Assembly (NCBI GenBank): GCA_002720855.1
Contig: PBIN01000014.1
Span: 777,619 to 841,618 of the forward strand
DNA length: 64,000 bases
Direction: 5' to 3'
Source of the DNA: Rhodospirillaceae bacterium
Lineage (GTDB): Bacteria > Pseudomonadota > Alphaproteobacteria > MPNO01 > UBA2964
The notes under the pieces were generated by a model, which did no database searches, was not told where the DNA came from, and saw nothing but the letters and a program-made list of their open reading frames with translations. Position numbers and translations under genes: made by a program. How positions within the stretch are numbered: the first letter of the stretch is position 1; each line of letters starts with the position of its first letter. Positions 1 to 64,000 of this stretch are shown in pieces.

Positions 1-259
1 CTGCGAAAACGCCGACAGCTGCGGTGAGCAGCATGAACCAGAATTTGCGCATAAGCTCCTTAAAATGTTCCCCTTGAAACGCTTGTAAAATATTTGTCGC
101 AATGATCGGAATAACCAGGAGCGGAATGGCGACTTGGAGATCAAGCACGACCGACATCAGCGCAATAGAAGTGAGCGGTAACCCCATGCCGGTAATGCCT
201 TTGACGATGCCGCCGCAAAAAAAGGCGATACCAACTGTTACGAGGACATATAATTCCAC
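1..259 (-). CDS. TauE/SafE family membrane transporter (sulfite exporter family), N-terminal part. The gene runs off the window start. Start codon is uncertain; GTG at 259 is the first candidate.
   Basis: The minus-strand frame is open from about 259 to position 1. It translates to VELYVLVTVGIAFFCGGIVKGITGMGLPLTSIALMSVVLDLQVAIPLLVIPIIATNILQAF..., which matches the TauE N-terminal G-x-x-G-x-G-G-G / TM1-TM2 pattern. It is missing from the ORF track only because it is truncated at the window edge. Confidence 0.5.
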   Translation of the reverse strand, partial: MELYVLVTVGIAFFCGGIVKGITGMGLPLTSIALMSVVLDLQVAIPLLVIPIIATNILQAFQGEHFKELMRKFWFMLLTAAVGVFA

Positions 260-429
260 TACCGACTCCCAGTCACTGTCTGCACCATGTCGATTAAACC
301 GTACAGGGTTGCCTGTCGAGAGTGCCTTTCAAAATTTGTAATGGCTGAAATTCTATCCACCGGTTATCCACTGCTCGCCTTTTCCTGATTCGCCTGGCTG
401 GTTTAGAGTCGATTCGAAAGGCACCTTGA

Positions 430-1743
430 ATGAACGCCATACCCTACGTCCAATCGGTAACCAATTGCTTGTCTGAAGCCGTTGGTGAACATGGATTGGA
501 TGCTGATCATTACGCTGAAACATTGCAAAGAACGTCAGCCGCGGTGGCCGCTATAAGGAGTGCTCATGCAGACGGCACTCTGCCATTGCTCAATCTCCCG
601 GAACAGGCCGAAGATATAAATCTATTGGAATCGGTTGCCGGACAATATCGCGATCAATTTGCTGATGTCGTAATCCTTGGAACCGGTGGATCCAGTTTCG
701 GTGGCCAAACATTATGTCGATTGGCTGATATCGGATTTGGCCCGCGCGATGGTGCGCCGACGCTTCAATTTTTAGACAATGTCGATCCGCATACGATTTC
801 TGAAATGCTAGAAAAATTCGATCTAAGTCGAACGGGTTTTCTGGCGATTTCCAAATCAGGTTCGACCGCGGAAACGATGACCCAGTTTTTAGTGTGTCTC
901 AAAGCGGTACAAATAGCTGTCGGTGAAGAAAAATCAGCACAGCATTTCACGGTGATTACCGAGCCGGAAGACAATGTGTTGCGCCGTATTGCCGAGAAGT
1001 ATGGGATGTCTGTACTGGACCATGACCCAGACATAGGTGGACGCTATTCAGCCCTGTCGCTCGTTGGTTTATTGCCGGTCATGATTGCAGGTCTCGACGC
1101 AAAGGCGGTTAGGGAAGGTGCGGCAAGTGTACTAGCACCCATTTTTGAAGAAGCACCACCTAACGAAGTGGAACCTGCGATAGGTGCGGCGATCGCTGTT
1201 GGGTTGGCCACCGAAAACAATATTTGTTCAACAGTGTTGATGCCTTATGTGGACCGGCTGGCTGATTTCGGTTTGTGGTTTCGGCAGTTGTGGGCGGAGA
1301 GTCTCGGAAAAGGCGGTAAAGGGACTACACCAATCAACGCGCTGGGAACCGTCGATCAGCACAGTCAGTTACAGCTCTATCTCGATGGACCGCCCGATAA
1401 ATTATTTACAGTGATAATGCTGGACTGCGCCAAAGAAGGACCACTGGTCACAGCAGATTTGGTTCACGATGAGGCGGTTGAATATTTGTCCGGAAAATCT
1501 GTTGGTGATCTCATGGATGCAGAACAGCGCGCGACAACAGAAACGCTAATACGAAACGGTCGTCCGACCAGAATCATAAAGCTCGAGAAACTTGATGAAC
1601 GTGCAATGGGTGCGCTGATGATGCATTTCATGCTTGAAACGATCATTGCTGCAGATTTGTTTGGCGTTGATCCGTTTGATCAGCCAGCAGTTGAAGAGGG
1701 CAAAAGATTGACGCGGGAATATCTCGCAAGCAACGGGACGTAA
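430..1743 (+). CDS. pgi: Glucose-6-phosphate isomerase (short bacterial type)
   Basis: 437-aa ORF. It carries the PGI sugar-isomerase motif [10 protein letters not shown] and matches alphaproteobacterial PGI in length and layout. Confidence 0.85.
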
Positions 1744-1744
1744 T

Positions 1745-3550
1745 ATGACGATAAGACTCCTGCCAGAAGGCACTGTAAATCGGATCGCTGCTGGAGAGGT
1801 CGTGGAACGTCCGGCTTCCGCGGTCAAGGAACTTGTCGAAAATGCAATCGATGCAGGCGCCAATCTGATCGAGGTTTCGATCAAGGGCGGCGGTCGAAAT
1901 TCGATTATTGTAACCGACAACGGGAATGGGATGACCAAAGACGAACTGACTTTGGCAGTGGAACGTCACGCGACTTCCAAACTTCCCGACGATGATCTTC
2001 TGAATATAGCATCCCTCGGTTTTCGCGGTGAAGCTCTGCCGTCTATTGGATCTGTGTCGCGTCTAAATATTGAAAGTAGGGCGCGTGGCGCCAATGACGC
2101 TTGGTCTCTTTCGGTACTCGGGGGTGAGAAAGATTCCGCACGTCCGTCATCCCTGACACAGGGTACGCGGATAGAAATTGCCGACTTGTTTTTCGCTACA
2201 CCGGCACGGCTAAAATTTCTCAAGACGGATAGAACTGAGTTAAATCATATTCTCGATGTGGTTAAGCGCCTCGCGATGGCCAACCCGACAATTGGCTTTT
2301 CGGTCTTTGATGAAAAAGGAAAACGGATTCGGCTCGATGCAGCGCAGGGTGATTTGCTGGACGCCAGACTCGTTCGACTTTCAGACGTAATGGGAAAAGA
2401 ATTTGCGGAGAATGCTCTGCGGATCGATGCCAGTCGAGAAGGTATTAAACTCACAGGTTATGCGGGATTGCCAACACTCAACCAGGCTTACGCCAGATCA
2501 CAATATTTATTCGTCAATGGTCGGCCTGTACGCGATCCGCTGCTAACTGGAGCCGTACGCGGTGCTTATCAGGATTTACTCGCTCGTAATCGCCATCCCA
2601 TGGTCGCGCTCTATCTGGAGATTCCACCAATGTATGTTGATGTGAATGTGCATCCGATGAAGACCGAAGTCCGGTTTCGGGATGCCGGCTTGGTGCGAGG
2701 GCTAATTGTTGGGGCGCTAAAGCACGCTCTTGCCGACGCGGGACACCGCGCATCAACGACTGTATCGGCCCAGACGCTGGGAGCATTTCGTCCCGGTGCG
2801 CCGCCAGCGACGGTGTCTTCATATCCGTCAACGTCGCGTGGTAGCAATTTGGCTCAGGCGGCTTCCGAATATTTTGCGCCCCTTCCGGGTACGGAGCAGC
2901 CATCAGTAGTCGCCGTAGAAGACTCCGTTGTTCCATTTTCAGATCAGCCTGATGCCGTGTCGCAAGAGGCCTATCCATTGGGTGTAGCTCGCGCGCAACT
3001 TCATGAAACCTATATTGTCGCTCAAACGGACAGAGGAATTGTCATTGTTGACCAGCATGCTGCGCATGAACGGCTGGTCTACGAGAAAATGAAGCAGTCA
3101 CTGGACGAGGGCAAAGTAGCGCGTCAGGGCTTGTTGATACCGGAAGTGATTGAGCTGGAAGAAGCCCAGTGCCAGCGACTTGTCGAGAGATCAGAGCAAT
3201 TCGCCGAGCTTGGGCTTGTCATAGAAGCGTTTGGTTCGGGTGCTGTCGTGGTACGTGAAGTGCCAGCAATGCTTGGAAAAACGGACATTGTAGGATTGGT
3301 CAAGGACTTGGTAGATGATTTGCAGGAGCTTGGGGACGGTCTTACTCTCAAGGAACGGCTTGAGGAGGTTTGTGGTACCATGGCGTGTCACGGAAGTGTT
3401 CGTGCCGGAAGACGCTTAAACCAATCAGAGATGGATGCCATTCTGCGTCAAATGGAGCAAACACCCCATTCCGGTCAATGCAATCATGGTCGACCGACAT
3501 ATGTAGAACTTGATCTCGCCGATATTGAACGGTTGTTTGGTCGTCGCTAA
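1745..3550 (+). CDS. mutL: DNA mismatch repair protein MutL
   Basis: The N-terminus [34 protein letters not shown]...VTDNGNGM is the canonical MutL GHKL ATPase region. 601 aa. The start overlaps the pgi stop (ATGA-type junction). Confidence 0.95.
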
Positions 3551-3580
3551 AGTTTTAAATGAGAAAGATTCTGAGTCTTT

Positions 3581-4303
3581 TTGGAAAATGAGATGACCAA
3601 GCTTCACAAGGTTGAACTATTCCCATCGACTATAGAGCAGGTTTTGCGGCGTCGCGGCGGCAAATTGCATGCTTACGATACAATCGACCCCGCTAAAACG
3701 GCACTCATTGTCATCGATATGCAAAATGTTTGGTTGCAGGAAGGGATGAACGGCTATTCGCCGTATTGTGCGGGTGCAGCACCGGCAACAAATAAGCTTT
3801 GCAAAGCAATGCGCGCGGCAGGAAGCAAGGTTTACTGGGTTCGTGCTATTTACGGTGACGACGCGCCAAAAACGTGGTCGGCTTATATGGAATATCTTAG
3901 CCCTGAAGACGTGTCGCGTATGATAGATGGGTTAACAGACGGCCGGCCTGGTGCTGAGATTTGGGACGGAATGGATGTTCAGCCGGAAGACGAGATCGTC
4001 ATAAAGAACAGATTTAGTGCTTTTATTCGCGGCTCCTCCGATCTAGAGGATCGGCTGCATGCCGCGGGTATCGATACGTTGGTGATGACCGGTGTCGCAA
4101 CAGATGTGTGTGTCGAGTCGACAACGCGAGATGCCCATATGCTCAACTTTCGCACAATGGTCGTTTCGGACGCGACCGCGACGCGGTCAGATGAAGCACA
4201 CAATGCTTCTCTAAGCGCGATGTTTAATCACTTTGCAGATATCTTTACCAGCGACGAAATTATCGATCTGCTGCCACAAGAGAAACTCGCAGCCGCAAAT
4301 TAA
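3581..4303 (+). CDS. Isochorismatase-family cysteine hydrolase
   Basis: ALIVIDMQNVW (catalytic Asp) and GVATDVCV (catalytic Cys) are isochorismatase-like hydrolase motifs. The start may instead be the ATG at 3593. Confidence 0.7.
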   Translation: MENEMTKLHKVELFPSTIEQVLRRRGGKLHAYDTIDPAKTALIVIDMQNVWLQEGMNGYSPYCAGAAPATNKLCKAMRAAGSKVYWVRAIYGDDAPKTWSAYMEYLSPEDVSRMIDGLTDGRPGAEIWDGMDVQPEDEIVIKNRFSAFIRGSSDLEDRLHAAGIDTLVMTGVATDVCVESTTRDAHMLNFRTMVVSDATATRSDEAHNASLSAMFNHFADIFTSDEIIDLLPQEKLAAAN

Positions 4304-4872
4304 TTCTCAACAGATTTGGTTTGTACAAACAAAATTTTGGCTTTGCCGTAGTGACGTTCGTCGATGATGGAATACCCTGGTATGGGTTCGAACGCTTCAG
4401 CACGATCTAACTCGATCACGACTAGTGCATCCAGTGCAATCCAGTGGGCTTCATCAAGGGCGGCTAGCGCCGACGCGGTCAGACCCAATCCATATGGGGG
4501 GTCTAAGAAAATGAGCGAGCAAGGTTTGTCGGTCTTTCTCGGATGAAGGCAGTCGGCGAAAATGATATCGACATTGTCGTCGCCTAGCGCGGCCAAGTTT
4601 TCTCTGCTGCAGCGCAGGGCAGTTTCTTGATTGTCAAAAAGCGTCGCATGGGAGGCACCTCTTGATACGGCTTCCAGGCCAAGTGCGCCTGTTCCAGCAA
4701 ATCCGTCCAGGACATTCGCGTCGCGGACCCAATCCCGACGACCCAGTATTTCGCCACCCTGAGTTAGGATATTGAAGACAGATTCCCGAACTCGATCACT
4801 GGTTGGCCGTAGTTCCCGGCCCTGTGGCGCAATCAAATGACGTCCGCGATGTTTACCGCCGACGATCCGCAT
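4300..4872 (-). CDS. rsmD: 16S rRNA (guanine966-N2)-methyltransferase RsmD
   Basis: The C-terminal region LDGFAGTGALGLEAVSRGA...LIFLDPPYGLGL carries the RsmD SAM-binding and DPPY motifs. The probable start is the internal MRIVGGKHRGRHL at 4872. The track ORF extends to a GTG at 4998 and overlaps rluB. Confidence 0.8.
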   Translation of the reverse strand: MRIVGGKHRGRHLIAPQGRELRPTSDRVRESVFNILTQGGEILGRRDWVRDANVLDGFAGTGALGLEAVSRGASHATLFDNQETALRCSRENLAALGDDNVDIIFADCLHPRKTDKPCSLIFLDPPYGLGLTASALAALDEAHWIALDALVVIELDRAEAFEPIPGYSIIDERHYGKAKILFVQTKSVEN

Positions 4873-5695
4873 ACTTCGTCCTGTTCGGTCTCGTTTTGCC
4901 TCGACCAGTTTCTGCTGTCTTTTTATTGATTGACGGCCGTTTCGATCTAAGGCGGCGTTTGTTTGGAGCTTCTGCCCCTGTTTGTTCAGTAAGGACACGC
5001 GCCGGCACCTCCCGAACCGTGTCGCGGTCTAGTTCGCCAAGCTGAAAGGGGCCATAGGCGATCCGGATGAGGCGATTTACCTGAAGCCCAAGATGTTCCA
5101 TGACGCGCCGAATTTCCCGGTTCTTACCTTCCTGTAGTGATACTGTTAGCCACGAGTTGTCGCCTTGGCGTTTGTCCAGCTGAGCTTGGATAGAGCCATA
5201 CTTGACGCCATCAATTGTGAGACCCTCAGCGAGAGTTTCCAACCTGGCTTCGTCCAAGGGTCCGTAGGCCCGTACCCGATATCGTCTTACCCATCCCGTT
5301 GCCGGGAGTTCCAACTTGCGCGCGAGCGTACCGTCATTTGTTAAAAGTAGAAGACCTTCGGAATTAAGGTCGAGGCGCCCCACAAGCATCACACGCGGCA
5401 AGGATTGTGGTAGATGATCGAATACGGTCGGTCGTTTTTTAGGGTCGCTGTTTGTCGAAAGTAAACCGCGTGGTTTGTGATATCGCCACAATCGCGATTG
5501 TTCCGGCTCAATAACCCGTTTGCCATCAACTGTAATAACCGTCTGATCGGTCACCAATGTGGCTGGGGTCGATATTTTGATTCCATCTACCGTTACGCGT
5601 CCATCGGCAATCAAGCGTTCTGCCTCCCTGCGTGAACAAAGACCAGCCCGGGATAAACGCTTGGCGATGCGTTCGCCTTTAATATTGTCTTCCAT
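4853..5695 (-). CDS. rluB: 23S rRNA pseudouridine synthase RluB (RsuA family) with a basic C-terminal tail
   Basis: An S4 domain (RIAKRLSRAGLCSRREAERLIADGRVTVDG) is followed by a pseudouridine-synthase core (VMLVGRLDLNSEGLLLLTNDG) and an Arg/Lys-rich tail. Confidence 0.85.
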   Translation of the reverse strand: MEDNIKGERIAKRLSRAGLCSRREAERLIADGRVTVDGIKISTPATLVTDQTVITVDGKRVIEPEQSRLWRYHKPRGLLSTNSDPKKRPTVFDHLPQSLPRVMLVGRLDLNSEGLLLLTNDGTLARKLELPATGWVRRYRVRAYGPLDEARLETLAEGLTIDGVKYGSIQAQLDKRQGDNSWLTVSLQEGKNREIRRVMEHLGLQVNRLIRIAYGPFQLGELDRDTVREVPARVLTEQTGAEAPNKRRLRSKRPSINKKTAETGRGKTRPNRTKYADRRR

Positions 5696-6406
5696 TTAAG
5701 AGGCAGAGGCTACAAATGCATCAAAGATACGGCGGTCGCCGGGATCGATTGAAAATTCAGGATGCCATTGAACACCGAGGCAAAATTTCTTGCCTGGTAA
5801 TTCAATGCCTTCAATTACGCCATCGGGTGCGGTTGCGTTGATGGCGACGTTGTCAGGTACGTTTTTAACAGCTTGATGGTGTGCGCTATTTACCGACATA
5901 GTCTCGCGGCCGGTGATTTGATGTAAGAGTGTGTCGGTTACGATAGCGATTTTGTGCCCCGCCTCATCGCGCGGATTGGGTTGTTCGTGCGCGATTGCAC
6001 CCTCAACCTCGTCGGGAATGTGCTGAATAAGCGTTCCGCCTAAAACGACATTGAGAAGCTGTTGGCCGCCACAAATCCCCAGGACGGGCATATCGCGGTC
6101 GATGGCTCCACGGGTAACCGCAATTTCAAATTCAGTTCTTCGGTCTTTTGTAACAACGGTTTCGTGCCGGGATTCGTCGCCAAATAAAGCAGGATCGACA
6201 TCAAAAGCGCCGCCCGTAATAACCAATCCATCGATCATTTCGAGGTAGCCCGTAGCAGCTTCGGGTTGGTGAGGTAGGGGAATAGGGAGCCCACCTGTAT
6301 CGGATACCGCGTCGCAATAGTTTTCGCGAACCGCATACCAGGGAAATTTCGAGTAGCCACCTGGTGGTTCTGAGTCGAGAGTTATTCCGATAACGGGCTT
6401 CTTCAT
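5696..6406 (-). CDS. Class I glutamine amidotransferase-like hydrolase (peptidase C26 / PuuD gamma-glutamyl-GABA hydrolase family)
   Basis: GATase1 catalytic Cys motif LGICGGQQLL and His motif LGVQWHPE. 236 aa. Confidence 0.75.
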   Translation of the reverse strand: MKKPVIGITLDSEPPGGYSKFPWYAVRENYCDAVSDTGGLPIPLPHQPEAATGYLEMIDGLVITGGAFDVDPALFGDESRHETVVTKDRRTEFEIAVTRGAIDRDMPVLGICGGQQLLNVVLGGTLIQHIPDEVEGAIAHEQPNPRDEAGHKIAIVTDTLLHQITGRETMSVNSAHHQAVKNVPDNVAINATAPDGVIEGIELPGKKFCLGVQWHPEFSIDPGDRRIFDAFVASAS

Positions 6407-6440
6407 ACGGTCACTGTAGAATGCCGCCGAGTCAGGTCAA

Positions 6441-6470
6441 GAAAAAGGGGCGCTCTTTGCAGAGCGCCCC
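6441..6470 (-). terminator. Rho-independent terminator downstream of tctC
   Basis: Perfect 10-bp inverted repeat GGGGCGCTCT-ttgc-AGAGCGCCCC at 6447..6470. On the minus strand it is followed by TTTTTCTT, 25 nt after the tctC stop. Confidence 0.8.
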
Positions 6471-6494
6471 AGAAATGGATCATCCCATCCATAA

Positions 6495-7553
6495 CTATTT
6501 CTTGGATTTTTTCTTCTTCTTTTTGTTATAGCCGAGAACTGTCGCCGTACGTTTTAGAATATCTTTCGGCGTCTTCATCAGTTCTGCAATATTGGCTTCA
6601 ACTTGCTCGCCCGTAAGTACTGAAAGATCCATTTTTCGCTTCTTGGCATCGGCCAGGAACTTCGGATCCTTCATTGTAGCAAGAAATGCTTTACGCAATG
6701 CTTTTAGACGGTCCTCCGGGATACCAGGTGGAGAACCGACAATCCGCGCCATGGCAACTGGAGCGGACAATAGTTTCGCAATTGGTTTGTAACTTGCCGG
6801 GACCACATCAACCAACATGGGGACCCCTTTAACGGCTGGATCGGGGTGCGGTGAGAGGCCTGCCTGAACGAGAGCATAAATCTTTCCAGTGCCAATCCAA
6901 TGCGGGCGAATTACGTTCCAGCTTTGCCAGGAACCACCACGTCCCTGAGCTTCACCGGCCTCCATGGCATTCGTCATCTTCGCCGTACCACGATATCCGG
7001 TAACGATTTTAAATTTTGTTCCGGCGGCAGCATTTAAGAACTGAGGGAATATGTAGGTTTCTGACCCTTTACCAGATGCCGCAAGGATGATTTCTTTTTT
7101 CTTCGCATCCTCAAGCGATTTCGCAACATCACCCATTGCGACAACCATACTGTTGAGGGCTGCCATGCTGCCAATCCAGCGCATCTTGCTCATATCAAAC
7201 TTGATGCCGCGCGGACGAATTAATTGGAAAAGCGGATGAGTCCAGAACGGTGTCATAACTGTCGTGCCATTTTTTGGAGCAACGTTATAAACATAGTTTG
7301 ATGCTTTAACGCCGCCTGATCCCGGCATATTGACAACAATGGCATTTGGTTTGCCGGGAAGGCGTGGACCCATATGCTGGACCAACGTCCGCATGTAGAG
7401 GTCATAACCACCACCAGGAGATGCGCCAATATAAAAGCGAACGGTTTTTCCGCTATAGAAATCAGATACGGCATCTGCTTGCGCAGCCGTTGTAACTCCC
7501 AAGCCAATGCTTGCGGCGATTAGTGCCGAGCTAAATCGAATGGTGTTTCTCAA
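6495..7553 (-). CDS. tctC: Tripartite tricarboxylate transporter substrate-binding protein (TctC/Bug family) with a poly-lysine C-terminus
   Basis: Signal peptide, then a Bug-family core (VRFYIGASPGGGYDLYMRTL...NMPGSGG). The C-terminus ends ...GYNKKKKKKSKK. Confidence 0.8.
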   Translation of the reverse strand: MRNTIRFSSALIAASIGLGVTTAAQADAVSDFYSGKTVRFYIGASPGGGYDLYMRTLVQHMGPRLPGKPNAIVVNMPGSGGVKASNYVYNVAPKNGTTVMTPFWTHPLFQLIRPRGIKFDMSKMRWIGSMAALNSMVVAMGDVAKSLEDAKKKEIILAASGKGSETYIFPQFLNAAAGTKFKIVTGYRGTAKMTNAMEAGEAQGRGGSWQSWNVIRPHWIGTGKIYALVQAGLSPHPDPAVKGVPMLVDVVPASYKPIAKLLSAPVAMARIVGSPPGIPEDRLKALRKAFLATMKDPKFLADAKKRKMDLSVLTGEQVEANIAELMKTPKDILKRTATVLGYNKKKKKKSKK

Positions 7554-7732
7554 TATAACCTCCCTGGTTAATCGATAATTTTCGGTTGCAAAAGTTTACA
7601 CTTGTGACCGATATCACAACACAAACTCATCATTAAAAACAATAGCTGAAAATAAATTTTTTGTGGCTATTGCACACACTGTTTGTGGCTCGCACTATTT
7701 GTCTGGATTGCATTTTATCGGAGGTAAAGGCG

Positions 7733-8473
7733 ATGGCTTTTTCCAGCTGGCGCGGCACCATTGGCATAATTAAACCCACAATGAGACCGGGTGGTCTTGA
7801 AGACATGATCAGAATTCTGCCGGAAGGGATTGGGGTCATTCCACTCTTCAACAATATCACACGTGGTGATCGGACTGAATTCAAAGAGGTGATGAAGGAT
7901 TACGATGAAAAAGTCGCAATTCTTGCTGAGCAGGGATGTGACGTCATTCATCCGGAAGGTGCTCCACCCTTCATGGTTCTGGGAAATGAAGGTGAAGCCA
8001 AAAAAATTCGCGCTTGGCAACGCAAGCATAAGACGCAGGTCTTTACGTCCGGAACAAATCATGTTGCGGCATTGCGAGCCCTAAAAGTGAAACGGTTTAT
8101 CGGTGCCAGTTATTTTCAGGGCGACATCAACAAAACCTTTGGAAACTATTTCAAAAAAGAGGGATTCGACGTATTGGGGATGGAAGGGATCGATATTCCT
8201 TTCAACAAGGTTCAAACACTGTCATCACATGAAATATATGCCTTCATAAAAAAACTCGCGCTGCAACACAAACGGGCACAAGCCATCTACATGCTTGGCA
8301 CAGGGTGGAAGGCACTTGAGGTCATACCAATGCTTGAACAAGACCTCGGCATACCCGTTGTTTATCCGATCACAGCGCGGGTTTGGGAATTTCAAAAACG
8401 TTTGTCGATCAACGAGCCGCGCAAAGGTTATGGGCAGCTTCTCGAAGAGATGCCCGACATGGTCAAAAGATAG
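7733..8473 (+). CDS. Asp/Glu/hydantoin racemase superfamily protein (arylmalonate decarboxylase / maleate isomerase-like)
   Basis: The N-terminus GTIGIIKPTMRPG and C-terminus KGYGQLLEE resemble the AMDase/maleate isomerase family. RBS GGAGGTAAAGG lies upstream of the ATG at 7733. The track ORF extends upstream to 7661. Confidence 0.55.
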   Translation: MAFSSWRGTIGIIKPTMRPGGLEDMIRILPEGIGVIPLFNNITRGDRTEFKEVMKDYDEKVAILAEQGCDVIHPEGAPPFMVLGNEGEAKKIRAWQRKHKTQVFTSGTNHVAALRALKVKRFIGASYFQGDINKTFGNYFKKEGFDVLGMEGIDIPFNKVQTLSSHEIYAFIKKLALQHKRAQAIYMLGTGWKALEVIPMLEQDLGIPVVYPITARVWEFQKRLSINEPRKGYGQLLEEMPDMVKR

Positions 8474-8479
8474 TGTTTC

Positions 8480-9193
8480 CTAAGGCGTCGTGGTTTGAGT
8501 AACGCCCGCCTCATATGCGTCTCTTTCTTTGTTCCACAGTTCCGCATAATCAACCGACTGCCATTCATCAAACCAAGGTCCGCCTCTTGTATAATGAATT
8601 GCGTTTGGGGTACCTGATACAGGTTTTTTGCACCATCCTTCCAACCAGTTCCAGCTTTCTGGAATTTCGCCGATTAAATCATCTGTGAGCCATTGGAATC
8701 GATGCAGAAAGGCACCGGTTTCCCGATTAATAACTTCTGGTGTAAGAATTGAGTTATCGGGGTGTCCGCAATTGTAAAGGACCATCGATGACCAGTTCTT
8801 ACGCGGGTACTGCGTTTGTGGACGGTCATCCATCTTGCTGTTTTCCTTTGGTTGATGGTCATGATGTACACACATAATGGCAAAGCGATCATCGAGAAGC
8901 GTTACCAATTCTGCGACATCGCCCAGCCAGAGAAAGTCACAATCACAAAATAGTGCCCACCCGCTAAAGTTCTGCAGATAAGGAACGAAGAAACGCGTAT
9001 AGGTGAATTCGGTTGCTGCTAACGGGTCTGCGTCGCGGATATATAAATCATTAGCCCGAAGGGATTGTTGCTTGATTGGCGTAACGGATACCGGGATCGA
9101 GGCGTTGGCGGTTATTGAGTGGCGGCAGACTTGAAATGCAATGTCTTCCCGCGAGTCCCAACCCACATAGACTGGAAAGGGTATCTGATTCAC
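8480..9193 (-). CDS. Putative nucleotide-sugar glycosyltransferase (GT-A-like, DxD motif)
   Basis: 237 aa. Contains FCDCDFLW (DxD-like) and a W/Y-rich C-terminal half, both typical of small GT-A transferases. No close family is recognised from sequence alone. Confidence 0.35.
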   Translation of the reverse strand: MNQIPFPVYVGWDSREDIAFQVCRHSITANASIPVSVTPIKQQSLRANDLYIRDADPLAATEFTYTRFFVPYLQNFSGWALFCDCDFLWLGDVAELVTLLDDRFAIMCVHHDHQPKENSKMDDRPQTQYPRKNWSSMVLYNCGHPDNSILTPEVINRETGAFLHRFQWLTDDLIGEIPESWNWLEGWCKKPVSGTPNAIHYTRGGPWFDEWQSVDYAELWNKERDAYEAGVTQTTTP

Positions 9194-9270
9194 TCATTCG
9201 TTCCCTGATGATCCACGAGCATTTGTGCCAAATCGATCCATTGGTGTCCAGATAGCCTGATTCTCTTTAT

Positions 9271-11226
9271 CTATGCTGTTCTCCACGCATTGCCAAAATC
9301 TTCGGACAAAGCGGATATTGCGTCATCCCAGGACCGATCTGAGGACTGTCGGTAAACAGGTGTGTCGGGGAACCATGGAGAAAATTCCCCGCGATTCATC
9401 CATCGATATTCAGCAGGAAATGGCACAAGAACGCGGCATAATTTACCCAATCCAGCGCGGAGGTGTACGTTCGTATTGCTTACACAAACATACTCATTCA
9501 AGAGCTGTAACACGGCGAGCATCCCTTCGAGGTCGTCATTCAACGTTGTTAAATCATGGACGGGGTGTCCCAATACCGTTGAGAATTCATCAATTTCTCC
9601 CGGGGCGGGCGTTCTCTGAAGAGAGATAAAAGTGCCCTCAATACCGCTGAGTGCCCCGGCCAGTGCATTTTGCGGTACATCTTTAAAAAGAAAATTGCGG
9701 GTTTTGTTTCCAGCCCTCCAGGTAATGCCGACATATGGTGGTGGGCCAAACGATTTTAGTATTTCTGTGAATTTTGCCACAACATTAGGCCGAGCGGATA
9801 ACGAAATCGACGCTGGTATATCATCCTCTGTCACCATATTCGACAAATGCGGTAAATCGCCGATCGAAACGACATGGTCGAAATCACCGACTTCTATCGG
9901 TTGATCGTCTGTGATTACCCGGATGTCTGAAATATTTCGCTGAATGATTGAGGCGATTTTTGTTTGTGATTGATAGGTGATTTCTGGATTTCGGACTTTG
10001 AGGTTCTGTATAAAACGGAGAAAGAAAATTTCGTCACCTAAACCCTGATCAAATTTTAAAAAAACTTTTTTCCCAGTGAGGTCGTCAGGCAGACTTTCCT
10101 GCTCGAAGGGTAATTGAGATGCCCGAATTGAACCGCGGTGGCGATTGTCACGCCAACCTTCCGCGAATTGTCCGTTTGCCAAAAACAATAAAGCCCTATT
10201 GGCACGGGCTTCTTCCACGGCTAGGCCTTTCTCATCGGATTGGGACCATTGGTCGATTGCTTTGTTCCAAAAATATTCAGCCCGGCAGAAATCGCCGCGT
10301 GTTTGACAAATTCCCGCGAGATTTGAGGCGGCGTCTGAAAGCGTCGGGTCAATTTTATACGCGTTTTGAAATGCCTCCTCGGCTGCGTCGTCTTTTCGTT
10401 GAACTCTTAATGCCAACCCCAAAATGTTCCATCCGCGGGCTTCGTTTTTATCGAGCGCAAGACCGGCCCGTGCTGCTTGTTCTGCTGCAACGCCTTCCTC
10501 CATGGCTTGGAGAACTGTCGCTAATCCGAACTGTGCCGTCGCGTAACTGGCATCGATTGCGATTGCATTTTCGAAACTCTTCTTGGCAGCTATCAAATCG
10601 TTTTCCTCAAACAATAGATATCCAAGATTGACTTGAAAGACCGGTGATTGCGGCTCCAGTTCTGCTGCCATTCGGTGATGTTTGGCGGCTTCGTCATGGG
10701 CATTCGAGTCACTCAAGGCAAGAGCGAGACCGGAATGAGCGTCTGCACAATTAGGATCCTGATTTAGAGTTTCGCGATAGCACGCGATGGCTTTATTTTC
10801 CTGGCCGCAAGCACGTAAAGCATTTCCCAAATTGACGCGCGCATCGATATAGCCTGGCTGAATAGCGATTGCTTTTTGATAATATTTGATCGCTTCAGCA
10901 TCCCGTCCGACCGATCTCAGAGCTGCTCCCAAATTGTTATATACCAATTCAGTTTCAAGCCCGTTTGCGATGGCACGGGAAATCAGATCAATTGCCTCAT
11001 TCCCGCGGCCCACCTGATGGTGGATCACACCGAATAAATGGAGGGCATCCGGGTTTTCAGAATCCAGCTTGAGAATTTCTTCATATCCCGCCGCAGCGGC
11101 CTCCAGACGGCCTTGCTGGTGGGCTGCAACGGCCTCTTGGAGAAGGGGTCCAATGCGCTGCTGACTTTCGCTCGAATTGACGGCCTGCCCTTGCTTTTTT
11201 GCGGCGCGGCGTTCCTTGCGGTTCAA
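9271..11226 (-). CDS. TPR-repeat protein with a C-terminal GT-B/GT9-like glycosyltransferase domain (FlmG-like architecture)
   Basis: The N-terminal roughly 330 aa are multiple 34-residue TPR units (AIKYYQKAIAIQPGYIDARVNLGNAL...). The C-terminal roughly 300 aa (FLKFDQGLGDEIFFLRFIQNLKVRNPEITY...LVPFPAEYRWM) resemble heptosyltransferase-like GT-B domains. Confidence 0.5.
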   Translation of the reverse strand: MNRKERRAAKKQGQAVNSSESQQRIGPLLQEAVAAHQQGRLEAAAAGYEEILKLDSENPDALHLFGVIHHQVGRGNEAIDLISRAIANGLETELVYNNLGAALRSVGRDAEAIKYYQKAIAIQPGYIDARVNLGNALRACGQENKAIACYRETLNQDPNCADAHSGLALALSDSNAHDEAAKHHRMAAELEPQSPVFQVNLGYLLFEENDLIAAKKSFENAIAIDASYATAQFGLATVLQAMEEGVAAEQAARAGLALDKNEARGWNILGLALRVQRKDDAAEEAFQNAYKIDPTLSDAASNLAGICQTRGDFCRAEYFWNKAIDQWSQSDEKGLAVEEARANRALLFLANGQFAEGWRDNRHRGSIRASQLPFEQESLPDDLTGKKVFLKFDQGLGDEIFFLRFIQNLKVRNPEITYQSQTKIASIIQRNISDIRVITDDQPIEVGDFDHVVSIGDLPHLSNMVTEDDIPASISLSARPNVVAKFTEILKSFGPPPYVGITWRAGNKTRNFLFKDVPQNALAGALSGIEGTFISLQRTPAPGEIDEFSTVLGHPVHDLTTLNDDLEGMLAVLQLLNEYVCVSNTNVHLRAGLGKLCRVLVPFPAEYRWMNRGEFSPWFPDTPVYRQSSDRSWDDAISALSEDFGNAWRTA

Positions 11227-11275
11227 AAAATCACTCCGGAGCTTGAAAATCGAAATTAATAGTAAGGGGCAATTT

Positions 11276-11803
11276 ATGGTCTCACAACCGTTCAGACTTG
11301 ACGCGTTCGGTCGGGAACATCATCGTTCCGAAATGACTGCAACCGCACCGCCACAGGCTCAAAAATATATGGAAATCGCGCTCGCCGAAGCGTCGGAAGC
11401 AGCTCTCAGGGATGAAGTCCCTGTTGGCGCTGTCATCGTTGATAGTCATACCCGCGAAGTACTGGCGACCGCAGGTAATCGAACGGAAGAGCTTAAGGAC
11501 GCAACCGCACATGCGGAAATGCTGGTTCTACGGGCGGCGGCAAACACTTATGGCGGAACGCGTCTCGTCGATTGCGATTTATATGTGACGCTAGAGCCCT
11601 GTGCGATGTGCGCGGCAGCGATCTCAATGGCGCGCATTCGCCGGTTGTATTTTGGAGCATCAGATCCCAAAAGTGGTGGTGTAGAAAATGGACCCCGCTT
11701 TTTTACCCAACCGACATGCCATCATAAACCAGACGTTTATGGCGGTATTGATGAATTGAGATCACGCCGCATGCTGCAGGAGTTCTTCGAAGCTAGGCGC
11801 TAG
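11276..11803 (+). CDS. tadA: tRNA adenosine(34) deaminase TadA
   Basis: CDA zinc motifs HAEMLVLR and TLEPCAMCAAAI. RBS AAGGGG lies upstream of the ATG at 11276. The catalytic domain may start at a later Met (11333 or 11369). Confidence 0.85.
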   Translation: MVSQPFRLDAFGREHHRSEMTATAPPQAQKYMEIALAEASEAALRDEVPVGAVIVDSHTREVLATAGNRTEELKDATAHAEMLVLRAAANTYGGTRLVDCDLYVTLEPCAMCAAAISMARIRRLYFGASDPKSGGVENGPRFFTQPTCHHKPDVYGGIDELRSRRMLQEFFEARR

Positions 11804-11850
11804 CCAGCGACGCGCTATAGGAGGGGTATAGACAATCTATTTCAAAGGTA

Positions 11851-13755
11851 ATGGCAGAAACCTCTATTGAAGCGATCCCAAAGCAGAAGTCCACACAACT
11901 GGTGCCTACCCAGCTTGTTCGTATAGTTTTTATTGCATGTTTTATTGCCATTAGCGCTGTCGTCTTGTGGCAGACATATTACTGGTCGCAAAAGATTGGA
12001 CTTGAAGAAATTCGTGAGCGTAACGATCACACACTCAATCTAATCGTAACCAATCTTCAGGGGGAACTCTCCCAATTCCAGTATCAACCCGCATTGCTGG
12101 CAAACAGTAAATTATTTCAGTCAGTTCTCCTGGATCCCGCCTCTGGTCCTACTCTTAACGGACTGAATCGTGAGTTGGAACGTGTCAATTTTTTGTCGGG
12201 CGCACTCGAAACATTTCTCGTAAACAAGGCGGGAATAGTTGTTGCCTCCAGCAACTGGGCTGCAGATCGTTCTCTGGTTGGAACGTTCGTTGGAGCAAAA
12301 CCATATTTCCAGACCGCAATGCACGGGGGATTGGGCCGATATCACGCGATATCAGGACCGCCCGACGCAGGGGAAATGAGCTATTTCTTTGCGCATCCCA
12401 TCAGGTCCTCAAACCGTCAAATAGGTGTTGTTGTTATCAGACTGCGATTGGGAAGCCTTGAAGAAAGATGGCTTGCGCCCGACCACGAAACCCTCGTTCT
12501 TGATGAAGCTGGCATAGTTTTTATGAGTACGCGATCTGACTGGCGGTTTAGATCGACAGCGTCCCTGAACGACGAAATTTTGTCAGGTCTGAAGAGATTG
12601 CACCAATATGGTGACCAAACATTTCCACCGCTCAATATTTCGCAATCGGTAGGTGGTAACATTATTGAGATAACCCAAAGCCAACCCCCGAACAGTCAGA
12701 ATTCTTCGTCAGAAAGAACCACCCGGTATCTTCTTCAACAAAAGAAAATGACGACGGCGGGGTGGCGAGTTCTGATTTTAGCAAAGTTGGACAGCGCCAC
12801 CCTTCAAACTAATATTTCTCTGATTGTTGTTAGTTTTATGCTGGTCAGCGCCCTGTTACTTTTTGCTGTGCTCTATCAAAGGCGATTGCGCCTGCAGGAA
12901 CGTATATCGCTTCAGGAGGCCGCGCAGGCGAACCTTGAGCATCAGGTTGAACAACGGACAGAGGCCCTGACCGATGCGAACCTGCAGCTGCGAAACGAAA
13001 TATTTGAACGACACCGTGCCGAGGCGGAACTTCATAAAACGCAAGCCGAGTTGGTTCAATCCGCGAAACTGGCCGCGCTTGGCTAAATGTCCGTTGGTCT
13101 GAGTCACGAGTAAAACCAGCCGCTTGCGGCGATACGGTCTTACTCCGATAACGCGAGAACATTTTTGGATCGCAAACAGCCAGAGTCGGTAAATTCGAAT
13201 CTCGAGGGCATCTCCGAGTTAACAGAACGGATGGCGCACATCATTCGCAACCTACGGACATACGCGCGGGGTGAGCCGGTAGAAGCGCGGCCAACATCGC
13301 TTCGTGTGGCTATTGAAGAAGCCCTAAATTTGCTGGAAGTTCGATTTAGGGAAGAGGCGGTTGAGCTTGATGCAAAATTGCCGGACAAGAGCATCGAAGT
13401 AGTTGGCGGAACCGTTCGATTGCAACAGGTTTTTGTAAATCTGATTTCCAACGGCATTGACGCGATGCAGGGTTGCACACAACGGCAATTGAGTATCTCA
13501 GTAGACGACAGTGAAGATAAGGTATTCGTAAAAATTTCCGATACAGGGCCGGGCATCAATGAGGAGGATCGGGCCAATATATTCGATCCATTTTTTTCGA
13601 CAAAAAAAGTGGGCGAGGGAACCGGTCTGGGATTGTCAATTTCTTACGGTATTATCAATCAGTTCGGCGGCCAGATAGAGACCCACAATAAGGAAGCCGG
13701 CGGTGCAGTATTCACCGTCACGCTTCAGCGGGCGGGGAAAAAGAAAGCAAATTGA
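11851..13755 (+). pseudogene. dctB: DctB-type C4-dicarboxylate sensor histidine kinase, interrupted by two in-frame TAA codons (13084-13086 and 13111-13113) within the H-box
   Basis: One frame carries a periplasmic double-Cache sensor, a TM segment, a coiled coil and HisKA, then an intact HATPase_c (N, G1, G2 boxes). The H-box reads [35 protein letters not shown], against the canonical LAALGQMSAG(L/I)SHELNQPLAAI. Confidence 0.8.
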
Positions 13756-13757
13756 CC

Positions 13758-15119
13758 ATGGCGGCAAATGTCATTTTTGTTGACGACGAGCAACATCTCA
13801 GAACGGCCTGTAGCCAGGCGTTAGAGCTTGCCGGTTTTGCCGTGATGAGTTTTGAATCATCAAACGGCGTGCTCGAAGAAATCAGCCCCGACTGGGATGG
13901 AGTTCTCGTTTCAGATATTCGAATGGCCGAGACAAATGGCCTCGAGCTGATGGCGTCGGCGTTGAAGATAGATTCCGATTTACCCATCATTCTGATTACC
14001 GGACATGGCGACGTGCCGATGGCCGTCAATGCAATGCGTGATGGCGCTTACGATTTTATTGAGAAGCCGTTTTCCTCGGATGTTCTCGTGGATGCTGTTC
14101 GGCGTGGTCTCGACAAAAGGCGGCTCGTCCTTGAGAACCGACAACTTCGCGAAGCGTTGACCAAAGGCAGCAGGTTGGAGAATAGGCTTGTCGGGCAGTC
14201 ACCGAGCGCCATCAAGTTACGAGACGAGATTACCCAATTCGCGGGAACCGACGCTGATGTCCTTGTTGTTGGTGAAACAGGAACGGGCAGAGAGCAGGTC
14301 GCACAGGCACTCCATGAGTTTAGTGATCGTGCGAAACAACGATTCGTTCCGGTAAATTGCGGAGCATTGCCGGCAACCATCATTGAAAGCGAGTTATTCG
14401 GGCATGAAAAAGGTGCCTTTACAGGTGCTGATCAAAAGAGAATTGGAAAGTTTGAATACGCAGACGGCGGCACTGTTTTCCTCGATGAGATTGAGAGCAT
14501 GCCGCTTGATTTACAGGTGCGCCTGCTACGGGTTCTTGAACAACGTAAGATTGTGCATCTTGGGTCCAACACCGAAATACCATTCAATGTCCGAATAATC
14601 GCCGCGACCAAAGCGGATCTTCGAGACGCTGTCAGTGCAGGTACTTTTCGCGACGATCTTTATTATCGGCTCAACGTTTTAACAATATCCATTCCACCCC
14701 TTCGCGATCGACTGGATGATGTACCGTTGTTGGTGACGCACTTTATTGATCAGGAAGCTATTCAGTTCGACCGGGCGGCCGATGAAATTCCGCAACCCGA
14801 TTTAGGGTTGCTTTCCAATTACGATTGGCCAGGCAATGTCAGGGAGCTGCGCAATTGTGTGCGCCGACACGTATTGGGTCAGCCTGTCGATTTGGGCACG
14901 GCTGCACAGGGCAGCAATTCAAAAGAGGTAGTCGGTCAATCTCTCGCCGTCCAATTGGCGACGTTCGAGAAAAGAATTTTGCAGGAAACATTAGGACGGC
15001 ACGATGGTCGATTGAAATCGACCTATGAAGAACTCGGAATTTCCCGAAAGACACTTTACGACAAGTTGAAAAAATTTAACCTTGGAAACTCTTCGACCGA
15101 AAATATCGACGAAGAATAG
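13758..15119 (+). CDS. dctD: Sigma54-dependent response regulator DctD (NtrC family) with an atypical Walker A (GETGTGRE)
   Basis: REC domain (DDE...SDIRM...ITGHGD...EKPF), then an AAA+ sigma54-activator domain with GAFTGA, Walker B and Arg fingers, then a C-terminal HTH. The start is the ATG at 13758; the track uses the TTG at 13752, which overlaps the dctB stop. Confidence 0.85.
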   Translation: MAANVIFVDDEQHLRTACSQALELAGFAVMSFESSNGVLEEISPDWDGVLVSDIRMAETNGLELMASALKIDSDLPIILITGHGDVPMAVNAMRDGAYDFIEKPFSSDVLVDAVRRGLDKRRLVLENRQLREALTKGSRLENRLVGQSPSAIKLRDEITQFAGTDADVLVVGETGTGREQVAQALHEFSDRAKQRFVPVNCGALPATIIESELFGHEKGAFTGADQKRIGKFEYADGGTVFLDEIESMPLDLQVRLLRVLEQRKIVHLGSNTEIPFNVRIIAATKADLRDAVSAGTFRDDLYYRLNVLTISIPPLRDRLDDVPLLVTHFIDQEAIQFDRAADEIPQPDLGLLSNYDWPGNVRELRNCVRRHVLGQPVDLGTAAQGSNSKEVVGQSLAVQLATFEKRILQETLGRHDGRLKSTYEELGISRKTLYDKLKKFNLGNSSTENIDEE

Positions 15120-15125
15120 ATAAGT

Positions 15126-15722
15126 TCAGCTCAATACGTGCGGTATCAGCGTCGGGCCGTCATTGAGTCTTACGTCACCCGTTTCCAGGTCGTAGGTTCG
15201 TTGTTTAAAGGTACCGGCTTTTTGAGCACGAACGATGAATGCCATACTGTTTTCCGGTCCGCCATGTTCCTGATGGATAGCGCCCGGCGGGACCGCATCT
15301 ACGTCACCAGGTCCGATATCATGACAGCTGACTTGCTCTATCTGGGCAGGTCCTTCGTTACGAGGGGCATCATCAGTTCTTTTATATCTGTACATGGTCT
15401 CGTGACCCTCGATGAGCCCATAAAGCGTCCAAACATCGCCATGGTCGTGAACGCTGGTAACCGACTTCGCTTTGCGAACAGTTGCATTAAAGACAAATCC
15501 GTAATCTGGATCCTCGTAAAACAGCAGGTTCTTTACCTTTGGCGCGCCTTCCACAGTTAGCGGCCAGGTTTTGGAGCTTTCGATCAATTGTGGATCGGCC
15601 AGAAGCGGACCCATAGTAACCCGGATTTCCGCCCACAACTTGTCTGCTTCCAGATTTTGCGCGTATAGCGCCCTGATTCTATCGACAAATTTACGCGCGG
15701 CGGGAAGCGGTGGTTTTTCCAT
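15126..15722 (-). CDS. Cupin-fold protein, cysteine dioxygenase type I-like (thiol dioxygenase family)
   Basis: SVHDHGDVWTLYGLIEGHE resembles the CDO metal-binding H-x-H cupin motif 1. 198 aa. Confidence 0.45.
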   Translation of the reverse strand: MEKPPLPAARKFVDRIRALYAQNLEADKLWAEIRVTMGPLLADPQLIESSKTWPLTVEGAPKVKNLLFYEDPDYGFVFNATVRKAKSVTSVHDHGDVWTLYGLIEGHETMYRYKRTDDAPRNEGPAQIEQVSCHDIGPGDVDAVPPGAIHQEHGGPENSMAFIVRAQKAGTFKQRTYDLETGDVRLNDGPTLIPHVLS

Positions 15723-15938
15723 TAATCTAACTCCCTATACCAGCACCTATCATTGCAATTTTGATGGCATCTATCCAGTCAGGAATATCCTGAACATGTG
15801 TCAGCAAATCCACATTACATCGCGGTGATGTGTTGGCAACTACCCAATTCATTAATCGTGAGGGCCATTTAGCTGTTCCTTTGATTTTAACCTTTTGATT
15901 AACAACAATAAAATTTGTCCCTTGTTTGAAGCTGTTCT

Positions 15939-15954
15939 TGGCACAGTTTTTGCA
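15939..15954 (+). promoter_or_regulatory. Sigma54 (RpoN) -24/-12 promoter for dctPQM
   Basis: TGGCAC-agttt-TTGCA is an exact match to the TGGCAC-N5-TTGCW consensus. It lies 78 nt upstream of the dctP ATG. Confidence 0.8.
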
Positions 15955-16031
15955 AATTTTGATGCGCCACAAACAATTGGATCGTTCCACGATCGATACA
16001 AAGGGCAATTCAACGATAGGAAGGGCTACCC

Positions 16032-17036
16032 ATGAATAAAATCATTTTGAGCGCTGCCGCTTTAGCAGCGGTAACAAGTTTTTTGACCGCCGCATACGCG
16101 AAATGCGATGCAGGCGAAATCGTAATTAAATTCAGTCACGTCACAAACACTGACCGACATCCGAAGGGCATTGCCGCAACATTGCTCTCCAAACGCGTCA
16201 ACGCGGAAATGAATGGCAAGGCTTGTATGAAGGTCTATCCTAATTCGAGCCTCTACAACGATAACAAGGTTCTCGAGGCCATGTTACAGGGTGACGTACA
16301 ATTGGCGGCGCCCTCCTTGTCCAAGTTCGAAAAGTTTACCAAGAAGTTCCGGATTTTCGATTTGCCGTTCATGTTTCAGGACATCAATGCAGTTGATCGT
16401 TTCCAGAATTCTAAGGCCGGGCAGGCACTCAAGAACTCTATGAAGCGTCGTGGCCTGCAGGGACTGGCTTTCTGGCACAATGGCATGAAGCAGATGTCGG
16501 CGAGTAAGCCGCTTATTAAGCCTTCCGATGCAAAGGGGCTTAAATTCCGTGTACAGCCGTCGGAAGTACTGGTCTCCCAATTCAAACAATTGGGTGCCAA
16601 TCCGCAAAAGATGGCGTTTAAGGAAGTCTATGGTGCATTGCAAACCAAGGTCGTCGATGGACAGGAAAACACCTGGTCAAATATCTACGGCAAAAAATTC
16701 TTCGAAGTTCAGAACGGTGTTACCGAAACCAATCACGGCATTATTGACTATCTGGTGGTCACTTCCGTCGATTGGATGAAGGGTTTGCCTAAGAATGTTC
16801 GGAGCCAATTCACCAAAATTCTGACGGAAGTTACGGTGTTGCGTAACAAGGAAGCTTTTAACGTGAACCAGGCCAACAAGAAAAAGATCTTAGCGTCCGG
16901 CGGAAAGGTCCGTACTCTTACGGCTGCACAGCGCGCTGCCTGGGTTAAAGCGTTGCGGCCTGTCTGGAATAAGTTTGAGGGTGATGTTGGCGCCGATATG
17001 ATTAAGGCGGCGCAAAACGCAAACGCGGGAAGCTAA
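16032..17036 (+). CDS. dctP: TRAP transporter substrate-binding protein DctP (C4-dicarboxylate binding)
   Basis: Signal peptide plus DctP-family core (IKFSHVTNTDRHPKG...FWHNGMKQM...). 334 aa. Confidence 0.9.
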   Translation: MNKIILSAAALAAVTSFLTAAYAKCDAGEIVIKFSHVTNTDRHPKGIAATLLSKRVNAEMNGKACMKVYPNSSLYNDNKVLEAMLQGDVQLAAPSLSKFEKFTKKFRIFDLPFMFQDINAVDRFQNSKAGQALKNSMKRRGLQGLAFWHNGMKQMSASKPLIKPSDAKGLKFRVQPSEVLVSQFKQLGANPQKMAFKEVYGALQTKVVDGQENTWSNIYGKKFFEVQNGVTETNHGIIDYLVVTSVDWMKGLPKNVRSQFTKILTEVTVLRNKEAFNVNQANKKKILASGGKVRTLTAAQRAAWVKALRPVWNKFEGDVGADMIKAAQNANAGS

Positions 17037-17144
17037 TCAGACACCGGGGTTTAAGGCGTCTATAATGATGCGGTCGGCTTTTGCCGGCCGCATTTTCCCT
17101 ACAAAAAGCCGTATAAGCGGATAGTTGGGAACAGGAAGGTTTGC

Positions 17145-17798
17145 ATGACGGAACAATCGTCACCGGACGGAGGATGGGCTGATCGGATTGAGGAAACGCT
17201 GATCGCCGTATTTTTAGGGTTAATGACCCTTATTACATTTGCCAACGTCGTCGCACGCTACGTTTTTAATGACAATATCTTGTGGGCTCTTGAGGCCACG
17301 GTATTTCTGTTCGCCTGGATGGTTTTGCTTGGCGCTTGTTATGGCGTCAAAAAATCACTGCATCTCGGTGTCGATATTGTCGTCGCGAAGTTATCGCCCT
17401 CCGGAAAGAGACTAATGGGAATATGCGCGGCTGCCGCCTGTTTGCTTTTCGCTGTGCTTTTGCTCAAAGGTGGCTGGGACTACTGGTACCCATTTGTCAC
17501 CAAACGGGCATTTCTGGAAACCAATGACGTTCCGATGCCGGAATTTCTCCAGTTTATCGCGATCTGGATGAATGAGGGCGAGAAGTACGAAAAAATTCCA
17601 CGATTTATTCCATATGCCGTTTTGCCCTTGAGTCTCGCGCTGATGACCTGGCGTTTCGGTCAGGCGGGCTGGCAAATTTGGCGGGGAGAGCGGACGCTCC
17701 TCATCGCGTCTCACGAGGCGGAAGAAATGATGCAGGAGTTCGAAGAAGAGCGCGCTGGTGGATCCGAAAAGGATCGTGTTCAAAGGAGCGATTGTTAG
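17145..17798 (+). CDS. dctQ: TRAP transporter small permease DctQ
   Basis: Four predicted TM segments. It sits between dctP and dctM and overlaps dctM at a TAG/ATG junction. Confidence 0.8.
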   Translation: MTEQSSPDGGWADRIEETLIAVFLGLMTLITFANVVARYVFNDNILWALEATVFLFAWMVLLGACYGVKKSLHLGVDIVVAKLSPSGKRLMGICAAAACLLFAVLLLKGGWDYWYPFVTKRAFLETNDVPMPEFLQFIAIWMNEGEKYEKIPRFIPYAVLPLSLALMTWRFGQAGWQIWRGERTLLIASHEAEEMMQEFEEERAGGSEKDRVQRSDC

Positions 17799-19163
17799 AT
17801 GGAAGTCGCTCTTCTATTTGGCCTTGTAATCGGATTGATGGCAATCGGCGTCCCGGTTGCTGTTTCACTCGGTCTGTCGAGCATCTTGTTCTTATTGATG
17901 TTCTCCGATGGTTCTCTCGCTTCCATTGCGCAGACATTATTTTCCGCTTTTGACGGACATTACACTTTGCTGGCCATTCCGTTTTTCATACTCGCCTCGA
18001 GTTTCATGTCGACGGGTGGCGTCGCCCGCCGAATTATTCGTTTTGCAATTGCAGTGGTCGGCCATTTGAAAGGTGGCCTCGCAATTGCATCGGTTTTTGC
18101 CTGTATGATGTTCGCTGCCTTGTCAGGTTCGTCACCGGCTACCGTTGTTGCGATTGGGTCGATTGTCATCGCCGGCATGCGCGAAGTAGGATATACGCGG
18201 GAATTTGCCGCCGGTGTCATTTGTAACGCAGGTACATTGGGCATTTTAATTCCACCCTCTATCGTCATGGTGGTCTATGCCGCGGCGACAGATGTTTCCG
18301 TTGGACGAATGTTCTTGGCTGGCGTAATTCCAGGAATCATCGCCGGTCTCATGCTGATGATCGGGATATACGTTGCCGCTCGATATAGAGGATTGCCCTC
18401 GCAACCTTGGGCAGGGTGGGGCGAACTTTGGCAATCTTCCCGGGACGCTTTTTGGGGACTCTTGTTAATTTTTATCATTCTGGGCGGAATATACGGTGGT
18501 GTGTTTACGCCAACCGAAGCTGCCGCGGTTGCTGCCGTTTATGCGTTCCTTATCGCAAATTTCGTGTATTGCGATATGGGGCCCTTTGCGCAGGCTGGTA
18601 AAGTCGGATTGGCGATTATCAATCGTACTGTTTCCGCACTTTGGCACCCTGATACAAGAAAGACCCTGTTTGAGGCCGGTAAATTGACAATCATGCTGAT
18701 GTTTATCATTGCTAATGCATTGATTCTAAAGCATGTATTGACCGAAGAGCGTATACCTCAGGTCATTGCCGAAACCATGCTAGCGGCAGGGTTCGGGCCT
18801 ATTGTCTTTCTTATAGTTGTTAACGTGATACTGCTCATAGGGGGGCAGTTCATGGAGCCGTCCGGGCTGCTTATTATCGTCGCACCTCTTGTATTTCCGA
18901 TCGCCATAGAGCTGGGGATCGATCCCATCCATCTCGGCATCATCATGGTTGTAAACATGGAGATCGGCATGATAACGCCCCCGGTCGGTCTCAACTTGTT
19001 TGTGACGGCCGGTGTGGCCGAAATGTCGGTTCTCGATGTTGTCAAAGCCGCGCTTCCGTGGGTTAGCATTATGTTTGTCTTTTTAATTCTCGTTACTTAC
19101 GTACCCTGGATTTCGACAGTGTTGCCAACCGCTTTGATGGGGCCAGAAATCATCACCAAATAA
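17799..19163 (+). CDS. dctM: TRAP transporter large permease DctM
   Basis: 454-aa polytopic membrane protein of the DctM family (GGVARRIIRFA..., ...PPVGLNLFV...). Confidence 0.9.
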   Translation: MEVALLFGLVIGLMAIGVPVAVSLGLSSILFLLMFSDGSLASIAQTLFSAFDGHYTLLAIPFFILASSFMSTGGVARRIIRFAIAVVGHLKGGLAIASVFACMMFAALSGSSPATVVAIGSIVIAGMREVGYTREFAAGVICNAGTLGILIPPSIVMVVYAAATDVSVGRMFLAGVIPGIIAGLMLMIGIYVAARYRGLPSQPWAGWGELWQSSRDAFWGLLLIFIILGGIYGGVFTPTEAAAVAAVYAFLIANFVYCDMGPFAQAGKVGLAIINRTVSALWHPDTRKTLFEAGKLTIMLMFIIANALILKHVLTEERIPQVIAETMLAAGFGPIVFLIVVNVILLIGGQFMEPSGLLIIVAPLVFPIAIELGIDPIHLGIIMVVNMEIGMITPPVGLNLFVTAGVAEMSVLDVVKAALPWVSIMFVFLILVTYVPWISTVLPTALMGPEIITK

Positions 19164-19171
19164 AGATTTGG

Positions 19172-19198
19172 CCGCGCTCCGGTGCGGAAATTTTGTTT
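19172..19198 (+). terminator. Probable intrinsic terminator after dctM
   Basis: 6-bp stem with one G-U pair: CCGCGC-tccg-GTGCGG, followed by AAATTTTGTTT. Confidence 0.45.
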
Positions 19199-19253
19199 AC
19201 TTTCAGGTGTAACTGGCGCATTAAGTTGCACGAATTTTATTAGGGTCGTCATC

Positions 19254-19820
19254 ATGCGAATTTTTATTCGGACAGTTTTCGTTTTGGCAATCTTCTCCAT
19301 GATTTTGCCTTCTGCTTTATTGCCGACGGCCACTTTTGCGCAGCGTGTGCCGACACAGCCGGCAGCAGAAAACACCGGTAACAACTCCCCTCGTGTTGGC
19401 GAACGGATCGGCGACTGGATTTTTCAATGTCAGGCATTGTCGGCCAGCGACACGCGCTGTGTAATTTTTCAACAACTGGTCAACCAGAAAACGAGGCAAC
19501 CCGTCTTGAGGGCAACGCTTGCACCGCTTGGCGCGCCCAAAAAAATTGGGCTCATCGTTGTTGCGCCACTCGGCATATTTCTTGGAACAGGGATAGCTGG
19601 CAAAATTGATGAAGGAGAGCAGTTCAATTTTGTCCTACAAAGATGTACTCAACGCGGTTGCGTGGCAGCAACGGAAGTTTCTGACAGTATGAAAGCCGCG
19701 CTCGTCAAAGGAAATAGATTGGTTGTCGGGTTTAAACCGACAGCAAATGGCAAGCCGGTTCAATTGGGTGTTTCTCTCAAGGGTGTTGCTGCCGGACTAA
19801 AGGCTCTGAAAGTAAATTAG
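19254..19820 (+). CDS. Invasion-associated locus B (IalB) family periplasmic protein
   Basis: Signal peptide, then W..C..A and C-x-x-x-G-C motifs (DWIFQCQAL...LQRCTQRGCVA) typical of alphaproteobacterial IalB. ATG at 19254. The track ORF starts at 19182. Confidence 0.6.
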   Translation: MRIFIRTVFVLAIFSMILPSALLPTATFAQRVPTQPAAENTGNNSPRVGERIGDWIFQCQALSASDTRCVIFQQLVNQKTRQPVLRATLAPLGAPKKIGLIVVAPLGIFLGTGIAGKIDEGEQFNFVLQRCTQRGCVAATEVSDSMKAALVKGNRLVVGFKPTANGKPVQLGVSLKGVAAGLKALKVN

Positions 19821-19942
19821 GGTCCGTGACGATAATTTTCTGTGGAAAAGTGCCGCAGAAACGTTTTTTTTACGCTAATTCTTCACTAGAAATTTAGAGC
19901 TACAGACCATCCTACGCCGCAAAACAAATAACGGTGTAGGTC

Positions 19943-20428
19943 ATGAAATCACTTTTTCCATTGGGTGCTATTTTTGTTTTCCTCGCATTTTCTCCAGTAG
20001 CTGGTAATGCTGCGGAAGAAACGGAAGAACAGCTAAAGGCCCGGCAAAAAGCTGAAGCGGAAGCCAATCGTGTGCATGCGCTTTCGGTTTTTAGCTATGT
20101 TAATCCGGTTCGTGGCAGAATCCATTCACGGAGACGGCCAATCCTGATTACCTTGAATGTTAAAGGGATCAAGGCACTTAGCAAATTCTGTCATCAAAAA
20201 CCCCTAATAGGCGAAACAATTTTAAAGGTCATCGGCTGGGGACCCGCACCAGACCTCAGCAACAAGAAAATTCTCGCAGAGAAACAGAGAGACCTTCGCG
20301 AGGCTTTTGATGCCGTATTACCCGAGAATTCTTTAAAGACTGTTTCGTTGAAGGTAGGGAGAATGGCTTCCGAATTTGGCGACGACTTAAAACTTACGGC
20401 CAAGGCCTGCAGTGTCGGCAAAGGATAA
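19943..20428 (+). CDS. Hypothetical exported protein
   Basis: 161-aa ORF with an N-terminal signal peptide. No family is recognised. Confidence 0.4.
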   Translation: MKSLFPLGAIFVFLAFSPVAGNAAEETEEQLKARQKAEAEANRVHALSVFSYVNPVRGRIHSRRRPILITLNVKGIKALSKFCHQKPLIGETILKVIGWGPAPDLSNKKILAEKQRDLREAFDAVLPENSLKTVSLKVGRMASEFGDDLKLTAKACSVGKG

Positions 20429-20434
20429 CGCCGG

Positions 20435-21810
20435 CTAAAGCTTAATGACTGCCATCTTGTCTTGTGTCATGTCGTGCATCGTGTAGCCGATGCCTCCCGT
20501 TCCATAGCCTGATTGTCGCCTGCCCGCGAAGGGCATCCAGTCGACTCTGAAGGCTGTGTGATCGTTTATCATTACGGCTGTGGCGTCCAAAGAGCGTATT
20601 AATTTCGTTGCCGTGTCCAATCGTTGTGTAAACCCGGCGGCTTGGAATGCGAAGGGCAAGGAATTTGCTCGTTCAATCGCTTCATCCAGCCCATCGTATC
20701 CATAAACCGCGACAACCGGTCCAAAGATTTCTGCAGTGGAAAGTTTAGTCTCCAAACCCGGATTAAGGATGACTGTCGGCGCGTAGGCTGTGTTACCGAT
20801 GGTTTCACCGCCACACAGAACGTTCCCACCGCTTTCACGCGCCTCGTTAACCCATTCTGAAACGCGGCTAACTTCACCGGGACGAATTAAAGGGCCAACC
20901 TCGGTTTTTTCTTCTATAGCATTTCCAACAGTCAGCTCGCCGACCTGATTGGCGATTTGGTTGGCAATCTCATCCGCCATTGGTCCAGGAACAAAAACGC
21001 GTTGCACAGATACGCAGACCTGTCCCGCATGATAAAATCCACCCTTCACAAGGAGGGGGATCATTGCGTCAATATCCGCGCTTTCATCGACGATGACCGG
21101 CGCGGCACCGCCATGTTCAAGGGCAGCACGGGTTCCCGGCGCGAGTTTAGATCTAAGCATCCATCCAACTCGGGCTGACCCGATAAAACTGAAAAAGGCC
21201 ACGCGCGGATCAGTAACCAGACGCTCAGCGGTTGCAACGTCGCAAGGAAAGAACTGGCACCATTCCGGAGGTAATCCAGATTCATGCAATATATTGACGA
21301 ACGTTTGCGCAGATAGCGGTGTATCATCCGCCGGTTTGACGATTACGGGACACCCCGTTGCGACGGCAGGGGCGACCTGATGCACGATAAGGTTCAATGG
21401 GTGATTAAATGCGGATACCGCGACGACGGGCCCAATTGGCTCTTTGCTGGTAAAGGCCATGCGACCTGCGCCAGCTGCCGTAAGGTCCATCGGCATTTCC
21501 GTGCCCACAATATGGCTCAGCTCCTTTGCTGCCAGTTGACTCCGTCTATCGCACGATCAACTTCAATGCGTGCGTCAATCAGTGGTTTGCCGCCTTCGTT
21601 TGCAATTTGGAAAGCGAGTTCTTCAAACCGGTCACGCATGCTGTTCGCGGTTTTATGGAGAATTTCAATGCGTCGATATGCAGGGAGCCAACTGGATCGG
21701 TCGCGATGTAGTTTGTCAGCCTTTGTCAGCCAGCGATCGGCTTCTTCCCAGATGCCAAATGGCAACTCGCCGATAGTTTCCAGTGAAAACGGATTGCAGA
21801 CGGTCAACAT
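20435..21810 (-). pseudogene. Aldehyde dehydrogenase family gene, split by a 1-nt frameshift near 21510-21520
   Basis: The N-terminal 97-aa ORF (21517..21810) ends ...AIDGVNWQQRS*. The C-terminal 357-aa ORF (20435..21508) continues the ALDH sequence (GTEMPMDL...FNHPLN...catalytic-Cys region QVCVSVQRVFV) in the -1 frame. One extra G in the run at about 21520-21522 would restore ...VNWAAKELSHIVGTE... Confidence 0.7.
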
Positions 21811-21912
21811 GGCAATACCCTTCGCAATTGAGCGTTATATCGCGCCCATCGCCTCAGAATATGGTGACGAAATCTGAACGAAAGATAACTTTTCCGCGAG
21901 AATACGAAAAAA

Positions 21913-23466
21913 TTAGTCCTCGAATCCGTACTCTTTCCAACGCGCGTTGACCTTATCCATGTCTTCCTTATGCGGAATGACCATAGCTGGATAACGATCA
22001 CCGTTATATTGCTCTTCCGGCTCGAAATCGAGATTGACAGTGGCGTCAATCAAAACACGGCACCATTTGCCGGTTCCGAACAACATCGGATCGCGATCTT
22101 TGAGCCTGGTTGACGGATCGAGCAAGGAGCCCCATGAACCCGGGAAGAAGACGATATCGTCTTCAGCGGCATTTACGCGATAGGCGAACGCCCAATCGAC
22201 GGCACCGTAATCATGAATGTCGATATCCTGATCAACCACCCAAATGTGCTTGTAGCGCAAATGCGATGAATTTGATCCCCAGATCGCCGCGGCGGCCTGT
22301 TTTGCTTGCCCGCGATATGTTTGATTGAGCTGGATAAACAACGTCGTTCCGTTGTTGGCCGGTGAGCAATGAACATCGGTCACGCCAGGAACGCCGGCTC
22401 GTTCAAGCACATTCCAGGCAACGCCGGCCCGCTGAACAGAACTCATGATACTGTTTTCGTTCAGCATCTTGGGTAAGGTGCCTTCCAGCGTGCCACGGAA
22501 AATCGGCTGATCACGATGGGTAATGGCCGTGACTTTTGTCACGTGCTTGGGTCCCTGGTCTCCACCAAAATATCCAGTGTATTCACCGAAGGGTCCTTCC
22601 ATCTCGAAGGTTTCGGGATCGGGGTCGATAAAGCCTTCGACCACGAGTTCCGCACTTGCAGGGACCATGATGTCGCTGGTTTCACATTTCACGAGTTCGA
22701 CGGGCTTGCCACGAATGGCGCCCATCACATCATATTCCGATACGCCTGTTGGAACTGGTGCGGAAGCGCAGAATGGCATACAGGGTTCCCAGCCATAAAC
22801 ATGCGCCACCGGCATTTTCATACCGCGGTCGGCCCATTTCTGGAAATGCACACCCCAATTTTGCGCGCGCCATAGAAGCACGGGAAGAGTGTCTTTTTGA
22901 CCTATCATACCGCGGTAAATGCCGAGATTATGGACACCCGTATCTGGGTCCATCGTGATTGTTGCCTGGAATGTATTTATATAACGGCCGCCGTCTTCGC
23001 GGTGCCATTTGGGAACCGGAAAATCATACAGATTGATTTCATCGCCCGTAACGATATTTTCTTTTACCGGACCAGTATCAACTTCCACAGGAGGAACACG
23101 CTGACCGATATAATATCGTGTCGCCTGGACCATATCCGTTACTGACGCGTCTTTTGGTAACCCGAGCGTCATAGCGATGCGCGAGAAGTTGGACATACCG
23201 CCAGTGAAGAGTTGGCTGCAACGGGCATCGTCTCCGTTGTAACCGCCTATGTTCTTAAACAGGAGGGCAGGGCCATCTCCGGTGCCAAATGCCTTACGGG
23301 CGACTGTTCCGAGCTCGCAATCCCAATCGACCTCTGCTTCGATTTCCTGAAGCTCACCTTCTTTGCGAAGCGCATCAATCCATTCCCGCAAATCACCATA
23401 GGCTTTCGGTTGTAGACGGTTTGAGACACCGCCAAAGGCATCAATTTCGTTGTCTTTTTCTGCCAT
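21913..23466 (-). CDS. UbiD-family (prFMN-dependent) decarboxylase paralog 1
   Basis: 517 aa, collinear with UbiD/Fdc-family proteins and with the adjacent paralog (roughly half identical). Shared motifs include INQTYRGQAKQ. Confidence 0.8.
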   Translation of the reverse strand: MAEKDNEIDAFGGVSNRLQPKAYGDLREWIDALRKEGELQEIEAEVDWDCELGTVARKAFGTGDGPALLFKNIGGYNGDDARCSQLFTGGMSNFSRIAMTLGLPKDASVTDMVQATRYYIGQRVPPVEVDTGPVKENIVTGDEINLYDFPVPKWHREDGGRYINTFQATITMDPDTGVHNLGIYRGMIGQKDTLPVLLWRAQNWGVHFQKWADRGMKMPVAHVYGWEPCMPFCASAPVPTGVSEYDVMGAIRGKPVELVKCETSDIMVPASAELVVEGFIDPDPETFEMEGPFGEYTGYFGGDQGPKHVTKVTAITHRDQPIFRGTLEGTLPKMLNENSIMSSVQRAGVAWNVLERAGVPGVTDVHCSPANNGTTLFIQLNQTYRGQAKQAAAAIWGSNSSHLRYKHIWVVDQDIDIHDYGAVDWAFAYRVNAAEDDIVFFPGSWGSLLDPSTRLKDRDPMLFGTGKWCRVLIDATVNLDFEPEEQYNGDRYPAMVIPHKEDMDKVNARWKEYGFED

Positions 23467-23485
23467 TCTTCTTCTTTCTCACTTT

Positions 23486-23503
23486 CCATACGCTAGCGTA
23501 TGG
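23486..23503. repeat. 18-bp perfect palindrome CCATACGCTAGCGTATGG in the 83-nt spacer between the two UbiD paralogs
   Basis: Read directly from the sequence. The plus-strand copy is followed by TTTTCTT. Confidence 0.6.
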
Positions 23504-23549
23504 TTTTCTTAATTTGACCGTTAAATTTCGTCAAGCGCATGACTCGTAT

Positions 23550-25100
23550 TCATACTGATTTAAGGGGTGGCCCCCACTTGTCCATTCCAAGTTGCGCCCA
23601 TCGATTTCGAATTCCCTCCGCATCTTCTTTTTCCGGGTGAATGGTAGGTGGATATCTCCGCCCCTGAGAATCGGGTTCGTAGTCGAGGTTGATCGTGCAG
23701 TCATATAATACCCGGTGCCACTTTCCGGTACCAAACAAATGAACGTTTGAATCCCGTGCTCTGACACTTGGGTCCAAACCAGCGCCCCAATTTTCAGGAT
23801 AAACAACCAAATCGCCTTCGCCAGCGTTGAAACGCCACGCCAAAGCCCAGTCAATTGCATCGTAATCATGCACATCAATATCAGCATCAACTACCGTAAC
23901 GTGCTTGTACCGAACGTGGGATGCCGAATTGCCCCACAGAGCAAGAGCGACCTGCTTGGCTTGACCGCGATAAGTCTGATTGATCGAAACCACCGTGTTT
24001 ACACATGCCTGGATTGGCATACCAAACACGTCAACGATTCCAGGAACGCCAGCAGATTCAAGCGCATTCCAGGCAGTGGCCGATCGTTGAATCGAGCTCA
24101 TAATCGGATTCTCGCCGTAACTTCCCGGTATTGCACCCTCGACGCAACCGCGCAGGATCGGTTTTTCCCGATGCGTAATACAGGTGATCTGGGCGACATG
24201 TTTGGGTGACCTGTCAGGTGCGTAATACCCCGTGAACTCTGCGTAGGGGCCTTCTACTTCGAATGTAGAGGGATCAGTTGAAATCCATCCTTCGATAACC
24301 ATCTCGGCATTAGCCGGAACCTGGAGCGGCACAGTCTCACAATCAACAAGATCAACCGGTTTCCCACGAATTGAACCCATAATGTCATACTCAGAGACAG
24401 CTCGTGGGATCGGCGCGCCACCGGTAAAGCCCATCGATGGTTCCCATCCGATCACGAAAGCGACCGGCATCTTGTCGCCGCGTTCCATATGTTTGGCGTA
24501 ATGTGTTCCCCAGCCTTGGGCACGCCACAAAAGAACACCGATGCGATCCTTATCGAGTACCATGCCACGATATATGCCGATATTGTGTACGTCGGTGTCC
24601 GGATCTTTGGTCACACAACCCGCATAGGTCAGGATATAGCGTCCGCCGTCACCGCGATTCCATTTGGGGACGGGGAATTTTAACAGATCGATATCGTCGC
24701 CCTTCAAAATGTGTTCTTTGACAGCACCTGTTTTGACCGTATTTGGCGTCACCTGATTGTTGAATATCGTTCGGCACACCTGGACAAGGTCGCGTACCGG
24801 TGTATCGCGCGGCATTCCAAACATCATGGCGAGCCGTGAATAGCTGCCTTGGCCGCCCGTGAATACCTGCGAGGAAACGGCATCCGAGCTGTTATAATCT
24901 TTGATATTATTAAACAGGAAAGCAGGGCCGTGGCCGGTTCCCTGACCCATCCGAATTATGTTGCCGAGTTCGACGTCCCAATCCACTTCGGCATCAATTT
25001 CCGCAAGTTCACCCTCTTTGCGCAGGGCGTCTAACCACCCGCGTAAATCGCCAAACGCGACAGGATTGCGCTCTACGCTGGATTCCGCTGGGTCAGTCAT
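23550..25100 (-). CDS. UbiD-family (prFMN-dependent) decarboxylase paralog 2
   Basis: 516 aa, collinear with paralog 1 and with UbiD. The N-terminus LRGWLDALRKEGEL resembles the UbiD N-terminus. Confidence 0.8.
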   Translation of the reverse strand: MTDPAESSVERNPVAFGDLRGWLDALRKEGELAEIDAEVDWDVELGNIIRMGQGTGHGPAFLFNNIKDYNSSDAVSSQVFTGGQGSYSRLAMMFGMPRDTPVRDLVQVCRTIFNNQVTPNTVKTGAVKEHILKGDDIDLLKFPVPKWNRGDGGRYILTYAGCVTKDPDTDVHNIGIYRGMVLDKDRIGVLLWRAQGWGTHYAKHMERGDKMPVAFVIGWEPSMGFTGGAPIPRAVSEYDIMGSIRGKPVDLVDCETVPLQVPANAEMVIEGWISTDPSTFEVEGPYAEFTGYYAPDRSPKHVAQITCITHREKPILRGCVEGAIPGSYGENPIMSSIQRSATAWNALESAGVPGIVDVFGMPIQACVNTVVSINQTYRGQAKQVALALWGNSASHVRYKHVTVVDADIDVHDYDAIDWALAWRFNAGEGDLVVYPENWGAGLDPSVRARDSNVHLFGTGKWHRVLYDCTINLDYEPDSQGRRYPPTIHPEKEDAEGIRNRWAQLGMDKWGPPLKSV

Positions 25101-25257
25101 TATGGCTACTTTCGTTTGATACTTAATTTGTCATACGGCAGGCGCGGGTACTGATAGAACATCATCCGCATAACGTCCAGCCGGGCTTTCTTGAAGTATT
25201 CGGCGCGAAGGGTTAGCTTGCAGAACAGATTGAAGCAAGACATCGGAGCAAACGGAA

Positions 25258-26082
25258 ATGCCTAAACATCTCACCCAGGATCAGGTGGATGCCTACCATC
25301 GCGATGGTTTTGTTGGTCCTATCGATTTGCTGGAGATAGAGGAAGCTGCGCAACTACGCGCCAAGATCGAAGAGGTCGAGGCGAAGATGGGCTCGCAAAT
25401 TCAAAAGCGCTGTAAAATCAAGGCACATTTGCCCTTTACCTTTCTTTGCGACGTGATTTCCCATCCGAAATTGTTGGATGCCGTGGAAGATATAATTGGG
25501 CCAAACATTTTATGCTGGGGGTCGAGTTTCTTTCAAAAAGAAGCGCATGACCCCGGATTCGTTTCCTGGCATCAGGACTCCACCTATTACGGACTTGAAC
25601 CGCCCGATACATTGACAGCCTGGCTGGCCATTTCTGAGAGTAATCTTGAAAGCGGTTGTATGGAATTTATTCCGGGCACTCATAATAGAGGGCTGATTCA
25701 CCACGAAGAATATAAGTCTGATGAAAACCTTCTCTCGCGAGGTCAAACGATTGACGGAGTAGATGAGACAAAAGCACTGCCAATGATCCTTAAGGCGGGA
25801 CAGTTCTCGTTCCACAAAGAAGATTGCGTGCACGGCTCTGCGCCAAATAAGTCCGATGACCGGCGCATTGGCCTCTCCATCCACTATGTTCCACCATCCA
25901 TTCGCGAGACCGGATTCCCCGGTGCGTCGGCTATGGTCTTACGCGGCGAAGATACCGAAGGTCATTGGGCTGTCGATATGACACCGAAACAGGATTGGGA
26001 CCCCGAATGTCTGGCCGAGTTGGACCGTGTCGCGACCATGTATACAACCGTCGCGCCGAAAGACCGGGTGTCGGCGACTTAA
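25258..26082 (+). CDS. Phytanoyl-CoA dioxygenase (PhyH) family Fe(II)/2-oxoglutarate oxygenase
   Basis: Contains WHQD and a downstream His in H-x-D...H geometry (VSWHQDSTYY ... HGSAPN). 274 aa. Confidence 0.7.
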   Translation: MPKHLTQDQVDAYHRDGFVGPIDLLEIEEAAQLRAKIEEVEAKMGSQIQKRCKIKAHLPFTFLCDVISHPKLLDAVEDIIGPNILCWGSSFFQKEAHDPGFVSWHQDSTYYGLEPPDTLTAWLAISESNLESGCMEFIPGTHNRGLIHHEEYKSDENLLSRGQTIDGVDETKALPMILKAGQFSFHKEDCVHGSAPNKSDDRRIGLSIHYVPPSIRETGFPGASAMVLRGEDTEGHWAVDMTPKQDWDPECLAELDRVATMYTTVAPKDRVSAT

Positions 26083-26087
26083 TCGCT

Positions 26088-26897
26088 GTGCCGATACCGG
26101 CGCTTCAATCCGTTCAGATTGATGGTAGCACCCTTTCCTGGCGCGAGGCGGGCGAGGGCGATGCGCTTGTAATGCTCCATGGCATTGGCGGGAGCTCAGA
26201 AAGTTGGGAAGCGCAGCTGAACGAATTAAGCAAAGTCTATCGCGTCATTGCGTGGGATATGCCGGGGTATGGCGAGTCTGATGGTTTCGAAAACCCCGCG
26301 CCTACCGTCGACCACTATGTATTACGCCTCGCACAACTATTTGACCATTTGAAATTAGAACATGCACACATTCTGGGTCAGTCTATTGCGGCAGTCATTG
26401 CAGCGAGGTTTTGCAACGACTTCCCGGAAAAATCCGCCAGTTTTATTTTTGCTCACGGCTTAACAGGGCTAGGTGGCCTCGAACCGGCCGAACGCGAAAA
26501 AGCAAAACAGGGGCGTTTGGAAGTATTTGAAGCATTGGGTCCGAAACGCTTCGCGCGCGAAAAAGGGCCAGCCATTATGAGTCCAACTGTTGACGAAGCC
26601 GCACGAGAAAAAGCGGTAAGGATCATGGCGAAGGTCCAACCAGCTGGGTTTCGCCAGGCAGTTGAGATGTTGGCAGGTGCCAATATATTTGAAGACACAT
26701 CGAAAATTCAGCTCCCGTCATTGGTCCTATGCGGGGCAGATGACCCAATTTCTCCGGAAACAGTCTGCCGGTCAGTAGTGGCTGTCCTGACAAACGCACA
26801 ATTTTGCCTTATTCCTGATGTAGGTCATTATTCGGCTTCAGAAAATCCGGTATTGTTTAATAAAGCAGTTTCGGGTTTTCTGGCCGATGTAGCGTGA
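26088..26897 (+). CDS. Alpha/beta-hydrolase fold protein
   Basis: LVMLHGIGGSSESW ... GQSIAAVIA (nucleophile-elbow-like) ... PDVGHY. The start is probably the GTG at 26088, just after the PhyH stop. The track ORF extends back to 25965 in another frame relative to phyH. Confidence 0.65.
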   Translation: MPIPALQSVQIDGSTLSWREAGEGDALVMLHGIGGSSESWEAQLNELSKVYRVIAWDMPGYGESDGFENPAPTVDHYVLRLAQLFDHLKLEHAHILGQSIAAVIAARFCNDFPEKSASFIFAHGLTGLGGLEPAEREKAKQGRLEVFEALGPKRFAREKGPAIMSPTVDEAAREKAVRIMAKVQPAGFRQAVEMLAGANIFEDTSKIQLPSLVLCGADDPISPETVCRSVVAVLTNAQFCLIPDVGHYSASENPVLFNKAVSGFLADVA

Positions 26898-27002
26898 ATT
26901 CGTTTGGTTAAATTTAGTGTTATGTTTTATTTGACGTGGTGCTACAGGCGTGTAGATTCCGCGCATTACGCGAAAGAGGTTTCTTAATAGGGAGAGAAAA
27001 TA

Positions 27003-27965
27003 ATGAAGTTAGTACCTTTTGCAATTGGTGCCGTTGCGGCCGTGGGGCTTGCTGCCTCAGCATCGGCTCAAACGTTTGGCATCGGTTCAACAAAAGCCGG
27101 TGCGGTTTCGCAAATTACGGCGACAATTTCCAAAGCAGTTTCCGAGCACGCCAAGGGCGTTCAGATGCGGAAACAGACGATGGGTGGTACGCAGCAATAT
27201 ATTCCGGTGGTTAATGCCGGAGAGCTGGGTTTCGGCATTTCAAACATTTCGCAGTATCATATGGCTCAGCAGGGTATCGCTCTGTCGAAGGGCAACAAAT
27301 ATGACAATCTGCGTCTTATCACGACGATGATGAAATTTACTGTGAGCCCGGTTGTGCCGCTAAATTCCGGTATCACGAAAACGTCTCAGCTCAAGGGCAA
27401 GAGGACACCGACAGGCTTCAAGGGCGCTCCTTTGTTCGTTCATATTTTCGGTGGCTCGCTGGCAACCGCTGACTTGACATTCAAGGATATCAAATCAGTT
27501 CCGATGGTTGGGCTCGTGCAGCATTGGCGTGCGTTCATGGCCGGGAAGATCGATTGGGCCATTGCAGCAGCCGGTTCTGGCTTTGTGAAGCAGATGAATG
27601 CCAAAATTAAAGGTGGTATCCGTCACATTTCCTTCCCGAAGGGTTCGAAATCACTTGCCGCCATGCAGAAGTGGTTTCCCAAATCAGAATGGGAAGTTGT
27701 TCAGCCTTCCAAAGGTTTGACAGGCGTTATCGAGCCGACAAACTTTGTTAGCTACGACTTCTTGCTTTGGACTCACAAAGGGCTGTCCAACGATGTTGCC
27801 TATAAGGTTGCAAAGGTCATGCATGAGCAGGTCAAGCAGCTTAAAGAAGGCGGCCCGCTGTGGCGCTCTTACAAGGCCAATAAGCGCCTCGCCAAGGATC
27901 AGGGCTATGCCTATCATCCTGGTGCTGTGAAGTACTACAAAGAAGTAGGTCTTTGGTCCCGCTAA
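27003..27965 (+). CDS. TAXI-family TRAP transporter solute-binding protein
   Basis: Signal peptide, TAXI-type core, and the characteristic C-terminal AYHPGAVKYYKE. Confidence 0.8.
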   Translation: MKLVPFAIGAVAAVGLAASASAQTFGIGSTKAGAVSQITATISKAVSEHAKGVQMRKQTMGGTQQYIPVVNAGELGFGISNISQYHMAQQGIALSKGNKYDNLRLITTMMKFTVSPVVPLNSGITKTSQLKGKRTPTGFKGAPLFVHIFGGSLATADLTFKDIKSVPMVGLVQHWRAFMAGKIDWAIAAAGSGFVKQMNAKIKGGIRHISFPKGSKSLAAMQKWFPKSEWEVVQPSKGLTGVIEPTNFVSYDFLLWTHKGLSNDVAYKVAKVMHEQVKQLKEGGPLWRSYKANKRLAKDQGYAYHPGAVKYYKEVGLWSR

Positions 27966-27999
27966 AAGACCAGAGCATTTGCTAAATAACTAATATTTT

Positions 28000-28037
28000 G
28001 CCCGCGTCCAAAAAGAGGACGCGGGCATTTTATTTTT
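28000..28037 (+). terminator. Rho-independent terminator after the TAXI binding-protein gene
   Basis: GCCCGCGTCC-aaaaagag-GACGCGGGC, followed by ATTTTATTTTT. Confidence 0.8.
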
Positions 28038-28095
28038 GAAAAACTAACCTATAATTTCCCCACAACAACCTAGGTAATTTAGCGGAGGTTTCGAC

Positions 28096-30087
28096 GTGTC
28101 CGATACGTCTTCATCGGCGGAAGCGCCAGAAAACAAGAAGGGAGCAGCGCTTCTGCAGGAATGGAAAGAAGGTCCATTGGTAAATGTACTATGTTTATCA
28201 ATGGGGGCTCTTATAACGATAATTGCGCTTAGCTGGGCCATCGAATTACCTCTTAAAGCAGGATTTCAATGGCTTGATGAGCAGGCCATGGTTGCTTGCT
28301 ATGGCCTTGTCCTAGGTATTGTTTTCATCAGATTCCCAGCAGGTGGGGGAAAGCAACGTCCATCAATACCCTGGTACGACATTTGTCTTGCAGCACTTGG
28401 ATTCGGGACCTGCGCGTACCTGTTGTGGGTATATGGGGATATTGAATTAAATCCCTTCGCGATGCGGCCGACGATGTTCTGGATCAGTCTAATTCTCCTG
28501 CCGATGACGGTGGAAGCCCTGCGGCGCACCGCCGGCATGAGTCTGACAATTATTTTTTCAACGTTCGTAATTTACGCCTATCTCGGGCATTTACTGCCTG
28601 AACACGGCTTTCTATTCCAGGCACCATACAGGCTGACGGCTGAACTCGGGACAAACAACGCCTCTATACTGGGATTGCCACTCAAAATTATCGTTTTGAC
28701 GGTTGTTCTCTTTATTTGGATGGGACAGCTGCTTCTGCACACCGGTGCATCTGAATGGTTCACAGATCTGGCTGCGGCGCTGATGGGACGCTCGCGTGGC
28801 GGGTCCGCGAAAATTGCAGTTGTGGCTTCAGGCTTCTTCGGATCGATTTCCGGATCAGCTGTTGCAAATGTCGCATCCACGGGTGTGATTACCATTCCGC
28901 TTATGCAACAAGCCGGTTACGACCGAAAGAGCTCAGGCGCCATTGAGGCGGTTGCTTCGACGGGCGGGCAAATTATGCCCCCGATTATGGGCGCCGCTGC
29001 GTTTTTGATGGCGGAGATTCTGGAGCTTGAATACACGGAAATTATACTGGCTGCTCTGGTTCCCGCAGCGCTCTATTACCTTGCTGTCTTTGTGCAGGTC
29101 GATCTTGAAGCGGCCAAAAACAAGATTGCACCTCTTCCTAAAGACCGTATTCCCCTTGTCGGGAAGGTTATGAAGGAAGGGTGGTTCTTCCTATTACCCT
29201 ACGTAATTTTGGTATGGACTCTGTTCTCGTTGAACTTGCCGCCGCAAGAATCGGCATTCTGGGCAGCTATTTCCGTTGCCATTGTTAGTTTGGTGTTTGG
29301 CTATAAGGGGCACCGCATTACACCAAAGCAAATTTGGGATTCGATTGCCGGTTGCGGTAAATCATCGGCAGATATTGTTGCTATTGGTGCGATGGCCGGG
29401 ATTATCATTTCGATCCTGGACCGCACCGGGCTTGGCCAGTCACTTACATTGCTGCTCGCTGCTGTTGGTGAAGACAGCCTGTTCCTGCTCCTGGTTCTTA
29501 CAGCGGTTGTTTCGATCTTGCTGGGAATGGGTATGCCGACATCGGCGATTTATCTGCTCCTGGCGACAATGATCGCACCATCGCTGATCAAGCTCGGCAT
29601 TCATCCCATTTCAGCGCATATGTTTGTGCTGTATTTCGGCCTGATGTCGATGATAACGCCGCCGGTTGCGATAGCGGCGTTCGCCGCGGCAAACCTTTCC
29701 GGTGCCAAGCCGATGGAGACAGGTGCGACCGCTGTTCGACTGGGCTGGATTGCCTATGTCGTGCCCTTCATTTTCGTTCTGTCGCCGGCATTAATCGGGC
29801 AGGGGACGACATTCGATATAGCATCAGCAACGATTACGGCCTTTATCGGGGTCTGGTTTGGTTCTTGCGGGTTGATTGGCTATATGTTTGGTCCGCAGAG
29901 CATGATTGGCAGGGTATTGCTTTTTGTTGCGGGGATCCTGTTGCTGCTGCCAGCTGACGCCATCGCGAATGGGTTGTTGATCAATGCCATAGGTTTGGCC
30001 ATCGGGGTGATATGGGCGCTAAAGGATTATATCGCTAATCCCAAAAAGGCAGCAGCCGAGCCAGGTGTCGGCGGTGGCGGCGAATAA
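28096..30087 (+). CDS. TRAP transporter fused 4TM/12TM permease (TAXI-type DctQM fusion)
   Basis: 663-aa polytopic protein. The N-terminal small-permease-like segment is fused to a DctM-like domain. Confidence 0.8.
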   Translation: MSDTSSSAEAPENKKGAALLQEWKEGPLVNVLCLSMGALITIIALSWAIELPLKAGFQWLDEQAMVACYGLVLGIVFIRFPAGGGKQRPSIPWYDICLAALGFGTCAYLLWVYGDIELNPFAMRPTMFWISLILLPMTVEALRRTAGMSLTIIFSTFVIYAYLGHLLPEHGFLFQAPYRLTAELGTNNASILGLPLKIIVLTVVLFIWMGQLLLHTGASEWFTDLAAALMGRSRGGSAKIAVVASGFFGSISGSAVANVASTGVITIPLMQQAGYDRKSSGAIEAVASTGGQIMPPIMGAAAFLMAEILELEYTEIILAALVPAALYYLAVFVQVDLEAAKNKIAPLPKDRIPLVGKVMKEGWFFLLPYVILVWTLFSLNLPPQESAFWAAISVAIVSLVFGYKGHRITPKQIWDSIAGCGKSSADIVAIGAMAGIIISILDRTGLGQSLTLLLAAVGEDSLFLLLVLTAVVSILLGMGMPTSAIYLLLATMIAPSLIKLGIHPISAHMFVLYFGLMSMITPPVAIAAFAAANLSGAKPMETGATAVRLGWIAYVVPFIFVLSPALIGQGTTFDIASATITAFIGVWFGSCGLIGYMFGPQSMIGRVLLFVAGILLLLPADAIANGLLINAIGLAIGVIWALKDYIANPKKAAAEPGVGGGGE

Positions 30088-30106
30088 AACGTGGTGAATT
30101 GAGCGG

Positions 30107-30556
30107 TCAGATAGTTGGCCGCTCTTTTACCAGCGTCTTGCCTTTCTCGAATATCTCATCGGGCCACGGCGCAGCTTTGCGAGCGATGGTGTCGAGTGAT
30201 ACACAAACTTGGTCGTTGATTGCGCAAATTTCATCAGTACAGATATCAATCATAGCGCCCCAGACATGCAGGCTCTTCGGAGTGAAATTAATCAGGCAGG
30301 TTCTGACCTGAATTAAGTCGCCCGGAAGGATTTCCCGTTTATATTCAAAATTTTCAGTAACTGCCGCCATACCGCGATCATTCTCGCGCATGTATGTCGG
30401 CGTAATACCGGCCGTCGTAAAAGTGCAATAAGCGGCTTCATTGAAGGCACGACTGTAATAGCGCACATTGGCGTGGCCCATATGATCTGTTTCCATCGGG
30501 TAAAACATACCCTGATAGGCGATATTGAAGTCCTTAAAACGTTCTAGCGGCGACAT
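30107..30556 (-). CDS. Hotdog-fold acyl-CoA thioesterase (4-hydroxybenzoyl-CoA thioesterase-like)
   Basis: 149 aa with the YbgC/4HBT-like pattern (PMETDHMGHANVRYY...). Confidence 0.55.
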   Translation of the reverse strand: MSPLERFKDFNIAYQGMFYPMETDHMGHANVRYYSRAFNEAAYCTFTTAGITPTYMRENDRGMAAVTENFEYKREILPGDLIQVRTCLINFTPKSLHVWGAMIDICTDEICAINDQVCVSLDTIARKAAPWPDEIFEKGKTLVKERPTI

Positions 30557-30747
30557 AGTTATAAAATTTCATGTTATTGGAATCGCGGCGACTATAGCTG
30601 CGGCGCGGACCCTGTCAATTGGTGTGACGTTGAAGCAGCGGGCATGTCGGCGTACTCTTGCCGTTCAAATTCTGAAGCCTGATTTAAGGACAACTGATGT
30701 TCAAGCAACTTGGCGTTTCCGCCACTACCCCTTGTACGCATCCGGTG

Positions 30748-31650
30748 ATGCGGCAAATCATTTTGGATGCCTATCCGGAGGCACGCATTGTTGGTGAGGA
30801 GCGGATTACCGAAGAAGACCGCTTGATTGAGTTTTTGACCGGTTGCGACGCGGCAATCGTTGGATTTGAACCGCTGACAGACAAGGTTCTGACAGCACTA
30901 CCCGAGCTCAAAGTTGTTAGCAAGTTTGGAGCAGGCTGCGAGACGATTGATTTCGATGCCTTGAAAGCACATGAGATACGTTTTGGGTACACCTTCGGCG
31001 TCAACAAACTTTCGGTAGCTGAGCTAACACTAAGTTTCATGATTAGCGCACTACGTTGGATAACGCCGCTGAATCAATCGATGCGGGCAGGGGATCGGCC
31101 CCGCTATCGGAATGGGGAGTTGTTGACTGGACGGACAGTTGGCATTCACGGTTGCGGCAATATCGGCAAGGAGGTCGCCCGTCTTTTGAAACCTTTTAAC
31201 TGCACGATCCTGTCCTGCGATGTGAAGGATTATCCTGAATTTTATGCAGAGTACGATATTGTTCCCGTTTCCTTTGATGAACTGTTGGAACGTTCTGAAG
31301 TCCTGACATTGCATCTACCCAAAACACAGTCGACACGCGGCCTCTATACACGTGAAGTTTTGCAACGCATGAGACCCGAAGCTGTGTTGATCAATACTTG
31401 CCGCGGCGAGATTGTCGATGAAGATGCGTTGGCTGATCGGCTTCAGGATGAGTCATTGCGGGCAGCCTGTTTCGATGTATTTGCCATTGAACCAGCGGCT
31501 AATGACAGGCTGCTCAACCTCCCCAATTTTTTGGCGACGCCGCATATTGGCGCCAGCACAGAAGAGACACGCGTCGCAATGGCACAGGCTGCGCTTCGTG
31601 GGCTCACTGAGAATGAATTGGTTGAACCTGAAAAATACTACGACAATTAA
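30748..31650 (+). CDS. D-isomer-specific 2-hydroxyacid dehydrogenase family (NAD-binding)
   Basis: Rossmann motif GIHGCGNIGKEVA, a catalytic R/E/H arrangement (...NTCRGEIVDE...TPHIGAST), and a probable ATG at 30748. Confidence 0.75.
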   Translation: MRQIILDAYPEARIVGEERITEEDRLIEFLTGCDAAIVGFEPLTDKVLTALPELKVVSKFGAGCETIDFDALKAHEIRFGYTFGVNKLSVAELTLSFMISALRWITPLNQSMRAGDRPRYRNGELLTGRTVGIHGCGNIGKEVARLLKPFNCTILSCDVKDYPEFYAEYDIVPVSFDELLERSEVLTLHLPKTQSTRGLYTREVLQRMRPEAVLINTCRGEIVDEDALADRLQDESLRAACFDVFAIEPAANDRLLNLPNFLATPHIGASTEETRVAMAQAALRGLTENELVEPEKYYDN

Positions 31651-32435
31651 ACGACCGGCGATTTACCGCCATCGACGTTGATCGCCGCACCGGTGATGTA
31701 GCCGCCTGCTTCGGATGCCAGAAATAGGGCAGTACTGGCGAATTCTTCGGTTTCGCCGATACGGCCTAAAGGAATGTTTCGCGCATCCACCATGTCCTGA
31801 AGAAAATCTTCGTATTCCTGATCTGGCTGTTTTTGTGCGTAAAGCCGTTCCCATTGGCCCGATTTAATAAAACCGACCAGTAGCGCATTCACCAAAACGT
31901 TATCCGGTGCGCCGGTGTTTGCCAGGACTTTGGTGAGTGCGAGGCCAGCAGCTCTGGCAACAGCTGTAGGTGCACCATTGGCGGCTGGCGCTTTCGATCC
32001 GATATTGAGGACATTGATAATTCTTCCCCACTTCCGGGATTGCATTGCTGGTAGTGCGAGGCGGGCAAGCCGAATTGCAGCAAAGAGCTTGAGCTCAAAA
32101 TCGTCATGCCATTCCTGGTCCGTGATGTCGAGAAATGGCCCCGCTTTCGAGGTGCCAGCGTTATTGATCAAAATATCTACTTGGCCCAGCTCTGCTTCCG
32201 CAACGGCAAAAGCATCCGCCGTTGCGGCTGGATCCATCAAGTCACAGGAAATTGTGACTACCTGCTGGCCGCCAGCTGCTTTGATTTCCTCCTTAGCAAC
32301 ATCGAGTAAATCCTGACCCCGCGCAATAATTGCGACGTTGGCGCCGGCTTCTGCAATTTTGAGAGCCATTCCCTTGCCGAGGCCCTGACTGCCGCCCGTG
32401 ATAAGTGCGCATTTCCCGTCTATTCTGATGTCCAA
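31647..32435 (-). CDS. SDR-family short-chain dehydrogenase/reductase
   Basis: TGGSQGLGKG cofactor motif and the NNAG motif. 262 aa. Confidence 0.8.
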   Translation of the reverse strand: MDIRIDGKCALITGGSQGLGKGMALKIAEAGANVAIIARGQDLLDVAKEEIKAAGGQQVVTISCDLMDPAATADAFAVAEAELGQVDILINNAGTSKAGPFLDITDQEWHDDFELKLFAAIRLARLALPAMQSRKWGRIINVLNIGSKAPAANGAPTAVARAAGLALTKVLANTGAPDNVLVNALLVGFIKSGQWERLYAQKQPDQEYEDFLQDMVDARNIPLGRIGETEEFASTALFLASEAGGYITGAAINVDGGKSPVV

Positions 32436-32462
32436 TTTAGCCTCCCTACCGTTTTGCGAATC

Positions 32463-33749
32463 TTACGAGCTCGATTCCCGTTCAATTGCCCGCCAACCGA
32501 TGTCCCTTCGGCAAAATCCGCCTGGCCAGTCGATTGCATCTACGGCCCTATATGCATTGGTTTGTGCTTCGGCGACGGTTTGTCCGAGGGCGGTCACTGC
32601 TAAGACGCGTCCGCCGATTGCACAAACGTCTTTTTCATCATTCAGCGTCGTTCCCGCATGGAAAACTGTAACGTCCTTGTCGGTTTCGGCGTCCTCCAAT
32701 CCTTTGATCACGCTTCCTTTGTCGTAGCTTCCTGGGTAACCGTTGGCAGCCATGACGACCGTTAGCGCGGTTTCGTCATACCAACGCAAATCAAAATCCT
32801 TTAGCACGCCATCGGCGGAAGCAATTAACGCCGGCAGCAGATCGGACATGAGGCGCATCATAAGCACCTGACATTCCGGGTCGCCAAACCGAACATTATA
32901 TTCAAGCAGCTTTGCTTGACCGTTCTCAATCATTAAACCGGCATAGAGAACACCTTTATACGGTTTACCTTCTTCCTTCATGCCTTTCATGGTCGGACCA
33001 ATAATGGTCTCCATGATCGTCTCCGCCATTTCATCCGTGACAATGGGCGCAGGCGAATAAGCACCCATTCCGCCGGTATTCAGACCGGTATCGCCGTCAC
33101 CGACGCGTTTGTGATCCTGTGCCGAAGCCAAAGGCAATGCAGTTTCCCCGTCGCACAGGACGAAAAAGCTTGCTTCCTCTCCACCGAGAAATTCTTCAAT
33201 GACAACTTCGGCACCTGCTTCCCCGAATGCACCACCTTCCAGCATGTCATCAATGGCGGCATTTGCCTGGTCCGTTGTTTCTGCAATGATCACGCCTTTT
33301 CCGGCTGCCAACCCATCTGCTTTTACAACAATTGGTGCACCGTTTTTCTCCACAAACGCTTTCGCTTCGACGACGTCAGTAAAGCGGCCATAGGCGGCAG
33401 TCGGAATGTCATGCCGTGCACAAAAATCCTTCATAAACCCCTTGGAGCCCTCCATTACTGCAGCAGCAGCGCTTGGGCCGAATGATTTCACGCCAATTTC
33501 CAGCAGTTTGTCAGAGAGTCCGGCCACAAGGGGTGCCTCGGGGCCGATTACAACGAACTCGATTTCGTTTTCCTGAACGAATCGGATTATAGAGTCGATA
33601 TCCTCTGCGCCGATATCGACGCATTCTGCATCCTGCGCAATCCCGGCATTACCCGGTGCGCAAAAGAGCTTGGTAACCAGTGGAGAACCGGCAATTGCCC
33701 AGCAAAGTGCGTGTTCGCGACCGCCGCCGCCTACTACCAAGACTTTCAC
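32463..33749 (-). CDS. purD: Phosphoribosylamine--glycine ligase
   Basis: The N-terminus [15 protein letters not shown] is followed by an ATP-grasp core. 428 aa. It lies divergent to xseA, as in many alphaproteobacteria. Confidence 0.9.
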
Positions 33750-33832
33750 TCGATTGTCTCCTCTCCCCGTTATTCTTTATCTGCGACACCGCTGGTACGG
33801 CCCTTTCCGTTTAGCATAGAATGTGAGTCGCG

Positions 33833-35398
33833 ATGACCGACAAGAATTCAGAAACTGATTTACTATCTGGTGCCGACGGGGGTGCGGAAGTGGGTATTGA
33901 ACACAATATCAATGAGTTTTCCGTCGGTGAGATTTCTAGTGCGGTCAAACGAACGCTTGAAGGCGCGTTTGGCAGGGTACGGGTGCGAGGCGAGGTTTCG
34001 CGTCCAAACTATCATGGTTCGGGCCATCTCTATTTCACATTAAAAGACGAAGACGCTGCGATGGATGGCGTCTGCTGGCGGGGTTCTGTCGCCAAGTTGG
34101 GTCTAACGCTCGAAGAGGGAATGGAAATCGTCTGTACCGGAAGGATTTCGTCCTATCCAAGAAGTTCGAAATATCAAATCGTTGTCGAAGCCGTTGAATT
34201 GGCCGGTGAAGGTGCTCTCCTAAAACTTCTGGAAGAACGTCGCAAAAAACTAACGGCTGAGGGGCTGTTTGATTCCGATCAAAAGCAGGACTTGCCATTC
34301 CTGCCGGAAATTATCGGTGTTGTTACATCTCCAACGGGCGCGGTAATTCGCGATATCCTGCATCGTCTGTCTGACCGGTTTCCACGACGCGTCCTGCTAT
34401 GGCCGGTGATGGTCCAAGGCGACGGTGCCGCTGAACAAATCGCTGATGCGATAGCGGGCTTTAACGCCTGTACCACTGAAGGAGAAATTCCAAGGCCAGA
34501 TCTGATAATTGTTGCGCGCGGCGGTGGTAGTCTTGAAGATCTTTGGTGCTTTAACGAAGAGGTTGTTGTTCGAGCGGTCGCCGCGGGTGATATACCTCTG
34601 ATTTCAGCTGTTGGTCATGAAACCGATACAACGCTGATTGATTTCGTCGCAGATGTCAGAGCACCGACCCCAACAGCTGCCGCAGAGATGGCGGTGCCCG
34701 TGAGAACCGAGCTCGAAGCACTGTTGCTGGAAAATCAGCGAAGATTATTAGCCGGGTTGGAAAGGTGCTGGGAGGAACAACGACTCGAGCTAGAGGGGCT
34801 TGCGCGTGGTTTGCCACAACCCGATCATCTTCTTGAGGAGGCACTGCAACGTTTGGACAGTGAAACAGATCGGCTAAGGCTCTCGGTCTCCAATCGGTTT
34901 GAACAAAACGGCGAACGTGTCACGGGGCTCGGCGCGCGATTGCGGAATCCACGCATGGTTATGACGTCCGCCGGTGAGAGATTGGAGCAAGCATGCGAGC
35001 GCTTCACGCTGGCAATGGCGGGGTGTTTACAAAAGAACGATGATCGGTTTATCGCACTCGACACGGAAGCACGGTTGCCCAATTCTCTCACTCGTATCGT
35101 TACGGCGAAGCAGGATGGTTTATCGGCGCAAAGTCAGCTTCTCGATAGTCTTTCATACAAAGGGGTGCTGGACCGAGGATTTGCGCTGGTTCGTAACAGC
35201 GAAGGCAAACCGGTAAAACGTGCTGCCGAAGCGATGTCAGGTGAGCATATCAATATTGAGTTTGCCGACGGTGCGCGCGACGCAGTTGTAGGTGGTGGCG
35301 ACCCATCAGATTCGAAACCTAAAAAGCGACCGGCTAAAAAACCAAAAGCAAAAAAGAGGGCGTCGCCGGAAGATGATTCCCAGGGGTCGTTGTTGTGA
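33833..35398 (+). CDS. xseA: Exodeoxyribonuclease VII large subunit with a Lys-rich C-terminal tail
   Basis: An OB-fold N-terminus (VRVRGEVSRPNYHGSGHLYFTLKDE) is followed by the XseA catalytic region. The gene ends with a TGA stop that overlaps the next start (GTGA). Confidence 0.85.
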   Translation: MTDKNSETDLLSGADGGAEVGIEHNINEFSVGEISSAVKRTLEGAFGRVRVRGEVSRPNYHGSGHLYFTLKDEDAAMDGVCWRGSVAKLGLTLEEGMEIVCTGRISSYPRSSKYQIVVEAVELAGEGALLKLLEERRKKLTAEGLFDSDQKQDLPFLPEIIGVVTSPTGAVIRDILHRLSDRFPRRVLLWPVMVQGDGAAEQIADAIAGFNACTTEGEIPRPDLIIVARGGGSLEDLWCFNEEVVVRAVAAGDIPLISAVGHETDTTLIDFVADVRAPTPTAAAEMAVPVRTELEALLLENQRRLLAGLERCWEEQRLELEGLARGLPQPDHLLEEALQRLDSETDRLRLSVSNRFEQNGERVTGLGARLRNPRMVMTSAGERLEQACERFTLAMAGCLQKNDDRFIALDTEARLPNSLTRIVTAKQDGLSAQSQLLDSLSYKGVLDRGFALVRNSEGKPVKRAAEAMSGEHINIEFADGARDAVVGGGDPSDSKPKKRPAKKPKAKKRASPEDDSQGSLL

Positions 35399-36228
35399 GA
35401 CGGCTTACAATTATAGCAGTCCCGTTACTCTTCGGTTCTCCGGCAACTGCCTTGGAGTTAAACGGCCCGTTCATTCAAGGTGCTTTGATATTGGGAAAAA
35501 CTGAACCTGGGGCATCAGTTTTGCTCGATGGAAATCCGATAGCCGCGCTACCCAACGGCCGATTTGTATTTGGATTGTCCCGGAATGCGGGGCCGAAAGC
35601 TCTGGTTACGGCACGGCTCAGGGACGGCCGAGTGAAAGCCCGCACCATAAAAATTCAAAAGAGAAAATATCGAATTCAGCGAATTACCGGATTGCCCAAA
35701 CGGAAAGTAACGCCTCAGAAACGCGACTATAAACGCATAAACAGAGAACGTGATTTGCTGAATAAGACTCGTGAGCAGCTGACTCTTTCAGCAGAATTTC
35801 TTGACGGCTTTATATGGCCGGCACACGGGCGTATCTCTGGTGTCTATGGCAGTCAGCGAATTTTGAATGGCAAGCCAAGGGCACCGCATCTGGGTGTTGA
35901 TGTAGCGGCACCAACTGGAACGCCTGTAGTCGCTGCTGCTTCCGGTACAGTAACACTTACGCACAAAGGCATGTTTTTTACCGGTAAGACGATTCAAATT
36001 GATCATGGTTTAGGTGTTGGTACGATTTATATTCATCTCAACAAGATTCTGGTGAAACAGGGCGACTACGTGCGTAAAGGTCAGCTCATAGGCAGAATAG
36101 GCAAGACAGGCCGGGCAACCGGTCCGCATCTTCACTGGGGACTTTCCTGGAAAAAAATGAGGCTTGATCCGGCTTTGTTGGTGGGCCAAATGCCCAAACC
36201 CAAAACCCCCGTTAAACGGCGAAACTAG
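35395..36228 (+). CDS. M23-family metallopeptidase (LytM domain), secreted
   Basis: Signal peptide, then HxxxD and HLH motifs (PHLGVDVAAPTGTPV...GPHLHWG). Confidence 0.75.
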   Translation: MRRLTIIAVPLLFGSPATALELNGPFIQGALILGKTEPGASVLLDGNPIAALPNGRFVFGLSRNAGPKALVTARLRDGRVKARTIKIQKRKYRIQRITGLPKRKVTPQKRDYKRINRERDLLNKTREQLTLSAEFLDGFIWPAHGRISGVYGSQRILNGKPRAPHLGVDVAAPTGTPVVAAASGTVTLTHKGMFFTGKTIQIDHGLGVGTIYIHLNKILVKQGDYVRKGQLIGRIGKTGRATGPHLHWGLSWKKMRLDPALLVGQMPKPKTPVKRRN

Positions 36229-37112
36229 TCATCTGGCCATCGGCGGTGTAACCAGCATAACCATTGTGCGGGTTTTTCACTCGCCCATTCCTCAAAAATC
36301 GCGTTGATGTGCCGCATCATTGTTGCGACGTCACCGTCATTTGGTTTTTCGAGCGCTGGATAGAGTTGTATCTGAAAATTGCACCCTTTGGTTCTGACTA
36401 TCCGGACTGGAAGCGCCGGACAATCATAACGAATGGAGAGCTCAGCAACAGCTGGCGCTGTCATCGCTTGTCGTCCGAACAATTCAACAGAAATACCGTC
36501 ATTCATCTTCTGGTCTACGAGCATTCCGAGCCTTCGTCCTGACCGAAGAGCCTTTATGGCACCACGCGCACCCTTTGCTCCTTTGGGAATGATGTCGCTA
36601 TCTTCGAGTTTTCGGATTTTACGAAGCATTGCATCGACAAAGTGATTATTTGCAGCCCGGTAAACCTGAACATAGGGAACACCGGTTCTTTGCGCGGATA
36701 AAGCCAATAACTCCCAATTGGCGAAATGACCCGAGAAAAAGATGCAGGGCACACCTTCAGGCTTAACGTGATCGATCCGTTCTTCATTCAATACTTCAAC
36801 GCGGTCAGCAATAATTTTTTCGAGATGGGGTAATTCCGCAAGCACGCGTCCCAGATTATCCCACATATCAATTGTGATCTGTAGTATCTCGTCTGTGCTA
36901 TAGAGGGGAAAGGCGCGTTTGAGACTGGCAAGCGCCCGTTTCTGGTATCCAAGGCGTGGACCTATACAACGACCGATCCAGGCCCCGATGCCAGACGCCA
37001 TATCGACAGGCAAGAGTGCAAAAAATCCATAAATAATAGCGACCGCAAGAGCTTCGAGCGGGTAACCCACCGCCCGGTAGAATCTTCTTTGTGCTGGTGT
37101 CCTTTTAGCCAT
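36225..37112 (-). CDS. Lipid A biosynthesis acyltransferase (LpxL/HtrB family)
   Basis: Lauroyl/myristoyl acyltransferase family with the HFANWE (H-x4-E-like) motif. It is the last gene of the lipid A operon. Confidence 0.7.
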   Translation of the reverse strand: MAKRTPAQRRFYRAVGYPLEALAVAIIYGFFALLPVDMASGIGAWIGRCIGPRLGYQKRALASLKRAFPLYSTDEILQITIDMWDNLGRVLAELPHLEKIIADRVEVLNEERIDHVKPEGVPCIFFSGHFANWELLALSAQRTGVPYVQVYRAANNHFVDAMLRKIRKLEDSDIIPKGAKGARGAIKALRSGRRLGMLVDQKMNDGISVELFGRQAMTAPAVAELSIRYDCPALPVRIVRTKGCNFQIQLYPALEKPNDGDVATMMRHINAIFEEWASEKPAQWLCWLHRRWPDD

Positions 37113-38079
37113 CGGCGAGAATATCTTTGAGGATCAAGTCGCGTGCATTTTCCTTTTCCCATTCCAGGGAAATTCGAACTGTTTTTATCAAGGCACGCGC
37201 CCCCTTTGGCAACCGGATGTAATCTTTTTCAGTCGTAACAGGGATCGCATCAAGTGCCGACGCAGTGTCACAAAGCTTCATAATTTCATCCGGCTGGAAT
37301 TTATGATGGTCGTCGAAGTCGGTAGTGCCGGCGACATCGCAACCCATTTCCAGGAGTGTTTGATAAAACTTGGAAGGTCTCGCGATACCCGCGAAAGCAA
37401 ACACTCTTTTGTCGATAATCTCGGGGTCGGCATAGGCAACGATGCGTGCTCTATAGATCGTGCATTTGTCCCCAATCAAATGAGTGACGTTATGTCGATC
37501 CTCTCCGATGAGAACCACAGCGTCACATCGCGCCAAGCCGGAAGAAGGTGTTTCGCGCAATGGCCCCGCAGGTAAGATTTTGCCATTTCCAAACCCGTAT
37601 TCACCATCGATTACTAAGATTGAGAGGGTTTTACAAATAGATGGATTCTGAAAACCGTCATCCATAACGATAATCGAAGCACCATTGCTGATTGCGGCTT
37701 GTGCTCCCATAATTCTGTCCCTAGAAACCCAGGTCGGCGCCGCATCCGCGAGTAGAAGCGGTTCATCCCCAACATCCGCTGCACTATGAACCTGACGGTC
37801 AACACGTATGGGGCCACTCAGAGTTCCGCCAAATCCGCGGCTCAACAAATGAGGTTCCAGGCCTTTTGCCATAAGAGCGCGCGTTAAATCGATCGCAACC
37901 GGTGTTTTTCCCGCGCCGCCAGTTGTTACATTTCCGATGCAGACGACTGGTATTGGCGCGGTCCATGGCACTGCGGAAAAGATGTTTCGAACTGATGTGC
38001 CAACGTGCCACAGGATCGATAAAGGCGACAACAAATTCCCCAGAACACCTGGTTTATGCCAGAAGCTAGGCGCGCGCAT
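37105..38079 (-). CDS. lpxK: Tetraacyldisaccharide 4'-kinase
   Basis: P-loop GNVTTGGAGKTP. 324 aa. It overlaps both neighbouring genes. Confidence 0.85.
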   Translation of the reverse strand: MRAPSFWHKPGVLGNLLSPLSILWHVGTSVRNIFSAVPWTAPIPVVCIGNVTTGGAGKTPVAIDLTRALMAKGLEPHLLSRGFGGTLSGPIRVDRQVHSAADVGDEPLLLADAAPTWVSRDRIMGAQAAISNGASIIVMDDGFQNPSICKTLSILVIDGEYGFGNGKILPAGPLRETPSSGLARCDAVVLIGEDRHNVTHLIGDKCTIYRARIVAYADPEIIDKRVFAFAGIARPSKFYQTLLEMGCDVAGTTDFDDHHKFQPDEIMKLCDTASALDAIPVTTEKDYIRLPKGARALIKTVRISLEWEKENARDLILKDILADG

Positions 38080-39364
38080 CTTGCGTCGCCGTCTGCGGGG
38101 TAAGGCTGGCTAAAAACGGGGCGAGTTCTCTCATCACGTGATCAAGAATGTCGCTTTTTGACTTTGCAATTGTCGAGGCAGCACTAATTTGTGCTGCACG
38201 ACGTTCTTTATCGGCAAGAAGGCCGCCGACTGCATCCGCAAGTTCTATTTCGTTTGTAATGCTAATCGAGCCACCGACATCGGCGATTTCGATAGTTATC
38301 TCCGTGAAGTTAGTCGTTGAGGGTCCGTGTATGATTGCGCATTCGAGCTTCGCTGCTTCCAAAATATTTTGCCCGCCATGTGGAACCAAAGTCCCGCCAA
38401 TGAAGGCGATCGGCGCAAGACGATAAAACAGTCCGAGCTCACCGACGGTATCTGCGACATAAATCTCTGATTCTGAGGTGATGGTCTGAACCTCACTTCT
38501 TTGCGCGACCGAAAGCCCGCGCATTGCCAATGTGCTTGCAATCTCCGCACCTCGAGCAGGGTGCCTAGGAATAATAATCGTCAAAATATCAGGGTAGTTT
38601 TGAGCGACTGCGGCATGGACGTCCGCCACCTTAATTTCTTCGCCCTCATGAGTACTCGCCGCGACCCAAATTGGTCGCGCACCAATTTCATTCCATAAAC
38701 TGGATAGCGCAGCGTCATCGACTGGCAGCGGGTCCGCAGCATATTTGATATTGCCAGGGATACGGATTTGCTCTGCACCCAAGATTCGGAGTTTTTCCGC
38801 ATCCTGTTCACTTTGGGCAAGGCACAGTGAAAAACAGTGAAGTAATCGGGAAATTGTCCGTGGCAAGCGTTTCCATCCGCGGAAAGAAGAGGGAGAAACC
38901 CGGGCATTGACCAATATTAACGGAATGTTGCGCGCTTTTATCGCTGTCAAAAGGTTTGGCCAGAATTCTGATTCAATCCAAAGCACGAGATTTGGTTTCC
39001 AGTGATCAAGAAATTTCTGGATCCAAACAGGCTGATCGATGGGGATGAATTGATGAATGACCGGTTTGGGCAAACGATCTGCCATGATCTTTGCCGACGT
39101 CACCGTGCCTGTGGTTACCAGGATTGATAGCGCTGGATAATCTTCCTTCAATCGATTCACAAGAGACAGGATCGATATTGATTCACCGACACTCGCGGCA
39201 TGAAACCAGACAACCGATCCGGAGGGGCGTTGTTCGCTTGGTTGACCGAACCTTTCGTTGATACGCGCAGAGTCCTCTTTCCCTCGCAATCGACGACGGT
39301 CAATAAAGCCTCTCAAAATTGGTGCGGCAGCATAGGAAAGCCCGCGATATGCAGACAAAATCAT
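38066..39364 (-). CDS. waaA: 3-deoxy-D-manno-octulosonic acid (Kdo) transferase
   Basis: VWFHAASVGE and the KdtA N-terminal domain. 432 aa. Confidence 0.85.
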   Translation of the reverse strand: MILSAYRGLSYAAAPILRGFIDRRRLRGKEDSARINERFGQPSEQRPSGSVVWFHAASVGESISILSLVNRLKEDYPALSILVTTGTVTSAKIMADRLPKPVIHQFIPIDQPVWIQKFLDHWKPNLVLWIESEFWPNLLTAIKARNIPLILVNARVSPSSFRGWKRLPRTISRLLHCFSLCLAQSEQDAEKLRILGAEQIRIPGNIKYAADPLPVDDAALSSLWNEIGARPIWVAASTHEGEEIKVADVHAAVAQNYPDILTIIIPRHPARGAEIASTLAMRGLSVAQRSEVQTITSESEIYVADTVGELGLFYRLAPIAFIGGTLVPHGGQNILEAAKLECAIIHGPSTTNFTEITIEIADVGGSISITNEIELADAVGGLLADKERRAAQISAASTIAKSKSDILDHVMRELAPFLASLTPQTATQDARA

Positions 39365-40068
39365 GAAATTGTCTCCGCGATCGGCTCAATCTTGGGCAAT
39401 CCCAATTCAGTATCGATTTGGCGGGTAATTTCGTTCAATTGATCTTCCAGGGCTACGGTGATGCGAATGATCTCCTTGTCGTCAGCGTCGTCAGCGATAT
39501 CGATTGGTTTACCCCATTTCATAATGCCGCGGCAAAAGGGCAGCGGTACAAGAAAGCGATCCCAGCTCGAGAAAATTTTACATGGACGCGCCGTGTAGCT
39601 GAGCGGAAATATTGGCACCCCGGCATGACGCGCAGCAAACACCACGCCTTGCGCGGCCTTCATTCGGGGTCCGCGGGGGCCATCGGGTGTTACCCCCACG
39701 CATTCACCCTTTTTCAATGATCTCAAAATTGATCGGACCGCACCCACTCCACCTCGGGATGACGAGCCGCCGATGGAATCGAATCCCAAAATTCCAATCG
39801 TTCGCGCGATCAATTCGCCATCGGGATGATGAGAAATCACCATTTTGAATGTTTGCGGGTATGGCCAGGCAAGCGACATCATTAGCAACCGACCATGCCA
39901 AAACGCGACCAGGAACGGCTTTCCGCTGTCCAAATAGGATTGGGGAATTTCTGTGCCGTCAATGCGCCACCGACCAGTTATTTTAACGAAACGAATATAG
40001 TTGGCCGCGACCCAGCACGCGATAGCCCGTGGACCAGGTCGCCGCATCATATTCTTGAATAATGCCAT
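39361..40068 (-). CDS. DUF374-domain protein (lysophospholipid acyltransferase-like), conserved partner of waaA
   Basis: 235 aa. Position between msbA and waaA and the motif pattern (FWHGR...VTPDGPRGP) match the DUF374 family. Confidence 0.6.
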   Translation of the reverse strand: MALFKNMMRRPGPRAIACWVAANYIRFVKITGRWRIDGTEIPQSYLDSGKPFLVAFWHGRLLMMSLAWPYPQTFKMVISHHPDGELIARTIGILGFDSIGGSSSRGGVGAVRSILRSLKKGECVGVTPDGPRGPRMKAAQGVVFAARHAGVPIFPLSYTARPCKIFSSWDRFLVPLPFCRGIMKWGKPIDIADDADDKEIIRITVALEDQLNEITRQIDTELGLPKIEPIAETIS

Positions 40069-40071
40069 CTC

Positions 40072-41886
40072 TCAGGCTGTAGCCTCTGCCGGAACAGCCT
40101 CATCAGCTTGCTCGGCGAATTGTACCGCGTATAGACGTGCATAGGCGCCGCCTTTGGCGAGAAGTTCGGCGTGTGTACCCTGTTCAATTATCTTGCCGCC
40201 ATCCATGACATAAATTTCGTCAGCAGCCATTACGGTCGAAAGTCGATGGGCGATAACGAGAGTAGTACGCCCCCTTGTTAGAGTTTCCAGCGCAGATTGG
40301 ACTTGACGCTCGGTTTCGGTGTCTAAAGCGGAAGTGGCCTCATCGAGAAGCAAAACCGGTGCGTCTTTGAGCATTGCGCGCGCTATGGCTATTCGCTGGC
40401 GCTGTCCACCGGATAGTTTCATGCCGCGTCCACCAACATGCGTTTCGTAACCCGACGCAAGATTCTCGATAAAATCATGTGCCTCCGCAGATTGCGCAGC
40501 GGCTATAATTTCATCGTCCGTCGCGTCGGGTTTTCCGTATGCGATATTGCCCCGTACAGAATCATCGAAAAGAGTGATGTCCTGGGAAACCAAAGCAATA
40601 TTGGCCCGGAGCGAAGCAATCGAAGCGTCGCGCAGGTCAATCCCATCAAGGAGAATTTGCCCTTCTGCGCAATCGTAAAATCGTGGAATCAAATTAAGGA
40701 CGGTTGATTTCCCTGCGCCGGATGGGCCGACCAGAGCAATCGTGCTGCCCGCTGAAATTTCCAGATTAATTCCCGAGAGCGCGGGGCGGTTCTCCTCATA
40801 GCCAAAATTGACATTTTTGAATTCCAAATTGCCTTTGACCCTATCGAGTATTTCGGCTTCGGGCTTGTCCTTAATTGTCGGGTCAAGATCGACCAATGCA
40901 AAAATTCGGTTGGCTGCGGCAAGCCCCTCCTGAAGATTGGCATTGAGGTTGGCAAGATTTTTCATCGCAGGGTAGGCCATCAAGAGTGCAGAAATAAAAG
41001 AGGCGAATGTGCCTGGTGTGGTCGCTCCCTGAATGACCTGACTGCCGCCATAAAAAATGATCACAGCGATGGCAACTCCACCGAGCGATTCCATAATTGG
41101 ATGCGTTGCCGAGCGAACGCGTGCCGCCCTTTGGACAAGTTGAAAAATCGCTTCAATAATATTTTCTGCGCGGTCAATTTCGTATTTTTCCATGCCGTAG
41201 GCGCGGACATGCCGGGCTCCGCGAAAAGTTTCGTCCAGCACAGTTGTGAGTTCACCCATTTGAACCTGGGTATTGTCGGATACTCTGCGCATCCGTTGGC
41301 CGATACGGACGATGGGATAGACGGCAGTGGGAAAGATAACAAAGGCGATCAAAGCCAGAGCCCAATCGTGATAGAAGAGTAGCCCTATGAGGAAAACCAG
41401 AGTGAGCGTGTCTTTGGCGATCCCTACGAGGACGTTTGAAACAGCCGCCCGCAACATGTTGGCGTCATTGTTAAAACGCGAAATTAACTTGCCGGTCGAG
41501 GTCTTCTGAAAATAGGCGATGTCGGCCAACATGAGATGCGAAAACATGCCAAGCTGGATTGTCGAGACAATTCGTTGTCCGACGTGACTCATCAGGACTG
41601 ATTGACCATAGGTCGCGATGCCTTTGATCACCGCGATCACTAGAATTGCTATTGGGATCAGCACCAGCATGCGTTCGTCTTTTAAGATAAAAACATCGTC
41701 GAAGACGGGTTTCATTAAATAGGCATTGGCTGCAGTCGTGGCTGCAACGACGGCCATACACAGAACCGCGAAGATCAACCGGCCCCGATGGGGGCGCACG
41801 TATGCGCGCACAAGCCGGGCGACTAATGCCTGGGTGGATACTTGGTTTAGCGGCACTACCGCGGTCTGAGTGTCAGGACTGTTCAT
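40072..41886 (-). CDS. msbA: ABC transporter ATP-binding/permease, lipid A flippase MsbA-like
   Basis: Six TM helices, then an NBD with Walker A GPSGAGKST, the signature LSGGQRQR and Walker B LLLDEATSALD. Confidence 0.85.
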   Translation of the reverse strand: MNSPDTQTAVVPLNQVSTQALVARLVRAYVRPHRGRLIFAVLCMAVVAATTAANAYLMKPVFDDVFILKDERMLVLIPIAILVIAVIKGIATYGQSVLMSHVGQRIVSTIQLGMFSHLMLADIAYFQKTSTGKLISRFNNDANMLRAAVSNVLVGIAKDTLTLVFLIGLLFYHDWALALIAFVIFPTAVYPIVRIGQRMRRVSDNTQVQMGELTTVLDETFRGARHVRAYGMEKYEIDRAENIIEAIFQLVQRAARVRSATHPIMESLGGVAIAVIIFYGGSQVIQGATTPGTFASFISALLMAYPAMKNLANLNANLQEGLAAANRIFALVDLDPTIKDKPEAEILDRVKGNLEFKNVNFGYEENRPALSGINLEISAGSTIALVGPSGAGKSTVLNLIPRFYDCAEGQILLDGIDLRDASIASLRANIALVSQDITLFDDSVRGNIAYGKPDATDDEIIAAAQSAEAHDFIENLASGYETHVGGRGMKLSGGQRQRIAIARAMLKDAPVLLLDEATSALDTETERQVQSALETLTRGRTTLVIAHRLSTVMAADEIYVMDGGKIIEQGTHAELLAKGGAYARLYAVQFAEQADEAVPAEATA

Positions 41887-41979
41887 GCGCTCGCAAAATA
41901 AGGCGCGGAATCATAGCATGTGGCATGAATCCCGCCAATTAAATGCGTATCTGAACCCTGTGTGGGCGATACGTCAGGG

Positions 41980-43323
41980 TCAAAGGCCTGCAACCGTCAT
42001 GCCGTCGATTCTTACAGTTGGCGCATCCGTGCCATACCTGAACTCCAGATCATTTGCCGGAACCAGATTTGCAAACATGTCCGTCAGGTTCCCCGCGATC
42101 GTCATTTCACTGACAGGATAAGTGATTTCACCATTCTCAATCCAATACCCGCTAGCTCCCCGGCTATAGTCACCGGTGACACCATTTACACCCATACCGA
42201 TAAGCTCATTCACGAGAAAACCTTCCTTCACGTCTGCAATCAATTCGCTGACAGATAGTTCGCCAGCTTCCAAATAAACGTTGGTTGCTGAGGGACTTGG
42301 AGGTCCGCCGGTACCCCGCGAAGCGTTGCCTGTCGTCGACAGTTCGAGTTGACGTGCGGAGGCGAGGTCGAGAAGCCAGGTGGTCAGTTTACCGTTCTCA
42401 ATGATCGCTTTTGGGGTTGTGGCAATTCCCTCGCCATCAAATGGTTTGGAGTTTAAACCGCGTTTTCGGTGAGGGTCGTCATGGATGGTGATGTTTTCAG
42501 CAAATATTTGTTCGCCCATCCTATCCTTAAGAAACGATGTGCCGCGCGCGATTCCCGCACCGTTAATGGCGCCTGTCAGGTGACGCAACAGACTGGACGA
42601 TGCGCGCCAGTCGTAAATGACTGGAACCAGTGCCGTCTTTTTCTTTTGCGGATTGAGACGGGCAACCGCCCGTTCGCCGGCAATACGGCCGACATCGGCA
42701 GGTTTTGCCAAGTCTTCGGCATAAACGGCGGTTGCAAAATCGTAATCACGTTCCATCGCCGTACCTTCACCGGCGAGGACAGATACAGAGAAGCTATGGC
42801 TGGTGACTGCGTAGTTTTGGCTAAAGCCATTGGTGGCAGCCAAAGCGATCCGCGCTTTACTATATCCTGCTTCTGCTCCTTCCGAATTGGTGACACCCGC
42901 TACAGCTCGTGCCGCATCTTCGGCTTCGTTTGCTATTTCAATGAGCGCGTTTGTATCGGGTTCAAAAGGGTCGAAACTATCCATTTCTGCAATGGTTGCT
43001 GCAATTTGGGCTGGGTCAGCGATACCGCACCAGGGGTCCTCCGGTGCAACCTTGGCCATCGCTACGGCACGTTCCGCCATCTCGTGGAGGGCGTCGTCAG
43101 AGTGATCTGTAGAGGAGACAATCGCTTGCTTTTTGCCAATAAAAACCCGAAGACCTATATCGGCAGATTCAGATCGCTCCAGTTTTTCCGCTTGCCCCAG
43201 CCGTTGGGCAATCTCGATTGAGGTCGCATCAAACACGAGAGCATCCGCACTATCCGCGCCTTCTTTTTTGGTGATTTCCAAAAGCCTCGCCAGGAGATCA
43301 AGCTGGTCCACCGGTTCCGTCAT
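41980..43323 (-). CDS. pmbA: Metalloprotease PmbA/TldE
   Basis: 447 aa, PmbA/TldD superfamily. A second TldD-type gene lies at 58854..60287. Confidence 0.8.
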
Positions 43324-44816
43324 TTTTTTTCCTTTTTCCAGATCGGTTCGCCTGAACCGGGCAAGCCATATGTCTGCCAGTCACGGGTCACCCGTTCAAC
43401 GATATCATCACTCATACGAATTTTGCGCCCCCATTCCCTGTTGGTCTCAGGCGGAATCTTTTCAGTCGCGTCGATGCCGACTTTTGATCCGAGCCCGGTT
43501 TCAGGCGATGCAAAGTCCAAATAGTCAATCGGCGAATTTTCTACAAAGGTACAATCTCTTGACGGATCAACATTTGTCGAAATGGCCCAAATCACGTCCT
43601 GCCAATTCCGCGCATCGATATCGTCATCTACGACAATAACAAATTTTGTATACATGAATTGGCGCAAATAGGACCAGACAGCCATCATGATGCGTTTCGC
43701 ATGTCCCGGATATGCTTTGCGAATTGACACCACAGCAACGCGATATGAACAGGCTTCGGGGGGGAGCCAAAAATCAACGATTTCGGGGAACTGCTGCGTT
43801 AGAAGGGGAACAAAAACATCATTTAGGGCTTCGCCAAGAACCGATGGTTCATCGGGTGGGCGACCGGTAAATGTCGAGACATAGATGGGATCTTTACGCA
43901 TGGTAATTGCACTAACCGTAAAGACCGGAAATTTCTCCACTGCGTTGTAATAACCGGTGTGATCGCCATAGGGACCTTCTGGCGCGTAATCTGTTCGCGA
44001 CACATGTCCCTCGAGGACAATCTCCGCATTGGCGGGTACCTGCAATGGAACTGTCTTGCAATCAACAAGCTCGACCTTTTTATCGCGTAATAATCCAGCA
44101 AATTGGTACTCAGAAACAGCTTCGGGGACCGGCGCTACTGCTGCAATCATGGTTGCGGGGTCTGCGCCAATAACGGCGGCGGCCGGAATAGCATCGCCGG
44201 TCGCTGCCGCATGGGCTTCAGCGCCGCCCCGATGGTCAAGCCAGCGCATAATTGTTGTGTTTTTTCCAGTGACCTGCATCCGGTAAATGCCGAGATTAAT
44301 GCCTGATGGTCCGTCGGTTACCACCAGAGGCCAGGTTATGAGAGGCGCAGGTTCGTTGGGCCAACAGCTTTGCACAGGCAATATGGACAAATCGACATCG
44401 TCTTTTTCAAGAACGATTTCTTGACATGCAGCTTTGGAAACCGTTTTCGGTTTCATCGCAAAGACAGATTTGACCAGCGGAAGCATTTGAAGGGCTTCCC
44501 GCCAGCCGCCAGGTGGTTCGGGTTGTCGCAAAAATGCCAGCTGTTCGCCAAATTTGCGGAGTTCCTCGGGTTCACGATCCATGCCTTTAGCGACTCGTTC
44601 GACGGTACCAAACAGATTGACCAGGACAGGAATATCGCTTTGCGAACCGTCGTCCTTCACCGGGTTCTCGAACAATACGGCAGGACCTCCTTCCGCAAGG
44701 AGTCGTGTTTGAATTTCAGTCATTTCGAGAACAGTCGATACCGGTTTAGCGACCCGGCTTAGCTGACCGTCGCTTTCAAGTTGATCTAAATAGTCACGCA
44801 GGCTGACAAAGGCCAT
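43320..44816 (-). CDS. ubiD: 4-hydroxy-3-polyprenylbenzoate decarboxylase (canonical UbiD)
   Basis: 499 aa from [14 protein letters not shown]. This UbiD-type N-terminus is distinct from the two paralogs at 21913..25100. The gene is co-directional with pmbA. Confidence 0.8.
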
Positions 44817-44944
44817 GGTATCTATGCTCGCAAAACTCGGAAAATCCCGGGCGGCCACTGTTTAGCACGTTGTTGGGGGGGAAGGGCAAATCCATTGATA
44901 ACGTAAGTCTACAATTTGATTCGCGGAAAAAGCTGTCGTAGAGC

Positions 44945-45679
44945 TTGCAGGTCTATTTGGAGGGACTTTTGTTAAACCCGGTAGCGCACGCTAAAGCCTA
45001 TCCTTTCCCAGCGCCGAACCACTCATATATGTTTGAGGCTGGCGGCTGGCAGTCGATCAACGATGACACATTTGAAGTTGCTGGACGAACCCCGGTTCTC
45101 GCCGCTGGGTCTAATCAATCCCCCGAACAACTTGCCCGGAAATATGCTGAATTTCCCCATATTGGTCCGATTCCGGTTATTCGAGGAACTCTCTCAGGTT
45201 TTGACGTCGTCTATGCCGCTCATCTCGCGGGATATGGTTCAATACCAGCGACATTTCAAAATTCACCTGGGACTATCGTCAACGTGTTTGTGGCGTGGTT
45301 TACGGACCCGCAACTAGAACAAATGCATGCGACGGAGCGCAACTACAGTTTCGACCGTCTAAATGATTTCTGGCTTGAAACTGATTATGGGCCAACGCCC
45401 AATGAGGTGTTTGCCTATACCGCGAAAGTGGGTTGTTACAATCACAACGGTAACTGCCTGAGCTTGGCGGAAATTCCCGCGAGAAATCGAAAGTTCTCGT
45501 CGGCGACGCAAGAGGAAGTGCAGGAACATCTTCGTGACCGGCTGTCGGCTGCAACGGAACTCGATCAATTTATTTCCGAGCATATTGAGGATGAAATCAT
45601 CCGTGTCGGGAGAGTTGCTGCAATGAAGGACGATGCAATCGAGATCGGTTATCCTCGAGAAACATTGATTTCACTTTAG
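44945..45679 (+). CDS. Gamma-glutamylcyclotransferase-like (AIG2/GGCT fold) protein
   Basis: VLAAGSNQSPEQLARKY resembles the GGCT YGSNL...L motif, with a downstream acidic LEQMHATE. Confidence 0.35.
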   Translation: MQVYLEGLLLNPVAHAKAYPFPAPNHSYMFEAGGWQSINDDTFEVAGRTPVLAAGSNQSPEQLARKYAEFPHIGPIPVIRGTLSGFDVVYAAHLAGYGSIPATFQNSPGTIVNVFVAWFTDPQLEQMHATERNYSFDRLNDFWLETDYGPTPNEVFAYTAKVGCYNHNGNCLSLAEIPARNRKFSSATQEEVQEHLRDRLSAATELDQFISEHIEDEIIRVGRVAAMKDDAIEIGYPRETLISL

Positions 45680-47040
45680 GTTTTAATTAAGGCCTGCAAC
45701 GCTTCCGCGCATGTTTCTGGTGCTGAGTAGGTCGGAACACCTGCACTGTTTAGCCGGTGAAGTATCGCCGGCGCATCGGGACTGCAATAAACAATCAGTG
45801 GCTTCTCGGTTTTCTTCACTGCTTCGATAACGGGGTCAGCGACCAGGTCTGGTCGGCCGACGCCGGATGATCCGACGATTGGGATGACGGCGTCATATTC
45901 GTTTGCTTCAAGTAATGCAGTAATTGATCCTCCGACAATTTCCGGTGTCAGGCCCGCGAGTGTGAGATCGATCGGATTTCGATCGGCGGTAAATCCAACG
46001 TGGCTAAAAAGGGATGACAATCGCTGCGCGGTTATTCCGCTGGGCGCCGGCGTTGTAAACCCAGTAATTCCACATTGATCGGCGACCAGGCCTCCAGCAC
46101 CGCCGGTTGAAGTCAGAATGCCAACATGACGGCCTTTCGGTTTTTTGTTGGTGCCGAGCGCTATCGAAATATCCAGAAGGTCGTCAAACCGGTTAGCACG
46201 TGTAACGCCCGCCTGACGAAATAAAGCGTCATAGAGCCGGTCGTTGCCCGCCATTGCACCGGTATGCGATGCGGAGGCGGCGGCACCGGCTTCGGATATT
46301 CCCACCTTATATACAACCAGTCTCTTCCCTGATCGCCGTGCTTTGCTGGACATCGATTTGAAGCGTTTCACATTTCGAAGGGTCTCCAGATAAAGCGCGA
46401 TTACTGAGGTCTCAGCTTCTTCGATCATCCATTCAAGAATATCGCAAACATCCACGTCTCCTTCATTTCCTGTGGCAGCGAGGTGAGACAATCCAATTCC
46501 CTTCGCCGCTGCTCTGGAGAGGAGCGAACCCAGAATTCCGCCCGACTGTGAAATGATACCGATCTTTCCCGGAGTAATTTTCTCAGTATCGAGCGCCCCC
46601 GAGGCTGAAAGCGTGATCCGATCTTGGAGGTTGAGGAGGCCAATCGTATTCGGGCCTAGAAGACGCATAGGTCCTGCTGCTTCTAACAGCATCGACTGAC
46701 GATGTACGCCTTCGGGGCCCGTTTCTCCGTAGCCACCGCCCAAAACGATGCCTACTTTTGTTCCAATATTCGATAGTTTCCGGGCGGCCTCGATTGTCCC
46801 GCTCGGCCCCAATAAAATCATTGCGGCGTCTGGTGCACCTGGCAGATCGTCAATAGCCTGGAAGCAACGGATTCCGTCGATTGTTCCGCCGCGCGGGTTG
46901 ACTGGCCAGATATCTCCGCCAAAGCCATGTTTTTTAAGAAACCGAAGAGGTCTCCCCGCTGTTTTATCTGGATTCGCGGATGCACCGATGATGGCGACGG
47001 ATCGAGGCCGAAACAGATTTTCGATGATGTCTTTCGACAC
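45676..47040 (-). CDS. CoA-binding protein / acyl-CoA synthetase (NDP-forming) alpha-type domain protein
   Basis: The N-terminal CoA-binding Rossmann region (PRSVAIIGASANPDKTAGRPL) is followed by a succinyl-CoA-synthetase-like domain. No ATP-grasp beta partner is in the window. Confidence 0.6.
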   Translation of the reverse strand: MSKDIIENLFRPRSVAIIGASANPDKTAGRPLRFLKKHGFGGDIWPVNPRGGTIDGIRCFQAIDDLPGAPDAAMILLGPSGTIEAARKLSNIGTKVGIVLGGGYGETGPEGVHRQSMLLEAAGPMRLLGPNTIGLLNLQDRITLSASGALDTEKITPGKIGIISQSGGILGSLLSRAAAKGIGLSHLAATGNEGDVDVCDILEWMIEEAETSVIALYLETLRNVKRFKSMSSKARRSGKRLVVYKVGISEAGAAASASHTGAMAGNDRLYDALFRQAGVTRANRFDDLLDISIALGTNKKPKGRHVGILTSTGGAGGLVADQCGITGFTTPAPSGITAQRLSSLFSHVGFTADRNPIDLTLAGLTPEIVGGSITALLEANEYDAVIPIVGSSGVGRPDLVADPVIEAVKKTEKPLIVYCSPDAPAILHRLNSAGVPTYSAPETCAEALQALIKT

Positions 47041-47044
47041 AGTT

Positions 47045-47851
47045 CTATTTTTTTGTCTTGTTTAGGAAGTCAGCTACGGCGTTACGGTGCTCATCTGTCG
47101 TGTAGCAGATCGCCTGCGCCTGACAGCCGAGCGCAAAAACCTCTTCGATGGAGAGTTCAAGGCTTTGATCCATGATTGATTTGGCAAGAGACAAGGCATT
47201 TGGTGAACCGGCGGTCATGCGTTCTGCGGTCGCGATAGCCTCATCGAGAAGATTATCTGCGCTTGTTACAATCTCAATCATTCCCATTTCATGCGCTTCC
47301 TCTGCAGGAACCCTTCGGCCGGAAAAGATCAGCTCCTTTGCGCGGGCGAGGCCGACGCGTCGGGGCAAAAAATACATTCCGCCACCGTCGGGAATGAGGC
47401 CCCTTAAGAGATAGCTCATCGTGAACATCGCTTTGTCCGAGGCGACAACAAAATCGCAGCACAGCGCGAGGTCGGCCCCCAGGCCGGCGGCTGCACCATT
47501 TACGGCGGCGACTGTTGGTTTCGCCAATCCATGCAGCATGGTTACGGCGTGATGAGTACGGCGCTGACGGTTCCACCCATTCATAGCAACTTGGCCTATT
47601 GGTGCTTCCAACCGTTCACGCATTGCCGAGATATCACCTCCGGCACAAAAGGCTTTGCCACTGCCTGTCAAAACGATTGCACGCACTGAGTCTGCCTGAC
47701 TTGTCCAATCGATAGCCGCCATGAGATCGGTGCGCATCGCATCGTCAATCGCATTTAACTTTTCTGGCCGGTTTAGAGTGATTATCGCGATGGCGCCTCT
47801 TTCCTCTATCGCAATGCGTTCTGACGCTGGTTTATCCATACTCGAATCCAA
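47045..47851 (-). CDS. Enoyl-CoA hydratase/isomerase (crotonase) family
   Basis: Crotonase fold motifs (AIITLNRPEKLNAI...GSGKAFCAGGDI). 268 aa. Confidence 0.8.
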   Translation of the reverse strand: MDSSMDKPASERIAIEERGAIAIITLNRPEKLNAIDDAMRTDLMAAIDWTSQADSVRAIVLTGSGKAFCAGGDISAMRERLEAPIGQVAMNGWNRQRRTHHAVTMLHGLAKPTVAAVNGAAAGLGADLALCCDFVVASDKAMFTMSYLLRGLIPDGGGMYFLPRRVGLARAKELIFSGRRVPAEEAHEMGMIEIVTSADNLLDEAIATAERMTAGSPNALSLAKSIMDQSLELSIEEVFALGCQAQAICYTTDEHRNAVADFLNKTKK

Positions 47852-47977
47852 TCCTTAGTGTGTCGCAGTCTATTTAGCACAAAATTCCAAGACTGTGCCT
47901 ACGCGGACTTGGTACCCGTCCATTGACATTGGCCAAAGGGTTGTTTGTCATCACAATAGGCAAAGAGGAGAGACGCG

Positions 47978-49081
47978 ATGACAACTGTATCATATGATGA
48001 TGCGCCGGTGCCGATCCGGCAGGATTTGCTCGACGCTCACCAACGCGCCTGGCAGCGGATTGCCGAACCCGGCACATGGCTCGATGGGAGTACGAGAACT
48101 GCAATTGCCCATGAGGTGCGTAACGCCCGGCAATGCAAGTTTTGTGCAGAGCGAAAACAAGCATTAATGCCTTATAGTCTTGAAGGGGCCCATCAGACGG
48201 TCACGGGCCTTTCGGAGGCTCAGGTGGAACTCATCCATCGACTGGCAACGGACTCGGCGCGCCTTAAACGTAGCTGGTGCCGTAATCTAATTGATAATGG
48301 ATTATCTGAAGAGGAATATGTCGAAACAGTGGGGGTTGCCTGTACGACAATTTCTCTAGACACATTCGCCCACGCGCTTGGTATTCAATTGCGTGAAATT
48401 CCCGCTGCCCAGGAAGGCAATCCGTCGCGAATTCGGCCCGAAGAAGCACGACAGGGCGACCCTTGGGTGCCATGGATTGCGCCTGAAGATGCAAGTGAAG
48501 CTGACAGGGACACATTTGGACCGGGAATTTCGAACATACGGAGAGCTCTAAGTCTGGTGCCTGATGACGCTCGGGGGTTTTTTGATCTCGTTGGAAATCA
48601 GTATCTCGATGCCGAGCAAATGAAAGATTTTGTGACGCAATTCCGCGCAATAACGCGTGCCCAAATCGAACTTATAGCCGGACGAATATCAGCCATAAAT
48701 CAGTGTGCCTATTGAACCACCAGCCATACGGCACTGCTCCGTGCGAGCGGCGAACACACTGGTGAAGAGGTCGATTTGAGCAGCGTAATGGGGACAGCGG
48801 AAGGCGATGGCGGTATTCCAAACGGTGCGATGTTGGTTAGTTTTGCGGAAGCTATCGTAGGAGACGATACCTCAAGGTTGAATGCAGCGCGCGACGAGGT
48901 GAGGCAAGTTCTGGGCGAGGATGGTCTGGTCGATTGCTGCGGTATTGCAGCAACATTTAATGCCATCGATCGTGTTGCAGATTCAATTGGTATTCCGATC
49001 GATGAAATACGTCTGGAGCCGACAGCCGAGTTCAGACGGGAACTTGGGATTGATGAATTTCCGTCACGGCTTGAAAGTTAG
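47978..49081 (+). CDS. AhpD-like / carboxymuconolactone-decarboxylase-family peroxidase-related protein, predicted selenoprotein (in-frame UGA at 48713-48715)
   Basis: The track ORFs 47978..48715 and 48776..49081 share a frame. The whole interval 47978..49081 is open except for one TGA. The TGA falls at ...AGRISAINQCAY-[TGA]-TTSHTALLRAS..., the position of the second Cys in the family motif S-x-x-N-x-C-x-Y-C-x-x-x-H. Confidence 0.7.
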
Positions 49082-50028
49082 AAATACGAGATTATTTGGT
49101 CGGCGACGATACCGCTGAGAAAAAGCCAGGAGAAAAGTCGGTTGGATTTGAATTTGGCGAGACAATCTTTGGGGTTGTTGATGTCAACATCCCAGACCTG
49201 CCAAACCAGCTGAAAGGCTCCCAGTCCTAACCCAACATAAAATGGCCATCCAAATTCGGCGGTTTTTCCCGCGAAGGCAAAGAATACAGCAGCCATAAGA
49301 TAAAACGCATAAAGCCATGGTTTGCTGCCAAGACCTAAACGCCGCGCCGTGGACTTTACTCCGGCCTTGGGGTCATCCTGCCGGTCCTGATGGGCGTAAA
49401 TAGTGTCATAGCCTAATGTCCAAAAGATACCGCCGAGATACAGCAGTATGGCTGGCAGGGATATGTCTTCCCGCACTGCAGCCCAGCCAAGCAACGCCCC
49501 CCAGTTAAAGGCGAGACCAAGAAAAAATTGAGGCCAGAACGTTACGCGTTTCATCAACGGGTACGTGAAAACCAGGACCAACGAAGCAGCGCCTACCGCA
49601 ATGGCATAGTTTTTGAGCGTTAGGAGGATGAGAAAGCCGATGATCAAGAGCGCGATTAGGAAACCGGACGCTTCCTTGATGGTGACCTGACCGCTGGGCA
49701 AAGGGCGGTTCTTGGTTCTGGCCACCTGGGCATCAAAATCTCGATCGACGATATCGTTATACGTACAACCGGCACCGCGCATGACCAATGCACCAATTCC
49801 GAACGCAGCGAACAGGTATAGTATTTCTGCGGTTGCTTCGGCTGAAGGCCATGCCATGGCAATTGACCACCAGCATGGAAAGAGTAGCAGCCATGTCCCA
49901 ATGGGGCGGTCAAACCTGGCAAGCCGGATATACGGATGCCACGAAACGGGCATATAGCGTTCAACCCAGCCATTGACCGGAATGTCGCTTGCGCTGTCGT
50001 CAGTTTTATTTCGGGCTTGCTCTGACAT
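49078..50028 (-). CDS. ubiA: 4-hydroxybenzoate polyprenyltransferase
   Basis: UbiA prenyltransferase family with a polytopic Asp-rich region (ARFDRPIGTWLL...NDIVDRDFD). Confidence 0.85.
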   Translation of the reverse strand: MSEQARNKTDDSASDIPVNGWVERYMPVSWHPYIRLARFDRPIGTWLLLFPCWWSIAMAWPSAEATAEILYLFAAFGIGALVMRGAGCTYNDIVDRDFDAQVARTKNRPLPSGQVTIKEASGFLIALLIIGFLILLTLKNYAIAVGAASLVLVFTYPLMKRVTFWPQFFLGLAFNWGALLGWAAVREDISLPAILLYLGGIFWTLGYDTIYAHQDRQDDPKAGVKSTARRLGLGSKPWLYAFYLMAAVFFAFAGKTAEFGWPFYVGLGLGAFQLVWQVWDVDINNPKDCLAKFKSNRLFSWLFLSGIVADQIISYF

Positions 50029-50112
50029 GTCTTAAGCTCTAACGCTGTTGTCAAGCAGTCTCAACTATTTGAGCGCTTTTTTGAAACATCGGATTTTCTG
50101 TTTTGTAATTGT

Positions 50113-50862
50113 ATGCGCACTACCAGGCTCTTTACTGATCAACCGTTTTCATCAAATCAACAGCTATTCCTCTCAGAGACACAGGCCCATTATTTGATGA
50201 ACGTTCTTAGAATGGATGTGGGCGCTACTGTTCATCTGTTCAACGGAAATGATGGAGAGTGGCAGGGGAAAATTGATGCATTTACACGCCGCCGCTGCTC
50301 TGTATTGCTCGAAAAGAAAGTTCGAGAGCAAACGGAAGATTCAGATGTCTGGCTGATCTTTGCGCCAATAAAGCGCGCAAGGATTGATTTCGTAGCGGCA
50401 AAGGCAACAGAACTTGGAGCCTCAGCATTGTTGCCCGTGTTCACAGAATTTACCGACGTCACGCGCGTCAATACTCAACGCCTTAAAGCGAATGCCATTG
50501 AAGCCTCTGAACAATGCGGCAGACTTACAGTGCCAAATGTTTCTGAGCCCCAAAAACTGATGTCACTGCTTGCCGATTGGCCCGATTCTCGTCCGCTTTT
50601 TTATTGCGATGAAACAGGTCATGGCGTTGCAATCAATGAATTGCTTTCAGAATTAAAGGTTCCGCGCCAAGACCAGTCGGCGTCATTTCTGATTGGGCCC
50701 GAGGGCGGCTTTTCTCGATCAGAGCTTGACCTACTCAGCGAAAAAACCAACTTTACCGCAATTGATTTGGGACCGCGTATTTTACGGGCCGATACGGCTG
50801 CCATTGCTGCGCTTTCTTGCTGGCAATCAGTTTTAGGCGATTGGGCTGGCGATAAGACGTAA
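50113..50862 (+). CDS. rsmE: 16S rRNA (uracil1498-N3)-methyltransferase RsmE
   Basis: A PUA-like N-terminus is followed by a SPOUT domain with the FLIGPEGGFS motif. Confidence 0.8.
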   Translation: MRTTRLFTDQPFSSNQQLFLSETQAHYLMNVLRMDVGATVHLFNGNDGEWQGKIDAFTRRRCSVLLEKKVREQTEDSDVWLIFAPIKRARIDFVAAKATELGASALLPVFTEFTDVTRVNTQRLKANAIEASEQCGRLTVPNVSEPQKLMSLLADWPDSRPLFYCDETGHGVAINELLSELKVPRQDQSASFLIGPEGGFSRSELDLLSEKTNFTAIDLGPRILRADTAAIAALSCWQSVLGDWAGDKT

Positions 50863-50881
50863 CGGTTAAGTAGGAAGAGGA

Positions 50882-52249
50882 ATGGCAGCACCACCATCAA
50901 CACCTGGAGTGCCTATAGAGAGCAAGCAGGCGCTTATTGATTTTCTTGAGTCTGGCTGCAAACCCACTGCCGACTGGCGAATTGGAACGGAACACGAGAA
51001 ATTCGTGTTTCAAGATGGAACGTTTCTCCCAGCGCCCTATGAAGGAGAGTGGGGCATTCGCGCCCTCCTCGAGGGATTACAGGGTTTCGGATGGGATGCG
51101 ATCCTTGAGAATGGAAACCCGGTCGCATTAAGCCATAAAAACGGCTGCTCAATCACTTTGGAGCCCGGCGGACAGGTGGAGCTCGCAGGTGCGCCGCTGG
51201 AGAATATTCACCAAACCTGCAACGAAGTTCACTCTCACCTCAAACAGGTTAAGGAAGTTGCGGAAGACCTCGGTGTGGGCCTGATCGGTATTGGGTTTAA
51301 TCCGAAATGGAAGCGCGATGATATCCCGTGGATGCCGAAGGGACGCTACAAGATCATGCGGGATTATATGCCGAAAGTTGGCTCTCTCGGTCTCGACATG
51401 ATGGTCAGGACTTCGACAGTTCAGGTTAATCTCGATTTTAAATCGGAAGCCGACATGGTGAAAAAGTTCCGCGTATCGCTGGCGCTTCAACCAATTGCGA
51501 CGGCAATGTTTGCAGATTCACCCTTTGTGGAAGGAAAGCCAAGCGGATATCTCTCCTATCGAAGTCATATTTGGGAGGATACCGATCCGGACCGGTGCGG
51601 CATTTTGCCATTCGTTTTCGAAGACGGCATGGGATTTGAGCGTTATGTCGATTATATCCTCGATGTTCCCATGTACTTCGTCTATCGCGATGGAAACTAC
51701 CTTGACGCAGCAGGCCAGTCATTTCGTGACTTTCTGGATGGCAGTTTGCCGGTCCTGCCCGGTGAGATCCCAACGACCGGTGACTGGGGCGATCATCTGA
51801 CAACTGTCTTTCCAGAGGTCAGGTTAAAGAAGTTTATCGAAATGCGGGGCGCCGACGGAGGGCCTTGGCGTCGGCTTTGCGCGCTGCCCGCCTTATGGAC
51901 CGGATTGCTTTACGATCAAACGTCTCTGGATGCTGCGTGGGATTTGGTTAAAGACTGGACTTCTGAGGAACATGAGGGTTTACGCAGGGAAGTTCCAATA
52001 CATGCGCTGAATACGCCTTTTCGAAACGGAAAAGTGCAACAAATTGCCGGCGAAACTCTCGAAATTGCCAGTAGCGGTTTGAGGCGCCGTAATCGGCTGG
52101 ATGCTGTTGGCACTGACGAAACTGGGTTCCTTGGCACGCTGTATGAAATTGTCGATAGCGGGCGAACAGCCGCCGAGGAAAAACTTGAGAAATATCACTC
52201 TGTATGGAACGGTAATATAGATTCGATTTTTGAAGAATATGCGTATTAG
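50882..52249 (+). CDS. gshA: Glutamate--cysteine ligase, plant/alphaproteobacterial type
   Basis: 455 aa. The rsmE-gshA adjacency is conserved in alphaproteobacteria, and the sequence is collinear with the GCS2/plant-type GCL family. Confidence 0.85.
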
Positions 52250-52259
52250 AGTTGCTCAA

Positions 52260-52775
52260 ATGACAAAGATTGTAAAATCGCTTCTCCTGATATTGGTTGG
52301 AACGGGTTTTATGGCCATCCCCTTCAGCACCGACGGAGCTGCACAGGGATACAATCAAAGATCTTTGCAGCCTTGGGAACGTGAACTTCAGAAATTTTAC
52401 AATCAGCGCCGCAAAATTCTTGAACCACAGATCCATAATCCAGTACGCGAAACTTTACGAAAATTGCGCCGGGACCCACTTTCCAAACTAGGACTGCCAT
52501 CCCACGGAAGGCTTGCACCACAAGGGTCGCCGGGCGATGCTCCTCCCGCGCTTTCGCCATACGTATCGGGGTATGACAGTAATGGCGATGGTGCGATTTC
52601 CCGAGACGAATATTTTTCCCGTCAAAGGCGGAGTTTTGGTTACGGAGCAGCCAATGCTTCACGACGTCAACGCGCTCTGAGTAAGCTCGAGTCTCAGTTT
52701 CGTAGAGCAGACATTGATCGTGATGGTAAGGTCACAGCGGAAGAGCTGAGTTCACAGCCCGGCGTGAGGTTTTGA
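52260..52775 (+). CDS. Secreted EF-hand calcium-binding protein
   Basis: Signal peptide, then two EF-hand loops (DSNGDGAISRDE and DIDRDGKVTAEE). ATG at 52260. The track starts at a TTG at 52230 that overlaps the gshA end. Confidence 0.6.
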   Translation: MTKIVKSLLLILVGTGFMAIPFSTDGAAQGYNQRSLQPWERELQKFYNQRRKILEPQIHNPVRETLRKLRRDPLSKLGLPSHGRLAPQGSPGDAPPALSPYVSGYDSNGDGAISRDEYFSRQRRSFGYGAANASRRQRALSKLESQFRRADIDRDGKVTAEELSSQPGVRF

Positions 52776-52887
52776 ACCTAAGGCGTTCTGCGCGATAGCG
52801 CATTGGACAAACTTCCTTCCGATTTTCCCCTGCACCTTAAAATTGTTACAATTTTTTGCCGAATTCCTACGGGGTGGCGAAATTCTA

Positions 52888-53055
52888 ATGCCTAATAACA
52901 GATTCTGTTTGCGCCTATTGTTTATTGGGAGTGTTTTTATACTCACCCATCCGCCTGTTTTGGCGGCGCCACAAGTGTCAGTCTCTAACGAAAAAATTGA
53001 AGTCAGATTTCCGGGAAAAGGGCAAATAGAATTTTTAAGGCGCCCCGGCCAGTGA
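52888..53055 (+). other. Signal-peptide-bearing N-terminal segment in frame with the downstream hydrolase-like gene, ended by a single TGA
   Basis: MPNNRFCLRLLFIGSVFILTHPPVLAAPQV is a classic Sec signal. The same frame stays open with no further stops from 53056 to 55056. Confidence 0.5.
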
Positions 53056-53265
53056 ATAAGCGGTATTCGCAAAATAGAAATAGCGGGGCGTCAGGTCGTT
53101 TCGCCAGATATTATTCCCGATGAATCACGTTTTGCCGTCCTAACGCCTGATCCTGCCGGAGGAATTGCAGATTGGCGTCGTTATTTACGCCAGCGCTACA
53201 AGGTCGAAGAAGATCAAAATCTTGCGTGGACACCCGTTAACCCCCGACAGCTGCGTTCCTTTCTG

Positions 53266-55056
53266 GTGTCGGACGGTCGATATATCGGATACCAGGTTGT
53301 CCAAGATTCTGTCCTCTTAAAGGTGAGACCGAGCTATGACCCCACTGCAGAGATCGCATGGATAGTAAGGCCGGTAACACGGAAAATTGGCCCGCAGACC
53401 TATAATGGTATCGGCTGGCGGCTGCGCATTACCGGACTGGATGAAGCGGCTTGGGTAACACTTGGTGAAAATGGCAAAGCTGCCACAGGCGATTGGTACG
53501 TTCAGCAGAGCTGGGGCAAGTTTATCGAGCACCAGCTGGGATTTGATGACCGCAGACTGCTGGAAGAAGGTTGGCACGGCGCCCATCATCAGCCGTTTAC
53601 TTATTTCGGCGGCAGTAAGGGGTCAGTAGTCAGCTATTTCGCAAAACCCGTCGCCGCGCGGTTGGCGGTCGAAGCAAGAGGGCCAAATCTTCCCCACCTT
53701 TGGCATATTCCTCTCGGAAAAGGCAGCATTCGATCCACGCCCGAAAAATTATGGCTTGCAAACAAGCGGCCGCTCAAAACCAAATGGAAAGCTCTTGATG
53801 AATGGGTGTATGCCTATGATAGCGTGGCCGGGGGCTACCGCCGCTTACTTGGCCTGCAGGAGACCCAGCCTAAGCCCACCCTGTGGTGGCAGCATCCGAG
53901 CGAGGATTACTATCTCCAATTCCAAAGTCAGGGCGTTACCAAAGACGAAAATCTGTGGACCAAGAGATTTGCTGATACAGTTCTTCGAGACGCCGTGTCG
54001 ATGGGATTTGGGGTGGTTTATCTGGAGGGATTGTGGGAAACGGACGGGCAATACCCTGAAAGCCGTTATCTCCATAACAGCCAGAGCTTCGGATCCATCG
54101 ATGCCCCTTGGCGACTTCGTATAAGCCGTGCTGTTGGCGGAAATAAGGGGCTCGCCGACCTGGTTAAACGCGCGCACAAATCGAACGTAAAAATCTTGTT
54201 GTGGTCAACGCCGGGACATCTTTCTAATTCTTCGCCGTTGCTCATTGAAAATCCTGATTGGATTCGCTGGAAGTATGAAGGCGTTCCTGAAACAGCGGGA
54301 TACGGAGACGTTACCGGTGTGGATTTGCGGAGTGGCTATTTAGACTATGCGATCAGTCAATATCGAAAAATTCGCAAATCGACGAAGTTTGACGGTATGT
54401 GGATCGACTCGTTTCTGACATTTGGTATTTTGCCCAATGGACGGGAGAAGCAATACGCTCCGCAACTGGATCGTAAGTTGTTTCTCCAGCGGCAACTCCA
54501 GAAGATGGGGGCGGGAGAGCTTCATATTGAAGGGGCCGGACCCTTCGGAATTTCGACCGGCGGGTATGGCTACGAAGGCTATGTATTGGGCAACGCGTTG
54601 GATAAAGCGGTGGCCCGCAGAAAGTTTCAACATATTCGCGGGCGAGAGTATGGGCTCTATCGCTATATTGCCGACACCATTGTTGAACCAAACAGTTATT
54701 TTCGCGCTTTGGCTTCCAAAGGAGCAATCGGCGTTTTTAAACTTTCACTCCTGAAGAGGCTTAGTAAGCAAGGGCTCGCTTTAATTGCTCGCAGTAACAG
54801 CATCTACAGAGAGGTGCTGCCTGAACTCCAGATTAGGGAACTCATGGGGAAAGGTGAGGAATGGTTCGGAGTTTCTTGGTCAAACCGGCAAAACAAAAAT
54901 AAAATTATCTTTGCCTTCAAACGCTTTCAGGTCGAAACGGGAGCGGCAATTGTCGAAAATCTTATGAATGGCGACGTAAAGGTGGTCAAGAAAGGTTTCA
55001 TAACCTTACCGAAGACAATATTTCGAATTCGATACGATTTGGAAAACGCGCAATAG
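53266..55056 (+). CDS. Uncharacterised TIM-barrel glycoside-hydrolase-like protein (body of a probably secreted protein)
   Basis: 596-aa ORF with GVVYLEGLWETDG, NVKILLWSTPGHL and DGMWIDSF segments that look like GH-type beta/alpha-barrel strands. The track start (GTG at 53266) is arbitrary. The frame is open back to 53056, and with TGA readthrough back to 52888. Confidence 0.5.
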   Translation: MSDGRYIGYQVVQDSVLLKVRPSYDPTAEIAWIVRPVTRKIGPQTYNGIGWRLRITGLDEAAWVTLGENGKAATGDWYVQQSWGKFIEHQLGFDDRRLLEEGWHGAHHQPFTYFGGSKGSVVSYFAKPVAARLAVEARGPNLPHLWHIPLGKGSIRSTPEKLWLANKRPLKTKWKALDEWVYAYDSVAGGYRRLLGLQETQPKPTLWWQHPSEDYYLQFQSQGVTKDENLWTKRFADTVLRDAVSMGFGVVYLEGLWETDGQYPESRYLHNSQSFGSIDAPWRLRISRAVGGNKGLADLVKRAHKSNVKILLWSTPGHLSNSSPLLIENPDWIRWKYEGVPETAGYGDVTGVDLRSGYLDYAISQYRKIRKSTKFDGMWIDSFLTFGILPNGREKQYAPQLDRKLFLQRQLQKMGAGELHIEGAGPFGISTGGYGYEGYVLGNALDKAVARRKFQHIRGREYGLYRYIADTIVEPNSYFRALASKGAIGVFKLSLLKRLSKQGLALIARSNSIYREVLPELQIRELMGKGEEWFGVSWSNRQNKNKIIFAFKRFQVETGAAIVENLMNGDVKVVKKGFITLPKTIFRIRYDLENAQ

Positions 55057-55060
55057 AGAC

Positions 55061-55297
55061 ATGAGGAAATTTTCCCGCATTCTTGTGAGGGTGGGCTTGG
55101 TGATCTTGGGTGTTGGAAGTGTTTTTGTTGCTATTTCTTTTATCTATGAGCTGATCGAAACACCCACTGATCTACATCTTCCAGGATTGATATCGGCAAT
55201 TGCGATCCGTTATCTAGCGCCGATGGGTCTTGTATTTGTGGTGCTGGGTTCAGTTGGCATGGTCGCTTCGCGCATTCGCGAACGACAGCCAAAATAA
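55061..55297 (+). CDS. Small hypothetical membrane protein (two TM segments)
   Basis: 78-aa ORF with two hydrophobic helices. Its start overlaps the preceding stop. Confidence 0.35.
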   Translation: MRKFSRILVRVGLVILGVGSVFVAISFIYELIETPTDLHLPGLISAIAIRYLAPMGLVFVVLGSVGMVASRIRERQPK

Positions 55298-55304
55298 TCT
55301 CGAA

Positions 55305-55529
55305 TTAACGCATTGTATCTGGCGGTAAATCTTCTTCGAGAATGGACATCATCATCGAATAGGAAACTTCTCCTTCGTCCTCATCGCGGTGGAGGACACC
55401 GATAAATTCCGGTCCAACACGTACTTCAACAGGTTGCCCGGGTTTTTCGGGCATATCAATTTCTATCGAATTATTTCCAAAGGTTCGCCGCAAATAAGAT
55501 TGAACGCGGGCCACTTCATTTCGGGTCAT
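55305..55529 (-). CDS. DUF3126-family small protein
   Basis: ARVQSYLRRTFGN...VEVRVGPEFIGVLHRDEDEGEVSY matches the conserved alphaproteobacterial DUF3126 pattern. Confidence 0.6.
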   Translation of the reverse strand: MTRNEVARVQSYLRRTFGNNSIEIDMPEKPGQPVEVRVGPEFIGVLHRDEDEGEVSYSMMMSILEEDLPPDTMR

Positions 55530-55637
55530 CTAAACTCTCCCCGGATCCACAATATTCAAATAGCAAAATTCTTTTCATCTAATGTGGGCGATCATGACCC
55601 AAAGCAGTGAATTGATCTAGTGTGACCTATGTCAATT

Positions 55638-57098
55638 TCAATCTTCATCCCGCAGCACCGCGTGGATTAACCAGTGACCGATGGCGACGAGTTCGAAATC
55701 GCGTCGATAGTATCCAAACAGTTGAATGCCGAGCGGCATCCCATCCTGCACCAAAAGTGGCGCATTTAGTGCCGGTACACCGAGTTGCGAAGAGTGTTCT
55801 CCATAAACGGCATTACCGACAGGCATACCTTCGGGCGCTGGTCCTGTGGCGTTCAAGGTTATTAGCGCGTCATATTTTTTTGAAAGAGCTTCGTGTCTGA
55901 TCTTTGCTGCCGCGCTCCATATAAGTGTTTCTTCATATTGTTCCGGCGTTATGTCGGCGGAAGAAATAGCTCTATTGCGAACCCGGTCCCCAAGTTTCTC
56001 AGGGCGCTTGTCAGCATACATCATGAGTGGCCAGCGACCTTCATAGGCAAGGGTAATTTCCATTATTTCGCGAAGTTTAATCAGGTCCTGTTCATAAGCC
56101 TCTAAGTCAGCATCTTCCTCGCGACTTACGATCTCTACGCCACGTCTTTCCAATTTTTGAAGCATGTCGTTGAAAATTTCTCGCGTCTCCGGCGGAGTTT
56201 CTTCCCAGCCCGCACTTTCAATTTTTGCGATACGGGCTGGTTTCTGTGCCTTTGGCAGCACAGCCTCACCTTTGAGGCTCGGATGTCCGGCATCTCCACC
56301 AGCATTTCTGGAAAGCCAATAGGCTGTGATCCAGGCATCGGCTATTGATCCGGCTAATATTCCCAAATGTCCAACACTTGGCGGCGACGGAAACCCACCC
56401 CGGGTGTTTATGGCACCATGTGATGGTTTGAGTGCCCACGCACCGCAATAGCAGGCTGGGCGGAGTACCGAGCCCCTAACCTGTGTACCGGTTGCAGCCG
56501 GTACCATCGAAGCGCCGACCGCAGCTCCCGAACCACTGGACGAACCGCCAGGTGTTCTGTTGATATCCCAAGGATTTCGTGCAGGACCGGGGTCGCCAAA
56601 TGCGAATTCGGTCGTTACCGTTTTGCCAACGACAACAGCGCCGCCACGCCTTAAAAAGTACACCGAAGCGGCATCCCAACCGGTCTCATATCCATCGAAC
56701 AGCGGGCTGCCAAGCTGCATTGGCATATCCTCGGTTTCGAAAACGTCTTTGATTGCAATTGGCATTCCATCAAGCGGGGAGAGAGGCGAGCCCTTTTTAT
56801 AACGGGACGATGCCTCATCGGCGGTGACACGTGCTCTATCGATCGATGTATTGACGAATGCCCGGACCGTAGGTTCGCGGCTTTCAATTGTTTCTATGCA
56901 ATGTTCCAGAAAGGCACGCGGCGTATCGGTGCCATCATGGAATGATGAAACTTTGTCATAAAATGTAAGTAATCGGGTCGATTTTGGGTCGTAGGACACT
57001 CTCTGATCTCCCTGGTCTTTTGCTTCGGACAAATTTGGTTCTTTTAGTGAATAACGAATGTGACAAATGCATTCTGCTCTGTGTTTTGTCAGATACAA
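55638..57098 (-). CDS. Amidase-signature family amidase
   Basis: The AS motif GGSSSGSGAAVG with the catalytic Ser, and the K...S...S triad context. The start codon looks like a TTG at about 57097-57099 (one base beyond the track's end coordinate), so it is uncertain. Confidence 0.75.
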   Translation of the reverse strand: MYLTKHRAECICHIRYSLKEPNLSEAKDQGDQRVSYDPKSTRLLTFYDKVSSFHDGTDTPRAFLEHCIETIESREPTVRAFVNTSIDRARVTADEASSRYKKGSPLSPLDGMPIAIKDVFETEDMPMQLGSPLFDGYETGWDAASVYFLRRGGAVVVGKTVTTEFAFGDPGPARNPWDINRTPGGSSSGSGAAVGASMVPAATGTQVRGSVLRPACYCGAWALKPSHGAINTRGGFPSPPSVGHLGILAGSIADAWITAYWLSRNAGGDAGHPSLKGEAVLPKAQKPARIAKIESAGWEETPPETREIFNDMLQKLERRGVEIVSREEDADLEAYEQDLIKLREIMEITLAYEGRWPLMMYADKRPEKLGDRVRNRAISSADITPEQYEETLIWSAAAKIRHEALSKKYDALITLNATGPAPEGMPVGNAVYGEHSSQLGVPALNAPLLVQDGMPLGIQLFGYYRRDFELVAIGHWLIHAVLRDED

Positions 57099-57216
57099 AA
57101 TTGTTTAAAATTTAGTCTAACTCTTTGATATCATGACTTAACAATAATATCGGTTTCGTGATAAAGCATTACGCGTGAGGGTTCTCACGTTGGGTTGGCG
57201 TCAATAGAAAAAGAAA

Positions 57217-58824
57217 ATGGGTATTGTTCACTCACGTACCTACCTGCGAGATCGTCAGGAAGTGGTCCATCGCCTTACTAAATGGCAGGACCTGGTCAAT
57301 CTCGTTGCAAAAATTTTTGACGGATCGGCTTCGCTTGTATGCCAATTGACAGAATCCGGATTTCGCCCCGTTGTCTCGAGCGATCAGGAGAGTAACCCGT
57401 TTCCAATTGGCGTAACATTTCCAAAAGATGCACATACCTTTTGTGATGAAGTGATCTCCCGGGAGGCGCCACTATATATTCCGAATGCTCCCGAAGATCC
57501 CCAATGGGCGAATAATCTGGTTTGGGTGGAACACGGATTTCGGTCGTATTACGGCGTTCCATTATATTGGCCCGATGGCCAGATTTTCGGCACCATCAGT
57601 ATAATGGACTTGTCATCCACTGATTACGAAGAGCCGTTTATTTATTGGCTGACCTGTTTCCGGGATCTGGTAGAAGCTGATCTGATCTCCGCAGCGCAAT
57701 ATCTCAACAAATCTGAATTTTTGGCTGGAGTAAGCCATGAGTTGAGAACACCGATGAATGGGATCGTCGGTATGGCGGACGCATTACTCGGCTCCACATT
57801 AAACGAAAATCAGAAACTCGAAGTCGAAACCATTCGGGATTGTGCAGAAACCCTGATGTCATTGCTTAATGACATATTGGACATTTCGAAAATCGAGGCG
57901 GGTCACCTGGATATCGATATCCAGACTTTCGATGTTAGAGCGGTGATGGAGCATATTGAGCGTCTTTGGCGCACCCGTTCAGAGGAAAAAAATCTGAAAT
58001 TTGCGGTATCCATCGACGATGACGTTCCCCAGAAACTAGATGGCGATGTAAATCGAATAAAACAGGTTCTTTTCAATCTCATTTCAAATGCCATCAAATA
58101 TACCGAGAGTGGTGGCGTCGAAGTTCGTCTGGCATCACGCGGATATAGAGAAGGCTCCCTCCAACTAAGAGTCGAGGTGGAAGATTCCGGCGATGGGCTC
58201 AATCGCGAAATGCAAGAGAGCGTATTTCAGCGATTCATACAGGCAGATACATCAATCGGCCGGCCTGAAAGTGGTATCGGGCTTGGTCTGGCGATAAGCC
58301 GCAATCTAGTACAAATGATGAATGGCTCTATCGGTGTAGACAGTGAGCCAGGGGTTGGTTCGACATTTTATTTCGAACTTCCGTTGGGAATTCCCCATCG
58401 TGCCGCCCGTGAATTGATGTCTCCAGAAATTCTTGAAGTGCCCGAGGCGAACGCGGATATCGCTATTTTGATTGTAGAAGACAATCATATCAATCTACGG
58501 GTTTTGGAAGCCTATTTGATGCCTTATCCATTTAAATGCGAAGCCGCTGTCAATGGAGCGGAAGCCGTAGATCTCGTGAAGCGTAGACGCTTCGATATAA
58601 TTTTAATGGATATACAGATGCCGGTCATGGACGGAATAGACGCAACTCGTGAAATTCGCGCGCTAGGAGGCTGGTGTTCCAACATTCCAATAATCGCTGT
58701 AACGGCGAACGCTATGGCTGGCGATCGGGAACGTTATTTGAATGCGGGAATGGATGATTACGTGCCAAAACCCATCGATAAGTCCGTACTCATCAAGGCA
58801 ATTAATAGGCACATCCAAAAATAA
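57217..58824 (+). CDS. Hybrid sensor histidine kinase/response regulator with an N-terminal GAF-like sensor
   Basis: HisKA (FLAGVSHELRTPMNGI), HATPase_c (N, G1, G2 boxes), and a C-terminal REC domain (ILIVEDNHINL...MDIQMPVMDG...KPI). Confidence 0.8.
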   Translation: MGIVHSRTYLRDRQEVVHRLTKWQDLVNLVAKIFDGSASLVCQLTESGFRPVVSSDQESNPFPIGVTFPKDAHTFCDEVISREAPLYIPNAPEDPQWANNLVWVEHGFRSYYGVPLYWPDGQIFGTISIMDLSSTDYEEPFIYWLTCFRDLVEADLISAAQYLNKSEFLAGVSHELRTPMNGIVGMADALLGSTLNENQKLEVETIRDCAETLMSLLNDILDISKIEAGHLDIDIQTFDVRAVMEHIERLWRTRSEEKNLKFAVSIDDDVPQKLDGDVNRIKQVLFNLISNAIKYTESGGVEVRLASRGYREGSLQLRVEVEDSGDGLNREMQESVFQRFIQADTSIGRPESGIGLGLAISRNLVQMMNGSIGVDSEPGVGSTFYFELPLGIPHRAARELMSPEILEVPEANADIAILIVEDNHINLRVLEAYLMPYPFKCEAAVNGAEAVDLVKRRRFDIILMDIQMPVMDGIDATREIRALGGWCSNIPIIAVTANAMAGDRERYLNAGMDDYVPKPIDKSVLIKAINRHIQK

Positions 58825-58853
58825 GACTGTCTTTTAGGTATCTTCGGCCAGAT

Positions 58854-60287
58854 CTATGAAGCTGTTCCGCCTACAGTCATACTATCTAGCAACATCGTTG
58901 GCTGACCAACGCCTACCGGCACGCCTTGACCATCCTTGCCGCATGTTCCGACGCCGGGATCAAGTTTCATGTCATTGCCGATCATTTTGACATGTGTAAG
59001 TGCATCGGGGCCGTTGCCAATTAATGTGGCACCTTTGACCGGTGCACCTATTTTTCCGTCTTCGATCTGATAGGCCTCTGAAGCCGTAAAAACGAATTTG
59101 CCGGAAGTAATATCTACCTGGCCACCTCCAAAATTGACTGCATAGAGTCCTTTTTGTACTGAGCTCAATATTTCTTCAGGCGCGTGGCTTCCTTCCATCA
59201 TATAGGTATTGGTCATTCGCGGCATCGGCGCATGAGCAAAGCTTTCCCGGCGACCATTGCCGGTTGGGTCCACTCCCATTAGTCGAGCATTTTGCCGATC
59301 CTGCATGTAACCGACGAGGATTCCATCCTCGATCAAAACGGTTTTAGATGTTGGCGTTCCCTCGTCGTCTATCGAGAGTGAGCCGCGACGATCATGTATT
59401 GTTCCATCATCAACGACGGTGACACCATCAGAAGCGACACGCTCTCCCATCAATCCCGAAAACGCTGATGTTTTTTTGCGGTTAAAATCACCTTCCAGCC
59501 CGTGACCAATAGCTTCGTGCAGCAGGATACCAGGCCAGCCCGGCCCTAATATGACCGGCATCTCTCCTGCTGGTGTGTCGACTGATTCAAGGTTGACCAG
59601 CGCTTGTCTTAGGGCTTCATCGACCTGGGCCTGCCATTGTTCTGGTTCAACATAGGCAGCGTAACCGGTTCGGCCGCCTGTACCATGGCTACCGGTTTCC
59701 ATCCTGTCTCCTTCGGCTGCGACGATTGACACGTTGAGTCGAACCAGCGGCCGGATGTCGGCAACTCGTTGGCCGTCCGTACGCAAAATCTGAACCGCTT
59801 GCCATTCGCCGGAAATTGACGCGGATACCTGGGAAACCCGCGGATCTTTTGCGCGTGCATATGCATCGATTTCGGCCAGCAAAGAAACCTTGTCTTCAAA
59901 ACTCATCTCGCCGAGCGGATTGGTGTCGGTATAAAGCGATACGTTGGTCCCTTGCGGTGCTTCCGCAGCATTTCCACTGTGACCGGCGCGGACAGCAGTT
60001 ATCGTCTCCGCGGCGCGTTTTATGGCCGCTTCAGAGAGCTCGGAAGCGTGGGAATAGCCAACAGCTTCATCAGCAATCGCCCTTAGGCCGAAACCCTGGG
60101 AAGTATCAAAAGAGGCACTCCGTAGCCTGCCATCATCATAGGAGAGTCCCTCAGATTGACGATATTCCAAAAAAAGCTCCCCGTCGTCGGTGCCATCCAA
60201 AGCATCGTCCACAATCGTGTTGATTCGATCCCGGTCCATACCCGCTTTTTCGAAGAAGAGTTCGTCGGTTTTTGCTAGATCGGTCAC
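58854..60287 (-). CDS. tldD: Metalloprotease TldD
   Basis: 477 aa with the TldD HExxxGH-like region (HEAIGHGLEGD). It lies divergent to ctaC, as in many alphaproteobacteria. Confidence 0.85.
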   Translation of the reverse strand: MTDLAKTDELFFEKAGMDRDRINTIVDDALDGTDDGELFLEYRQSEGLSYDDGRLRSASFDTSQGFGLRAIADEAVGYSHASELSEAAIKRAAETITAVRAGHSGNAAEAPQGTNVSLYTDTNPLGEMSFEDKVSLLAEIDAYARAKDPRVSQVSASISGEWQAVQILRTDGQRVADIRPLVRLNVSIVAAEGDRMETGSHGTGGRTGYAAYVEPEQWQAQVDEALRQALVNLESVDTPAGEMPVILGPGWPGILLHEAIGHGLEGDFNRKKTSAFSGLMGERVASDGVTVVDDGTIHDRRGSLSIDDEGTPTSKTVLIEDGILVGYMQDRQNARLMGVDPTGNGRRESFAHAPMPRMTNTYMMEGSHAPEEILSSVQKGLYAVNFGGGQVDITSGKFVFTASEAYQIEDGKIGAPVKGATLIGNGPDALTHVKMIGNDMKLDPGVGTCGKDGQGVPVGVGQPTMLLDSMTVGGTAS

Positions 60288-60602
60288 TTTTGCACCCTTT
60301 TGGACAAATTTTGGCTGAAATCAGCTGGAAATACAGAGTTTGGAATGAATTATCGAAGTTTGCCTATAATTTATTAACGCCCTGTTTACCATATCCTCCA
60401 CACTCTGTCCGTGTGCAGTTGCGACATAGGGTCGCGTCGGCGGCTTACTCTATCTGCCGCCGCGGTGCTTAGGTTAATATAGTTAAAGAATCTACCGGGG
60501 GTTTATACCGGTTGGTTACATTTGCCATGGCGGCATCTCAAATTCCGGTCAGTATTGCCGGTTATTTGTTTTGCCGTTTGGGCCAAGGAACGGAAGAGAG
60601 CA

Positions 60603-61481
60603 ATGCGGTTACAAAAGATTCTTTCGGCGGTGTCCGCACTTTGTGCAGGGGTGTTTTGCTGGCTTTTCACGACGGGTGCGAATGCGTCTTCGGCGGTCCC
60701 CTGGCAAAAAGGATTTCAGCCGGCCGTTACCACCGTCATGGAAGACATCCATAAATTTCATGACCTTCTTTTGGTGATTATTACAGTAATCACGATTTTT
60801 GTTTTGGGTTTACTCGTCTACACGATGGTGAGGTTCAGCGCCAAAGCGAATCCCGTTCCTTCAAAAACAACTCACCATGCGATGTTGGAGGTGGTTTGGA
60901 CGATTGTACCGGTGATTATTCTGGTCGTGATTGCAGTGCCGTCATTTAAGCTGCTTTACAAGGCTGACGTTGTGCCTAAGGCAGATATGACGATCAAGGC
61001 AATTGGCAATCAGTGGAACTGGGGTTACGAATATCCTGATCATGGAAACTTCTCGTTCATCGCGAACCTCATTAAGGATGAAGAACTTCAGAAGTGGGCC
61101 CAAGACAACAAAGTTGCAGATCCGAAGCGACTCCTCGAAACCGATGAGGTGGTGGTTGTTCCCGTCAACACAACGGTGCGTGTTCAGGTAACATCAAATG
61201 ATGTACTCCATGCATGGGCGGTTCCCGCTTTCGGGGTAAAAATTGATGCGGTTCCCGGTCGGCTGAACGAAACCTGGTTCAACGTCAACAAAGAAGGCAC
61301 CTATTATGGACAATGCTCGGAACTTTGTGGTCGAGACCATGGTTTTATGCCGATCAAAGTTCAGGTCGTTTCAAAAGCGGCCTTCGCGAAATGGGTGACC
61401 GCACAGCGCAAGGCAGCCGGCCTTGAGCCCTTAAAACAAAAGCGGCGCGACGTCGCAAAACTAAATAACTCGGCTCGTTGA
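60603..61481 (+). CDS. ctaC: Cytochrome c oxidase subunit II
   Basis: Two TM helices, then a CuA domain (...HAWAVPAFGVKIDAVPGRLNE...CSELCGRDHGFMPI). ATG at 60603. The track ORF extends upstream to 60522. Confidence 0.9.
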   Translation: MRLQKILSAVSALCAGVFCWLFTTGANASSAVPWQKGFQPAVTTVMEDIHKFHDLLLVIITVITIFVLGLLVYTMVRFSAKANPVPSKTTHHAMLEVVWTIVPVIILVVIAVPSFKLLYKADVVPKADMTIKAIGNQWNWGYEYPDHGNFSFIANLIKDEELQKWAQDNKVADPKRLLETDEVVVVPVNTTVRVQVTSNDVLHAWAVPAFGVKIDAVPGRLNETWFNVNKEGTYYGQCSELCGRDHGFMPIKVQVVSKAAFAKWVTAQRKAAGLEPLKQKRRDVAKLNNSAR

Positions 61482-61497
61482 GCAAGAAGGCAGGTAG

Positions 61498-63108
<1,611 letters not shown>

Positions 63109-63160
63109 CTCGTCTTGTCAGGCAATAGGGAAATATTTCAGTGAGCAATAAGACAGCCAA

Positions 63161-64000
63161 TATGACAATGACAGCGGCGGTGCCCGCTGGCGGCGATGTC
63201 GCCGATTATATTGCTTTGCTGAAGCCGCGGGTAATGTCGCTCGTCGTTTTTACCGCGATGGCTGGCCTCTATCTTGCACCAGGGACGATACATCCCGTTA
63301 TCGCTATCGTTGCAGTGCTTTGTATCGCTGTCGGCGCTGGGGCGTCCGGTGCCATAAACATGTGGTATGACCGGGATATAGACTCCGTCATGGCACGTAC
63401 CGCTGAGCGTCCAGTACCAAAGGGAAGAGTAGAACCCGGTGCAGCGCTAGGATTTGGCGTTGCGCTAGCGGCGTGGTCAGTGATGGTAATGGGAATTGCT
63501 GTTGACTGGGCTGCAGCTGCGCTTCTTGCGTTCACAATCGCCTTTTATGTTTTCGTATACACGATGTGGCTAAAGCGGCGCACACCGCAGAATATTGTCA
63601 TCGGAGGCGCAGCCGGTGCATTTCCTCCGATGGTCGGGTGGGCAGCGGTAACCGGCGATATTTCGCTAAGCTCAATTGTATTGTTCGCGATTATCTTCAT
63701 GTGGACGCCGCCCCATTTTTGGGCATTGGCTCTTTATCGCAAAGGTGATTACGAAAAGGCGGGCGTCCCTATGTTGCCTGTTGTCGCAGGTATACGGGAA
63801 ACAAAACGACAGATCGTTTTCTATTCAGTCTTGTTGGTGCCGATTGGTATGGCACCCACATTTATCGGCATGTCCAGCTGGGTATTCGGTGTCGTTGCGG
63901 GTGTTCTCGGAATGATTTTTGTAGGCCTTTCGATCGCGATTTATCGGGAGCAGGGTGATCGCTATGCACGTCATACCTTCGCCTTTTCAATCCTGTATCT
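63161..64000 (+). CDS. ctaB: Protoheme IX farnesyltransferase (heme O synthase), partial, continues past the window end
   Basis: Open frame from the ATG at 63161 (or the GTG at 63140) to the window end. It translates ...[21 protein letters not shown]...[24 protein letters not shown]..., the UbiA-family CtaB. It is absent from the ORF track because it is truncated. Confidence 0.85.

Follow-up and report, generated by a model that had tools for sequence, protein, structure and literature searches.

The 64-kb window (the whole stretch of DNA that was analysed, 64,000 nucleotides) contains a tandem pair of UbiD-family genes, referred to as UbiD_A and UbiD_B, together with oxygenase, hydrolase and transporter genes on the opposite strand. 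The following features were identified:

20435..21810, minus strand: aldehyde dehydrogenase (ALDH) pseudogene (PF00171), comprising a 97-aa ORF at 21517..21810 and a 357-aa ORF at 20435..21508
21913..23466, minus strand: UbiD_B, a B-subclade UbiD-family decarboxylase of 517 aa
23486..23503: hairpin of 7 bp in the 83-nt spacer between UbiD_A and UbiD_B
23550..25100, minus strand: UbiD_A, an A-subclade UbiD-family (prFMN-type) decarboxylase of 516 aa, first gene of the pair
25101..25257: divergent intergenic region of 157 nt between UbiD_A and the PhyH gene
25258..26082, plus strand: PhyH-family Fe(II)/2-oxoglutarate oxygenase of 274 aa (PF05721, 107.8 bits against 22)
26088..26897, plus strand: alpha/beta-fold hydrolase of about 269 aa, most likely starting at GTG 26088
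27003..27965, plus strand: TAXI-family TRAP solute-binding protein of 320 aa (TIGR02122, 110 bits against a cutoff of 84)
27999..28027, plus strand: strong terminator-like hairpin (11 bp, 9 of them GC) with a T-run after it, separating the binding-protein and permease genes
28096..30087, plus strand: fused TRAP (DctQM-type) permease of 663 aa (TIGR02123, 574 bits against a cutoff of 321)
43320..44858, minus strand: canonical-type ubiD (4-hydroxy-3-polyprenylbenzoate decarboxylase-like), outside the locus

The initial annotation had described two collinear UbiD genes, about half identical and 83 nt apart, with the PhyH, hydrolase and TAXI-TRAP genes running divergently from them. Both statements hold: the two proteins share 57% identity across 498 aa, and the divergent genes were confirmed at these positions by domain and model scores. 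Each UbiD protein was found by profile search to consist of the Pfam domains UbiD_N, UbiD (Rift-related) and UbiD_C. The hairpin in the spacer is an unconvincing terminator, since no U-tract follows it on the coding (minus) strand, and the two genes are probably co-transcribed in the source genome. Upstream of UbiD_A, the 157-nt intergenic region contains blocks that are conserved among close relatives, namely ACGCTAAC and CGGCTGGACGT...GATGTTCTATCAGTA, which look like putative promoter or operator elements.

The ALDH gene that had been reported to follow the pair on the same strand is indeed located there, but its reading frame is not intact. A 1-nt deletion near 21545 splits the gene, so that one ORF covers Pfam positions 116-460 and the 97 N-terminal residues are read in a different frame; other assemblies of this sequence carry the same break. 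In a survey of ~160 related loci (designated by L numbers), the orthologs of L003 and L011 were intact, with 458 aa; the gene is disrupted in L010, probably also in L007, and absent from most relatives. It forms part of a block of ~6 kb, extending from ALDH to DctPQM, which L081, a Tara variant belonging to the same population, lacks, as do most relatives. The ALDH is a decaying passenger.

Neither UbiD_A nor UbiD_B passed any of the curated equivalog models; only the generic TIGR00148 model was passed, with 303.7 and 306.6 bits, respectively, against a cutoff of 244.85. A phylogeny, as had been proposed in the initial annotation, places both paralogs outside the named clades, in a large unnamed UbiD clade that is sister to PhdA and comprises three subclades termed A, B and S. 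In the NJ tree, A is sister to S, followed by B and then by PhdA. A and B are two old sister subclades of one uncharacterised clade, and the earlier description of the paralogs as uncharacterised stands. Their best relatives of solved structure are PhdA, HmfF and HudA. PhdA, the phenazine-1-carboxylic acid decarboxylase of Mycobacterium fortuitum (PDB 7PDA), is the best match (E values of 5e-68 and 2e-76) and shares with them the three-domain UbiD architecture and the catalytic Arg and Glu (R159, E269), in addition to being the sister group in the NJ tree. However, the identity is just 34% for UbiD_A and 38% for UbiD_B, and PhdA, which is hexameric (PMC10850782), is a single enzyme without a tandem partner. 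Among the curated models, the second best was VdcC of the VdcCDB/EcdCDB/BsdBCD hydroxyarylic acid decarboxylases, which also act on aromatic acids. VdcC identity was rejected on scores of 270 and 285 bits against a cutoff of 650, and no gene for a VdcCDB-type D subunit or for UbiX (B subunit) was called between or just after UbiD_A and UbiD_B. Identity with phthaloyl-CoA decarboxylase was likewise rejected, the solved Pcd (8PMK, 8OZ5) matching only at E values of 5e-15 and 6e-18.

The question raised in the initial annotation, whether one or both paralogs retain the Glu-Arg-Glu motif, can be answered for both. With Fdc1 R173, E277 and E282 as reference, aligned with PhdA R159 and E269 (PMC10850782), the catalytic Arg and both Glu residues are present as R178, E283 and E288 in UbiD_A and as R185, E290 and E295 in UbiD_B. 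The catalytic Arg and Glu positions are invariant inside the A and B clades, and of the 40 positions conserved family-wide, N, R, E and E included, UbiD_A keeps 36 and UbiD_B 37. Ligands of the metal and the prFMN phosphate in Fdc1 are N168, H191 and E233. The corresponding Asn and Glu are kept in both proteins (N173 and E237 in UbiD_A; N180 and E244 in UbiD_B), and the Mn2+-ligating His of Fdc1, at position N+23, corresponds to G196 in UbiD_A and to N203 in UbiD_B. A His at N+23 was found in 32 of 34 S-type proteins, but in only 8 of 28 A-type and 3 of 27 B-type proteins; another position, four residues further on, holds a His in every A and S protein and in nearly every B protein. The Gly and Asn that replace the Mn-ligand His could alter or weaken cofactor binding.

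The canonical-type ubiD at 43320..44858 is, as had been claimed, a separate gene. It scored 683 bits on the 4-hydroxy-3-polyprenylbenzoate decarboxylase model NF008175 (cutoff 788), as compared to 168-181 bits for UbiD_A and UbiD_B. The presence of this gene points to prFMN production in the cell, and a ubiX gene is expected elsewhere in the genome. No ubiX was found in the 64-kb window with a probe that detects UbiX at other loci, in agreement with the initial annotation; UbiX adjoins B-type genes in 7 other loci. The separate canonical-type gene also bears on the possibility that the pair catalyses carboxylation or serves a biosynthetic route, such as an alternative pathway to a quinone or cofactor. 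UbiD reactions can run in both directions in vitro, and in many genomes the pair sits at a conserved chromosomal place among housekeeping genes (tadA, purD), as might be expected in such a case. Nevertheless, in addition to the presence of that separate gene, the neighbours of the pair are variable and include transporters, biosynthetic partner genes were not found nearby, and the related clades occur in catabolic contexts, so that a carboxylating or biosynthetic function appears very remote.

A clear asymmetry emerges from the distribution of the two genes. Among the ~160 related loci, an A-type gene was only ever found directly upstream of a B-type gene, with a LysR gene between them in L007. 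The A-then-B order was observed in all 24 informative genome loci and in 30 metagenome loci, amounting to 54 loci. UbiD_B orthologs, with 63-96% identity, are widespread and often lack A: at least 33 loci contain a B-type gene without A or S within reach. S-type genes occur alone in about 30 to 50 loci. The co-occurrence test that had been suggested thus supports the association of A with B, but B is often found without A, and the other neighbours vary. Within the same genomes, B is conserved above A, e.g., 84-87% versus 74-76% identity, and UbiD_B is probably the core enzyme of the pair.

These data weaken the suggestion of the initial annotation that UbiD_A and UbiD_B may assemble into a single hetero-oligomeric prFMN (de)carboxylase as its two subunits. 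The precedent is phenylphosphate carboxylase, whose alpha and beta subunits (PpcA/PpcB) are also UbiD-family paralogs encoded side by side. A heteromer would equally predict the strict A-then-B tandem, without any instance of A lacking B, and the A-B spacers are short (38-190 nt) and devoid of a terminator. Moreover, genes of the A/S and B lineages are found together in other arrangements (divergent in L064; in tandem in L106, L108 and L109; within 7 kb in Propylenella), and the loss of the His metal ligand in A is what a degenerating partner subunit might show. However, the numerous solo B and solo S loci are difficult to reconcile with this proposal, as is the fact that one lineage's locus exists both with A (L136) and without it (L156, L157). 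The LysR gene that splits A from B in L007 is on the opposite strand, and the A/S-like and the B-like gene of Propylenella are each accompanied by separate TctC and OCD genes. In addition, the catalytic residues are complete in both proteins. PpcA/PpcB identity was rejected, with scores of 181 and 205 bits against 565 for TIGR02723 (alpha) and of 241 and 237 against 469 for TIGR02724 (beta), and among all genes up to 10 kb away in both directions, none for a gamma or delta subunit or for phenylphosphate synthase was present. Characterised members of the UbiD family are known as homo-oligomers, and the solved UbiD entries among the matches carry a single protein name each. An obligate A-B heteromer is unlikely, and there is a small chance that the two proteins would turn out to be subunits of the same enzyme.

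The link of UbiD_B with the TAXI-TRAP importer is real. In the distant genome L094, a solo B gene (69% identity) is flanked by orthologous genes for the TAXI protein (68%) and the permease (61%), and the locus also carries HpaB, a Rieske oxygenase and a benzoate-CoA-ligase-family ligase. Among close relatives, TAXI-TRAP is absent from L002, L004-L006 and L015; in L012, L024 and L128 its place is taken by non-orthologous TAXI-TRAP systems, and a DctM-type TRAP adjoins the pair in L023. Phthalate isomers are known to be taken up by systems of the TAXI-TRAP and TTT types (PMC13040137).

The connection of the pair with the two genes located between UbiD_A and the importer is looser. The iron triad HxD...H of the PhyH protein corresponds to H105/D107/H192, within a motif W-H105-Q-D107 where SyrB2 reads H-Q-A. 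Since halogenases have His-x-Ala/Gly, this HxD identifies the protein as a hydroxylase type and not a halogenase. The hydrolase start is most likely GTG 26088, rather than 25965 or the start of a 241-aa gene call. It is located 5 nt past the PhyH stop, so both genes probably form one operon. The best curated model for the hydrolase is the 3-oxoadipate enol-lactonase PcaD, with 97-102 bits against a cutoff of 256. Adjacency of the PhyH gene to the pair is confined to the window's own clade, within which every member carrying the locus shows it. L012 and L024 have no hydrolase gene. The neighbours of PhyH homologs with 58-70% identity were genes for ATP synthase, GMC oxidoreductase or ABC transporters and never UbiD, and one of these homologs lies 385 kb away from the B-type UbiD of its genome. 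PhyH and the hydrolase are probably a small operon specific to this marine lineage, and they may process the compound of the pair, for example by hydroxylating it or by cleaving an ester or lactone.

The initial annotation had grouped all seven genes into one module. Its UbiD_B/TAXI-TRAP part is borne out by the L094 orthologs, but the ALDH part is not, the gene being a pseudogene, nor are the PhyH and hydrolase parts, in view of their loose linkage. That TAXI-TRAP, PhyH, hydrolase, A, B and ALDH form one dedicated catabolic pathway would agree with the PhyH gene being divergent from A in every close relative with the locus, down to 66% PhyH identity, with the 5-nt distance between PhyH and hydrolase and with the TAXI-TRAP genes next on the same strand. 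Alpha/beta hydrolases and hydroxylases (HpaB, Mo hydroxylase, Rieske) also recur beside S-type and B-type UbiD genes. Yet the order of the flanking housekeeping genes purD and xseA is conserved as well as PhyH, so that the local synteny is no stronger than background, and pairs at 68-72% identity have entirely different neighbours. The decay of ALDH, the losses of TAXI-TRAP and hydrolase in the relatives named above, and the UbiD-independent PhyH homologs equally argue against a single pathway of this composition, which is considered unlikely.

Further information was obtained from the neighbours of B-type and S-type relatives. In the 33 B-only loci, these include a benzoate-CoA-ligase-family enzyme (17 loci), UbiX (5), a TAXI/TRAP permease (5) and TctC (5). 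Against a cutoff of 375 bits, the ligase beside solo B reached 366-394 bits with the family model for benzoate-CoA ligase. It is present in 17 of 33 B-only loci versus 1 of 30 A+B loci, a contrast that is confounded by phylogeny (marine versus soil) and by short contigs. S-type genes adjoin a 67%-identical phthaloyl-CoA decarboxylase ortholog and a CoA ligase in L026, L027, L031 and L050, with 822 bits for the L050 neighbour in the phthaloyl-CoA decarboxylase comparison, and three-subunit Mo hydroxylases in 37 loci. These surroundings resemble the logic of the hmf pathway, in which the 2,5-furandicarboxylate decarboxylase HmfF/HmfG operates (PMC8091172): a UbiD enzyme takes one carboxyl off an aromatic dicarboxylate, followed by a CoA ligase, a Mo hydroxylase and an enoyl-CoA-hydratase-family enzyme. 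The members of this pathway include the CoA ligase HmfD, the Mo dehydrogenase HmfABC and HmfE (PMC8091172). However, HmfF of P. thermopropionicum shares 33% identity and is grouped in the tree with other UbiD genes ('D' genes), and neither an adjacent HmfG (UbiX) nor hmfABCDE-like genes are present in the 64-kb window. Another related case is the anaerobic o-phthalate cluster of Aromatoleum, Thauera and Azoarcus, which encodes TAXI-TRAP, a CoA transferase, a UbiD-type phthaloyl-CoA decarboxylase and UbiX; it is the known instance in which a TAXI-TRAP importer lies beside UbiD-family decarboxylases, with several UbiD paralogs per cluster. UbiD_B is 26% identical to the phthaloyl-CoA decarboxylase and 35% to the third UbiD of the EbN1 cluster, the TAXI protein of the window shares ~25% identity with its o-phthalate counterpart in Aromatoleum aromaticum, and the CoA transferase, ligase and UbiX of such a cluster are absent from the window. 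Given that UbiD_B shares 33-38% identity with HmfF and PhdA and 26% with phthaloyl-CoA decarboxylase, the likeness to these systems rests on context and not on orthology.

A different role is suggested by other genomes. In P0025 and P0028, the only conserved neighbour of the pair is a divergent Tet/DHA1-like efflux-type MFS, and many marine genomes have no catabolic genes downstream of the pair. Since the closest solved relative is a phenazine-1-carboxylate decarboxylase (PMC10850782), the pair might serve as a detoxification or resistance device against a toxic aromatic acid of the phenazine or phenolic type, instead of carbon catabolism. Such a role appears improbable: PhdA is only 34-38% identical, the neighbour in the window's clade is an importer that is orthologously linked to B in L094, and elsewhere B-type and S-type genes belong to extensive catabolic clusters that also encode CoA ligases, hydratases and hydroxylases.

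The explanation that we favour, at about even odds, centres on the two-gene unit: UbiD_A and UbiD_B would be two separate prFMN decarboxylases acting on an imported aromatic (di)carboxylate, with UbiD_B as the core enzyme. Each would be homo-oligomeric like the solved UbiD enzymes and would receive prFMN from a UbiX encoded elsewhere. The TAXI-TRAP system would import a carboxylate with an aromatic or heteroaromatic ring, most probably a dicarboxylate, from which UbiD_B would remove one carboxyl group by way of a covalent prFMN adduct, CO2 loss and protonation by the conserved Glu. UbiD_A would take a related substrate or the second carboxyl group, which in B-only lineages would instead be activated by the benzoate-CoA-ligase-family enzyme. 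A more far-reaching version, put forward tentatively and as rather unlikely, is that A and B constitute a dedicated two-step or heteromeric prFMN system for the full decarboxylation of a (hetero)aromatic dicarboxylate imported by TAXI-TRAP, in which the second UbiD replaces the CoA-ligase step of the soil relatives and the metal site is modified. If true, an abundant alphaproteobacterial lineage of the open ocean would turn over aromatic dicarboxylates (phthalate-like compounds, or furan- or pyridine-dicarboxylates) by a CoA-independent route not recognised before, using enzymes whose Mn-ligand His is replaced by Gly or Asn. As for the importer itself, the terminator-like hairpin at 27999..28027 probably attenuates read-through, which would result in more binding protein than permease.

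The initial annotation described two collinear, roughly half-identical UbiD paralogs, and this description holds: UbiD_A and UbiD_B share 57% identity over 498 residues, and their genes are separated by a spacer of 83 nt. As was also stated, a PhyH-family oxygenase, an alpha/beta hydrolase and a TAXI-TRAP system are encoded divergently, on the plus strand opposite the minus-strand pair, and a canonical ubiD is present as a separate gene. The reported lack of ubiX in the window was confirmed with a probe that detects UbiX in other loci.

Features of the window (position, strand, description)
20435..21508 and 21517..21810, minus strand, split aldehyde dehydrogenase (ALDH): a 357-aa ORF, which contains Pfam positions 116-460, and a 97-aa ORF
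21913..23466, minus strand, UbiD_B, 517 aa, three UbiD domains
23550..25100, minus strand, UbiD_A, 516 aa, three UbiD domains
25258..26082, plus strand, PhyH-family oxygenase, divergent from UbiD_A
26088 (likely GTG start), plus strand, alpha/beta hydrolase, 5 nt past the PhyH stop
27003..27965, plus strand, TAXI solute-binding protein
28096..30087, plus strand, fused TRAP permease
43320..44858, canonical-type ubiD, 683 bits on the polyprenyl-hydroxybenzoate decarboxylase model (168-181 bits for UbiD_A and UbiD_B)

In the family model search, the generic TIGR00148 was the sole model passed by the two paralogs, and none of the curated equivalog models was reached by either. Neither protein could be placed in a named UbiD subfamily, since both scored far under cutoff on every NCBIfam equivalog: VdcC (270-285 bits; cutoff 650), PpcB (237-241 bits; cutoff 469), PpcA (181-205 bits; cutoff 565), the menaquinone-pathway decarboxylase SCO4490, BagN and UbiD. 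The closest relative of known structure is 7PDA, with 34% identity to UbiD_A and 38% to UbiD_B, which a published study (PMC10850782) identifies as the phenazine-1-carboxylate decarboxylase PhdA. Orthology to the 2,5-furandicarboxylate decarboxylase HmfF was ruled out by an identity of 33% together with the tree position, and orthology to phthaloyl-CoA decarboxylase by an identity of 26%. No homologs above 35% identity were found in the plasmid collection, and a literature search found no papers on the clade to which the pair belongs. The paralogs are thus uncharacterized, as proposed, and represent a new branch of a well-known enzyme family, although the kind of system itself is not new. The plasmid-borne o-phthalate cluster of Aromatoleum aromaticum EbN1 comprises three UbiD, two UbiX, CoA transferases and a TAXI-TRAP system; its TAXI protein was ruled out as an ortholog of that of the window, the identity being about 25%. 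Overall, no likeness to a characterized enzyme exceeds 38% identity, which is too low to assign a substrate. The third UbiD of the EbN1 cluster (EBN1_RS22170; plasmid 2, positions 11917..13431 of locus L175) is 35% identical to UbiD_B and is located beside an ABC transporter, between two UbiX/UbiD pairs.

A neighbor-joining tree, which includes two reference fragments and was read together with identity tables, defined a large unnamed UbiD clade that is common among Burkholderiales as well as among Alphaproteobacteria from sea and soil. It comprises three subclades, A, B and S, with a mutual identity of about 55-60%. Subclades A and S group together with B as their sister, and PhdA is the sister of the entire clade. 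The split between A and B is therefore old, given that A groups with S first and B lies outside. A-type genes are marine and were found only paired with B; S-type genes occur mostly in soil Alphaproteobacteria and are usually solo, and B-type genes are present in both habitats. Within the same genomes B is more constrained than A, with identities of, for example, 84-87% versus 74-76%.

Active-site conservation was assessed in a 99-sequence alignment, using 40 reference positions at which the S-type and D-type consensus sequences (D-type being a separate UbiD set that groups with HmfF), the canonical UbiD of the window, PhdA and HmfF all agree. UbiD_A keeps 36 and UbiD_B 37 of these positions, among them the metal-ligand Asn (N173 in A, N180 in B), the catalytic Arg (R178, R185), the Glu of the SEYD motif (E237, E244) and the two Glu residues in EGPxxE (E283 and E288 of UbiD_A; E290 and E295 of UbiD_B). 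The Glu-Arg-Glu motif is therefore retained in both paralogs. The position 23 residues past the ligand Asn, which corresponds to the Mn2+ ligand H191 of Fdc1, is variable: PhdA (as matched by spacing), 32 of 34 S-type proteins and the A-type proteins found in other marine lineages have His there, the A subclade of the window has Gly (Gly196 in UbiD_A) and most B-type proteins have Asn (Asn203 in UbiD_B). A second His, four residues downstream of this position, does not vary in A and S and hardly varies in B.

B was found immediately downstream of A in all 24 informative A-type loci among 79 genome loci. A second set of 81 loci centered on B-type genes, consisting of 80 metagenome loci and the genomic locus L094, contained 30 A-then-B tandems, 4 loci with an S-like gene and 33 with B but neither A nor S; the B-only call was made where 1.7 kb or more was available upstream, and 12 loci were too short upstream to tell. 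The strict tandem order is compatible with the earlier suggestion that the two proteins form a heteromeric enzyme. An obligate heteromer is nevertheless unlikely: solo B and solo S genes are common, A and B both keep complete active sites, and A-less variants of the same locus exist, as L156 and L157 correspond to the marine locus L136 with A cleanly absent. Furthermore, A and B of L007, which is a complete MAG chromosome (OX638326.1), are split by a gene for a LysR-type regulator (11562..12488, minus strand) on the strand opposite to the pair. This gene provides B with its own divergent regulator, and such a regulator is not present in the window. At L136 (4657..15928), the A+B pair is accompanied by a molybdopterin oxidoreductase, a SnoaL-like protein, a cupin, two AMP ligases and a PrpF-family isomerase.

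The UbiD pair is the conserved functional unit, and B is probably its core enzyme. The most economical reading of the sequence data is that A and B would each be a prFMN decarboxylase in its own right, working on an aromatic or heteroaromatic (di)carboxylate that is taken up by the cell, with A possibly handling a related substrate or the second carboxyl group. An AMP-forming ligase is adjacent in 17 of the 33 B-only loci versus 1 of the 30 A+B loci; its score on the model for the benzoate-CoA ligase family is 366-394 bits (cutoff 375). This near-exclusive distribution of A and ligase fits such a role of A, but is confounded by habitat and short contigs. Other neighbors in B-only loci are UbiX, TAXI/TRAP permeases and TctC receptors, in 5 loci each. 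Both orders of reaction have a precedent, since decarboxylation precedes CoA ligation in the hmf pathway (PMC8091172) and CoA ligation precedes decarboxylation in isophthalate degradation.

The link between B and the transporter is the one deep neighborhood link. In L094, genes for a TAXI protein (68% identity) and a permease (61%) like those of the window flank a solo B-type gene (69%), and the locus also encodes an HpaB-type monooxygenase, a Rieske oxygenase and an enzyme of the benzoate-CoA-ligase family. The four known importers of phthalate isomers include TAXI-TRAP and TTT systems (review, PMC13040137). Around pairs at 68-72% identity, the other neighbors are a Tet/DHA1-like MFS transporter, a two-component system, a DctM-type TRAP transporter or an Fe-ADH. 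A divergent MFS gene is the only consistent neighbor of the pair in two marine genomes (L083, 8681..9865; L088, 6694..7854), and its product resembles Tet/DHA1 efflux pumps rather than aromatic-acid importers.

Across the clade, the gene neighborhoods point consistently to aromatic dicarboxylate metabolism; neighbor clusters 4, 33, 39, 40, 53 and 64 were discarded as antisense ORF artifacts in high-GC loci. S-type genes were found beside three-subunit molybdenum hydroxylases of the xanthine dehydrogenase family in 37 loci, often also with alpha/beta hydrolases, a cupin, a metallo-beta-lactamase-fold protein, HpaB or TctCBA. At four loci (L026, L027, L031 and L050) a CoA ligase and a second UbiD are encoded divergently from the S-type gene. 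This second UbiD shares 67% identity with the phthaloyl-CoA decarboxylase of Aromatoleum and reaches 822 bits against the enzyme of solved structure (8PMK); an example is the gene at 6936..8510 of L050. To our knowledge, this decarboxylase has so far been known from anaerobic phthalate degraders. The four carriers are MAGs labeled Hyphomicrobiales, Beijerinckiaceae or Alphaproteobacteria. Cultured carriers of the clade are Propylenella binzhouense and Faunimonas sp. B44. The former (L084; SPKJ01000010.1) has four UbiD-family genes within 21 kb, along with three Tct-type transporter sets, two ornithine-cyclodeaminase/mu-crystallin genes, a TauE exporter and two AMP ligases.

UbiD/prFMN enzymes are sought as catalysts of reversible (de)carboxylation, and their known substrate classes number only about a dozen. 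Identical or near-identical contigs occur among Tara Oceans assemblies, and the close relatives are MAGs labeled Rhodospirillaceae or Alphaproteobacteria. As the population carrying the pair was recovered in many of these assemblies, the substrate, once found, would identify a seawater sink for an aromatic acid. The TAXI solute-binding protein, as a target for ligand screening, the two cultured carriers and the natural locus variants with and without A are handles for testing.

Of the seven-gene module proposed initially, the pair plus the transporter stands, and the PhyH-hydrolase operon is of uncertain relation. The ALDH gene, described as following the pair, is interrupted by a 1-nt deletion near 21545, and other assemblies of this marine population show the break as well. 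Among relatives ALDH occurs only in L003 and L011, where it is intact at 458 aa, in L010, where it is damaged (329-aa ORF), and in L007, where it is probably damaged (extra base in the alignment). Judged from these sequences, several lineages seem to be losing an intact ALDH independently of one another. The TAXI-TRAP system is absent from L002, L004-L006 and L015, and in L012, L024 and L128 the same position is filled by a TAXI-TRAP only 29-43% identical to that of the window. The hydrolase, absent from L012 and L024, most likely starts at GTG 26088, as the existing gene call places the start downstream of the conserved N-terminus (…IDGSTLSWREAGEGDALVMLHG…).

PhyH is retained throughout the clade of the window, but so are purD, xseA and other housekeeping neighbors, so its synteny is no stronger than background. 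A conserved PhyH-UbiD link was not found beyond this clade: homologs with 58-70% identity are in unrelated contexts, one of them 385 kb from a B-type UbiD of the same genome. A halogenase function, suggested by JGI labels and a weak TIGR01762 match, was rejected on the basis of the HxD motif; several source annotations name PhyH homologs "halogenase" despite this motif. The best solved match (6ZYK/6ZYL; E 9e-37) was deposited as "Monooxygenase / Uncharacterized protein".

A sigma-54 promoter in the divergent region, inspected by eye, was rejected for its wrong GG-to-GC spacing, and a simple promoter and terminator scan gave sites no more numerous than in shuffled sequence. A strong GC-rich hairpin followed by a T-run (27999..28027) is located between the TAXI and permease genes and is probably an internal attenuator governing how much of one product is made relative to the other.

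The entire block that comprises ALDH, a 161-aa protein of no assigned function, IalB and DctPQM is missing from L081, a Tara Oceans variant whose UbiD_A protein is identical, and a 198-aa gene directly follows UbiD_B there. This segment of about 6 kb (about 15800..21900 of the window) is thus polymorphic for presence or absence inside a single population. The 198-aa (15126..15722, minus strand) and 161-aa (19943..20428, plus strand) proteins, for which no Pfam or NCBIfam match was found, flank the variable block and are both conserved, and the former is kept beside UbiD_B in relatives without the ALDH block.

Follow-up and report, generated by a model that had tools for sequence, protein, structure and literature searches.

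Among marine selenoprotein families, the AhpD-like CxxU selenoproteins are some of the most abundant (PMC2398784). The described family closest to the gene reported here is NCBIfam NF041238 (AhpD_rel_CFYUT), listed in a 2026 review as 'hypothetical protein 1', a CxxU selenoprotein (PMC13188914), and first reported in 2005 from four Sargasso Sea sequences in which a CXXU motif was conserved and a SECIS element predicted (PMC1088965). The review treats 'AhpD-like' and 'hypothetical protein 1' as separate families (PMC13188914), and the NF041238 protein itself is described in the literature consulted only as 'AhpD-related, CxxU'. The family and its selenocysteine (Sec) codon are thus already known from the NCBIfam model, the Sargasso Sea study and the review. 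A further point of reference is Sestrin-2, in which two AhpD-like subdomains form a pseudo-symmetric pair and Cys125, Tyr127 and His132 are catalytic; AhpD relies on the corresponding Cys, Tyr and His for catalysis as well (PMC4674687).

We analyzed a 64-kb stretch of DNA (64,000 nucleotides, hereafter the window; all positions refer to it) in which the original prediction, made from the letters alone, had proposed that an AhpD-like gene reads through an in-frame UGA as selenocysteine. Sequence comparisons indicate that positions 47978..49081 (+) are very probably a single gene, the product of which is an NF041238 selenoprotein of 367 residues, with two domains of the AhpD fold. We establish here its membership in the family, the conservation of the UGA, the translation of the part 3' of it (through purifying selection), selection on a hairpin at the RNA level, and the linkage of relatives of the gene to selA-selB-selC.

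A single reading frame interrupted by one TGA

One frame of 367 sense codons, Sec-UGA included, spans 47978..49081 (+) from an ATG start to a TAG stop at 49079-49081; it is broken once, by the TGA at 48713-48715. As originally described, the two ORFs found there (47978..48715 and 48776..49081) share this frame, the 60 nt between them are also open, and the TGA is the sole interruption. The translation runs ...RISAINQCAY-[UGA]-TTSHTALLRASGEH..., with 121 codons between the UGA and the TAG. A Shine-Dalgarno-like GAGGAG, read from the sequence, lies 7 nt 5' of the ATG (47965..47970, +), and both TTG and ATG are present 3' of the TGA, with possible starts at 48776 or 48788. The product carries two redox motifs: C53-K-F-C56 in the N-terminal domain (48134..48145, +), both cysteines of which are invariant family-wide, and C243-A-Y245-U246-T-T-S-H250 (48704..48727, +), an AhpD-type C-x-x-C/U-x-x-x-H helix-turn-helix active-site motif conserved in the 80 related loci described below. 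The putative Sec-encoding UGA is codon 246 (48713..48715, +).

An open frame spanning a TGA is not informative by itself; a six-frame search of the window, with thresholds of 60/40 codons, returned 46 such frames, so that cases of this kind are common by chance. The case for recoding therefore owes nothing to ORF length and is built on homology and on comparisons among relatives. Other read-through candidates in the window were rejected as shadow frames or as adjacent genes sharing a frame (e.g., msbA/DUF374 at 40072).

Relationship to NF041238 and other AhpD-fold proteins

With Sec written as Cys, the read-through product matched NF041238 at 478.4 bits (cutoff 175, E = 1.5e-143), and residues 13-362 covered model positions 1-356 of 357. 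The Pfam CMD domain (PF02627) spans the TGA at residues 224-270, scoring 38.3 bits (cutoff 23) when read through, whereas the truncated 245-aa form reached only 21.3 bits, below the cutoff. Furthermore, residues ~214-343 aligned with the AhpD-core 'peroxidase-related' PDB entries 3c1l, 6k40 and 2prr, in which the UGA takes the position of the second CxxC cysteine (e.g., SSINHCYYCLTAHGAAVR); in 3c1l and 6k40 the active-site motif lines up with CxxC..H. These three sets of alignments bear out the claim that the frame past the TGA has AhpD-like homology, and the placement of the TGA at the second Cys of the CxxC also proved correct, since Cys aligns there in full-length homologs.

The assignment to an AhpD-like peroxidase family held for the AhpD/CMD fold and had to be refined for the family. 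[quoted passage not shown] The 'AhpD-like 1' selenoproteins of the GOS survey (TIGR01926 / COG2128) share with the window protein the AhpD/CMD fold, the CxxU motif and their abundance in marine metagenomes, but TIGR01926-type selenoproteins consist of a single ~180-aa domain, whereas the window protein has 367 aa with an extra, putative N-terminal AhpD-fold domain and its own CxxC. Similarity to AhpD itself was marginal (E = 0.39). Mycobacterium tuberculosis AhpD (1gu9/1knc), like 3c1l, 6k40 and 2prr, has Cys instead of Sec and one domain, and it acts with AhpC and lipoamide, whereas no such partner gene is linked to the window gene.

The likeness to NF041238, on the other hand, extends over the full length of the model and includes the C-x-Y-U/C-T motif (C243-A-Y-U246-T in the window), one Sec per protein, a marine alphaproteobacterial origin and a SECIS element directly 3' of the UGA. 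The window motif reads CAYUT vs CFYUT, a variant common to many members, and nothing substantive differs.

Conservation of the UGA codon and of the frame behind it

We then compared the gene with its relatives in public databases. Of the top 120 homologs of the full-length query, 119 had been called at 244-249 aa, corresponding to a stop at the same codon, and this same-codon stop persisted among them down to 53% identity. Homologs of the 3' part were likewise fragments (119/119 of those listed), 80-138 aa long and mostly unnamed or labelled 'hypothetical protein'. Scanning a single genome from each species yielded 351 genomes with a relative, from which we kept 80 loci (Alphaproteobacteria MAGs, 45-82% identity) whose tblastn matches cover residues 1-367. 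Termination of homologs at the equivalent position, named at the outset as a reason for doubt, was checked in these loci: TGA occupies the site in all 80, and the frame then stays open for 114-140 codons, starting with the conserved TTSHxxLLRAS. No relatives were found in viral contigs.

Codon differences were counted within the window's own, fully syntenic clade (L003-L007). 3' of the TGA, we found 643 synonymous vs 311 non-synonymous codon differences, with the same pattern upstream, and changes at third positions (824) outnumbered those at the other two (210 and 138); the two alternative frames in this region contain 3-13 stops. By these counts, the downstream frame is under purifying selection.

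The simplest competing account is that the TGA is an ordinary stop and that the locus encodes two proteins, one of 245 aa and one of ~97-101 aa starting at 48776 or 48788. Gene callers made this split on all contigs examined, a relative is represented in NCBI by the adjacent hypothetical proteins GKS01_17240 and GKS01_17245, and the TTG and ATG codons would serve as starts for a second protein. However, the 60-nt gap that this account leaves untranslated codes for TTSHxxLLRAS, and thereby for the invariant catalytic His, and is in frame in 80/80 loci; the CMD and NF041238 matches cross the ORF junction; the starts of the called 3' ORFs are inconsistent, giving products of 80-138 aa; uninterrupted Cys forms of the protein exist; and the truncated product would be without half of the active-site motif. 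We consider two separate proteins highly improbable.

The Cys forms also bear on how the site evolves. Clustering at 50% gave ~87 Sec-type truncations among the top 150 representatives, and the 22 motif-matched full-length representatives (31-44% identity) all have Cys at the UGA site; the coexistence of Sec-type and Cys-type representatives accounts for the '(seleno)protein' label. P0010, alone among the close relatives in being full-length, carries TGT there with the SECIS hairpin intact. Since those nearest to it (79% identity) are without exception Sec-type truncations, P0010 reflects a Sec-to-Cys change of recent date, or else an error.

That TGT and TGC lie one base from TGA, and that P0010 has TGT, could also be read in the opposite direction, with the TGA of the window being a sequencing or assembly error for a Cys codon, or the gene being a pseudogene. 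The base-call error, raised with the original prediction, was examined through other assemblies: independent assemblies of different samples (L084, GCA_002306905.1; L086, a 770-kb ENA contig) reproduce the gene at 100% identity with TGA at the site, and the 22 contigs examined carry its exact 3' ORF. The gene comes from a marine (Tara Oceans) metagenome and from an organism labelled Rhodospirillaceae bacterium in NCBI. TGA is moreover present in 80/80 species-level genomes, and purifying selection 3' of the TGA, together with the frozen hairpin codons described below, would not persist in a pseudogene. Error or decay is thus the least probable of the alternatives considered, at the very edge of plausibility, and a conserved, translated UGA is the reading we retain.

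The candidate SECIS element

Bacterial SECIS (bSECIS) elements are expected to have a loop of 3-9 nt with a G in its first two positions, a stem of 4-16 bp, a spacing of 16-37 nt from the UGA to the loop, and an MFE <= -7.5 kcal/mol (PMC13188914). We investigated the region 3' of the UGA in 81 distinct sequences aligned without gaps, for which RNAalifold returned a single 6-bp hairpin (columns 31-36/42-47) that corresponds to 48734-48739 / 48745-48750 (+) in the window and encloses the loop CGUGC at 48740-48744. The stem-loop, CUGCUC-CGUGC-GAGCGG (48734-48750), begins 18 nt 3' of the UGA with a UGA-to-loop spacing of 24 nt; its 5-nt loop has an invariant G2 and U3, so that loop, 6-bp stem and spacing all conform to the bSECIS geometry. 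The 17-nt hairpin by itself had an MFE of -6.8 kcal/mol, against -7.9 kcal/mol with 2-nt flanks, and the comparison with the -7.5 kcal/mol threshold depends on how the hairpin is delimited. The near-invariant core of the alignment, UGCUCCGUGNGAGC, occurs once in the window.

Across the 81 sequences, 99.4% of the hairpin cells were paired. CG formed the closing pair in 61 sequences, UG in 14, AU in 2 and GC in 2, and the next pair was UA in 46 and UG in 35. Covariation was modest, with double changes at one pair only, in 4 sequences, because most of the stem is invariant; codon entropy was hence used as a separate test of constraint on the RNA. Over the 187 conserved degenerate codon columns of the gene the mean codon entropy was 1.31 bits, and only 4 of them had zero entropy. 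These four are consecutive and all overlap the hairpin: L254 = CTC (82/82), R255 = CGT (82/82), A256 = GCG (67/67) and S257 = AGC (78/78). From its conservation and predicted fold, we identify the hairpin at 48734..48750 (+) as the bacterial SECIS core of the gene.

The original prediction had suggested looking near the UGA for a SECIS-like stem-loop with a GU in its loop, and had proposed a different helix, GCAC-tgctcc-GTGC. That helix can form (48731-48734 / 48741-48744) and overlaps the conserved element; as a SECIS core it was rejected, being paired in 70% of the 81 sequences, with 0 compensatory changes and values at or below those of shuffled sequences. We also discarded a version of the conserved stem lengthened to 8 bp, its two outer pairs being unpaired in 35 and 56 of the 81 sequences.

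A longer, 55-nt fold with two stems had an MFE of -17.2 kcal/mol, with a z-score of only -1.1 to -1.5. Its outer stem, in which 48718-48723 pairs with 48759-48764 (48718..48764, +) and encloses the core, was 57% paired family-wide and showed some compensatory changes, at 15:61 and 19:57; it is possibly the SECIS lower stem in this clade. Rfam models gave no match to the window or to the UGA region, at either gathering or permissive thresholds.

Selenocysteine machinery and the genetic code

Throughout the window TGA acts as a normal terminator. It ends xseA (model 1-388 of 389), msbA (572 of 572), pmbA (445 of 446), ubiD and coxB (201 of 202), in each case at the end of the family model, and the stops of the 57 long ORFs of the window divide into 21 TAA, 20 TAG and 16 TGA. 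The original argument that TGA is a genuine stop elsewhere, made for xseA and coxB among others, and that the event is one of local recoding instead of a code change, agrees with these observations; decoding of the UGA by local recoding is supported.

The 64-kb window contains no tRNA genes, tblastn found neither SelA nor SelB there, and SelD was not found among its suitably sized ORFs. The machinery does appear beside relatives of the gene. Upstream of the family gene, ARAGORN detected a tRNA-Sec (anticodon TCA) at a distance of up to 10 kb in 11/80 loci; selB accompanied it in 11/11 of these and selA in 6. The distance between tRNA-Sec and the family gene was as little as 52 nt in one locus (L041) and ~125 nt in another (L044), and in a third (L053) the gene order was selA, selB, selC, enoyl-CoA hydratase, family gene, with both selA (Pfam SelA, 528 bits) and selB confirmed by Pfam.

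These data bear on a third alternative, namely that the UGA is read through with no Sec involved, by near-cognate Trp or Cys suppression or because UGA has been reassigned. The window, having no sel genes, is compatible with such a reading, and Sec insertion rests on inference. Reassignment is nonetheless excluded by the five TGA-terminated genes above, and suppression fits poorly with a UGA that occupies the position of the redox-active Cys in homologs, with a SECIS-type hairpin with a conserved loop G-U at the canonical distance from the UGA, and with relatives that adjoin selA-selB-selC. Read-through of this kind is accordingly given very little weight, and Sec insertion remains the preferred reading.

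Domain architecture and proposed mechanism

By analogy with the established bacterial Sec pathway, UGA codon 246 would be read as selenocysteine during translation, with the mRNA hairpin at 48734-48750 recruiting SelB·GTP·Sec-tRNA(Sec) to the ribosome. In the AhpD-type C-x-x-C-x-x-x-H motif, Sec246 would take the place of the second Cys and, on the model of AhpD, Sec246 and Cys243 may cycle between the selenol/thiol and selenenylsulfide states, with Tyr245 and His250 as likely proton-relay residues. From the domain architecture described below, we infer a tandem AhpD-fold oxidoreductase with a catalytic Sec246-Cys243 selenenylsulfide couple, presumably acting as a peroxide or disulfide oxidoreductase. 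Clustering of neighbouring genes over 81 loci revealed no conserved AhpC-like, redox or other family-wide partner gene; the largest cluster comprised UbiD-like decarboxylases, in 14/81 loci.

The second invariant redox motif, C53-x-x-C56, sits in an N-terminal domain that has no Pfam match and whose profile gave no match against PDB sequences. Predicted structures were reliable for residues 1-210 only in one model and for ~280-340 only in a second. MAFFT twice placed C-terminal fragments onto the N-terminal domain, and hhalign paired its CxxC with the C-terminal CxYU (E = 1.3e-3, with a probability of only 18%), as well as YVETVGVxCTTISxDTFA with LVDxxGVAATFNAIDRVA. These alignments suggest that the N-terminal half forms another domain of the AhpD fold, bearing a separate CxxC.

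Such an arrangement resembles that of Sestrin-2, whose catalytic C-x-Y-x-x-x-x-H spacing is also that of C243, Y245 and H250 in the window protein. Human Sestrin-2 (5cuf) differs in that it keeps one catalytic Cys and has no Sec, and the two-domain superposition is provisional, the model being confident for residues 1-210 only. No sequence homology to Sestrin-2 was detected and the Pfam Sestrin model gave no match, which places the protein outside the Sestrin family by sequence.

A relay role for the N-terminal CxxC (C53/C56) is possible. Rather tentatively, and with the odds against it, we propose that the family is a bacterial counterpart, with Sec, of the Sestrin architecture, a tandem duplication of the AhpD fold within one polypeptide, in which the N-terminal CxxC would serve the C-terminal CxxU (C243/U246) as an internal resolving or relay centre, with no need for an AhpC-type partner. 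To our knowledge, neither a Sestrin-like architecture nor a CxxC relay has been described for NF041238. If this proposal is true, the protein would be a self-contained, two-centre selenoenzyme.

Consequences for annotation

As a discovery, the locus adds little to a family that is already known; the main value of the present analysis lies in correcting mis-split entries. On the contigs examined, one of them in NCBI, exact copies of the gene are split into products of 245 aa and 97 aa, and nearly all public copies among the top hits listed are likewise divided into ~245-aa and ~100-120-aa ORFs that are unnamed or labelled 'hypothetical protein' or 'alkylhydroperoxidase family enzyme'. The strongly conserved SECIS core of the family could be used to find such genes and to join their two parts correctly. 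As long as public copies remain split, proteome and metabolic inference from these MAGs misses the selenoenzyme and, with it, the selenium dependence that it implies.

Selenocysteine-decoding genes beside the family gene

We observed Sec-decoding genes directly upstream of the family gene in 11 of the 80 related loci (numbered with the prefix L). All 11 of these carried selB and tRNA-Sec, and selA was detected in six. Sec-decoding genes near the family gene lie at 9854-9949 in L041, 2313-2408 in L044 and 5517-8988 in L053, and further in L034, L048, L050, L051, L052, L054, L077 and L081. In L041, 52 nt separate the end of tRNA-Sec from the start codon of the family gene. In L048, the interval between selC and the family gene is approximately 8 kb and encodes a hydrolase, a short-chain dehydrogenase, an amidase, a xanthine-dehydrogenase-family molybdoenzyme and an amidohydrolase.

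Paralogs and a cysteine-containing relative

Several genomes encode two paralogs of the family, arranged in tandem in some, and every paralog copy retained the TGA together with an identical SECIS core. Two copies were found in L039 (UGA at 10739 and 11851) and in L081 (UGA at 5213 and 6357); paralogs were also recovered as MAG pairs (L026/L027, L025/L054, L029/L077, L018/L047, L015/L048, L021/L080, L020/L035 and L024/L061).

The sole full-length close relative, P0010 (encoded at 362-1516 of L083), carries TGT (Cys) rather than TGA at the Sec site, yet its SECIS hairpin is perfect. The Sec forms among which it is nested share 79% identity with it, and its conserved C-terminal motif is unusually divergent (GSSNAINRVVEATG, versus the consensus ATFNAIDRVADSTG). 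The source of P0010 is a single 5.5-kb Logan contig; either Sec has recently been replaced by Cys in this protein under relaxed constraint, or the sequence reflects an assembly error.

N-terminal domain of the selenoprotein

The N-terminal domain (residues 1-140, encoded at 47978-48400 of the window) had no match in Pfam or among PDB sequences, and contains an invariant CxxC (C53/C56). It is modelled with confidence as a helical fold of AhpD-like type, and its top structural match is Sestrin-2.

Other frames in the window

We considered msbA (604 aa) and the DUF374 gene that lies downstream of it (235 aa) as a read-through case, as they share one frame (39361-41886, minus strand) and nothing but the TGA stop of msbA (40072-40074) and one further codon lies between them. 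This candidate was rejected: msbA matches its model to the end (572/572), indicating two ordinary genes.

Two in-frame TAA codons (13084-13086 and 13111-13113), spaced nine codons apart, break the frame of a DctB-like sensor histidine kinase (11851-13755, plus strand). Both fall within the kinase H-box (...LAALG*MSVGLSHE*NQPLAAI...), at positions where this motif is expected to have Gln (CAA) and Leu (TTA). In the C-terminal part, kinase-model matches reach the model ends, and the gene stops at TGA. Either two nonsense mutations beside the phospho-accepting His have made this gene a pseudogene, or it is something odder.

Four sizeable ORFs had no NCBIfam match: 596 aa (53266-55056, plus strand), 244 aa (44945-45679, plus strand), 352 aa (6495-7553, minus strand) and 198 aa (15126-15722, minus strand). 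The first two also had none in the precomputed Pfam annotation, and the window's own clade (L003-L007) conserves the 244-aa ORF in synteny.

UbiD-family decarboxylase genes near family members

In the window, ubiA (49078-50028) flanks the selenoprotein gene, and one of the two UbiD-family decarboxylase genes (43320-44858 and 23550-25100, both on the minus strand) adjoins ubiA. Genes of this family lie within 4 kb of family members in 14 of 81 loci and within 10 kb in 19 of 81; UbiD-like matches were found in L015, L018, L021, L023, L025, L029, L040, L048, L049, L051, L054, L077 and L078, and such neighbours recur across several unrelated clades. Genomes rich in aromatic catabolism could show this recurrence by chance; alternatively, it could reflect a functional link between a CMD-fold protein and a decarboxylase.
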